Origin: an archaeon
GTDB lineage: Archaea; Iainarchaeota; Iainarchaeia; Iainarchaeales; GW2011-AR10
NCBI GenBank assembly: GCA_030651515.1
Contig: JAUSEO010000043.1
Location: 1-37,036, forward strand
DNA length: 37,036 nt
Reading direction: 5' to 3'
Part shown: in pieces, positions 1 to 37,036 of the stretch
How the letters are laid out: the number at the start of each line of letters is the position of its first letter
Numbering within the stretch: the first letter of the stretch is position 1
Program-made: the position numbers and the translations under genes
Notes under the pieces: model-generated
What the model was told of the DNA's origin: nothing
Databases searched by the model: none
The model's input: the letters and a program-made list of their open reading frames with translations, nothing else

Positions 1-2
1 CT

Positions 3-191
3 ACAACCGATGAAATCGTGCTGAATGAAGAGGAGAATGAGTGCAGGCAAAAAATGGACTGTACCGGCTGTACGCAGGCACTTGAGTGCCTTTCAGTGTG
101 GGAAGCAAAACTTCCTGGAGCAGTCCTTGAAGTTGGGGCAAAGGAATTCGCGCTAAGGGTTTTTGAGCCAACCAATGGAACTTGCGGGTGA
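3..191 (+). CDS. 3' end of a hypothetical Cys-containing protein truncated by the window start
   Basis: Open frame from base 3 (TTDEIVLNEEENECRQKMDCTGCTQALEC...NGTCG) ending at TGA 189-191, convergent with the next gene. Confidence 0.55.
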   Translation, partial: TTDEIVLNEEENECRQKMDCTGCTQALECLSVWEAKLPGAVLEVGAKEFALRVFEPTNGTCG

Positions 192-198
192 AAAAAAG

Positions 199-888
199 TT
201 ATTTGATTAAAATTTTTTCAACCAGCTTCACGTTCTTGACTTCCAAGTGCCCACAGAAATCATCCTCGACAATTTTTTGTGTTTCCCCAAAGGCAATGCG
301 TTTTGAAAAAATCGGGCCATCGCACACGAATGTGTCGGCGTAGCCGCCTTCAAAACCAATGTGAAAACCAAACTTTTTCGAATCTACTTCAAGCTGTGGA
401 AAGTTTTCTTTTGTCACAGTCTTTCCAAGCCAGTTCAAAAGGCCGGCTGACGCAACTTGCGTGATTACGATTTCGTAACCTTTGTCAAGCATTTCGCGGA
501 AAAGCTCTCCGTGGTCTTCTCCACCGTGGGATGGGAAAACCTGTATTCCAAGAGGCGCGAGGGCTTCCTTGACGCTGCGAATCTGGGTTTCCTGCAAACC
601 CACGCCGCCAAAGACAACAGCATCAACCGGGTTTTTTGCGACAACGTTCTTGACTATTTCTGCCTCTTTGACAGGGTCTGCAACGTCACAAGAAACAAGG
701 ATGTGCTTTAACCCAAGCTGGGCTGCTAAGTGAGTCGTGTGTTCTACTGTCGCATAGTGAAAAAGGTAACAGTCCTTCCTGGAAGGCTTTACGGACAAGA
801 GATATGCTATTTCGTGGCCTTTTGAAAGGGCCCAGTCTATGGCAAAAGTGCTGTCCTTGCCACCCGAAAACATTACCGCCAAGCGCAT
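199..888 (-). CDS. dph6: Diphthine--ammonia ligase (Dph6 / DUF71 PP-loop ATPase)
   Basis: N-terminal SGGKDS PP-loop, YLFH, and FEGGYADTFVCDGPIF matching the GEGGEYET.V.D.P.F family motif; 229 aa. Confidence 0.85.
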   Translation of the reverse strand: MRLAVMFSGGKDSTFAIDWALSKGHEIAYLLSVKPSRKDCYLFHYATVEHTTHLAAQLGLKHILVSCDVADPVKEAEIVKNVVAKNPVDAVVFGGVGLQETQIRSVKEALAPLGIQVFPSHGGEDHGELFREMLDKGYEIVITQVASAGLLNWLGKTVTKENFPQLEVDSKKFGFHIGFEGGYADTFVCDGPIFSKRIAFGETQKIVEDDFCGHLEVKNVKLVEKILIK

Positions 889-947
889 AGATTACATAAT
901 TTTCCAGGCATAGCCTTAAATACGTTTTTTAACCTCCAAAATGGAAC

Positions 948-1910
948 TCATGCGTTTAATCCGGCAATTAATTTGGCGTCGAATTTTCTCCTGGTTTCCC
1001 CGCCATAGATGGAGTAATACTTGAACACCCTGTCTGGTGCCCCGTGGACAGAAATGTAGTTGGCGCCTGCCGAAAACGCTTCTTTAAAACGGCCTTTGAG
1101 GGAAGATGATGCCAAAATCAGTGGTGCGTCTGTCACTAGCCGGGATAAGGCGATGCAGTTGAGGGTCGTGTCAATGTCACCCGTTTTTTCGTTCTCGTAA
1201 GCGCTTCCCTTGGTGGGGCAAAAAACCGAGGACTCTACTTGGTATAAGTCAAGTTTCTTCATCAACAGCAAGTCATTGGCTATGTCTGAAAGAACCTGGT
1301 TTGGCAGCCCCACAATGTTCCCTGAACCAATCCGAAACCCTATTTCCCGCAATTTTTGTATGTGAAAAAGCCGCTGGCTTAACTTTGCTTCCGGCCTTAT
1401 TATTCGGAATTGTTTTGGGTTGGAAGTCTCGAATTTCAACAGATAATTGGCTGCCCCGCTTTTGAACATTTGTTTATACTCTTCTTCGTTCCTGTGCCCA
1501 ATTCCAATGGTTATATTGCCACAGTATTTTTTTGCATGCATTATGATGGCGCAGATTTCGCCAATCGTGTAAGCGGAGCTTTCCCCGCAAGAAAGCTGTA
1601 TCAGGCCTGTTTTGCCATCATAGTTTTCGTCAATTATTTTTTTGATTTCTTCCACGTTTAGTTTATAGCGTGGCAAACTCTTGTTGCCCCTTGTTATCCC
1701 GCAAAACAGGCATGTATTCTTGCAGATGTTGGATGCCTCTATGCATAGCCTCACAAAAATTTTTTTGCCAGACAACAGCTCTTTTTTATGCCTGGCTAAA
1801 GTGAACAGTTTTTGCTGTGAAGCGCCCCTCGTTTTGAGCAATTGGATTAACTCGTTTCGAGTGACGCGCTTATTTTCCCCAAGTTTTGTGAACGCGGTTT
1901 CTACGCTCAT
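948..1910 (-). CDS. Radical SAM protein, HydE/PylB/BioB-like
   Basis: CxxxCxxC (CKNTCLFC) within IEASNIC...GITRGN..LPRYKL, then YLLKFETSN, GSGNIVGLPNQ, AGAN and a C-terminal YSIY. Start placed at ATG 1910, just after the yjbQ stop, rather than 1958. Confidence 0.8.
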   Translation of the reverse strand: MSVETAFTKLGENKRVTRNELIQLLKTRGASQQKLFTLARHKKELLSGKKIFVRLCIEASNICKNTCLFCGITRGNKSLPRYKLNVEEIKKIIDENYDGKTGLIQLSCGESSAYTIGEICAIIMHAKKYCGNITIGIGHRNEEEYKQMFKSGAANYLLKFETSNPKQFRIIRPEAKLSQRLFHIQKLREIGFRIGSGNIVGLPNQVLSDIANDLLLMKKLDLYQVESSVFCPTKGSAYENEKTGDIDTTLNCIALSRLVTDAPLILASSSLKGRFKEAFSAGANYISVHGAPDRVFKYYSIYGGETRRKFDAKLIAGLNA

Positions 1911-1911
1911 T

Positions 1912-2334
1912 TCAATCTCCAAGTATTTGGATGAATACCTTGCGGTCTCTTCCGCCATCCAGTTCTACAAGGAACAAGGTGTTCCACGTGCCATAAACGA
2001 GTTTTCCTTCGTTTATTATCATGGTTTCCGACTGGTTCATCAAAGCTGCTATGAGGTGCGAGGGAGTGTTGGGTTTTTTGTCCGGCGCAGTAGAATCATG
2101 GATATACCCTGCTCCAACGGGGGCTAGTTTGCTGAAGAAAACGGGATAGTCTTTCAAAATGCCTGCTTCTTTTTCCATGATTTTTACACACGCAGTAGCG
2201 TGCGGGGAATACACAACCACTATGCCATTTTTGATTTTGCTGTCTTTTATTTTTTCTTCCACTTTTTTTGTCATGTCCACAAATTCTATTTTCTGTGTTG
2301 TTTTTATCTGCAATTCATAGAATTTTGTGCCCAT
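1912..2334 (-). CDS. yjbQ: YjbQ / UPF0047 family protein (secondary thiamine-phosphate synthase-like)
   Basis: HATA, NTPSH, YGTWN...ELDGGRDR motifs. ATG 2334 is preceded by SD-like AGGAGTG. Confidence 0.85.
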   Translation of the reverse strand: MGTKFYELQIKTTQKIEFVDMTKKVEEKIKDSKIKNGIVVVYSPHATACVKIMEKEAGILKDYPVFFSKLAPVGAGYIHDSTAPDKKPNTPSHLIAALMNQSETMIINEGKLVYGTWNTLFLVELDGGRDRKVFIQILGD

Positions 2335-2359
2335 TTTTTTCACTCCTTGGGAAGCGCGT

Positions 2360-3298
2360 CTACGCGTACTTCAGCAGCATCTGTTTTATTTTTTTAGTCA
2401 TTTCCAGTGCTTCGCCATAAGGCCTTTGCCACATGTTCCTGCCATAAACAAGGCCGGTTACGCCTGCTTTTAGGCAAAATTCTGTTTTTCCAACCAAGTC
2501 TTTGTCTGAAACTTTCCCGCCACCGCTAACTATTACGAATGTTTTGCCTGCTGACTCCACTACTCTTTTCATTCGTGCTTCATCGCTTGCATTCTCCAGT
2601 TCTATGTATGGCTTGGTTTCCTCATTCTTTTCTAGAAACGCTTTGTATTTTTCCAGTTTTTCTCCTGAAAGCTTTTTTGGGATGTTGAGCTTGATTATGT
2701 CTGCCCCCACTTCCATTGCTACCCTGGCGGCATAGTCAACGGAGTACAGGGAATCCCTGTCGCCTTTTTCCTGGACAGCTTTCCCCCTCGGATAACTCCA
2801 AACAACTAACGGCAAATCGTTTTCAATGCATTCTTTTCTCACCTGGCATAACTGCGCCAAGTCCCTGCCCTGTGCAGGAGAACCAATGTACAAAGTGTAT
2901 CCCACTGCAGTGGCTCCAAGCCGCACTGCATCTGCTACTGTTGAGGTCAGGGGGGAAAATGCTTCATCATCACTTGGAATTGCTGTTTTCCCGTTCACCT
3001 TGAGAATGAGGGGCATTTTGTTTTTGTAGTCGGGCCAGTATTTTTCCGCCAGGCCAATGTGGCATGCTATTGCAGAGTAGCCCCCTTCAATTGCAAGCCT
3101 GAACTGGAATTCGGGGTTTTTTGCTTTTGGGTTTGCAAAGAAGTCCATTGGCCCGTGCTCCAGGCCCTGGTCAATCGGAAGAAAAAGCAATTTCCCGTTT
3201 CCGGGACCGTGATTGTAAAGCAGCTCCTCCATTCTTTTCTTTTTTTCTGCCGAGAATTTGAAGTCATTCAGAACGGTTTTTTTGAATTCAAAGTCCAT
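2360..3298 (-). CDS. Class I (DhnA/FbaB-type) fructose-bisphosphate aldolase
   Basis: LPIDQGLEHGP, AVGYTLYIGS, VWSYPRG, GADIIK (Schiff-base Lys), SGG, GRNMWQ. Confidence 0.9.
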   Translation of the reverse strand: MDFEFKKTVLNDFKFSAEKKKRMEELLYNHGPGNGKLLFLPIDQGLEHGPMDFFANPKAKNPEFQFRLAIEGGYSAIACHIGLAEKYWPDYKNKMPLILKVNGKTAIPSDDEAFSPLTSTVADAVRLGATAVGYTLYIGSPAQGRDLAQLCQVRKECIENDLPLVVWSYPRGKAVQEKGDRDSLYSVDYAARVAMEVGADIIKLNIPKKLSGEKLEKYKAFLEKNEETKPYIELENASDEARMKRVVESAGKTFVIVSGGGKVSDKDLVGKTEFCLKAGVTGLVYGRNMWQRPYGEALEMTKKIKQMLLKYA

Positions 3299-3393
3299 TG
3301 AACAAAACCCCCCCTGATACTACCTGTAGTGCTTTCATGATTTAAAACCTGTTGCCCGAACATACAGCGCCGCAAGAAAGCAAACAGCGCAAC

Positions 3394-3951
3394 TCATTTT
3401 TCCCCTGAAACAATCGACCACAATTTCTGGTACGGGCCAAAGTCTGGTGCTGTTATGTGCCCGGCCATTTTTTCCATTATTGGTTTGACGCCAAGCGATT
3501 CTGCAAGAAAAAGGCTTTCTTTCACGGAAATAAACGGGTCGTTGTCGGAAAAAACCACTACAAATTTCTTGGCGCTTTTCCTTATTTTCACCCAGTCAAA
3601 TGGGGCTGAAACAAAACCGTCGATTTCCGTGATTCCAAGCGGGTGGGCAAAGCCCGAAACCAAAACAACAAGACCGATGCTTACACCGCTTGGAAGTTTT
3701 TCAAGATAACGCAGGATGGTTGGGCACCCAAGGCTATGCCCGACTAAAACAGCATGTTCACCAGGAGACGCAACATTTTCTTCAAGTTTTGCAAGCCATT
3801 CCGAAAGAACAGGAGAATCGTAATTTGGCATCAAGGGAAAAAAAACATTCATTTTCCTGCCTTCAACGGCTTTTTGCTCCAGCCACTTCTGCCAGTGGAG
3901 CGGGTGTGTCCCGCCCCAGCCGTGAACAAGGACAAGAGTTTTTTTATCCAA
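3394..3951 (-). CDS. Alpha/beta hydrolase, RBBP9/YdeN family
   Basis: VHGWGG...HWQ.WL, GHSLG nucleophile elbow, SDNDP, AGH; TTG start. Confidence 0.85.
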   Translation of the reverse strand: MDKKTLVLVHGWGGTHPLHWQKWLEQKAVEGRKMNVFFPLMPNYDSPVLSEWLAKLEENVASPGEHAVLVGHSLGCPTILRYLEKLPSGVSIGLVVLVSGFAHPLGITEIDGFVSAPFDWVKIRKSAKKFVVVFSDNDPFISVKESLFLAESLGVKPIMEKMAGHITAPDFGPYQKLWSIVSGEK

Positions 3952-3985
3952 AAAAAACCACTTTTTAAAAACTGTAAAAATTATT

Positions 3986-4879
3986 TTATTGTTTCAAAAA
4001 CTTTTCCGCCAAGGCAATTGTTTTTTTATCACCCAAATATAGGGGCGTGCGGTCAGAAATTTTTTTAGGCTCGACATCCAGAATGGACTGCACGCCGTTT
4101 GAACCAGCGCCATTTGCTTCTGCTGCAATGAAGGACAAAGGGTTTGCCTCAAACAAAAGCCTCAGTTTTCCTTCTGGCTTGTTTTTAAGCGCGGGGTAAC
4201 AGAACACGCCGCCGTAATGAAGCACCTGGTTGAAGTCCGCAGTCAGGCTGCCGGAATAGCGGAGCTTGTAGTTGTTTTTTTCAAGCTCGGAAATAAACTT
4301 TGCATGAGCATCCGTCCACTCTGACTTCAGGCCACCGGAGCCATAAATCTCGCCTTGGGGGATAGTGATGCTTTCCTCGCGCAGAACAAACCGCCCGGTT
4401 TTTTTGTCCAGTGCAAACTCGTGCACCCCCTTGCCTTTGTATGCATAAACAAGCGTGGTGAGCGGACCGTAGAGGACAAAGCAGGCTGCATCCATCATGC
4501 TGCCTTTTTCCAGGACGTCGCCTTCGTTGAACATGCCAACGATTGTCCCAACCGCCAAGTTGGTTTTCACGCAACTCACGCCATCCAGTGGGTCAATGGT
4601 TATGCCCCACGAGCCCCGTGCCTTCACTATTTCTACTATTTCGCCCTGTTCCTCGGAAGCCACGTTGCGCACAATGCCGGTCTCTTCAAAGGCATCAATC
4701 AACAGCTGGTCTGCCCACTTGTCAAGCTCCAGTTGGTCTTCCCCATAAATGTTTTTTGTGCCGGCAAGCCTTGAGTGGTCCAAAAACCCGCCTGCAATTG
4801 CCTTTGACTGCCCTGCCACAGCCAGGACCAGGGTTTTTACGTCAAAGGGAACTGCAACCAGGTGCTCTTCAAGAAACAT
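3986..4879 (-). CDS. fbp: Class 1 fructose-1,6-bisphosphatase
   Basis: NIYGEDQLELD, ASEE, DPLDG, LRYSGS, GKLRLLFEANP motifs. Confidence 0.9.
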   Translation of the reverse strand: MFLEEHLVAVPFDVKTLVLAVAGQSKAIAGGFLDHSRLAGTKNIYGEDQLELDKWADQLLIDAFEETGIVRNVASEEQGEIVEIVKARGSWGITIDPLDGVSCVKTNLAVGTIVGMFNEGDVLEKGSMMDAACFVLYGPLTTLVYAYKGKGVHEFALDKKTGRFVLREESITIPQGEIYGSGGLKSEWTDAHAKFISELEKNNYKLRYSGSLTADFNQVLHYGGVFCYPALKNKPEGKLRLLFEANPLSFIAAEANGAGSNGVQSILDVEPKKISDRTPLYLGDKKTIALAEKFLKQ

Positions 4880-4947
4880 GAAAAAAATGTGCCTGATTAG
4901 TAATTTAAGGGTTTTGGAAAAAGCAATCTAGTGGAGCTGAACAGATT

Positions 4948-6018
4948 TTGGAAAAACCAGGCAGGGCAACAGCCGCGGAAAAAAAACCCAGCATATTCAT
5001 GGTCGGCCTGGGTGGAACGATAGCCGCCAAAGAAATCAACTCCAAATGGATATCCGGCCATTACTCGCAAAAAGAATTACTGAAAATGGACCCCAAGATA
5101 GAACACACTTTTGACGTCAAGACCTCAAACCTTTTCAGGATTCACTCGGCGGACACCCAGCCGGAACACTGGCTCTCGCTTGCAAACCTTGTCTACTACA
5201 ACCTGGATGAAGGCTTTGACGGTATAGTCGTCACGCACGGCACCGACACCATGCACTATACGAGCGCGGCGCTGAGTTTTCTGATACAGAATCTCAGCAC
5301 CCCAATCGTGTTCACGGGTTCACAGATAATCCCTGCAAAAATGGGTTCAGACGCGCCGAAAAACATTTACGACTCCCTAATGGTCGCGTCATACGCAGAC
5401 CTCGCCGAAGTCGTGATAGTCTTTAACGGCAAGATTTTCAGGGCAAACCGGGCCAAAAAGGTCGCAGCCGCTGACTTTGACGCATACAAGAGCTCAGGAA
5501 TCGAACCCCTTGGTTTTGTACAGCATGACATCGCGCTAAACGGCAAGCAAGTCAGGAGAAAAAAAAGAAAACCAAAATTATTCTCCAGGCTCGAGACAGA
5601 CGTTTCAATAGTTGAAGTCCACCCGGGCCTTAACCCAAAGAGCCTTGAAGCTGTCGCCAACTCCGGCCTGAAGGGGATAGTGCTTCGGGGATACGGCCTT
5701 GGAAACTACCCTGTCGAGAAAAAGTCCCTCACGCCTGCAATCAACAGCCTGGCCGAAAGGGGCATACCAGTAGTCCTCACGACACAATGCAGGATGGGGT
5801 CTGACTGGAAAAACGTTTTCTTCAAGGAAATAGGGACACGATATGACAACGCAAACGTCATTTTAGGCTACGACATGAGGCCCCACACAGCCCTCGTCAA
5901 GCTGATGTGGGTACTTGCACAGACAACCAAGCCAACACAGGTAAAAAAAATGATGCAAACAAGCTATGCAGGGGAAATAACCCCAAACATGGAAAAATAC
6001 AGGCAAAAAAAAAGATAA
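4948..6018 (+). CDS. L-asparaginase type I (AnsA-like; paralog of the GatD catalytic domain)
   Basis: GGTIA, HGTDTMHYT, TGSQ, G.GN and ALVKLMWVL motifs; lacks the GatD N-terminal domain. The exact start (TTG 4948) is uncertain. Confidence 0.8.
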   Translation: MEKPGRATAAEKKPSIFMVGLGGTIAAKEINSKWISGHYSQKELLKMDPKIEHTFDVKTSNLFRIHSADTQPEHWLSLANLVYYNLDEGFDGIVVTHGTDTMHYTSAALSFLIQNLSTPIVFTGSQIIPAKMGSDAPKNIYDSLMVASYADLAEVVIVFNGKIFRANRAKKVAAADFDAYKSSGIEPLGFVQHDIALNGKQVRRKKRKPKLFSRLETDVSIVEVHPGLNPKSLEAVANSGLKGIVLRGYGLGNYPVEKKSLTPAINSLAERGIPVVLTTQCRMGSDWKNVFFKEIGTRYDNANVILGYDMRPHTALVKLMWVLAQTTKPTQVKKMMQTSYAGEITPNMEKYRQKKR

Positions 6019-6039
6019 AAAAAAAGAACTGGTTTTTTT

Positions 6040-7362
6040 TTGGCAAAAGAAAAAAAAGACAACAGTGCAGGAAAAACACTGCACGTAGAGACAAAAGACC
6101 ATGAACTCGAAGGAACCGTGGTCAACACCCAAGGAAAGGAAATAACTCTCAAGCTTCCAAGTGGGTACAATGTCCTTGTAAACCAGGATGACATCCTGTC
6201 GAAAAAAATTCTCGGGCAAGCAAAAAACAACGGGAAAATAATTGCGAAAAAAATCCCCGAAAAAAACGGGCTCCCGAAAATATGCATCCTGCAGGTCGGA
6301 GGAACGATTGCAAGCAGGGTGGATTACAAGACCGGCGCAGTCAAGGTCGACTTTGAACCAAGCGAACTCCTCCACATGTTTCCCGAACTCGGGGAAATCG
6401 CGAATTTTGACGCAACAGCCATTGCAAGGGTATTCTCAGAGGACATGCGATTTGCCCACTACAAAAAAATCGCCCTTGCGATAAAAAAACAGGCAGAGTC
6501 AAAAAACCCGCCAAAAGGCATAATAGTGGCACACGGCACCGACACCATGCACTATACCAGCGCCGCCCTGGCATTCATGCTTGAAAACCCGCCCTTCCCA
6601 GTCATACTGGTCGGGGCACAGAGGTCAACAGACAGGGGAAGCTCGGACACTGCGACAAACCTCATCTCGGCAGCACACTTCATAGCCAAAACAGGTTACA
6701 AAGGCGTTGGCATCTGCATGCACGAAACCCCAGATGACACATCCTGCGTCATTCTCCCACCTGCAAAGACACGCAAAATGCATTCCTCGCGCCGCGACTC
6801 ATTCAGGGCAATAAACGCCACGCCAATTGCACGCGTGAACCCCCAGACAGGAGAAGTCACCATGATTTCAGCCCCGCAAAAAAACCAGGGAGAATTCGCG
6901 GTGAAACCAAAAATGGAGGAAAAAATCGGTTTGCTCAAGTCACACCCAAACCTCGACTGGCGCGAAATAGATTTCTACAGGAAAAACAAGTACAAGGGCC
7001 TTGTAATCGAGGGAACCGGCATGGGGCATATCCCGATAGGCGTTGAGGACAAGGAGACACAGCCAAACAAAAAAAACCTCGCCGCACTCAAAAAACTCAC
7101 AAAATCAGGATGCATAGTCGCCATGACCACCCAGTGCATTTTCGGCGAAGTAAGCAGCCACGTTTACAGCACCGGAGTGGAACTCCAGGAAGCCGGCATC
7201 GTTTCCGCAAAAGACATGCTCACTGAAACCGCGTTCATAAAACTCTCGTGGCTCCTTGGAAACTACAAGCCAAAAGAAGCACGCGAATTATTCACCCAAA
7301 ACCTGCGCGGAGAAATAAACGACCGCCACCAAATGAATTACTTTCCGCCAAAGGACCTATGA
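6040..7362 (+). CDS. gatD: Glu-tRNA(Gln) amidotransferase subunit D
   Basis: N-terminal LKLPSGYN domain, GGTIASRVDYKTGAV, HGTDT, GAQRSTDRGSSD, RKMHSSRRD. Confidence 0.95.
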   Translation: MAKEKKDNSAGKTLHVETKDHELEGTVVNTQGKEITLKLPSGYNVLVNQDDILSKKILGQAKNNGKIIAKKIPEKNGLPKICILQVGGTIASRVDYKTGAVKVDFEPSELLHMFPELGEIANFDATAIARVFSEDMRFAHYKKIALAIKKQAESKNPPKGIIVAHGTDTMHYTSAALAFMLENPPFPVILVGAQRSTDRGSSDTATNLISAAHFIAKTGYKGVGICMHETPDDTSCVILPPAKTRKMHSSRRDSFRAINATPIARVNPQTGEVTMISAPQKNQGEFAVKPKMEEKIGLLKSHPNLDWREIDFYRKNKYKGLVIEGTGMGHIPIGVEDKETQPNKKNLAALKKLTKSGCIVAMTTQCIFGEVSSHVYSTGVELQEAGIVSAKDMLTETAFIKLSWLLGNYKPKEARELFTQNLRGEINDRHQMNYFPPKDL

Positions 7363-7386
7363 CGCGCCGCGAGCACGGCAAATGGC

Positions 7387-7701
7387 TCATGAAAATAGTT
7401 TCTTTTCAGTCTCTTTCAGTAGTTCGCGCGCTTTCTCAAACAAGTCAAGGCCTTTCCTGGTGACCTTGTAGGTTTTCCTGTTCCCGTCCTTTGAAGCTGA
7501 AACGAACCCGCGCGATTGAAGCTTGTAAAGCACAACATATGCTGTCACGTTGCCGGGCTGAAAGCCAAAGCGCCCAAGTATTTCTTTCCTCAACGCGTAT
7601 GCGTGCATGGGCTTTTTTTTAAGCACGGAAAGAAGGTAAATCCACAACACATCGCGAGAAAGGCGTGATTTTAAACGGTTTAACTCGGGTTCCACAGACA
7701 T
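7387..7701 (-). CDS. PadR-family winged-helix regulator
   Basis: PMHAYAL...PGNVTAYVVLYKLQSRGFV...RKTYKVT.KG pattern. Start placed at ATG 7701. Confidence 0.85.
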   Translation of the reverse strand: MSVEPELNRLKSRLSRDVLWIYLLSVLKKKPMHAYALRKEILGRFGFQPGNVTAYVVLYKLQSRGFVSASKDGNRKTYKVTRKGLDLFEKARELLKETEKKLFS

Positions 7702-7754
7702 GACAATTCCACAAAAGCTTAAATATTTTACGGCCATAAAATAGTTTGGTTTTT

Positions 7755-8858
7755 ATGAGTGAAATACGCGTTGCAATTGCAGGGGTCGGGAACTGTGCAA
7801 GCTCGCTGGTCCAGGGCGTGCAGTACTACAGGGACATAAAAGCAAGCGATGAGCTGGTTCCCGGGCTTATGCACAATTCTTTCGGCGGCTATCTGGCAAG
7901 TGACATAAAGTTTGTAGCGGCTTTTGACGTGGACAAACGAAAAATAGGCAAAGACCTCTCGCAGGCAATCTTTGAAAAACCAAACTGCACGCAGGTTTTC
8001 TGCAAAAACGTTCCAAGACAAGGCGTGGAAATAAAAAAGGGTCCCGTGCTTGACGGCATTGCAAGCCACATGCAGGACTACCCGGACGACAACACTTTTT
8101 TAGTTGACCAAAAGCAAAAACCGGTTGACGTCGCAGAAGAGCTACGCAAAGCAAAAGCGCAAGTCCTCATAAACTATGTGCCTGTCGGAAGCGAAGACGC
8201 GGCAAAACACTATGCACAGGCGGCACTTGACACGGGATGTGGTTTTGTAAACTGCATGCCAGTGTTCATTGGCTCCAACCCGGAATGGGCAAAAAAATTC
8301 GAGCAAAAACAAATCCCGATAGTAGGTGACGATGTTAAAAGTTTGCTCGGGGCAACAATCCTCCACCGCGTCGTTGCAAAACTTTTTTCAGACCGCGGGG
8401 TAAAAATCGAGGGCACTTACCAGTTAAACGTTGGCGGGAACACGGATTTTCTGAACATGAAGGAGCAATCAAGGCTCAAAAGCAAAAAAATCTCCAAAAC
8501 AGAATCAGTGCAGTCACAGCTCCCGGCTCCCCTGTCAAGTGAAAAAATCCACATCGGGCCAAGCGATTACGTGCCCTGGCTCAAAGACCAAAAAATCGCG
8601 TTTATAAGGCTTGAAGGAAAAGGATTTGGAGGCGTCCCAATGAACCTTGAAATGAGGCTAAGCGTCGAAGACTCGCCAAACTCTGCAGGCGTGGTGATTG
8701 ACGCAGTCAGGGCGGCAAAACTTGCACTGGACCGGCACATTGGCGGGCCACTCATTTCGGCTTCAGCTTACTTCATGAAACACCCACCCCAGCAATTCCC
8801 CGACCCCGTGGCACGTCAAATGGTTGAAGAATTCATACGCGGAGAAAGAACAAAATGA
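7755..8858 (+). CDS. ino1: myo-inositol-1-phosphate synthase
   Basis: GVGNCASSLVQG, NYVPVGS, GDDVKS..GAT, QLNVGGNTDFLN, EDSPNSAG, YFMKHPP. Confidence 0.95.
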   Translation: MSEIRVAIAGVGNCASSLVQGVQYYRDIKASDELVPGLMHNSFGGYLASDIKFVAAFDVDKRKIGKDLSQAIFEKPNCTQVFCKNVPRQGVEIKKGPVLDGIASHMQDYPDDNTFLVDQKQKPVDVAEELRKAKAQVLINYVPVGSEDAAKHYAQAALDTGCGFVNCMPVFIGSNPEWAKKFEQKQIPIVGDDVKSLLGATILHRVVAKLFSDRGVKIEGTYQLNVGGNTDFLNMKEQSRLKSKKISKTESVQSQLPAPLSSEKIHIGPSDYVPWLKDQKIAFIRLEGKGFGGVPMNLEMRLSVEDSPNSAGVVIDAVRAAKLALDRHIGGPLISASAYFMKHPPQQFPDPVARQMVEEFIRGERTK

Positions 8859-9301
8859 GTTTCTTTGACAACTGGCTGATTCTTGGCCTTGCAGCCGCGC
8901 TTTTTTACGGTGCCGCGGCAGTCATGTCAAAAGTCGTTATCGGGGACAAGTTCCTTGCAATCAACCCAAAAGCCGCAGCACTCCTCATGTTTTTGGGAAG
9001 TGCAATCGTTATCGCAATTTTTTTCTTTTCTGCCCCGACAAAAATCCCGACACAGCCAGTGCTGATTGGCGCGGGCCTGCTTTACGGCATTCTGCTTACA
9101 ATCGGAAACGTCTTGGTCTACATTGCGCTTGAAAAGCACGCGAACATTGCACAACTCGCCCCAATCTACAACGTGAACACTCTCATTGCAGTGGTGCTTG
9201 GCATAGTTTTGCTTGCGGAAATCCCAAACCAGGCACAGGCAGTGAAAATCTTTATCGGAGCACTGCTCATAATGATTGGCTCAGTCCTTGTAACCGGGTG
9301 A
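8855..9301 (+). CDS. EamA/DMT-superfamily small membrane transporter (single 5-TM repeat)
   Basis: About 5 hydrophobic segments with AL...API......VLG..LL.E and C-terminal GALLIMIG; ATGA overlap with ino1. Confidence 0.75.
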   Translation: MSFFDNWLILGLAAALFYGAAAVMSKVVIGDKFLAINPKAAALLMFLGSAIVIAIFFFSAPTKIPTQPVLIGAGLLYGILLTIGNVLVYIALEKHANIAQLAPIYNVNTLIAVVLGIVLLAEIPNQAQAVKIFIGALLIMIGSVLVTG

Positions 9302-9308
9302 AAAAAAA

Positions 9309-9914
9309 GTGCTGAACGAACACCGCGAAAAATTCAAAAGCATTTCAATCAAGGTTGGAGTGCTTTTCTCCAAAATACCTCTTTCGCCAAACCAGTGGAC
9401 ACTCTTCAGCATTGTGCCTGCAATCATCGCCTCGTGGCTCATTGCGCAAAACCAGTTCCTTTACGCAGCCATTTTTTTCGCAGCAGCCTCATTCCTGGAT
9501 TTTGTGGATGGAAGCGTTGCACGCGTCACGGGCCGCGTGACAAAATTCGGGGCCTACCTTGATACAGTCCTTGACAGGTACGTCGAGTTCCTCGCAATTG
9601 TTGGATTATTCTATGCAGGCCTTCCAACAGTTTTTTTGCCTGCAAAAGAATGGCTTTTGCTATACCTTTTCGGCTCAATGATGACGACTTACGCAAAGGC
9701 TGCGGCAAAAGAAAAAGAAATCACTCAGACAGAAATAAAGGGCGGTTTCTTTGAAAGGGCGGAACGCCTCATAATCCTGTTTATAGGCCTGTTGCTTGCC
9801 TTTGCACAGGGCACCGTGTTTTTGGCCATGGCAGTCATTTTGCTTGCAGCAATAACCAATCTAAGCGCCCTGCAAAGGATATTCATCGTCGCTAAGCTTG
9901 CCTCAAAAAGTTAA
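9309..9914 (+). CDS. CDP-alcohol phosphatidyltransferase, probably archaetidylinositol-phosphate synthase (PgsA-like)
   Basis: PN..T, signature DFVDGSVAR...GAYLDTVLDR and G.FERAER; co-oriented with ino1. Confidence 0.85.
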   Translation: MLNEHREKFKSISIKVGVLFSKIPLSPNQWTLFSIVPAIIASWLIAQNQFLYAAIFFAAASFLDFVDGSVARVTGRVTKFGAYLDTVLDRYVEFLAIVGLFYAGLPTVFLPAKEWLLLYLFGSMMTTYAKAAAKEKEITQTEIKGGFFERAERLIILFIGLLLAFAQGTVFLAMAVILLAAITNLSALQRIFIVAKLASKS

Positions 9915-9966
9915 AAAAGTCTTCACAGCAAACCTAATTAAAGCGAGGGGAAAAAAATTTGGTGAA

Positions 9967-11850
9967 ATGGTGGACTACAAAAAAATCGGTTTGAAGGCAG
10001 GCCTTGAAGTCCACCAGCAGCTTGACACGGGCAAACTGTTCTGCAGGTGCAAAACAATACTCCGCGATGACGCACCTGGCCTTGTGACCAAGCGGTTCAT
10101 GCGTGTCACCACTTCCGAGCTTGGGGAAATGGACCAGGCAGCACTTGAAGAATTCAAAAAAAAGCACGCTTTTTTCTACGAATCATTTTTCGACACCACT
10201 TGCGAGGTGGAACTTGACGAGGCCCCCCCAAAAAGCATTGACAAAAACGCGCTTGAAACAGTGCTCGAAATAGCCCTTCTCACAAACTCGCGCGTTTTTG
10301 AAAAAATACCTGTCATGAGAAAAATAGTCATAGACGGTTCAAACACTTCAGGCTTCCAGCGGACCGCGCTTGTCGCAGTGAACGGAAAAATAAAGGCAGG
10401 GGAAAAAACAGTCGGAGTGCAGACAATCGCAATAGAAGAGGACTCGGCGCGCCCATCAGAAAAAAAGGACGGCGCAGTGACTTACAGGCTTGACAGGCTT
10501 GGCACGCCCCTCATAGAGCTTGCAACCGCACCAGAGCTTTTCACGCCCCTGGAAGTGAAAAACGCTGCACTTGAAATAGGAAAAATTTTCAGGTTAACCG
10601 GAAAAACCAAGCGCGGCCTTGGGACAATCAGGCAGGACATAAACGTTTCCATCACAGGCGGGCAGAGAATTGAAATCAAGGGCGTGCAGGACCTGCAGAA
10701 CATCGACAAATACGTTGAACATGAAGCAAACAGGCAGGCCATACTCCTTGAAATAAAAGCGGAGCTTGAAAAACGCGGGTGCACAACACAGAAAATACTT
10801 GAAAACAAAATGGCTCCACTTGGAATGCTTGAAAACCCGAAGGACTTCCTCAAAGGAAAAAAAATCAGCGGAATACGCCTGCCGTTTTTTGCAGGCTTGG
10901 TTGGAAAAGAAATCCAGCCACTGCGCAGGCTTGGAACGGAGTTTGCAGACCATGTTCGGAAAAAAACAGCCGCAAAAGGGATAATGCACTCAGACGAAAA
11001 CCTTGAACAGGCCTATGGAATCACAGAGAAAGAAAAACAGGCCTTTGCACATTCACTTGGCGTGGCTGAAAAAGATGCGTTTGTTCTCGTGGCAGAAAAC
11101 GATGCACAAAAAGCAAAGGAAATACTTGAAGAAGCCGTTCTTTTTCGCGCTGCACAATGCCTGGAAGGGGTGCCAAAAGAAACCAGGGAAGCACTTGACG
11201 ACGGAAACAGTTCCTACCTGCGCCCCATTCCAGGTGCTGCCAGGATGTACCCGGAAACAGACCTCGAGCCAATAAACGTGAAAAAAGAGACCATTGAAAA
11301 AATAAAAAAGAACCTGCCGCTTTCAGAAGAGGACAGGGAAAAACTTTACACTGCGTGGGGCTTGAGCAGAAAACTCGTTGAACAAATGAAGCTGAACAAC
11401 TACGCGCCTTTCTTTGAAGAGCTCGTGAAAAATGGCTTCAATGCGACAAAAACAGCCGTGTTTTTGCTTGAAACACTCGTGGAAGCAAAAAGACTTGGAG
11501 CAAAAACAGACAGCCTCTCACGGGAACAGTTAAGGCAGTTCATGGAAAAAACCAGGACAGGGGAAATAAAACCCGAAGTGGAAACCGAGTTGCTCAAAGA
11601 GTTCTCAGAAAACCCGCAAAAAAGCATTGGAGAAACAATTTCAGGAAAAAAAATAGAGCACGCAAGTGACGCAGAAGTCCTTGAAACCGTGAAGAGGGTC
11701 TTTGAAAAAAACCGCCAGCTTGTGGAGGCAAAAGGGCAGGCAGCCTTTTCCGCCCTCATGGGAGACGCAATGCAGGAATTAAAGGGGCATGCAAGTGGAA
11801 AACAGGTAAGCGACGCACTCAAAAAAATCCTTGAGGAAAACAAAAAATGA
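9967..11850 (+). CDS. gatE: Glu-tRNA(Gln) amidotransferase subunit E
   Basis: GLEVHQQL, MRKIVIDGSNTSGFQRT, RGLGTIRQD, PGAARMYPETD. ATG 9967 follows SD-like GGTGA. Confidence 0.95.
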   Translation: MVDYKKIGLKAGLEVHQQLDTGKLFCRCKTILRDDAPGLVTKRFMRVTTSELGEMDQAALEEFKKKHAFFYESFFDTTCEVELDEAPPKSIDKNALETVLEIALLTNSRVFEKIPVMRKIVIDGSNTSGFQRTALVAVNGKIKAGEKTVGVQTIAIEEDSARPSEKKDGAVTYRLDRLGTPLIELATAPELFTPLEVKNAALEIGKIFRLTGKTKRGLGTIRQDINVSITGGQRIEIKGVQDLQNIDKYVEHEANRQAILLEIKAELEKRGCTTQKILENKMAPLGMLENPKDFLKGKKISGIRLPFFAGLVGKEIQPLRRLGTEFADHVRKKTAAKGIMHSDENLEQAYGITEKEKQAFAHSLGVAEKDAFVLVAENDAQKAKEILEEAVLFRAAQCLEGVPKETREALDDGNSSYLRPIPGAARMYPETDLEPINVKKETIEKIKKNLPLSEEDREKLYTAWGLSRKLVEQMKLNNYAPFFEELVKNGFNATKTAVFLLETLVEAKRLGAKTDSLSREQLRQFMEKTRTGEIKPEVETELLKEFSENPQKSIGETISGKKIEHASDAEVLETVKRVFEKNRQLVEAKGQAAFSALMGDAMQELKGHASGKQVSDALKKILEENKK

Positions 11851-12692
11851 TTAAAGTCACGAAAAAAATGGTTCTAAAAGCACTCAAAAACAGGAGGCCT
11901 GATTCACACAAAGGGGAAAACGGGCGTGTGCTTGTAGTCGGCGGGTCTGAAGAATACGCAGGCGCCCCATTGATCGCGGCTTTGGCTGCAAAAGCCGTGC
12001 TCCGCACAGGCACAGACCAGTCAGTTCTTTTTGCCCCTGAAAAAGTGGCTTGGAGTGCAAACGCTTACTCACCTGATTTGATAACCTATAAGACAAAAGG
12101 AAAGTTCCTTGCAAAAAAACACGCGCAACAAGTAATCAAAATGGCAAAAAATTTTGACTGCATCTGCATTGGGAACGGGATTGGCTTGCGCAAAGAGACA
12201 AGGGAATTCGTGAAAAAAGCCGTGAACAGCACAAGCATTCCAAAAATCGTTGACGCTGACGCAATCAAGGCACTTGCAGGGCACAGATTCAAAAACGACA
12301 CAATCATTACCCCGCACTTGAAGGAACTTGAAATTTTTGCACAAAAAAGAGTTCAACGCACAGGAGAGGAAGTCAAAAAAATCGCGCAAAAACACAACTG
12401 CATAGTTTTACTCAAAGGCAAAACCGACATTATCTCTGACGGACAAAAAACGTTCTATAACACGACTGGAAATGCAGGAATGACTGTAGGCGGAACTGGT
12501 GACTGCCTTGCGGGAATCTGTGCAGCCCTGGTTTCACACAAAAACAGCTTGCTTGAATCAGCGTGCGCAGGGGCATACATCAATGGCCTTGTGGGAGACA
12601 GGCTTTTAAAGAAAAAAGGCTTTGGGTTTACAGCAACGGACATCGTCGAAGAAATACCTTACACCGTAAAAAGCATGAAGGGAATGAAATGA
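11847..12692 (+). CDS. nnrD: ADP-dependent NAD(P)H-hydrate dehydratase (YjeF C-terminal domain)
   Basis: DSHKGENG, GGSEEYAGAP, DADA, TPH..E, GGTGD.LAG. Confidence 0.9.
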   Translation: MIKVTKKMVLKALKNRRPDSHKGENGRVLVVGGSEEYAGAPLIAALAAKAVLRTGTDQSVLFAPEKVAWSANAYSPDLITYKTKGKFLAKKHAQQVIKMAKNFDCICIGNGIGLRKETREFVKKAVNSTSIPKIVDADAIKALAGHRFKNDTIITPHLKELEIFAQKRVQRTGEEVKKIAQKHNCIVLLKGKTDIISDGQKTFYNTTGNAGMTVGGTGDCLAGICAALVSHKNSLLESACAGAYINGLVGDRLLKKKGFGFTATDIVEEIPYTVKSMKGMK

Positions 12693-13051
12693 GCCACAAA
12701 AAACCACTGACAGTCAAAAAACCTTGGGGAAAATTCACCCAGTACACGCACAACGAAAAAACAACCGTGAAAATAATCGAGGTCAAAAATGGGGAGTCGC
12801 TCAGCCTCCAGTCGCACGAAAAACGGGATGAACTCTGGGTGGCACTTGACGATGGCCTGATTGTTGAAATCAGCGGGAAAAAAACAAGGGCAAAAAAAGG
12901 AGAACAATTTTTCATTCCACGCAAAACCAAGCACAGGCTAAGCGCAACAAAAAACGCGCGCATCCTCGAAATCGCTTTCGGAGAATTCGACGAAAAAGAC
13001 ATCACCCGATACGAGGACAAGTACGGGCGAACAGGAACAAACAAAACCTGA
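12689..13051 (+). CDS. Stand-alone cupin resembling the type II mannose-6-phosphate isomerase C-terminal domain
   Basis: KPWG, LSLQSHEKRDE.W, HRL, DITRYEDKYGR. Start at ATG 12689 (ATGA overlap with nnrD). Confidence 0.85.
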   Translation: MSHKKPLTVKKPWGKFTQYTHNEKTTVKIIEVKNGESLSLQSHEKRDELWVALDDGLIVEISGKKTRAKKGEQFFIPRKTKHRLSATKNARILEIAFGEFDEKDITRYEDKYGRTGTNKT

Positions 13052-13061
13052 AAAAAATAAG

Positions 13062-13184
13062 TCAAATCATTTTCCGCGCGCCTGACTTTAAACGGCGCAG
13101 GCATTTTTTGTGGAACCATTGTCCCAAGGCTTTTTTGTCCGCACCAGGCTGGCTGCAGAAAGTGCATTGTTCGGCTGAGTCCAT
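13062..13184 (-). CDS. 40-aa putative zinc-finger microprotein (not in the ORF track)
   Basis: Hand translation MDSAEQCTFCSQPGADKKALGQWFHKKCLRRLKSGARKMI with C-x2-C-x14-H-x2-C; fills the gap between the cupin and antiporter genes. Alternative in-frame ATG at 13193. Confidence 0.7.
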   Translation of the reverse strand: MDSAEQCTFCSQPGADKKALGQWFHKKCLRRLKSGARKMI

Positions 13185-13301
13185 GAATGTCATTTAGAAT
13201 ATGTGCATGGGCAATTAAAAAATTTATGTCCAAGAATTTGTGCTTAATTTGCCTTTACGACAACGTTTTTATTAAGATAAAAAAATATTCTTCAGACCCA
13301 A

Positions 13302-14825
13302 ATGCCTTCAGCAGTCCTTCCACTGACAACAATCGGGGTAATCCTGGTGTTTTCAATTGTTTTAAGCATTTTTTTCAAACGCATTGGCCAAAACCCAGTG
13401 CTTGGATTCATACTTTCAGGGTTTCTTTTGGGGCCGTTCGTGTTTGGATTCCTAAGCCCACAAGACGAGCTGGTGAAAGCCTTTGCAGAGCTTGGCTTAT
13501 TCGTCCTCCTTTTTTACCTCGGAATAGAGCTTTCGTTCAAGGACTTCATGAAAGCCGGGGTGCCAACAGTAATCCTTGCGCTCTGTGACATGGCTGCCTT
13601 GGCGGCAATTGGTTTTATTTCCTCGACTTTGCTTGGATTCTCTTTCCTGTTTTCCGCAGGAGTCGGGCTCATGCTTTTATCCACAAGCTCCGCAGTAGTC
13701 GGGAAATTCATTATTGACCGCGGAATGTCAAAACAAAAACCAGCACAACTTGCCCTTGCAATACTCATACTCCAGGATTTTTTGGGGATAATGCTCTTGG
13801 TTTTCATTTCAAGCCTTTCAGGCTCCGGCTCCGCATTAAGCCTCTCCCTCACTGCAGGCGTGTTTGCAATGGTTGCATTTTACGCGGTCCACCGGGTCTC
13901 GGGGTTTGTAGAAAGATTCTTTGAAAAGCACCGCTTAAGTGAAGCGGAACTCTCAATCTATGGCCTCGGGATAGGCCTCGTGGTTGCGGCAGTTGGAGGG
14001 TTTCTTGGCCTGGCCCCGGCACTTGGCGCATATTTTGCAGGCTTTGCGCTCTCTGAACTAAAAGCGGGGGAAAAAGTAAAACTACAAATCGGGTTTCTGC
14101 GCGACTTTTTCCTTTTGTTTTTTTTCGTTTCATTCGGCACAAGCCTGTTTTTTGACACGGCAATAAACCAAGCCATAATCCCGCCACTTGGACAACTGTT
14201 GTTTTTAGGCATTCTTGCACTCCTGCTTTCCATTGCAACAATCATTGCACACGCAGCCATCTTCACTTTTTTGGGGCCCGCCTTTGGAATCACAAACCGC
14301 GAGTCAAGCGAAGTCGCAATTTTCCTAACCCCCCTTGGGGAATTCGTAATAATAATTGCATTGTCAATACTCCCACTCCTCGCACCTGCAGAAGCATTGA
14401 TGCTTGCCCCGATAGCTTTTCTGTTGATTGTCTTTACTCTCCTCTTGTTCCAACCACTTCACAATTTGCTTGACCTTCACGACAAACTCACTGCAAAGCT
14501 GCCAGCACTTGCCCAGAGGCCGCAAAACGAGTCACCAGTGAATGAATACACTCCCCTTGCACGCCAAGCACTCCACGACATAGGAGTAAACCTGATTCTC
14601 TTTGTGTGCCTTGTCTGGATAACTATTCTACTTTATGAGAACATTCCCGCCATTGGCATTCCAGTGCCATTTGGGCGCGCAATCAACGCCACCATCCTCC
14701 TTGCGTTCTTTGCAGTCCCCCCGCTTGTAAAAGTCTTTCGGTCCGCTGGAAAACTCTGGGCATACTCCCGCGAAAACCATTCCCCGCATGAACAAAAGTT
14801 TGCGTCAAAAAACCAAGCCGTTTAA
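13302..14825 (+). CDS. Cation:proton antiporter (CPA2 / Kef-like) with extra C-terminal TM segments
   Basis: AELG..LLF.LG.E, STSSAVV, ILILQD, LGAY.AG..LSE, RDFF..FF, PLGEF motifs. Confidence 0.85.
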   Translation: MPSAVLPLTTIGVILVFSIVLSIFFKRIGQNPVLGFILSGFLLGPFVFGFLSPQDELVKAFAELGLFVLLFYLGIELSFKDFMKAGVPTVILALCDMAALAAIGFISSTLLGFSFLFSAGVGLMLLSTSSAVVGKFIIDRGMSKQKPAQLALAILILQDFLGIMLLVFISSLSGSGSALSLSLTAGVFAMVAFYAVHRVSGFVERFFEKHRLSEAELSIYGLGIGLVVAAVGGFLGLAPALGAYFAGFALSELKAGEKVKLQIGFLRDFFLLFFFVSFGTSLFFDTAINQAIIPPLGQLLFLGILALLLSIATIIAHAAIFTFLGPAFGITNRESSEVAIFLTPLGEFVIIIALSILPLLAPAEALMLAPIAFLLIVFTLLLFQPLHNLLDLHDKLTAKLPALAQRPQNESPVNEYTPLARQALHDIGVNLILFVCLVWITILLYENIPAIGIPVPFGRAINATILLAFFAVPPLVKVFRSAGKLWAYSRENHSPHEQKFASKNQAV

Positions 14826-14851
14826 AACATATCTGACAAAAAACAAGGTAT

Positions 14852-15793
14852 ATGGTCATCTGCCTGATTGCACTTCCAATCCTTTTGGTTCTAAGCATTT
14901 TTTCCGCAAAGTACAGAAGCCTTGCAAACGAATCCATTAAATGCGCGGTGAACAAAATTACATTCCGGCCATGCGACAGGACGCTTGAACAAAAACTAAA
15001 AAAAATTGTGTTTGGGACCATCCTCAAGTACAATGAAAAAGCCGCTTTTTCTGTGATGAAAAACTTTGAAGCACTCTCAGTCCTCTTTGGCGTGCTCATG
15101 GTGCTCAGCGTGATTGGAACTGGAATCGGGTTGTACAATTTTTACGCTTACGGGAACTGCAATGGCCCGGCAACAAACGCGTTCTGCATTTTCAACCCCG
15201 AAACATATTCTTCCGGCATAGAAATTTTCGGTTTCCGCTTTTTTGAAACTGTGCACACACCAGAAGAAGTCAAGCCAATCAACCTGGGCGACGTTCCATC
15301 ACTTGGCGACCAGAACGCGCCAATACAGATAATCGAGGTCGGGTGCTTTACCTGCCCGTACACAAAAGCAGCAGAGCCACTCGTCAAAGAACTTCTCGAA
15401 AAACATGGCGGCAGAATCAATTTTTCCTTCAAGTATTTCCCGCTTCCAAACCACGCGTACAGTTTTGAAGCCGCTGCAAGCGCTGAGTGCGCACGCGAAC
15501 AAGGCAAGTTCTGGGAGTACAAGGAAAAACTTTTCGAGCACCAGGCTGAGTGCACGCAAAGCCCAAGCAAAGAAGAGCTTTACACGAATTTTTTCCTGAT
15601 TGCAAACTCGCTTGGCCTTGGCAAGGAGCAATTCCGCCAATGCGTTGAAACCGGAAAATACAATGCAGTCGTTGAAGCACACAAACGGGACGCCGTCAGT
15701 GCAGGCATTTACGGCACCCCCACATTCTACGTCAACGGCACTGTGCTTGTCGCACCGAAAACACTTGAAGAATTCGAAAGCGCTTTCAAGTGA
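14852..15793 (+). CDS. Membrane-anchored DsbA-family thioredoxin-fold protein with a Cys-containing N-terminal domain
   Basis: G..NAP..I.E...CPY, FPL..H, AECAREQGKFWEY, GIYGTPTFYVNG; two hydrophobic segments in the N-terminal 100 aa. Confidence 0.85.
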   Translation: MVICLIALPILLVLSIFSAKYRSLANESIKCAVNKITFRPCDRTLEQKLKKIVFGTILKYNEKAAFSVMKNFEALSVLFGVLMVLSVIGTGIGLYNFYAYGNCNGPATNAFCIFNPETYSSGIEIFGFRFFETVHTPEEVKPINLGDVPSLGDQNAPIQIIEVGCFTCPYTKAAEPLVKELLEKHGGRINFSFKYFPLPNHAYSFEAAASAECAREQGKFWEYKEKLFEHQAECTQSPSKEELYTNFFLIANSLGLGKEQFRQCVETGKYNAVVEAHKRDAVSAGIYGTPTFYVNGTVLVAPKTLEEFESAFK

Positions 15794-15802
15794 CAAAAAA
15801 AA

Positions 15803-15921
15803 TAGCCCCGCAGAGATTCGAACTCTGGTCTCAGGGTTTCTTCCAAAGGTCCTGCCTTGGCGAACCAAAACGCAAGCGTTTGGCCAAAGCCCTGCATCCT
15901 TGGCCACTAGACTACGGGGCT
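15803..15921 (-). tRNA. tRNA-Gln(UUG) with a 46-nt intron at 37/38 (intron 15838-15883)
   Basis: Acceptor AGCCCCG/CGGGGCT (A1-U72), anticodon stem CAGGG/CCCTG, loop CT-TTG-G|A, T-arm CAGAG-TTCGAAT-CTCTG; bulge-helix-bulge motif; no encoded CCA. Confidence 0.93.
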
Positions 15922-16083
15922 GATTAGCATATTTTCTGTGAAAGTTTTCTTAAAAAGGTTGCCATCATCTTGCCATGGAACCAATGAAAAACTACACCAG
16001 CATTATAGCCTCCTCGAGTAGGTGAAACCTACAAACACCCAGGAACAACAATCTTAAATTAAAAGGCAAAGCCAGGATAAAAA

Positions 16084-16242
16084 CTAGAAAAGGGCGTAAA
16101 CAAACGGTGACAGGACAGACGACTGGCCAAAAACAATGAGGACTGCAACCAGCACCAGCATTAGTATTATTGGAGCAAGCCACCACGCCCTTTTTTTCCA
16201 CAGGAACCGAAACATGTCTTTTGCAATTGTCAAAAAATCCAT
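16084..16242 (-). CDS. 52-aa SxtK-like / DUF5989 small membrane protein (not in the ORF track)
   Basis: Hand translation MDFLTIAKDMFRFLWKKRAWWLAPIILMLVLVAVLIVFGQSSVLSPFVYALF fits the family pattern FL..RKKWWL.P...S..APFIY.LF; neighbours a carbamoyltransferase. Confidence 0.85.
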   Translation of the reverse strand: MDFLTIAKDMFRFLWKKRAWWLAPIILMLVLVAVLIVFGQSSVLSPFVYALF

Positions 16243-16371
16243 GAAAAAAACCTTGCCTGATAGTAATGTATTTTTCCAAAAACCTTAAAAACTTAGGAGA
16301 AACCAAAAAATTGGTTAAATACCTTTAAAAACAGTTTAAAACCCAATCTTTAAAATAATGGGTGACTTGTT

Positions 16372-16761
16372 TTGGATGCAGCAAAATCGCTTGGCTTTTT
16401 ATCAGGCCTCTCACTTCTTTTTTTAGTGCTTGGCTCGCTTTGGGCACATGCAGCCCCAATAACTCTTCCATTTATTGCAGGGCTTTTTTTATCCAACCTT
16501 TTGCTTGGGGTCTTGCTCCCAAAAGTTTTTCCAAAAAACCCGTTTTTTTCAGGGTTCCATAACGGGATTCAAGAGTTTGGAAAAAAAGCAAACTTTGCCG
16601 TAGTCAGTGCAGCATTAGTTGCTGTTTACTTGCTTGGGGTTGGAGTGACGTGGGGTTTTTCAAAAATAACAGGGAAAAACTTTCTTAGAATGAAGGCAAC
16701 TGGAAAAAGCAGCTGGGTTGATGTTTCCCAAAAAAAACGGAATTTTGAGGAAATGTTTTGA
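16372..16761 (+). CDS. SxtJ-like membrane protein
   Basis: Hydrophobic N-terminus; C-terminal Y.L.V......ITGKNFL.......SSW.......FEEMF resembles the SxtJ tail; lies directly upstream of the carbamoyltransferase. Confidence 0.6.
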   Translation: MDAAKSLGFLSGLSLLFLVLGSLWAHAAPITLPFIAGLFLSNLLLGVLLPKVFPKNPFFSGFHNGIQEFGKKANFAVVSAALVAVYLLGVGVTWGFSKITGKNFLRMKATGKSSWVDVSQKKRNFEEMF

Positions 16762-16779
16762 CAAAAAAAAGGTGTTTGA

Positions 16780-18522
16780 TTGGACGTTCTTGGAATCTCA
16801 GCCTATTACCATGACTCTTCTGCATGCCTCTTAAGGGACGGAAAAATAATCGCCGCTGCACAGGAAGAAAGATTTTCAAGAAAAAAACACGACCTGGGCT
16901 TCCCGGTCAACGCCATGAATTATTGTCTTGAAGAAGCCAAAACAGCAGCAAAAGAACTTGACGCAGTTGCTTTTTACGAAAAACCTTACCTTAAGTTTGA
17001 ACGGCTTTTAATGCAGTTCATTGACACTTTCCCGCGTTCAATGGGAGTGTTCGTGGAATCGATTCCAAGCTGGCTTTCAGAAAAACTCCTCGTTCCAAAA
17101 AACATCAAGGATTTGGGATACAACGGAAAAGTCTATTACCTGGAGCACCACTTGAGCCACGCTGCCTCAGCATTCCTGTGCTCACCCTACAAAAAAGCCG
17201 CTATACTCACAGTTGACGGAGTGGGAGAGTATGCCACAACGACTTTTTCATCAGGCAATGACCGGGAAATAAAATTATTCAAGGAAATCCATTTCCCCCA
17301 CTCGCTTGGCCTGCTTTACAGCACGATTACTGCATACCTTGGCTTTACTGTCAACAATTCAGAGTACAAAGTCATGGGGCTTGCCCCCTGTGGAAAACCG
17401 GTTTACATGGATGAATTTGACAAACTCATCAAAAATTTTGATGACGGGAGCTTTGAACTTGACATGAGTCACTTTGCTTACACGCACGAAAAAAAAATGC
17501 CCTCAAAAAAACTAGAACAGCTTTTCGGGGAAAAAACGCGGGAAAAAGAAAGCCAGATAACACAGTTCCACAAGGATGTAGCCGCGTCACTGCAGGCAAA
17601 AACAGAAGAAGTACTTTTCCACCTTTTGGAAAACCTCTACAAAGAAACAAAGCTTGAAAACCTCTGCATGGCAGGCGGAGTGGCATTAAACAGCGTGGCA
17701 AACGGAAAAATTCTTTCAAAGACACCATTCAAAAGGATATTCATCCAGCCTGCTGCAGGAGACGCGGGAACTTCAATGGGGGCGGCATTATTTGTTTACA
17801 ATTCTTTGATGAAAAAACGCAGAGAATTTGTTTTAACTTCTGCTTTCCTTGGCCCGTCTTTTTCAGACCAAAAAGTCAAAGAATACCTTGACAAAAACGC
17901 CATAAAATATTCCAGGTTCCGCTCGCAGGCAGAAATAGCGAAAAAAACCGCAGAGCTTGTGCACAACAATTCAGTCATCGGGTGGTTTGAAGGCAGAATG
18001 GAGTGGGGGCCACGCGCGCTTGGGGCAAGAAGCATTCTTTCAAACCCCACAAACCCAAAAATGCAGGACATCCTGAACCTCAAAGTAAAACACCGCGAAA
18101 AATTCAGGCCATTTGCACCGGTTGTCTTGTTTGAAGAAGCACACAAGTGGTTTGAATGCGATGACCCGATTCCTGAAGCCGCGGACTACATGCTCATGGT
18201 TTACCCGGTCAGAAAAGAAAAAAGAAAAATCATTCCCGCCGTGACACACGTGGACGGAAGCGGAAGGCTACAGGTAATCAGAAAAGAACAGCACGCACTT
18301 TACTACCAGGCAGTAAAAGAATTCCAAAAGCTGTCCGGAGTGCCGATAATGATAAACACTTCTTTTAACATACGCGGAGAACCAATAGTCTGCACTCCGC
18401 ACGACGCTTACAGGTGCATGATGGGCACAGGCATTGATTGCCTTGTAATTGAAAACTACCTGGTAAAAAGAAGCGACAACCAAAAAGACATGTGGGACAG
18501 CGAAAAAAACGCAACAGATTAG
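16780..18522 (+). CDS. O-carbamoyltransferase (NodU/CmcH/TobZ/SxtI family)
   Basis: GISAYYHDS, QEERFSRKKHD, EHHLSHAAS, DGVGE, EYKVMGLAP, AGGVALN, GPRALGARS, RE.FRPFAP, HVDGSGR.Q, NTSFN. Confidence 0.93.
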   Translation: MDVLGISAYYHDSSACLLRDGKIIAAAQEERFSRKKHDLGFPVNAMNYCLEEAKTAAKELDAVAFYEKPYLKFERLLMQFIDTFPRSMGVFVESIPSWLSEKLLVPKNIKDLGYNGKVYYLEHHLSHAASAFLCSPYKKAAILTVDGVGEYATTTFSSGNDREIKLFKEIHFPHSLGLLYSTITAYLGFTVNNSEYKVMGLAPCGKPVYMDEFDKLIKNFDDGSFELDMSHFAYTHEKKMPSKKLEQLFGEKTREKESQITQFHKDVAASLQAKTEEVLFHLLENLYKETKLENLCMAGGVALNSVANGKILSKTPFKRIFIQPAAGDAGTSMGAALFVYNSLMKKRREFVLTSAFLGPSFSDQKVKEYLDKNAIKYSRFRSQAEIAKKTAELVHNNSVIGWFEGRMEWGPRALGARSILSNPTNPKMQDILNLKVKHREKFRPFAPVVLFEEAHKWFECDDPIPEAADYMLMVYPVRKEKRKIIPAVTHVDGSGRLQVIRKEQHALYYQAVKEFQKLSGVPIMINTSFNIRGEPIVCTPHDAYRCMMGTGIDCLVIENYLVKRSDNQKDMWDSEKNATD

Positions 18523-18533
18523 AAAAAAAATAA

Positions 18534-18968
18534 TCAGGTTTTTGGAATTTTTTTCCCGTGCGGGCAGGTTTTGGGATAGCCCAAGACGCGCGCAAGGGAT
18601 TTTGCAACCTCGTCAGTCATAACGTGCTCAAAGCGGCAGGGGTCCGTCGAGTTATAGTCAATTTTTAGCACGTCCCGAAACCAGACTTCTGCCAAGCGCA
18701 GGTTTCGCACAATTTTTACAGCTATTTCACGGCCGGTAGGCATGAGAGAAACACCGCTCCTGCCATCATACTTAAGAAGGCTTTTTTTCTCAAGCTTTCG
18801 GAACATGCCCACAACAGACGGCAAAGAAACAGAAAGCATGCGTGCAACGGCAGCAGCGTGAATCGGGTTTTTACCATCTTCCTCCACAAGCCACACGGCC
18901 TTTAGGTACATCTCCTCGTTTTCAGAGCTTTTCTCCAAAAGAACACTGCACTTTTCTTGTTTAGCCAT
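18534..18968 (-). CDS. DtxR/MntR/IdeR-family metal-dependent repressor (no FeoA/SH3 domain)
   Basis: SENEEMYLK, A..LSVS.PSV, RLAE, CRFEH, YPKTCPHG..IP. Start placed at ATG 18968. Confidence 0.88.
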   Translation of the reverse strand: MAKQEKCSVLLEKSSENEEMYLKAVWLVEEDGKNPIHAAAVARMLSVSLPSVVGMFRKLEKKSLLKYDGRSGVSLMPTGREIAVKIVRNLRLAEVWFRDVLKIDYNSTDPCRFEHVMTDEVAKSLARVLGYPKTCPHGKKIPKT

Positions 18969-19066
18969 AGGCAATAAAATAAACCACATAAAGAAAGTAT
19001 ATAAGCAATTCTACGCGTGAAGCCTGGTTCACGCATGGGTTTTTAAATATTCTGCACCAAACCAAC

Positions 19067-19100
19067 TTAGGTAAGCCTAATAAAAATCAGGGTTGCCTAA
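19067..19100. promoter_or_regulatory. Two tandem DtxR-type operator boxes downstream of the ftr1 TATA box
   Basis: TTAGGTAAGCCTAA (19067-19080) and TCAGGGTTGCCTAA (19087-19100), 20 bp apart, matching the DtxR/IdeR core TTAGG-N4-CCTAA; TATA-like TTTAAATA at about 19042-19049. Confidence 0.8.
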
Positions 19101-19102
19101 AA

Positions 19103-20044
19103 ATGTTTTGGGGGAAAAAAGTGAACAAGCATTTTGAAACCAGGACACGCCTTTTGCACTTGACTGCTCTTTTACTTTTAACACTTATTTTCATTCCAGG
19201 ATTGGCGTTTGCAAAAGAGGAAACAACCGAAACTGATTCTTCTGCTTTCTTGCAGTCCCTGACGATAATCCTTCGCGAAGGCGTCGAAGCAATACTTATA
19301 ATCGGCGCGATTGTTGCAACTCTTTTTGTTTCAAACAACACTGACAAAATCAAAACGATTTACATCGGCGCGGCCTTGGCGATAATCGCTTCCCTTGCAA
19401 CAGCTTTTTTCATCGACCAAATTTTTGTCTGGGGGGATTCGCAAAAAGGATTCCTCGAAGGCATGACTTTGCTCACCGCAGCAGCAGTCTTATTGTTTGT
19501 AACCAACTGGCTGTTGTCAAAAGCAGAGGCCACAAAGTGGAAAAGCTACATCAAGGGAAAAGTCGAAAAAGCCGTTTCACAGGAAAGCCCCATCGCATTG
19601 GCAGCAGTCGCGTTCCTTGCAGTTTACAGGGAAGGATTCGAAACCGTACTCTTTTACAAAGCACTTTTCCTCCAGACAGGAAACACCCCGGAAATATTGA
19701 CGGGCATTTTACTTGGCTCAGCCATACTATTAGGCGTGTTTTTTGTCGCAATAAGAATTGGGATGAGGCTGCCGGTCAAAACTTTTTTCCTCTCCACAAG
19801 CGTGCTGTTGTTCTTTTTTGCATTCACTTTTGTGGGAAGCGGCATACATGAACTCCAGGAAGCCGGAACGCTTCCAGAAACCAGTTTTGCATTTATCCCA
19901 AAAGTAAAAGATTTAGGGCTCTACCCAACGATTGAAACCATTCTTGGCCAACTCATTGTCATCGGGTTTGGGGCATTCATGGCTTACATCCACGTTTTCC
20001 GGCACCGCGACTTTGACAAGCAGTTAGCCAGGCAAGCAGTTTAA
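19103..20044 (+). CDS. FTR1/EfeU-family high-affinity iron permease
   Basis: Two REGxE motifs (REGVE, REGFE), GIHELQEAG, LGLYPT.ET; multiple TM segments. Confidence 0.92.
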   Translation: MFWGKKVNKHFETRTRLLHLTALLLLTLIFIPGLAFAKEETTETDSSAFLQSLTIILREGVEAILIIGAIVATLFVSNNTDKIKTIYIGAALAIIASLATAFFIDQIFVWGDSQKGFLEGMTLLTAAAVLLFVTNWLLSKAEATKWKSYIKGKVEKAVSQESPIALAAVAFLAVYREGFETVLFYKALFLQTGNTPEILTGILLGSAILLGVFFVAIRIGMRLPVKTFFLSTSVLLFFFAFTFVGSGIHELQEAGTLPETSFAFIPKVKDLGLYPTIETILGQLIVIGFGAFMAYIHVFRHRDFDKQLARQAV

Positions 20045-20055
20045 GAAAAAATAAA

Positions 20056-20146
20056 TGGGCCCGCTCAGATTTGAACTGAGGACCTTTCGATTGCCGTTTT
20101 CCACATTATCAGTCGAATGCTCAAAACCAGGCTAAGCTACGGGCCC
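20056..20146 (-). tRNA. tRNA-Ile(GAU) with a 15-nt intron in the anticodon loop (about 20092-20106)
   Basis: Acceptor GGGCCCG/CGGGCCC, anticodon stem TTCGA/TCGAA, loop CT-GAT-A|A interrupted by ATGTGGAAAACGGCA, T-arm CTCAG-TTCAAAT-CTGAG. Confidence 0.9.
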
Positions 20147-20268
20147 AAAAAAACTCGCACAAAAGCCATATTGCCGGCTTTTGCCTGCAAAGAAATTTTT
20201 TGCCTCAAAGCCTTTAAAAAAGAAGCCCTCCCGTTAGTTTTTTAAAACAAAAAAGCATATTTATAGCA

Positions 20269-21339
20269 ATGAAAAAGCAAGCATTTTTCCTGTTCCTGGC
20301 AATTTACCTGTCCATCAACGCAAGCGCGGAACTTGACTGTCGGATCTTTGACATTTTCACAAGCTCATGCGATGACCAATTCCCAAACTCTTTGCTTGTT
20401 CTCCGCATGCATGACGCCTCAAACACCCATGCCCAACTGCCAGACTACAGTGGCAATGACCCAAAGTATGACATTGGCGTGTGCTGCAGGGCAACCAAAG
20501 CCACGCTTATAGAGGACACGGACAACCTTGGCGTGCTGGACTACGCCTGTAGTGGCCAGCCTGAATCGACATACACTGCTTTATCCGACGAGTCAAACGC
20601 GCACGCAGAATTCCCAATTGACCCAATTGACAATACTTTTAAGTGGGGCGAACCAGGGGAAAATTATGACAACACCATGTGCATGAACGCCACAAGCGAA
20701 ATCCGTTGCGAAGCACAGGCAGCAGAAATCAATGAGCCGCCACCCGGCTTTAACAGTATGAGTGAATGCGTTTTTGGTCTTTCATCTGAAACCAACGCCC
20801 ACGTTTATGAATGCAGGCAAACTCCCCAAGACCAGGGTTTTTTGAAAGTCTACTGCACGGATGAGTATTCAACAAAAGGCGACATTCTTGGCCTTAAAAT
20901 CCAGCCACTTGATGCCGAGGGAAATGAAAATAAAGAATTCTATACGGGAGGCAATATTTACCTTAAATTTAATATCAATAATTTTACAAATTCGCCAGTA
21001 ACCGGAGTGCAGGTTGATTATTATGTAAAAGGGTTGGAGTCCACGATTAAAAACAGCATTGTCAGAGATTTAAACCCAGGCCTCAATATTATTGAGTCAA
21101 ATGAAATCCCCCCGCTTTTAATTCCTGTTGATACCCCCAGGAATTCTTATTTACTTGAAGCAAAAGCAATTTACCCAGACGACCCAGTGCAGGGAAATAA
21201 TTTAGACAATGAATACATAACTATAATTCTTGGCACAAAAGAGATAACAATCCCTGAAACAAGCCCACTGCTTGCCGTATTGATTGCATTTGGAGTTCTT
21301 TTCATAATCGGGGGAATGCCAAGAAAAAGCTTAAATTGA
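20269..21339 (+). CDS. Secreted Cys-rich surface protein with three (S/T)NxH repeats and a C-terminal IPE-TM-basic anchor
   Basis: Signal peptide; repeats SNTHAQ, SNAHAE, TNAHVY; Ig/CARDB-like C-terminal half; tail IPETSPLLAVLIAFGVLFIIGGMPRK. Confidence 0.75.
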   Translation: MKKQAFFLFLAIYLSINASAELDCRIFDIFTSSCDDQFPNSLLVLRMHDASNTHAQLPDYSGNDPKYDIGVCCRATKATLIEDTDNLGVLDYACSGQPESTYTALSDESNAHAEFPIDPIDNTFKWGEPGENYDNTMCMNATSEIRCEAQAAEINEPPPGFNSMSECVFGLSSETNAHVYECRQTPQDQGFLKVYCTDEYSTKGDILGLKIQPLDAEGNENKEFYTGGNIYLKFNINNFTNSPVTGVQVDYYVKGLESTIKNSIVRDLNPGLNIIESNEIPPLLIPVDTPRNSYLLEAKAIYPDDPVQGNNLDNEYITIILGTKEITIPETSPLLAVLIAFGVLFIIGGMPRKSLN

Positions 21340-21384
21340 AGAAAAAACAAAAAGTTAGTGGAGAAAAAAAAAGGGTGGTTTTGA

Positions 21385-22731
21385 ATGAACAAGGTTGTTT
21401 TGATTGGAATAGCATTTTTTCTTGCAGTGGTTTCTTTTATCAGTTTCACTGGAGCGTATAACAGGGATTTTACTGGTTTAACTGGAGACCCAGAGAGTTT
21501 CGGACACTCTGCGGACGAATTGAACGTTAAAGTCCCAACCAGTACTGAACCCAACACTGTCAAAACCCTTCAAAGGGCAATTGACGAGGGCGATTTCGGA
21601 GGCGGTGAAGGAGGAGGTATAACAAAGCTTGAGAAAGGAGACGTGGGAGGAGTTGAACTAGACCCTCCGACAATAATCAACACTGGGAAATTATCGCTTA
21701 TTTCAAACTGTGGCAATAACCAAATTCTCAAATTCAATGGCAGCGCATGGATTTGTGCCAACGACGAGCAAGGAGGCGGAGGAAACCCCGACAATTATTT
21801 TTGTGCACCGGGCTCTTCGCTGAGGGAAATAGTCAACGGCGTGGTAACCGCGTGCGAGCCTGATGACGTTGGCGGCGGAGGCGGGAACAGCTTTGTCACG
21901 ATAGCCACTCCACAGGGAACCAGCCCTCAGGCAGATAGTTCCAGTGACACACTGACGCTTACAGCAGGCACGAACATGGGCGTGGGAAGCATACAGATAG
22001 TCGGTGACTCTTTAACTGATAAAATCACATTCAACCTACAGCCAGCCTATATACAAAAAAGAGTAAGCGGGACATGCACAGGCCAGGTGATAACTGCAAT
22101 CAAGGAGGATGGAACCGTGACCTGTGAAACGGACGATGTTGGCGGCGGCGGTCCCGGTGATATTACCGCAGTTAACACTTCCAGTTTAAGTGGTCTTACT
22201 GGGGGGGCTGATAGTGGAGCGGTAAATTTGTATTTGGACGTCAGCAAGTTGAGCCAAGGTGTTACCCCCAGCCAAAGTGACCAGGTTGCTCTTGCCACTG
22301 GGGCTGGCATGCGTAAATATCCAATAAGCTCTCTTGGGGTAAACTGCACGATAGAGGGTAACTGCGCAAACCTCTATGCCTCCACCAAAGTGAAGACAGG
22401 TGGCATCCAGTTCGATGGGGACATAGTGCCAAATTCAGAAGTGTGCAGTGACGGCCAGGTGCTAAGAAAACAGGATCCAAGTGGCGAGTGGGGTTGCTCA
22501 ACAGCAGGGCTGAATTGCGAACTTGCTTCAAAACCCCTTGTTAACGGCGGGGCACAAACCGCTACATGTGATACAGGATACCTTGTAACCGGTGGAGGAG
22601 TAAATGCTACTGGCGGCAGTATTGGGTACATCCAGAGTTATCCCTCAGGAAACGGATGGTACGGAAAAATCAACCCAAGTGGGAGTGGCACAGTATATGC
22701 AAAGTGCTGCAAGATAAGCTGGTCAGGCTAA
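21385..22731 (+). CDS. Secreted or membrane-anchored Gly/Cys-rich fibre-like protein (putative adhesin)
   Basis: N-terminal hydrophobic segment, Cys-bracketed modules ending in (D/E)xGGGG linkers, C-terminal ATC..GY.VTGGG...SYP...W...VYAKCC domain. Confidence 0.7.
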   Translation: MNKVVLIGIAFFLAVVSFISFTGAYNRDFTGLTGDPESFGHSADELNVKVPTSTEPNTVKTLQRAIDEGDFGGGEGGGITKLEKGDVGGVELDPPTIINTGKLSLISNCGNNQILKFNGSAWICANDEQGGGGNPDNYFCAPGSSLREIVNGVVTACEPDDVGGGGGNSFVTIATPQGTSPQADSSSDTLTLTAGTNMGVGSIQIVGDSLTDKITFNLQPAYIQKRVSGTCTGQVITAIKEDGTVTCETDDVGGGGPGDITAVNTSSLSGLTGGADSGAVNLYLDVSKLSQGVTPSQSDQVALATGAGMRKYPISSLGVNCTIEGNCANLYASTKVKTGGIQFDGDIVPNSEVCSDGQVLRKQDPSGEWGCSTAGLNCELASKPLVNGGAQTATCDTGYLVTGGGVNATGGSIGYIQSYPSGNGWYGKINPSGSGTVYAKCCKISWSG

Positions 22732-23363
22732 ACCCCAAACGCCGAATCGCACACCTTGTTAAGCACGCAGCCAGCACAATTCGGCTTTCGTGCAGTGCAC
22801 ACTTCACGCCCATGCTGTATGAGTAAAAGCGAGAACCTGTCCCAGTCCCTGCGTGGTATAAGTTCCACTAAGTCTTTTTCTATTTTCACGGGGTCAGTGT
22901 GCCTTGTAAGCCCTATCCTGTAAGACAGTCGTTTGACGTGCGTGTCAACAGCCATGCCCTCGTTTTTGCCAAACGCGACTGACAAGACAATGTTCGCGGT
23001 TTTGCGCGCAACGCCATGCAGGGTGACAAGCTCTTCCATTGTCTGCGGCACCTCTCCTCCAAATTCTTGCTTTATTTTTTTGGCCGTGGCCAGGATGTTT
23101 TTCGCCTTGGCGCGGTAAAAACCAGTGGAGCGGATTTCTTTTTCAAGCTCCATTTGCGGCAGGGATGCAAAGTCATCAATGCAGGGGTATTTTGCAAACA
23201 ATGTTTTTGTCACGATGTTCACGCGCTTGTCCGTGCACTGCGCCGACAATATGGTTGCGACAAGCAACTGCCAAGGCGAGGAATAGTTAAGCTCGGTTTT
23301 CACGCGAGGATAAAGCTTTTTTAATTCCTGCAAAACCAGGTCGGCTTTTTCCTTTAGCTCCAT
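22728..23363 (-). CDS. nth: Endonuclease III
   Basis: LVATILSAQCTD, HhH LHGVARKTAN, AVDTHV.R, and the 4Fe-4S motif C-x6-C-x2-C-x5-C. Start placed at ATG 23363. Confidence 0.95.
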   Translation of the reverse strand: MELKEKADLVLQELKKLYPRVKTELNYSSPWQLLVATILSAQCTDKRVNIVTKTLFAKYPCIDDFASLPQMELEKEIRSTGFYRAKAKNILATAKKIKQEFGGEVPQTMEELVTLHGVARKTANIVLSVAFGKNEGMAVDTHVKRLSYRIGLTRHTDPVKIEKDLVELIPRRDWDRFSLLLIQHGREVCTARKPNCAGCVLNKVCDSAFGV

Positions 23364-23379
23364 TTGGACAAACCCACTT

Positions 23380-23910
23380 TCAGATTTGTTCCCAGACACT
23401 GACAAAGTTGTCAACCATTTCGTCAAAGAAACTGGTTTTATAAGACACCAGAATGTTTGCAGCCTTTTGCGGGTCGACAAGGGAGTAAATGATTTTTTTG
23501 CCGCGCCTTTTTTTCCCAAGCAGGCCTTTTTCAAAAAGATTATCCAAGTGCCATGAAGTGGTCGAGGGGCTCAACCCGATTTCCTTTGAAATCTGCTTGT
23601 TTGAAGCACCCCTTTTTTTCTGTAGCAAAAACAATATTATTTTTCTCGAGCTTTCCTGGCGGAGCGCACCCATTTCCTTTTCCTCGTGAAACGGTTCACG
23701 GACAAGGTAAAAGCGCGAGAACTTTTTTTCCTTCACCTGCCTGATTAAGTGCTTTTTTTCAAGGTACCCAAGGTGGTACTGTAGGCTTCCAGTTGCAAGG
23801 CCGGTCCTGCGCTGGATTTCCCGAAAATGCAGGCCAGGCGAAGACGAAAGCAGGTCATAAATTTTCTGCCTGGACTCCAGGGACAAGATTCCCCTGAGTT
23901 CCTCTTCCAT
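23380..23910 (-). CDS. Tandem winged-helix (ArsR-like, COG3398-type) transcriptional regulator
   Basis: PGLHFREIQR...GSLQYHL and a second HTH LSPSTTSWHL. Confidence 0.85.
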   Translation of the reverse strand: MEEELRGILSLESRQKIYDLLSSSPGLHFREIQRRTGLATGSLQYHLGYLEKKHLIRQVKEKKFSRFYLVREPFHEEKEMGALRQESSRKIILFLLQKKRGASNKQISKEIGLSPSTTSWHLDNLFEKGLLGKKRRGKKIIYSLVDPQKAANILVSYKTSFFDEMVDNFVSVWEQI

Positions 23911-23923
23911 TTTTTTTGACCCC

Positions 23924-24226
23924 CTATTTTTTCAGGATAGCGAAAAACAAGAAACCCAGTATTATCAGTTCAAAAACATTCTCACTTGAGTCCGCAAGAA
24001 ACGTGCCGGGAGAGAAAAACAAGTCAACCAGCTTGACAAGCCATTTGAGGGCAAAAAACAAAAAGGCCAAAGAAACAAAAAGGAGCTTTTGGGACGGGTT
24101 TTTACGGTAAGCCATGAAGGCCACGGCAAAAAAAGCCGCTGAAAGCAAAAAAACGAGTATTTTGACTAAAGGGTCTAACTGTACCCCAACATCACTTAAA
24201 GGTCTTAAAAAATCCCATAGAGCCAA
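23924..24226 (-). CDS. Small 3-TM membrane protein, hypothetical
   Basis: Three hydrophobic stretches; TTG 24226 preceded by SD-like AGGTG; 13 bp from the downstream regulator. Confidence 0.65.
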   Translation of the reverse strand: MALWDFLRPLSDVGVQLDPLVKILVFLLSAAFFAVAFMAYRKNPSQKLLFVSLAFLFFALKWLVKLVDLFFSPGTFLADSSENVFELIILGFLFFAILKK

Positions 24227-24559
24227 AAAAAACACCTTTTTGTTGAAATAAGTGATATACCAATAAAAAGAAAAAAAGGGCAGGAAAGGAAAAAAAAGCC
24301 CTTTTTTTGTGAGGTGAATCAAAGGAGGTTTTTCGCTTTCGCCTTTTCTTAAAAAAAACTTCTATTTACTAGAATAATTATCACCGGCTTTTTATAAAGT
24401 GATTTTGGTACAATAACGATAAACTGCATGGGTGTTGTGCAGGAAAAGGCTATTTTAACCTGTTTAAAAGCATTTTTTGAGAGGCCCTTCCCTGACAAAC
24501 GGCCATTTGAACAAGTTATCACTGAAACAGTAAACTAGTAGTGTTTCAGCATCAACCAA

Positions 24560-24605
24560 AAGTTATCACGGAGAAAGCTTTAAATATATTTTCCAGTGAT
24601 AACTT
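24560..24605. promoter_or_regulatory. Inverted repeat bracketing the fic TATA box
   Basis: AAGTTATCAC (24560-24569) and GTGATAACTT (24596-24605) flank CTTTAAATATA and end 3 bp before the ATG; a further AAGTTATCAC copy lies at 24513-24522. Confidence 0.6.
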
Positions 24606-24608
24606 AGT

Positions 24609-25580
24609 ATGGCTCACATTGTTTCAAGAAAGGTTAAGGGGAAAAAATATTACTATCTAGAGGAGTCTTTCAAAGACATGGAAAAATGGGTCAAAGAAAG
24701 CGCTTATCTTGGCCCAGAGAAACCTTCCAAACAGCAATTGCTATCCGCTTTTGAAAAACTCAAAGGGAAATGCAAAGCTCGAAAACACCTGGTTCTTGTT
24801 CAGCCGTTAACAGAATTCATTTCAAACAAAAAAGCATCAGAATTGCAGAAAGCAATAGACAGCAAAAAAGAGTTCCTGGAAAAACTTACGAAAAAACAAA
24901 AAGACGAGTTCGCCAGAAGGGAAAGAATAACATTCATCACGGATTCCAATGCAATCGAAGGAAGCTCCCTAACTTACAGCGAAACCTCAAATATAATAGG
25001 CCAGGAAAAAGAAATCAAAAAGGCAGGAAAAAAACATTTAATAATAATCGGAATCAACCGCGAACAGCAAGAAGCATTAAACCTCAAAGCATGCCTTGAC
25101 CGATACGACAAATACCTGAAAATAAACCAGAAAATAACAGAAAAAACTATACTGCAACTGCATTATATCCTATTAGCAAACATTTCAGGTTATGAAAAGT
25201 ACCAGGGAATCTACAGGCCGGTAAAAGTCTACATTGTCGGCTCAACACATGAATTCCCACTGCCTCAAGAAGTATCAGGGCTGATGAAACAATTAATCCA
25301 ATGGCTCTGGGAAAACGAAGAGCTTATACACCCCGTTGAACTGGCGGCAAAATTCCATACAAAATTCACGACAATACACCCATTTGCGGATGGCAACGGC
25401 AGAATGGCAAGACTTTTGATGAATTACATTCTTCAGCAAAAAGGGTTCCCGTTCACAAACATCCCGCTAAAAAGAAGAGAAACCTACATGAAAACACAGG
25501 CAGCCGGAAACAAAGAAAACCATAAACCATTCACAAAATTCCTGGAAGAAGAAATCATAAAACAACACTTCGACAAATGA
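24609..25580 (+). CDS. Fic-domain protein (putative AMP transferase, class II)
   Basis: Canonical HPFADGNGRMAR; upstream inhibitory-type motif SNAIEG; basic N-terminal GKKYYYL..S segment. Confidence 0.92.
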   Translation: MAHIVSRKVKGKKYYYLEESFKDMEKWVKESAYLGPEKPSKQQLLSAFEKLKGKCKARKHLVLVQPLTEFISNKKASELQKAIDSKKEFLEKLTKKQKDEFARRERITFITDSNAIEGSSLTYSETSNIIGQEKEIKKAGKKHLIIIGINREQQEALNLKACLDRYDKYLKINQKITEKTILQLHYILLANISGYEKYQGIYRPVKVYIVGSTHEFPLPQEVSGLMKQLIQWLWENEELIHPVELAAKFHTKFTTIHPFADGNGRMARLLMNYILQQKGFPFTNIPLKRRETYMKTQAAGNKENHKPFTKFLEEEIIKQHFDK

Positions 25581-25586
25581 GAAACT

Positions 25587-26105
25587 GTGAAAAACATGGA
25601 AAAAAAACTCGCCGCAATCCTGCTTTTGGGGCTCTATTTTTCCGCCTGTGCAACACAGGAAGTAACGGTTGCCCCGGAAGTTTTTTTCTGCCCGGAAGAC
25701 AACTGTGCAGACCATTTGATTGAAAAAATCGATTCGGCAACGAGCACCATTGACATAGCGGTTTATTCTTTCACGCACGACGAAATCGCAGACGCCCTCA
25801 TAAGGGCTGGCGAAAGAGGCGTGAAAGTAAGAGTGCTTGTGGATTTCACACAGTCACAAAACAAGTATTCCGAAGACGAAAGGCTTGGAAAAAATGGCAC
25901 CGAAGTCAAAACCGTGAGAAAAAGCGGCGGAATCATGCACAACAAGTTCATAGTGATTGACGGCGCGCTTGTAGGCACGGGTTCGTTCAACTACTCGCGC
26001 AACGCGGACGAGTCAAACGACGAGAACCTCGTATTCCTTTCAGACGCAAAAACGGCAAAAAAATATTTGGAAGAATTCGGAGAAATATGGGCTGAAACAG
26101 GGTGA
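25587..26105 (+). CDS. Single-HKD phospholipase D-family nuclease (Nuc-like), probably a lipoprotein
   Basis: HNKFIVID...GSFN...NDEN; IDIAVYSFT; N-terminal hydrophobic stretch ending FSAC. Start may be ATG 25596. Confidence 0.85.
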   Translation: MKNMEKKLAAILLLGLYFSACATQEVTVAPEVFFCPEDNCADHLIEKIDSATSTIDIAVYSFTHDEIADALIRAGERGVKVRVLVDFTQSQNKYSEDERLGKNGTEVKTVRKSGGIMHNKFIVIDGALVGTGSFNYSRNADESNDENLVFLSDAKTAKKYLEEFGEIWAETG

Positions 26106-26139
26106 ATTTAGAAAGATTGATGCAGCTGTAAGTGTCCTT

Positions 26140-26325
26140 TTGAAGAGTGACACTTTTTTAAATTGTTTCTCATTGTCCGAATGCATGGATTATTTCAAGC
26201 TCACAAAAGGAACAATAATAACATTCAGCGAAGAAACCGAAACAGAAAAAAACGGCAAGAAGATAAACATCATCCCCGCATGGAAATGGCTCCTGGAAAA
26301 CAATGACCCAAAAGAAAAAAAGTGA
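26140..26325 (+). pseudogene. C-terminal remnant of a COG1373/DUF4143-type AAA+ ATPase
   Basis: ECMDYFKLTKGTIIT...KKINIIPAWKWLL resembles the terminal segment of that family; no P-loop region upstream. Confidence 0.65.
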
Positions 26326-26426
26326 AAAAAACGAATTTTAAAAAATTGCTTCATTTTGTCTGCCAATATCCATTGTTTGCCGGGCTTCAAATGGCAAAAC
26401 TGGCACTTTTGGCAGGTGGCATGTTT

Positions 26427-26706
26427 TATGTTCCACTTAGTGGTTAAAGTGGCACATATTTTGTTCCACTTTAGAAAGGTTGTGATTGCCAACAAGCAGG
26501 ATAATATAGCAAAAAGCATATGTATTTGAACATTTGAATTGCTTTTTGCATATAACAAACCGCAATAAAAAGTTCAAAAATATAAGCGGTTTGCTATATG
26601 TTTTACAACACATGTTTTGTTGCCCACTATAATAGGTGTGGCAAGTGTTACTACCAGCGTATCACTTTTAATAGAAAGTGATATTAATTTTGTATCACTT
26701 TAGAAA
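26427..26706. repeat. AT-rich non-coding block with several inverted repeats and a duplicated CACTT-N8-AAGTG...CACTTTAGAAAG module
   Basis: IRs at 26427-26458, 26549-26600, 26620-26644 and 26660-26683; CACTTTAGAAAG occurs twice. Confidence 0.65.
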
Positions 26707-27092
26707 GACTTATATTTTGTGTGGAAAGGATTTCTCTTGAAGAAAACTTTGGAATTTCGAAACTCATTTTCGAATCACCCCCGATAGCGAGAAAATGAAT
26801 TTTTTTTCATGGAAACGCCTCCGCGTTGCTTGGAGGCATTAAACGCCTTAGCCGAAGACGACCCCTTTAGGGGGAAGGCTTTAAGCCGAGAAGCAATCGA
26901 GTTGGAATGAAAAAAAATTCGCGAAGCGAAGGAGGTGCGGAAAAGGGGTTTAAGCACCGCAAGACTGAGACGTAGGAAAAAAAGATGGAGTTGGAGTGAT
27001 AAGGATTTTTGGAAAGTTTCGCACCGGCAGTGAACCCTCTGGATATTTATAAACCAGAGGCAGCCAATGCTAATTGTGCAGGGGGTGCACAG

Positions 27093-27695
27093 ATGAAAAT
27101 AGCATTTTTTGATTTGGAAACAAAATACCTATTTGAGGATTTGGACGGGGGATATTCCACTATGAGCTCTTTGGATAAGAAAAAAAGAGTTGATGTCTTG
27201 ATTCCACAAATCGGTCTGGCGACGGCATGTATAATTACAGATAGCTCAAAACCAGAAACATTCGTGTTTGACGAAGGCAAAGAAAAAGAACTCATAGAAG
27301 CGCTTAACGGATATGAGCGCATTGTGGGGCACAATGTGTTAAACTTTGACTACCGCGTGCTATCAGGCCAATTCAATGGAGACATAGTCGCCCACTACAC
27401 CCCAAAAACACTGGATACTTTTGAAGAACTCAAAAAAGCAACCATTGGCCAATGGATTGGGCTAGACGACCTTGCACAGCAAAATTTAGGGAAAAATAAA
27501 ACAGAAGACTCAAAAAAAATCCCTTCAATGTGGAGAGCGGGCAAAAAACCAGAAGTAAGAGCCTATTGTAAAAACGACGTCCAACTCCTAAAAGATGTTT
27601 ACTATTATGGAAAAGAACACGGAAAACTAAAATATACAAAAAAGGACTACGGCAGAGTAATTGGAATAGAAGAAGTGAAAACACCATGGCTTTAA
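27093..27695 (+). CDS. Stand-alone RNase H-like DEDDy 3'-5' exonuclease (YprB / RNase_H_2-like)
   Basis: FDLET, GHNVLNFD, LD, YCKNDV. Start placed at ATG 27093. Confidence 0.82.
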   Translation: MKIAFFDLETKYLFEDLDGGYSTMSSLDKKKRVDVLIPQIGLATACIITDSSKPETFVFDEGKEKELIEALNGYERIVGHNVLNFDYRVLSGQFNGDIVAHYTPKTLDTFEELKKATIGQWIGLDDLAQQNLGKNKTEDSKKIPSMWRAGKKPEVRAYCKNDVQLLKDVYYYGKEHGKLKYTKKDYGRVIGIEEVKTPWL

Positions 27696-27840
27696 GAGAA
27701 GTTAAATCCAAGGCGTTCTAAGATTAAAGAAAAATTGATGTTAAAAACCCGGAAAACTTTCATGGAAAGGTATAATTCAGGGGGAAAAATTTTCTTTGAT
27801 TCGGGTTTCTTTTTGGCAAAATATATTACACGGGCAGTTT

Positions 27841-28197
27841 TCATTTTTTTCCCGGTTCCGTGTAAAAACCGAGTTTTATGACTGTTCCTGCTGCAACAGT
27901 CCCATTGGCAAGCGTTCCTGTTTCGGGGCGGCCAACGCGGGCCATGATGTGCATGGAGCCGAACAACTCGTCAAAACTTAGCTTGAAGCCCCCGCTTGCG
28001 TGGATGACTTTTGAATCCTTTAGGCTAAGGGTTTTGAAGTTCTGGCCAACCATTGTAGTCATTTTACCCACCTTGATTGTGCCATCCAGGTAGTCAACCG
28101 TGCATTCCTTGATGGAATGGTTCTTCATTGCAAGCTTTATGGACTCAAGCACGCCGTCATTTTCGTCAAGCTCCAAAACCAACTGTTTTTTCACCAT
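27841..28197 (-). CDS. PPC / DUF296 domain protein
   Basis: LVLEL...DGVLESI, G.I..., MHI...G.L..G.V pattern; about 118 aa from ATG 28197. Confidence 0.65.
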   Translation of the reverse strand: MVKKQLVLELDENDGVLESIKLAMKNHSIKECTVDYLDGTIKVGKMTTMVGQNFKTLSLKDSKVIHASGGFKLSFDELFGSMHIMARVGRPETGTLANGTVAAGTVIKLGFYTEPGKK

Positions 28198-28318
28198 CTT
28201 GTTCTTATAAAAATCCGAAAAAACCCCTGCCAAGCAAATCATCCCCAAAAGCTTTTGAAAAAAAAAACCTTATCAGAAAATAGGATGGTAAAAAATATAA
28301 AACAGGGTCTTTAACGCG

Positions 28319-28669
28319 TTACCCCGCGTTTTGGGCAATTTTGGCATAGGCCTTGGTTTTTCCAAAAACCCTTTTTTTTGCCGCCTTGAAAACCCTTGCA
28401 AGCCAAGCAGCAAAACCTATCAACAGCACGAGTGCCACGAAAAACAATGAGGCAAAAACGGCAAAAAGTGTTGAAACAAAAGGGACTTTTGACACAAGGC
28501 TTGACTTTTTTTCTGCCCAGCTCCTTGAAACCGCGAACAGGAAAAGGAACACGAAAAACGAGTAAAAAAACTTTTTCTTTACACGAACCGACACGGAATC
28601 ATTATTCTTTCCAATAGGCTTTTCTTCGACTGACACCACATTCACCTCTGAATTTTTTGATTTTATCAA
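28319..28669 (-). CDS. Hypothetical membrane protein
   Basis: Two hydrophobic segments and a basic C-terminus; start uncertain. Confidence 0.5.
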   Translation of the reverse strand: MIKSKNSEVNVVSVEEKPIGKNNDSVSVRVKKKFFYSFFVFLFLFAVSRSWAEKKSSLVSKVPFVSTLFAVFASLFFVALVLLIGFAAWLARVFKAAKKRVFGKTKAYAKIAQNAG

Positions 28670-28751
28670 AAAAATTTTGAAAAAATTATTTTTTTTGGGG
28701 GATGAATAAGTAGAGCAATAGTTTCTTTTAAAAAAGTATCCCCGTTTTTTT

Positions 28752-30167
28752 CTACATTAAATGTTTCTGGTTTTTTTTTGCAAGTAGTTCCTGCACGATT
28801 TTCGCGTTTGCCTTTCCCTTTGTCTTTCGCACAACCTGGCCTACAATGAAATTGACTGCCTTTGCCCCGCCGGCACGCAAATCTGCAATTGCACGGGGGT
28901 TCTCTGCCAGGACTTCTTCAAGTGCTTTCCCTATTTCTTTTTCACCCAGGTCAAGCAGCAGATTGTTTTTCTCAAGGAAGTCGCAGGGGTCTTTCTTTTC
29001 AAGGACGTGCTTAATCATTGCAACCTTTGCGTTTTTTTCGCCAACCAGGCCGCCTTCAATCATTTTCAAAAGCCCCACAATGGATTTTTCCGACAAGCCT
29101 GCCTCCCTTGGGGTGATTTTGTTGTAGTTAAGTATCCCCATGACTTCGCGCGTCAAAAACTTTGCAGCAGTCAATGGCTTTACTTGCTTTATGGCCTGTT
29201 CAAAAATGCCTGCAATGACCGGCTCGGAAGCTATAACGCGTGCATCATAATCTGGCAAGCCCGATTTTTTGAACTTTTCGACTTTTTGTGAAAAAAGCTC
29301 CGGAATGGAACTTTTGAGTCCTGCCAGGTATTTTTCAGACATGGAAACAGGCGGAATGTCCGGGTCAAAAATGTAGCCATAGTCTTCCTCTGTTTCTTTT
29401 TCGCGCATGGAAAAAGTAGAACCCGTTTTTTCGTCAAAACCCCTGGTTTCCCTTGCAACTTTTTTTCCTCCAGAAATGGTTTTTCTCTGCCGTTCCTCTT
29501 CAGAAAGCAGCGCGGTTTCAACCGCCTTAAAGCCCGTCACGTTTTTTACTTCCACGCGGTTGCTTCCTTCAATGGAGATGTTTGCATCCGCCTTGAGCGC
29601 GTTTTTTCCATGGACAAAAACCCCAAGGTAATCCAGCGTGACCACAAGGGCGTTGAGGAATTCGCGCGCCTCTTTTGGCCCGTCCATGTCCGGCTCCGTG
29701 ACTATCTCAACCAAGGGTATGCCTGAGCGGTTATAATCCACAAGGGAGAAAGCACTTGACTGTGCACTCCCCTCGTGCACAAGCGACGCGGGGTCTTCTT
29801 CAAGCTGCAGCCTGCGTATCCTGATTTTTTTCCCGCTTGAAAGAACAACAAACCCGTTTTCGCCGACCGGTTTTTCAAACTGGGTAATCTGGTAGTTTTT
29901 TGCAAGGTCGGGGTAAAAATATGTCTTGCGCGAGAAAAAAAACTCGCGATTGGCCTGGCAGTCCAATGCAAGGGCAGTCCTGACCGCCATTTCAACGGCC
30001 TTTTTGTTGAGGAACGGTTTGCTTCCAGGCAGGCCAAGGCAGGTCCCGCATACGGCTGTGTTTGGCTCGCTTGCCTCTGTGGGGCAGGAGCAGAAAAGCT
30101 TTGACTTTGTGGAAAGCTGGACGTGCACTTCAAGGCCAATGACTGTTTTTGCCTGTGTGCTTTTCAT
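28752..30167 (-). CDS. gatB: Asp-tRNA(Asn)/Glu-tRNA(Gln) amidotransferase subunit B
   Basis: IGLEVHVQL, RKTYFYPDL.K.YQITQ, DYNRSG.PL.EIVTEPD, RVEVKN, MREKE...DY.Y. Confidence 0.95.
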   Translation of the reverse strand: MKSTQAKTVIGLEVHVQLSTKSKLFCSCPTEASEPNTAVCGTCLGLPGSKPFLNKKAVEMAVRTALALDCQANREFFFSRKTYFYPDLAKNYQITQFEKPVGENGFVVLSSGKKIRIRRLQLEEDPASLVHEGSAQSSAFSLVDYNRSGIPLVEIVTEPDMDGPKEAREFLNALVVTLDYLGVFVHGKNALKADANISIEGSNRVEVKNVTGFKAVETALLSEEERQRKTISGGKKVARETRGFDEKTGSTFSMREKETEEDYGYIFDPDIPPVSMSEKYLAGLKSSIPELFSQKVEKFKKSGLPDYDARVIASEPVIAGIFEQAIKQVKPLTAAKFLTREVMGILNYNKITPREAGLSEKSIVGLLKMIEGGLVGEKNAKVAMIKHVLEKKDPCDFLEKNNLLLDLGEKEIGKALEEVLAENPRAIADLRAGGAKAVNFIVGQVVRKTKGKANAKIVQELLAKKNQKHLM

Positions 30168-30940
30168 GGCTTCACCAGGTGCTTCAACAGTTTTTCGTGA
30201 ATCAGGCCGTTTGACGCCACGAATGCTTCGCTGAATGGCGTGGCTTTTTTGCCGGAAAAATCTGTCACGGTCCCGCCTGCTTCCCCGACTACGAGGATTC
30301 CTGCCGCGGCGTCCCAGGGAAAAAGCTTGTGCTCAAAATAACCGTCAAGGCTTCCTGCAGCAACCAGGCACAGGTCCAGAACCGCGGAACCACACTGCCT
30401 GATTCCCTGTGTTTCCCCAATCAGGTTTGAAATGCCCTGGATTGTTTTTGCCGCAAGTTCCCCGCGCTCGTATGGAAAGCCTGTTGCAAGCACGCACTCG
30501 ATGAGCTCCGTGTTTTTCGAGACACTGATTTTTTTTTCGTTCCAAAAAGCGCCCCTGCCTTTTACGGCGTGGAAAAAATCCCCTGTAATTGGATTAAAAG
30601 CGGCTCCAAGAACCGGTTCGCCGTCCACGAGCAGGGCAATCGAGGAGCAGAACCACGGCACGCCATGTGCAAAGTTAATGGTGCCGTCAATGGGGTCAAC
30701 TATCCACACCCGGTCATCGCTGTCCCCGCTTTTTCCGCTCTCTTCCTCCAAAAAAGAGTCGCGCGGAAAACTCTTTGAAATGATTTCGTGGATTTTTCTC
30801 TCGCTTTCAAGGTCTGCCTGTGTAACAATGTCAATCCTGCCTTTTTTTTTCACGAAAAATTTTTTGCGGAAATACTTTAGCATTATTTTTCCCGCCTCGC
30901 GTGAAGCCTTTGACGCAACCTTTAATTCTTGTTCAAGCAT
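30164..30940 (-). CDS. suhB: Inositol monophosphatase (SuhB family)
   Basis: DIVT.AD, EE, WIVDPIDGT.NF.HG, GSA.LDL, PWD.AAG...EAGG. ATG 30940 overlaps the gatA stop and its own stop overlaps the gatB start. Confidence 0.92.
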   Translation of the reverse strand: MLEQELKVASKASREAGKIMLKYFRKKFFVKKKGRIDIVTQADLESERKIHEIISKSFPRDSFLEEESGKSGDSDDRVWIVDPIDGTINFAHGVPWFCSSIALLVDGEPVLGAAFNPITGDFFHAVKGRGAFWNEKKISVSKNTELIECVLATGFPYERGELAAKTIQGISNLIGETQGIRQCGSAVLDLCLVAAGSLDGYFEHKLFPWDAAAGILVVGEAGGTVTDFSGKKATPFSEAFVASNGLIHEKLLKHLVKP

Positions 30941-32381
30941 TTTTTGCACCTTCTTCGACAAGTGAGCCTGCGCTTATGAGCCCTGATTCCTGGAAATGGT
31001 TCGCAGTGAACATGAAACCAACTGGCATTCCTTTGTGGAAACCCGCGTTCACGGATATGTGCGGAAAGCCACCTAGGTTTGAGGGAGTGAGAAAAATGTC
31101 GGCAAAATAATGCTGGACTGGCGTGAGTTTTTCTATTTCTGAAAAAGTGGGCGCCACAAAAGGCATTGCCGGGTGAACCACGAGGTCAACTTGTTTGAAC
31201 AATTCCAAAAATTCAAGCATGAGTTTTCTGCGCACTTTTAACGCGCGAAGGTAGTACGCGTCGCGAAAGCCGCTCATGCGTGCAAACGTCCCAAGCATGA
31301 GCCTTCTTTTCACTTCCAACCCAAAGCCATTGCTCCGGATTTCGGAGAAATACTCGTCAAAGCTCTTGCCTGCAAAATCACCTGACAGGCCATAGCGCAT
31401 GCCGCAGTAGCGTGCAAGGTTTGTTGACGCCTCAGGCGTTGAAATCAGGTAATATGCCGGGATGGCGAATTTTTTGTTCATGGAAAGGGAAACCTCTTTT
31501 GTTTTCACGCCCTCTTTTTCAAGAAATGAAACCATGTCAAAAAAAACTTTTGCAACCCCAAAGTCCAGGTCGTTTCCGACAAAGTCTTTCACGATTCCAA
31601 TGGTTTTTCCTTTCAGGCTTTTTCCCACAAACGATTCAAAGCCGCCCGTTTTTTTGTCCACGCACGTGGAATCCTTGTTGTCCGGGCCGCTTGAAACTTC
31701 AAGAAGGCGTGCAGCCTCGGAAACGGTTTTTGCCATTGGCCCAATCTTGTCAAGGCTGTTGCCATAGTCAATCAAGCCATGGCGGCTGAGCAGGCCATAA
31801 GTCGGGGTGAACCCCACGCTGCCGCAAAAGCTTGCAGGGCACGCAATGCTTCCACCCGTGCTCTCGCCAAAAGAAACCTGGGTTAATTTTGTGAGTGAAG
31901 TAAAGCCCGCGCTCCCACCACTTGAACCCCCGCATGCACGGCCTTCGTCAAATGGGTTCCTTGGAACCTCAAAGCCTACCCCGACGTTCACGCTGTAGGA
32001 GCCAAAGCCAAACTCGTCCTGGCTGGTCTTGCCAAGGACAAAAGCACCTTCAGCCAGGGCTCGCTCTACGACTGTCGCACTGCTTGGCGGGACATAACCG
32101 GACAGTACCTTGCTTCCTGCGCGCGTCTCAACGCCTTCAACGCAGATTGAATCCTTGACTGACAAACCCGCACCCAAGAGTTTTCCGTGAAAGCCCTTCT
32201 TCACTTTCTTGTCAAGCTCACGTGCCTGTTCAAGCGCAACTTTTTCTGAAACCATGCAGAAGTGGTGGAACTTTTTGTTTGTTTTGCTTATTTCTTCAAG
32301 CAGGGAATGGCACTGTTCCTCACAGGTGGTTTCTCCGCTCAAAATTTTTTCACGCAAGGCCTGGACTGAAAGAGCTTTCAT
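30933..32381 (-). CDS. gatA: Amidotransferase subunit A (amidase signature family)
   Basis: VKD, GKT..DEF, GGSSGGS, STGGSI, NLARY.G.RYG, EVKRR..LGT. Start at ATG 32381 (ATGA overlap with gatC). Confidence 0.93.
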   Translation of the reverse strand: MKALSVQALREKILSGETTCEEQCHSLLEEISKTNKKFHHFCMVSEKVALEQARELDKKVKKGFHGKLLGAGLSVKDSICVEGVETRAGSKVLSGYVPPSSATVVERALAEGAFVLGKTSQDEFGFGSYSVNVGVGFEVPRNPFDEGRACGGSSGGSAGFTSLTKLTQVSFGESTGGSIACPASFCGSVGFTPTYGLLSRHGLIDYGNSLDKIGPMAKTVSEAARLLEVSSGPDNKDSTCVDKKTGGFESFVGKSLKGKTIGIVKDFVGNDLDFGVAKVFFDMVSFLEKEGVKTKEVSLSMNKKFAIPAYYLISTPEASTNLARYCGMRYGLSGDFAGKSFDEYFSEIRSNGFGLEVKRRLMLGTFARMSGFRDAYYLRALKVRRKLMLEFLELFKQVDLVVHPAMPFVAPTFSEIEKLTPVQHYFADIFLTPSNLGGFPHISVNAGFHKGMPVGFMFTANHFQESGLISAGSLVEEGAKNA

Positions 32382-32671
32382 ACAACCACCCTTGGCGCCT
32401 TGAAGTAACCGTTTTTTTTGTGGACAGTGTTTGAAAGCGCTTTGTCCTGGGTGAGGCATTCTCCTGCTTTGTCTTCGCGGAAAACGTTTTTCATTTCAAC
32501 AGGGTGGAGTGCAGGCTCAATGCCTTCCACGTCAAGTTCGGAAATTTTTCTGAAAGTTTCAAGCATTTCAGAGAATTGTGGAAGAAGTTTTTGAATCTCT
32601 GCCTCGGAGAGTTTGAGGCGGCAATTTTTTGCGACTTTTTGGAGCAATTCCCGCGATACTTTTTCTTCCAA
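32378..32671 (-). CDS. gatC: Amidotransferase subunit C
   Basis: VA...RL.L.E.E, L.VEG.EP, NVFRED, GYFKAPRV; TTG 32671 follows SD-like GGGGTGA. Confidence 0.9.
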   Translation of the reverse strand: MEEKVSRELLQKVAKNCRLKLSEAEIQKLLPQFSEMLETFRKISELDVEGIEPALHPVEMKNVFREDKAGECLTQDKALSNTVHKKNGYFKAPRVVV

Positions 32672-32678
32672 AAAAATT

Positions 32679-34454
32679 TCACCCCTTTTTCTGTGAAAAA
32701 TCAAGCTTTATGCGGAGTTCCCTAAGCTGTTTTTCCGAAACCGCACTTGGCGCGCCATCCATGAGCGAAACCGCTGACTTGTTCTTTGGAAAAGCAATGA
32801 CCTCGCGGATAGAGTCAGCGCCTGCAAGGAGCATTGCAATCCTGTCCAAGCCAAACGCTATCCCGCCATGCGGCGGGGTGCCGTACTTGAGTGCTTCGAG
32901 GAAAAAACCAAAGCGCGCCTCGGCTTCGGGCCTCGAGATTCCAAGCACGTCAAACATTTTCTGCTGAAGTTCTGTTGAATGAATCCTAATGCTTCCACCG
33001 CCCATTTCAATCCCGTTGAGCACTAAATCATAAGCGCGCGCCCTGGCTTTCAATGGTTCTTTGTCAAGCAATGGAACGTCCTCCGGTTTTGGCGAAGTGA
33101 AAGGGTGGTGCATTGACTCAAGGCGGTTTTCCTCCTCGTTGAAAAACAAAAGCGGGAACTCGTACACCCAGACAAAGTTGAAAACGTTTTCCTTCACCAA
33201 CCCAATTTTTTTTGCCACGTGCTTGCGCAGATACCCAAGCGCAGGATTCACAACTGAAGGTTTGTCTGCAACAAAAACCAGCAAATCGTTTTCGCCTGCA
33301 TTCAGTTTTTTTGCAAGCAAGTCAAGGGTTTTTTTGGGGAAAAACTTTTTTATCGCCCCGTCAAAACCATTTTTTGAATGCACGAGCCATGCAAGGCCCT
33401 TTGCCTTGTAGATTTTCACAAACTCGGTCAGTTCTTCTATTTCTTTTTTTGAAAAGCCGCCGCACGACTTGAGGTTCACTGCCTTGACCATGCCACCTGA
33501 TTTGAGCGCGTCCTTGAAAACATTGAAATCTGATTCACGGACTTCGCTTGAAACATCAACAAGCTCCAAGCCATACCTCGTGTCTGGCGCGTCAACACCA
33601 AAGCGCTCCATTGCCTCGTCAAAAGACATCCGCGGAAACGGCGGTTTGAGCTGAACGTTGATTGTTTTTGAAAAAATTTCCTTCACGAGGCCCTCGACTA
33701 TTTCAAAAATGTCTTCCTCGGAAATAAAACTCATTTCAACGTCAATCTGTGTGAATTCGGGCTGGCGGTCGGCGCGCAGGTCCTCGTCGCGGAAACAGCG
33801 GGCAATCTGGAAGTACCTGTCACAGCCTGAAACCATGAGCAATTGCTTGAACAACTGGGGGCTCTGTGGAAGGGCAAAGAACCTGCCGGGGTTGACCCTG
33901 CTTGGGACAAGGTAGTCGCGCGCCCCTTCAGGCGTTGACTTTGCAAGAATCGGGGTCTCTATCTCCAAAAAACCGTGTGAGTCAAAATAATCCCGCACCA
34001 CTTTTGCGAGCTTGTGGCGGAGGAGGAGTTTTTCCTGCATTGAGTGCCTGCGCAAGTCCAAAAAACGGTACTTGAGCCTTGTTTCCTCGCTTGCAGTAAC
34101 GTGTTCTGCAACCTCAAGCGGCACAGGAAGCGCCTTGTTTAACACTTCAAGGGTTTTTGCCTCAACCTCTACTTCTCCGGTTACTGGCAGGTTCTTGTTT
34201 TCCGTGCCGGACGGCCTTTTCAGGACTTTGCCGTGGACACAAACCACGTCCTCGGCTCCAAGTGCTTTGGCATGCCCGTGGATTTCACGGTTTTTCTCGC
34301 CGTTAAACACTATCTGGACAAAGCCGGCCCTGTCACGCAGGTCAATGAAGGTCAGGCCGCCGTGGTCGCGCTTGTTGCTCACCCAGCCGAAAAGAACCAC
34401 GTCCTTGCCGGCGTCCGCTGCCCCGACATTTCCGCAATAATGAGTCCTCTGCAT
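32679..34454 (-). CDS. aspS: Aspartate--tRNA ligase, bacterial-type with GAD insertion, predicted non-discriminating
   Basis: 591 aa; [65 protein letters not shown]; His31 and Gly83. Confidence 0.95.
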
Positions 34455-34496
34455 TAAGAGACAATTGAAATTAAAAGAAAATAAAAAATGGAACGG

Positions 34497-35483
34497 TTAA
34501 GCCTGGTTCAGGCATTCCGGGAGGGTTTTTTGCGACGCCTCGCTAAGGGGCCTTGCAGGGATGCCGAACTCTTTTGTAACCGAGGAGGCGAATTCCCTGT
34601 CAAAACCATGGTGGGTGAGGACGAGTTTTGGCTCTGCGTTTTTCACGTACTCGCACAACTGGGCAAAATCCGCGTGGTCTGAAAGCGGGAACGTCCGAAA
34701 CCTGCTGCGCTTCCACCCGGTTGCAACCGCGCACTCGACTTTTTTCCCAAGCTGCATGGACAAAGCCTCAACCAAAAAATTGTTCACAAGGCTTGGGGGA
34801 ATTATCAGAACGTTTGAATCCCCGAGGTTGTGGTCAAGTTCTACAAATTCTCCAAGCTTTGCACCCGCTTTTTTTGCAAGCAAGTTTTTTTCAAACACGC
34901 CTGAATGCACAAGCGGCACAGTGGATAAGTAGTCGTTGCAAAAGCGCGTGAGTTCCTGGGCCTTGCCTGTTGCATAGCCGGCAAGGACTACAAAAGCACC
35001 GCTGGCAATTTTTTCCTTTGCCCATTTCGCCATTTCTGTGTAAACCTGTTCGCGTGGTGGAAAAGAAAATTCACGCAGGCCAAAAGTGGTTTCAATGAGC
35101 AGGACCTCGCACGGCAAAATTTCTGCAGGCTTAAGAAGCAGGCTTTCCTGGAGCTTGAAGTCAGAAGTGATGACTGCTTCAACGCCGTTTGCCACGCGCA
35201 ATTGCGCAGAACCAAGAATGTGCCCCGAGGGATGCATGGTAACGTCAAAGCCATTCACGTGGAATTTTTCCCCGAACTCTTTTACCTGTACGTTGACGTT
35301 TTTTTTCGGCGACGCAAGCGCAAGGGTCTGGGGCGTCATGATGTAACTGTTTGAAGAGGTGAGCCTGCAGTGGTCGGAGTGCGCGTGCGTGACCAAAATG
35401 TTTTGTTCCTGCACGCCTGCGGCGTCAACGAAAATTTCTTTTCCCGCGCTCAGGCACACGCCGTTTTTTTCAAGCAAAAGCAT
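34497..35483 (-). CDS. Metallo-beta-lactamase-fold nuclease (beta-CASP / COG1236-like)
   Basis: THAHSDH, SGHILGS, SDF, ETTFG, Y..GKAQE, LSDHAD, HG. Confidence 0.85.
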   Translation of the reverse strand: MLLLEKNGVCLSAGKEIFVDAAGVQEQNILVTHAHSDHCRLTSSNSYIMTPQTLALASPKKNVNVQVKEFGEKFHVNGFDVTMHPSGHILGSAQLRVANGVEAVITSDFKLQESLLLKPAEILPCEVLLIETTFGLREFSFPPREQVYTEMAKWAKEKIASGAFVVLAGYATGKAQELTRFCNDYLSTVPLVHSGVFEKNLLAKKAGAKLGEFVELDHNLGDSNVLIIPPSLVNNFLVEALSMQLGKKVECAVATGWKRSRFRTFPLSDHADFAQLCEYVKNAEPKLVLTHHGFDREFASSVTKEFGIPARPLSEASQKTLPECLNQA

Positions 35484-35641
35484 TGGAAATAGAAAGCGGA
35501 AAAGAAGTATAAAAAGGTGATGTGGGGAGTGCTTGGGCTTATTTCAAATTTTTCCCGCGTGTGACTGCAAAGTGGAACAAAAGCACTGCAAGGGAGACAA
35601 TCTTTAAACAACCCCTAAATTATAGAACTGTTTAAAAACAA

Positions 35642-35664
35642 TACTATACATTTAATGTATAGTA
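35642..35664. promoter_or_regulatory. Perfect 11-1-11 palindrome between a TATA-like element and the start of a two-gene operon
   Basis: TACTATACATT-T-AATGTATAGTA; TTTAAAAA at 35631-35638; GTG start at 35671. Confidence 0.7.
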
Positions 35665-35670
35665 ATATGC

Positions 35671-36000
35671 GTGGTTGCTGTGATAAAATGGAAAAAGTTT
35701 ACAATTCCCTTGACTTCAACGGATTTCCTTGACGTAAAACTCAAAATCAAAAACAATATAGTGGAAGGGTTTGCGCTGAATTATAGGGCAAAAATAGAGG
35801 AAAATTTTTATGAGGTTTACAGGGTTGACACTGCACACGGTTTTTTGCATGAACAAAGGTATTGGATTACCCCAGAGCCTATTCCAATTCCAACCATGGG
35901 AAAGGATTTGGATGGCATTTTCAATTTTTATTTGGACCAAATAAAAGAAAACTTTGAAAGGTACAAAAAATATTATTTGGATAGAATGAAGCTGAGGTGA
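35671..36000 (+). CDS. Hypothetical protein, candidate toxin with an R.D.AHG..H motif (DUF6516/TumE-like)
   Basis: EVYRVDTAHGFLHEQRY motif; about 110 aa; directly upstream of a wHTH gene. Confidence 0.55.
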   Translation: MVAVIKWKKFTIPLTSTDFLDVKLKIKNNIVEGFALNYRAKIEENFYEVYRVDTAHGFLHEQRYWITPEPIPIPTMGKDLDGIFNFYLDQIKENFERYKKYYLDRMKLR

Positions 36001-36006
36001 AAAAAA

Positions 36007-36393
36007 ATGGCGTATAAAATGACTGAAGAAAGATGGAATTCAGTAAAACACTACCTTAACAAGGTATTCAAAAATCCAGGCAAGTACCCGGATGATGGCA
36101 TTTTGCTTAGCCTGTCTGATGATGAAATAACACGGGTTTTCACAAAGAAAAGACTGGAGCTGGTGAGGCTGATTCAGGCCAAAAAACCAAAAAATGCCAC
36201 AAAATTAAGCGAGCTAACCGGCAGACAGCTTAGCGCGGTTTTAAGGGATTTGGAACTCTTGGAAAAATTCCGCATAATCGAACTGGAAAAGAAAGGAAAA
36301 AACATTCTCCCAAAAGTGACAAAAGAGCTTCTCATACTGCCACTCGTAAATCTAAAGCCAAGGAAACTGGCGGAAATAAAAGTTACTGCATAA
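36007..36393 (+). CDS. Winged-helix protein (HVO_A0114/COG4190-like), candidate antitoxin
   Basis: RVFT.KRLEL...I....P.....L....GR....V.RDL..LE...II pattern; 6 bp after the upstream stop, SD-like GAGGTGA. Confidence 0.7.
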   Translation: MAYKMTEERWNSVKHYLNKVFKNPGKYPDDGILLSLSDDEITRVFTKKRLELVRLIQAKKPKNATKLSELTGRQLSAVLRDLELLEKFRIIELEKKGKNILPKVTKELLILPLVNLKPRKLAEIKVTA

Positions 36394-36400
36394 ATAGGCA

Positions 36401-37036
36401 TCAACTCGGCAATTTTACAAACTTTGTGTTCTGTTCGTCAACACCATACTGTGGGAAAATAGCTGAAGACTTGTTATATGGGTGATTCAGGGTAAAAGCT
36501 TCAATGCGACCCCACCCTTTTGATGCTACAATATCAGCAATTCTGTCTTTATTTATATCTGCAAACGTTGGCAAATATAGCTCTTGAAAACTATAATAAA
36601 GTCCGGGAGGAAAGCCTTCATAATTAATTAACCTAAAAGGAAAACCTTGTAATGACTGACCCAAACGGTTTATCGCGTAGATACTATACATAAAATCTCC
36701 TTCGTTCACGGTACCATTATTATAAAGGGCTTCGCCATAGAGATCGGGAAAGGTGTCCCCATCAAGATCCGCCACGCCAATAGAGGTTAGATATGAATGG
36801 GGATAATTCGGATCAATATCATTTATAGAAACTGGAAAATTTGGCCATGGACTACCGTCAAGATTAAAAACATAAAAATGGGTAGAGTCGTGAGCAATAA
36901 TTTCCAGTCTGCCATCTTCATTTAAATCCCCTAAACTAATACCAAAGTCATAAGTATAACCAGTCTCAAATGACCGGCTTAGTTGAAAATCTTGGTAAAT
37001 TTGAACCAATAAATGGGGGGACCGATTTTTAGGTTG
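36401..37036 (-). CDS. C-terminal part of an FG-GAP/VCBS-repeat extracellular protein (runs off the window)
   Basis: Repeats GDLNEDGRLEII, ADLDGDTFPDL, ADINKDRIADIV with intervening NFP/GFP; terminal FPQYG.D.QNT. The frame appears open to the window end. Confidence 0.75.
   Translation of the reverse strand, partial: QPKNRSPHLLVQIYQDFQLSRSFETGYTYDFGISLGDLNEDGRLEIIAHDSTHFYVFNLDGSPWPNFPVSINDIDPNYPHSYLTSIGVADLDGDTFPDLYGEALYNNGTVNEGDFMYSIYAINRLGQSLQGFPFRLINYEGFPPGLYYSFQELYLPTFADINKDRIADIVASKGWGRIEAFTLNHPYNKSSAIFPQYGVDEQNTKFVKLPS

Follow-up and report, generated by a model that had tools for sequence, protein, structure and literature searches.

Within the 37,036-nucleotide stretch of DNA analysed here (hereafter the window), three neighboring open reading frames were found where the first-pass annotation had placed them, and together they make up a complete sxtI-sxtJ-sxtK-type triad. 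The first, K (16084..16242, minus strand), encodes a DUF5989/SxtK-like membrane microprotein of 52 amino acids and is oriented opposite to the other two, namely J (16372..16761, plus strand), which encodes a divergent SxtJ homologue of 129 amino acids predicted to be a three-helix membrane protein, and I (16780..18522, plus strand), which encodes a soluble NodU/CmcH/TobZ-type O-carbamoyltransferase of 580 amino acids. K and J are separated by a 129-bp spacer (16243..16371) that is AT-rich when read directly and is presumed to serve as a two-way promoter region; the GC content over 16001-17000, which spans this spacer, was 0.397. The gap between J and I is 18 nt, and the TTG start of I is preceded by GGTG, which resembles a ribosome-binding site. 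An intron-bearing tRNA gene (15803..15921, minus strand), which was detected with Rfam RF00005 (51.8 bits) despite being unreported by ARAGORN, marks the module boundary directly after K, in the slot that is occupied by an SGNH gene in a same-genus relative. In the related loci L003/L096, the gene next after K encodes a TPR+GDSL protein that is 499 amino acids long or more.

The host is archaeal, as had been supposed from the letters alone: the nearest records were metagenome-assembled genomes of Candidatus Iainarchaeum/Diapherotrites, and archaeal markers were identified both within the window (GatD/GatE) and elsewhere in the genome (TBP and AglB). In a Pfam scan of 27 window ORFs, the remainder were housekeeping, transport, or unknown proteins, and neither core sxt genes nor any further sxt-type or biosynthetic gene was found, which agrees with the earlier statement that the triad stands without other sxt genes. 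The host genome amounts to 0.77 Mb (770 kb) at 73% completeness. It encodes a carbamate kinase (358.6 bits), and thus a source of carbamoyl phosphate exists in the genome, while the large subunit of CPSase gave no match in this 73% complete assembly. Among sequencing runs, none from RNA was listed as containing the stretch; a single DNA run contains it and may be its source.

The assignment of K to DUF5989 was borne out by the profile PF19451, which matched it over positions 2-49 of 49 (E 1.9e-18; 66.7 bits, the cut-off being 27). K was the sole DUF5989 match in the 770-kb genome, and the same profile was matched by all 30 aligned relatives of K. The protein comprises a basic N-terminus, one predicted transmembrane helix, and the C-terminal hexapeptide FVYALF, which has the form F-x-Y-x-x-F. 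Across the 30 sequences, which come from archaea and many bacterial phyla, F47 and Y49 of this tail were invariant and F52 was at least 90% conserved; likewise, the Tyr was present in 72/72 distinct tails and the full F.Y..F pattern in 66 of them. The net charge of the family averaged +3.1 on the N-side and was 0 on the C-side in 70/70 sequences, a bias that predicts an N-in, C-out topology as in DltX.

According to the available text of PMC12148441, acyl groups are shuttled by an FXYXXF motif that occurs both in the microprotein DltX and at the C-terminal end of PatA (peptide FIYANF), the Tyr of this motif lies at the extracellular C-terminus, and the acceptor is an SGNH protein (DltD or PatB). 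The likeness of K to DltX is confined to motif, size, and predicted topology, and it may have arisen by convergence. None of the 30 K-family sequences matched the DltX profile PF12459 at E<=10, nor did this profile match anything in the whole genome at E<=1, and a search of PDB sequences with the K profile returned no DltX chain, but only weak transmembrane-helix matches to DsbB, the best of them at E 0.035. Fused forms of K were sought among longer proteins and none was found, which is weak evidence. Neither this tyrosine-bearing tail nor the SGNH partner described below had been mentioned in the first-pass annotation.

As for J, no Pfam or NCBIfam match was obtained, and the SxtJ profile PF19588 (cut-off 24.4 bits) did not match it even at E<=10; among its family members, the number of PF19588 matches was 0/17 and 0/135 in two sets. 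The first pointer from J to SxtJ was given by the ESM Atlas (score 0.87), which we took as a lead only. Nine of ten tested proteins occupying the J position matched PF19588 (E 2e-9 to 1e-3), and profile-profile comparison by hhalign aligned the J family with PF19588-positive bacterial proteins over 122 columns at a probability of 98.5% (E 1.7e-15), with a tail of the form GKxxL...SYW...F common to both. Judged by these profiles, J is SxtJ-like in the sense of remote homology and not of Pfam membership, so that the original label stands in the former sense and fails in the latter. A missing match to the SxtJ profile was an outcome that the first-pass annotation had itself named as refuting its reading; the profile-profile alignment nevertheless recovers the homology. 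J is conserved, with five relatives at 63-82% identity. Its AF2 model (pLDDT 91) contains helices at 2-25, 28-52, and 57-100, followed by a less confident, basic C-terminal tail that reads GKxFL...SSW...EEMF. The near-invariant positions of the family were G65, L82, Y86, G91, K102, W115, and F129, and its conservation revealed no invariant histidine and no other obvious catalytic residue. With loop and tail both basic (+2.4 and +4.2, respectively), the predicted topology of J was ambiguous.

I was confirmed as a full NodU/TobZ-type transferase, being covered from end to end by Carbam_trans_N (278 bits) and Carbam_trans_C (239 bits). Its solved relatives include 7xb6, NovN, GdmN, and TobZ (E 3.5e-100 to 1e-81), and it aligned with 7xb6 in conserved blocks including GPRALGxRSIL, KHRExFRPFAP, and NTSFN. 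Against the NodU equivalog NF041651 it scored 158.3 bits, under the 1000-bit cut-off. TobZ-type enzymes use carbamoyl phosphate and ATP to form an activated carbamoyl group. In a transferase tree built with FastTree under midpoint rooting only, the branch tied to J and K took up 125 of the 142 rows (support 99), and the other branches were without this tie. Within the tree, I grouped with almost exclusively archaeal sequences in a clade of 23 rows (support 99), and on this ground a recent transfer of the module from bacteria into this genome was rejected.

The module is widely distributed, both in DPANN archaea and in bacteria of many phyla; its carriers include cultivable strains of Methylocystis, Methylocapsa, Dyadobacter, and Melioribacter. 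Among 16 Iainarchaeota loci carrying the close transferase subtype, J was found in 15, immediately upstream of the transferase, and K in 14, and in the 56 loci of the same kind from other genomes each of the two was found in 50; conversely, 79 K-centred loci contained J in 72 cases and I in 70 (within 5 kb). This transferase subtype is therefore nearly always accompanied by J and K. Such co-occurrence indicates a functional link only, and it does not carry the obligate membrane complex that the first-pass annotation had deduced from the retention of all three genes. Gene order is freely permuted among lineages (JKI, IJK, JIK, KJI, IKJ, and others), and the four cyanobacterial loci examined are I-J-K and co-oriented. 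K had been described as flipped, and it is indeed divergent; the arrangement, however, is not a one-off, since several Iainarchaeota genera have it, and the transferases of these genera group in a single clade. A rearrangement specific to this window was rejected for the same reason. The gene set is widespread and its families are already named, and hence the earlier suggestion of an undescribed system holds for the mechanism but not for the genes.

Examination of the flanks identified a membrane-anchored SGNH/GDSL protein as a frequent fourth partner of the module, often adjoining K. In this family, GDS and D-x-H are invariant, and members match GDSL and AlgX-type SGNH profiles. Its gene was present in the fetched flanks of 13/16 Iainarchaeota, 33/56 transferase-centred, and 39/79 K-centred loci, and of 20 K genes from Iainarchaeota, 11 had it no more than 250 bp away. 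At the level of the phylum, the family (E<=1e-10) occurred in 11 of 215 genomes, with the transferase in 11/11 and DUF5989 in 10/11 of these. In two relatives in which K is separated from J-I, K still adjoins the SGNH gene, and two loci are arranged as two divergent sub-operons, SGNH-K and J-I.

The window itself contains no SGNH gene. In this genome, the gene is located on contig C64 (2702-4093; HMM E 1.4e-63), unlinked to the module and divergent from genes of N-glycosylation, AglB/STT3 and a GT4 GlcNAc-1-P transferase. This SGNH-AglB adjacency is a single observation, and the closest relatives of the SGNH protein within the 215 genomes of the phylum are only 28-38% identical. Meanwhile, epimerase/dehydratase, GT4, and GT2 genes recur near the module in other genomes. 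A glycan target fits this context of glycosylation neighbours, and the envelope substrate put forward at first pass fits with it. In a fold search with the SGNH model, the best match was CgnD (PDB 8a2n; Z 23.8, rmsd 3.8 over 250 residues), generic SGNH proteins scoring about 17; CgnD and generic esterases lead the fold matches listed, and DltD, PatB, and AlgX are not among them. As a ranking of modelled folds, this leaves room for a transferase role of the partner. Complex prediction of K with this genome's SGNH protein, run without controls, scored 0.01 against a mark of 0.32 and is evidence neither way.

Considering these features together, we tentatively propose, with confidence a little short of even, that the module operates as a carbamoyl-tyrosine relay which O-carbamoylates an extracytoplasmic surface glycan, and that the locus encodes the donor half and the shuttle of a four-part machinery. 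What the analysis established is which four families are involved, that they co-occur, and that K carries the motif and the charge bias; every transfer step is inferred, and so are the topology of J, the acceptor, and the way in which the carbamoyl group crosses the membrane. In such a relay, cytoplasmic I would convert carbamoyl phosphate, which the carbamate kinase of this genome could supply, and ATP into an activated carbamoyl group in the manner of TobZ-type enzymes. J, encoded just upstream of I, would tether the latter to the membrane via its basic tail and aid the hand-over. K would then act like DltX, the invariant Tyr in its predicted extramembrane F-x-Y-x-x-F tail carrying the carbamoyl group as an aryl carbamate, from which the group would pass to the catalytic serine of the membrane-anchored SGNH/GDSL transferase and finally to the polymer. 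Because the SGNH gene adjoins AglB/STT3 and the GlcNAc-1-P transferase, the likeliest target would be a surface-layer glycan, either N-linked or dolichol-linked. Several considerations stand against the relay. One is that the route from a cytoplasmic carbamoyl-adenylate to a Tyr on the outside has no explanation, J being devoid of an obvious catalytic residue; another is that instability or slow turnover can affect both N-unsubstituted aryl carbamates and carbamoyl-serine enzymes. The missing DltX profile match, the missing MBOAT match in this 73% complete genome, the ambiguous topology of J, the lack of an SGNH gene in the window and within 5 kb in 40/79 K-centred loci, and the single occurrence of the SGNH-AglB adjacency likewise weigh against it.

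In a rival reading, J and K would serve recruitment only, as small anchors bringing I to the membrane's inner face, where I would directly carbamoylate a lipid-linked sugar or a lipid prior to flipping; the tail of K would then be structural or a docking element, and the SGNH protein a separate esterase trimming carbamoyl or acetyl groups. TobZ-type enzymes pass the carbamoyl group straight to hydroxyl acceptors and need no carrier, J and I are invariably adjacent, and no conduit-like catalytic membrane protein was found, either from the conservation of J or by searching the genome (73% complete) for MBOAT (PF03062), which gave no match. Moreover, no SGNH gene lies within 5 kb in 40/79 K-centred loci, nor in the window, and SxtL is entered as a 'decarbamoylation' enzyme in a table of PMC2679770, as far as the available text of that paper goes. 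Recruitment leaves unexplained, however, why conservation within K is highest in a predicted extracytoplasmic F-x-Y-x-x-F with an invariant Tyr, and why it is K, rather than J or I, that stays beside the SGNH gene in split modules. We hold this alternative to be somewhat unlikely, and less likely than the relay.

The invariance of the same Tyr would also suit a scheme in which K itself is the final acceptor, or else a regulator, a Tyr of K or of another protein being stably carbamoylated, or K and J chaperoning or gating I, with no relay to a polymer; yet the glycan-biosynthesis neighbours and the SGNH association indicate a downstream acceptor, and stable modification of a 52-aa protein has no obvious benefit, which makes this scheme improbable. 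Finally, tailoring of a secreted secondary metabolite, as with saxitoxin, suomilide, or crocagin, is suggested by the naming of sxtI/J/K/L in such pathways and by the closest solved structure of the SGNH partner, CgnD, whose crocagin cluster also holds a carbamoyltransferase (available text of PMC10070186), but it appears very improbable for a 0.77-Mb genome (73% complete) whose 27 scanned window ORFs include no other sxt-type or biosynthetic gene and in view of the glycosyltransferases and sugar epimerases that neighbour related loci.

Returning to the carbamoyl-tyrosine relay, its most general form would be that DUF5989/SxtK is a carbamoyl-tyrosine shuttle working with SxtJ and with TobZ-type and SGNH transferases, as a relay free of MBOAT and AT3 proteins that in this DPANN archaeon would act on N-linked surface glycans; we advance this wider claim more hesitantly, as a possibility that leans to the doubtful side. 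If the shuttle reading were true, it would be the first acyl-tyrosine relay to move carbamoyl and the first known in Archaea, and would account for SxtJ, SxtK, and SxtL of toxin and natural-product clusters. A real relay would also bring carbamoylation into the set of envelope modifications that take place outside the membrane, imply that the tyrosine-shuttle principle requires neither an MBOAT nor an AT3 protein, and provide a first handle on the surface-glycan chemistry of DPANN archaea, which depend on host-cell contact. Should there be no such relay, the locus would be just another member of a common, named, and uncharacterised gene set.

Among known systems, TobZ, NovN, GdmN, and NodU share the two-domain architecture of I; these enzymes act alone on soluble small molecules, whereas the branch of I is tied to J and K. 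CgnD, an SGNH-type hydrolase encoded in the crocagin cluster together with the carbamoyltransferase CgnI, is soluble, acts as a slow protease on the leader peptide of a peptide natural product, and has no membrane anchor, and J and K go unmentioned in the available text of the source (PMC10070186).

The cyanobacterial saxitoxin proteins SxtI, SxtJ, and SxtK, with their homologues in non-toxic bacteria, belong to the same three families as the present module, J being a remote member here, and a GDSL/SGNH gene accompanies both. In the available text of PMC2679770 (2009) and of the review PMC12300590 (2025), carbamoylation is assigned merely to 'SxtI with SxtJ and SxtK', and sxtJ, sxtK, and the GDSL gene sxtL are listed side by side in the saxitoxin and suomilide literature (PMC2679770, PMC10157211, likewise in their available text); in the literature searched, no explanation of the role of SxtJ or SxtK and no use of the term 'DUF5989' was found. 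In contrast to the saxitoxin clusters, the host here is a DPANN archaeon, the window has no further sxt gene, J has diverged too far to match the Pfam SxtJ profile, K is divergent from J-I, and the SGNH gene is unlinked and lies beside N-glycosylation genes. The motif was observed in DUF5989 relatives and may extend to the SxtK of named saxitoxin producers. The tyrosine tail and the SGNH partner make the roles of SxtJ and SxtK experimentally approachable.

The resemblance to DltX-DltB-DltD and PatA-PatB, as these are described in the available text of PMC12148441, consists in a membrane microprotein of about 50 amino acids with a C-terminal F-x-Y-x-x-F, whose invariant Tyr is predicted to be extracytoplasmic, in a membrane-anchored SGNH partner, and in a glycan-modification context. 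Unlike those systems, the present one has neither an MBOAT match (in this genome, 73% complete) nor a DltX profile match, and its donor would be a soluble carbamoyl-adenylate-forming enzyme paired with a three-helix protein. The group moved would be carbamoyl instead of acetyl or D-alanyl, and the SxtJ/I/K module, in a further distinction from the DltX and PatA systems, is found in Archaea as well as in Bacteria.

The three reading frames that the first-pass annotation had described as an archaeal sxtK-sxtJ-sxtI triad with a flipped sxtK were recovered from the ORF list at exactly the same coordinates: K, a 52-aa DUF5989/SxtK-like membrane microprotein, on the reverse strand (16084-16242), and, on the forward strand, J, a 129-aa SxtJ-like membrane protein (16372-16761), and I, a 580-aa O-carbamoyltransferase (16780-18522), both with TTG starts. 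K and J are separated by an AT-rich spacer of 129 bp, and J and I by 18 nt, with GGTG preceding the start of I. In the Pfam search, K scored 66.7 bits with DUF5989 (cut-off 27), which bore out its proposed identity, and it was the only DUF5989 match in its genome, G000 (770 kb in 84 contigs, 73% complete). I showed two carbamoyltransferase domains (278 and 239 bits), and its solved relatives were 7xb6, NovN, GdmN and TobZ (E 3.5e-100 to 1e-81); at 158 bits, under the cut-off of 1000 of the NodU equivalog model, it is not a NodU equivalog. Since the closest database records were Candidatus Iainarchaeum/Diapherotrites MAGs, and since GatD/GatE and intron-bearing tRNAs are encoded in the window and TBP and AglB elsewhere in the genome, the host of the module is an archaeon. 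The two tRNA genes, both on the reverse strand and with presumed introns, are of 119 nt (15803-15921; found with Rfam, not reported by ARAGORN) and 91 nt (20056-20146; Rfam and ARAGORN), the latter labelled by ARAGORN as tRNA-Tyr with the odd anticodon 'ata'.

Besides GatD and GatE, the window encodes GatB, an amidase of the GatA type, an AspRS of bacterial type that bears a GAD domain, and one further ORF of asparaginase type (jointly 6040-7362, 9898-11850, 28752-30167, 30933-32459, 32679-34454 and 4948-6018); this very small genome thus appears to specify both tRNA transamidation routes. Directly downstream of I, a DtxR/IdeR-type metal repressor gene (18534-18989, reverse strand) is divergent from that of an FTR1-family iron permease (19103-20044, forward strand). 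The stretch 24001-29000, with a low GC of 0.37-0.43 against about 0.46-0.50 elsewhere, holds a gene for a Fic/DOC-domain protein (24609-25580) and further ORFs with no Pfam match, and may be an acquired island. The genes for myo-inositol-1-phosphate synthase and inositol monophosphatase (7746-8858 and 30164-30961), from which the early suggestion of an inositol lipid as substrate arose, showed no link to the module. A search of sequencing runs turned up no RNA data.

The Pfam SxtJ profile PF19588 did not match J even at E<=10, nor any of its Iainarchaeota relatives (0/17) or of the sampled members of the wider J family (0/135), which counts 1589 cluster representatives at E<=0.001 with a profile of 17 sequences; many representatives are of about 80 aa, retaining the last helix and tail with the rest absent. 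In most bacterial loci among the 63 fetched from other genomes as transferase relatives, the J position was occupied by a protein of about 140 aa. PF19588 matched 8 of the 10 proteins tested (E 2e-9 to 1e-3): seven were of the bacterial type (136-144 aa), and the eighth, of 127 aa, is encoded downstream of I. It matched neither of the two short archaeal J forms (80 and 81 aa) of the tandem kind. Such tandem forms replace J at L097 (3541-3992) and L098 (3464-3915), loci labelled Methanosarcinales and Woesearchaeota, where two short J paralogues (69-70 and 80-81 aa) precede the transferase. When 26 bacterial J-position proteins were compared with 17 archaeal ones using hhalign, the probability was 98.5% (E 1.7e-15, 122 columns), and the aligned groups shared the tail GKxxL...SYW...F. 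From this likeness to the PF19588-matching bacterial group, J is, as judged by its sequence, a divergent SxtJ homologue beyond the reach of the Pfam model; the SxtJ identity first assigned to it thus failed the profile test but stood as remote homology. In the AlphaFold model of J (pLDDT 91), three helices (residues 2-25, 28-52 and 57-100) were followed by a basic tail of lower confidence.

In the phylum set of 215 genomes, DUF5989 was found over the cut-off in 19 and the transferase C-domain in 31; the transferase was present in 18 of the 19 DUF5989 genomes, and 13 transferase genomes were without DUF5989. Presence or absence of DUF5989 tracks the transferase subtype. At Iainarchaeota loci of the close subtype (phmmer E<=1e-150 to I), J was present in 15/16 and K in 14/16 of the fetched stretches, and at close-subtype loci of other genomes each was present in 50/56, whereas both were absent from the 18 loci of distant transferase paralogues. 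The prospect raised at first pass, that archaeal homologues of the transferase usually lack J and K, was therefore not borne out for the close subtype. Of 79 K-centred loci, 72 had J and 70 had I within 5 kb. Partners encoded away from the module are undercounted with flanks this short (4-5 kb). A pattern search with K gave at least 598 matching stretches, 472 of which were confirmed as relatives; the best 80 listed came from Planctomycetota, Bacteroidota, Acidobacteriota, Cyanobacteriota, Omnitrophota, candidate-phyla bacteria and others, as well as from Woesearchaeota and Nanoarchaeota. At one locus (L058, G015:C2, 3484-5256), the transferase is broken into two ORFs of 84 and 484 aa, whether by a frameshift or by faulty assembly.

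Gene order was freely permuted among module loci: J-K-I predominated in a Proteobacteria-rich set, I-J-K occurred in cyanobacteria and others, and J-I-K, K-J-I, I-K-J and forms with an inserted SGNH gene were also seen. These permutations show that linkage matters, no particular order being shown to matter. The divergent arrangement of K against J-I was observed at 6 Iainarchaeota loci and also in the same-genus genome G088. In a quick FastTree build of 142 transferases, that of the window clustered with those of genomes G089, G194, G185 and G192 (support 99), within a nearly all-archaeal clade of 23 rows (support 99) comprising, by MAG labels that may be wrong, 12 Iainarchaeota, 5 Methanosarcinales-labelled contigs, 4 Woesearchaeota, 1 Nanoarchaeia and 1 Gammaproteobacteria-labelled contig. 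Given these observations, the flipped sxtK, initially read as a rearrangement, is an old, lineage-wide arrangement in a module of unconstrained order. The one Gammaproteobacteria- and five Methanosarcinales-labelled contigs in the DPANN clade (L177, L165, L169, L170, L176 and L097) may be mis-binned DPANN contigs or reflect gene transfer.

All 72 distinct K tails carried Tyr at the third place of the last six residues, and 66 of the 72 conformed to F-x-Y-x-x-F, the tail in the window being FVYALF and the commonest FIYTLF. When 30 K sequences were compared, drawn from archaea and from distant bacteria, the sole invariant residues were P24, F47 and Y49. Because the net charge of K averaged +3.1 before its single hydrophobic helix and was 0 after it in 70/70 sequences, the tail is predicted to lie outside the membrane. 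[quoted passage not shown] K resembles DltX in size, predicted topology and motif but gave no DltX profile match, and the likeness is thus claimed by analogy for mechanism, not for family membership.

Clustering of the larger ORFs from all fetched loci yielded a membrane-anchored GDSL/SGNH family (25 members in 24 loci) matching the Lipase_GDSL, Lipase_GDSL_2 and AlgX-type SGNH profiles, with GDS and D-x-H invariant in 70 sequences. By HMM, the family was found at 13/16 Iainarchaeota loci, 33/56 transferase-centred loci of other genomes and 39/79 K-centred loci, and 11 of the 20 Iainarchaeota K genes had a gene of this family no more than 250 bp away. In G194 and G065, where K is on another contig or place than J-I, the SGNH gene adjoins K; two loci showed the order s-k / J-I. 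Searched with the G000 protein at E<=1e-10, the family was present in 11/215 phylum genomes, all 11 with the transferase and 10 with DUF5989. The association mirrors DltX-DltD and the sxtK-sxtL (GDSL) pairing described in saxitoxin and suomilide clusters (PMC2679770, PMC10157211).

In the window, a tRNA gene occupies the place after K, where G088 encodes a TPR+GDSL protein at least 499 aa long. The SGNH protein of G000 is encoded on another contig (C64:2702-4093; E 1.4e-63, family HMM), divergent from AglB/STT3, with a GT4 GlcNAc-1-P transferase gene following. AglB/STT3 and GlcNAc-1-P transferase are core enzymes of N-glycosylation in archaea. A few kb from the AglB/SGNH pair, this archaeon encodes a protein with a YkuD L,D-transpeptidase domain (L160, G000:C64, 6317-6949). 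In the model of this protein (pLDDT 88), the SGNH domain was accompanied by a helix at the N-terminus, two further long helices and a beta-rich region. The closest solved structure in the fold search was CgnD (Z 23.8; generic esterases about 17), described as the SGNH enzyme from the crocagin cluster, where a carbamoyltransferase is encoded as well (PMC10070186). Elsewhere, the S-K pair was doubled in tandem after J-I (L059, G012:C31, 4706-7198; J-I-S-K-S-K); a class I SAM methyltransferase between transferase and K took the place held by the SGNH gene in other genomes (L073, 651-1565; L076, 4581-5435; genomes G072 and G073); and in Trichodesmium erythraeum IMS101 (L222, 4572-10014), J-K was followed by three consecutive SGNH-family genes, with no transferase within the 5-kb flanks.

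In TobZ-type enzymes, the carbamoyl group is activated from carbamoyl phosphate and ATP. We infer, for every transfer step, a relay in which I would perform this activation in the cytoplasm, J would tether I and share in the hand-over, the outside tyrosine of K would bear the carbamoyl group, and the SGNH protein would transfer it to a surface glycan, here probably N-linked or dolichol-linked; we give this reading slightly less than an even chance. As a source of carbamoyl phosphate, G000 encodes a carbamate kinase (358.6 bits); an OTC/ATC-type enzyme is also present, and no CPSase was found in this 73%-complete genome. The relay has weak points: an MBOAT-like catalytic conduit was not found in the same 73%-complete genome, J has no invariant catalytic residue in the family alignment and an ambiguous topology by charge analysis, the SGNH gene was not seen within the 4-5 kb flanks of many module loci, and its adjacency to AglB is a single observation. 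The main rival, in which J and K would be mere membrane anchors for I, a lipid-linked precursor would be carbamoylated directly and the SGNH protein would be an esterase, is judged possible but less likely than the relay.

The SxtI/J/K-type gene set is already named and widespread, and this locus adds a new member from the archaea. A literature search found no mention of 'DUF5989'; the listed matches joining 'DltX' and 'carbamoyltransferase' were unrelated by title and abstract, no title on SxtJ since 2018 concerned its mechanism, and a 2025 review, in the text available, goes no further than 'SxtI/SxtJ/SxtK complex' (PMC12300590). We thus found nothing in print on the mechanism of the module. 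Compared with the characterised MBOAT-SGNH tyrosine shuttles, the proposed relay is alike in shuttle motif and SGNH acceptor type but differs in donor machinery, transferred group and extension to Archaea, and, if true, it would be a new form of tyrosine shuttle relative to those systems.
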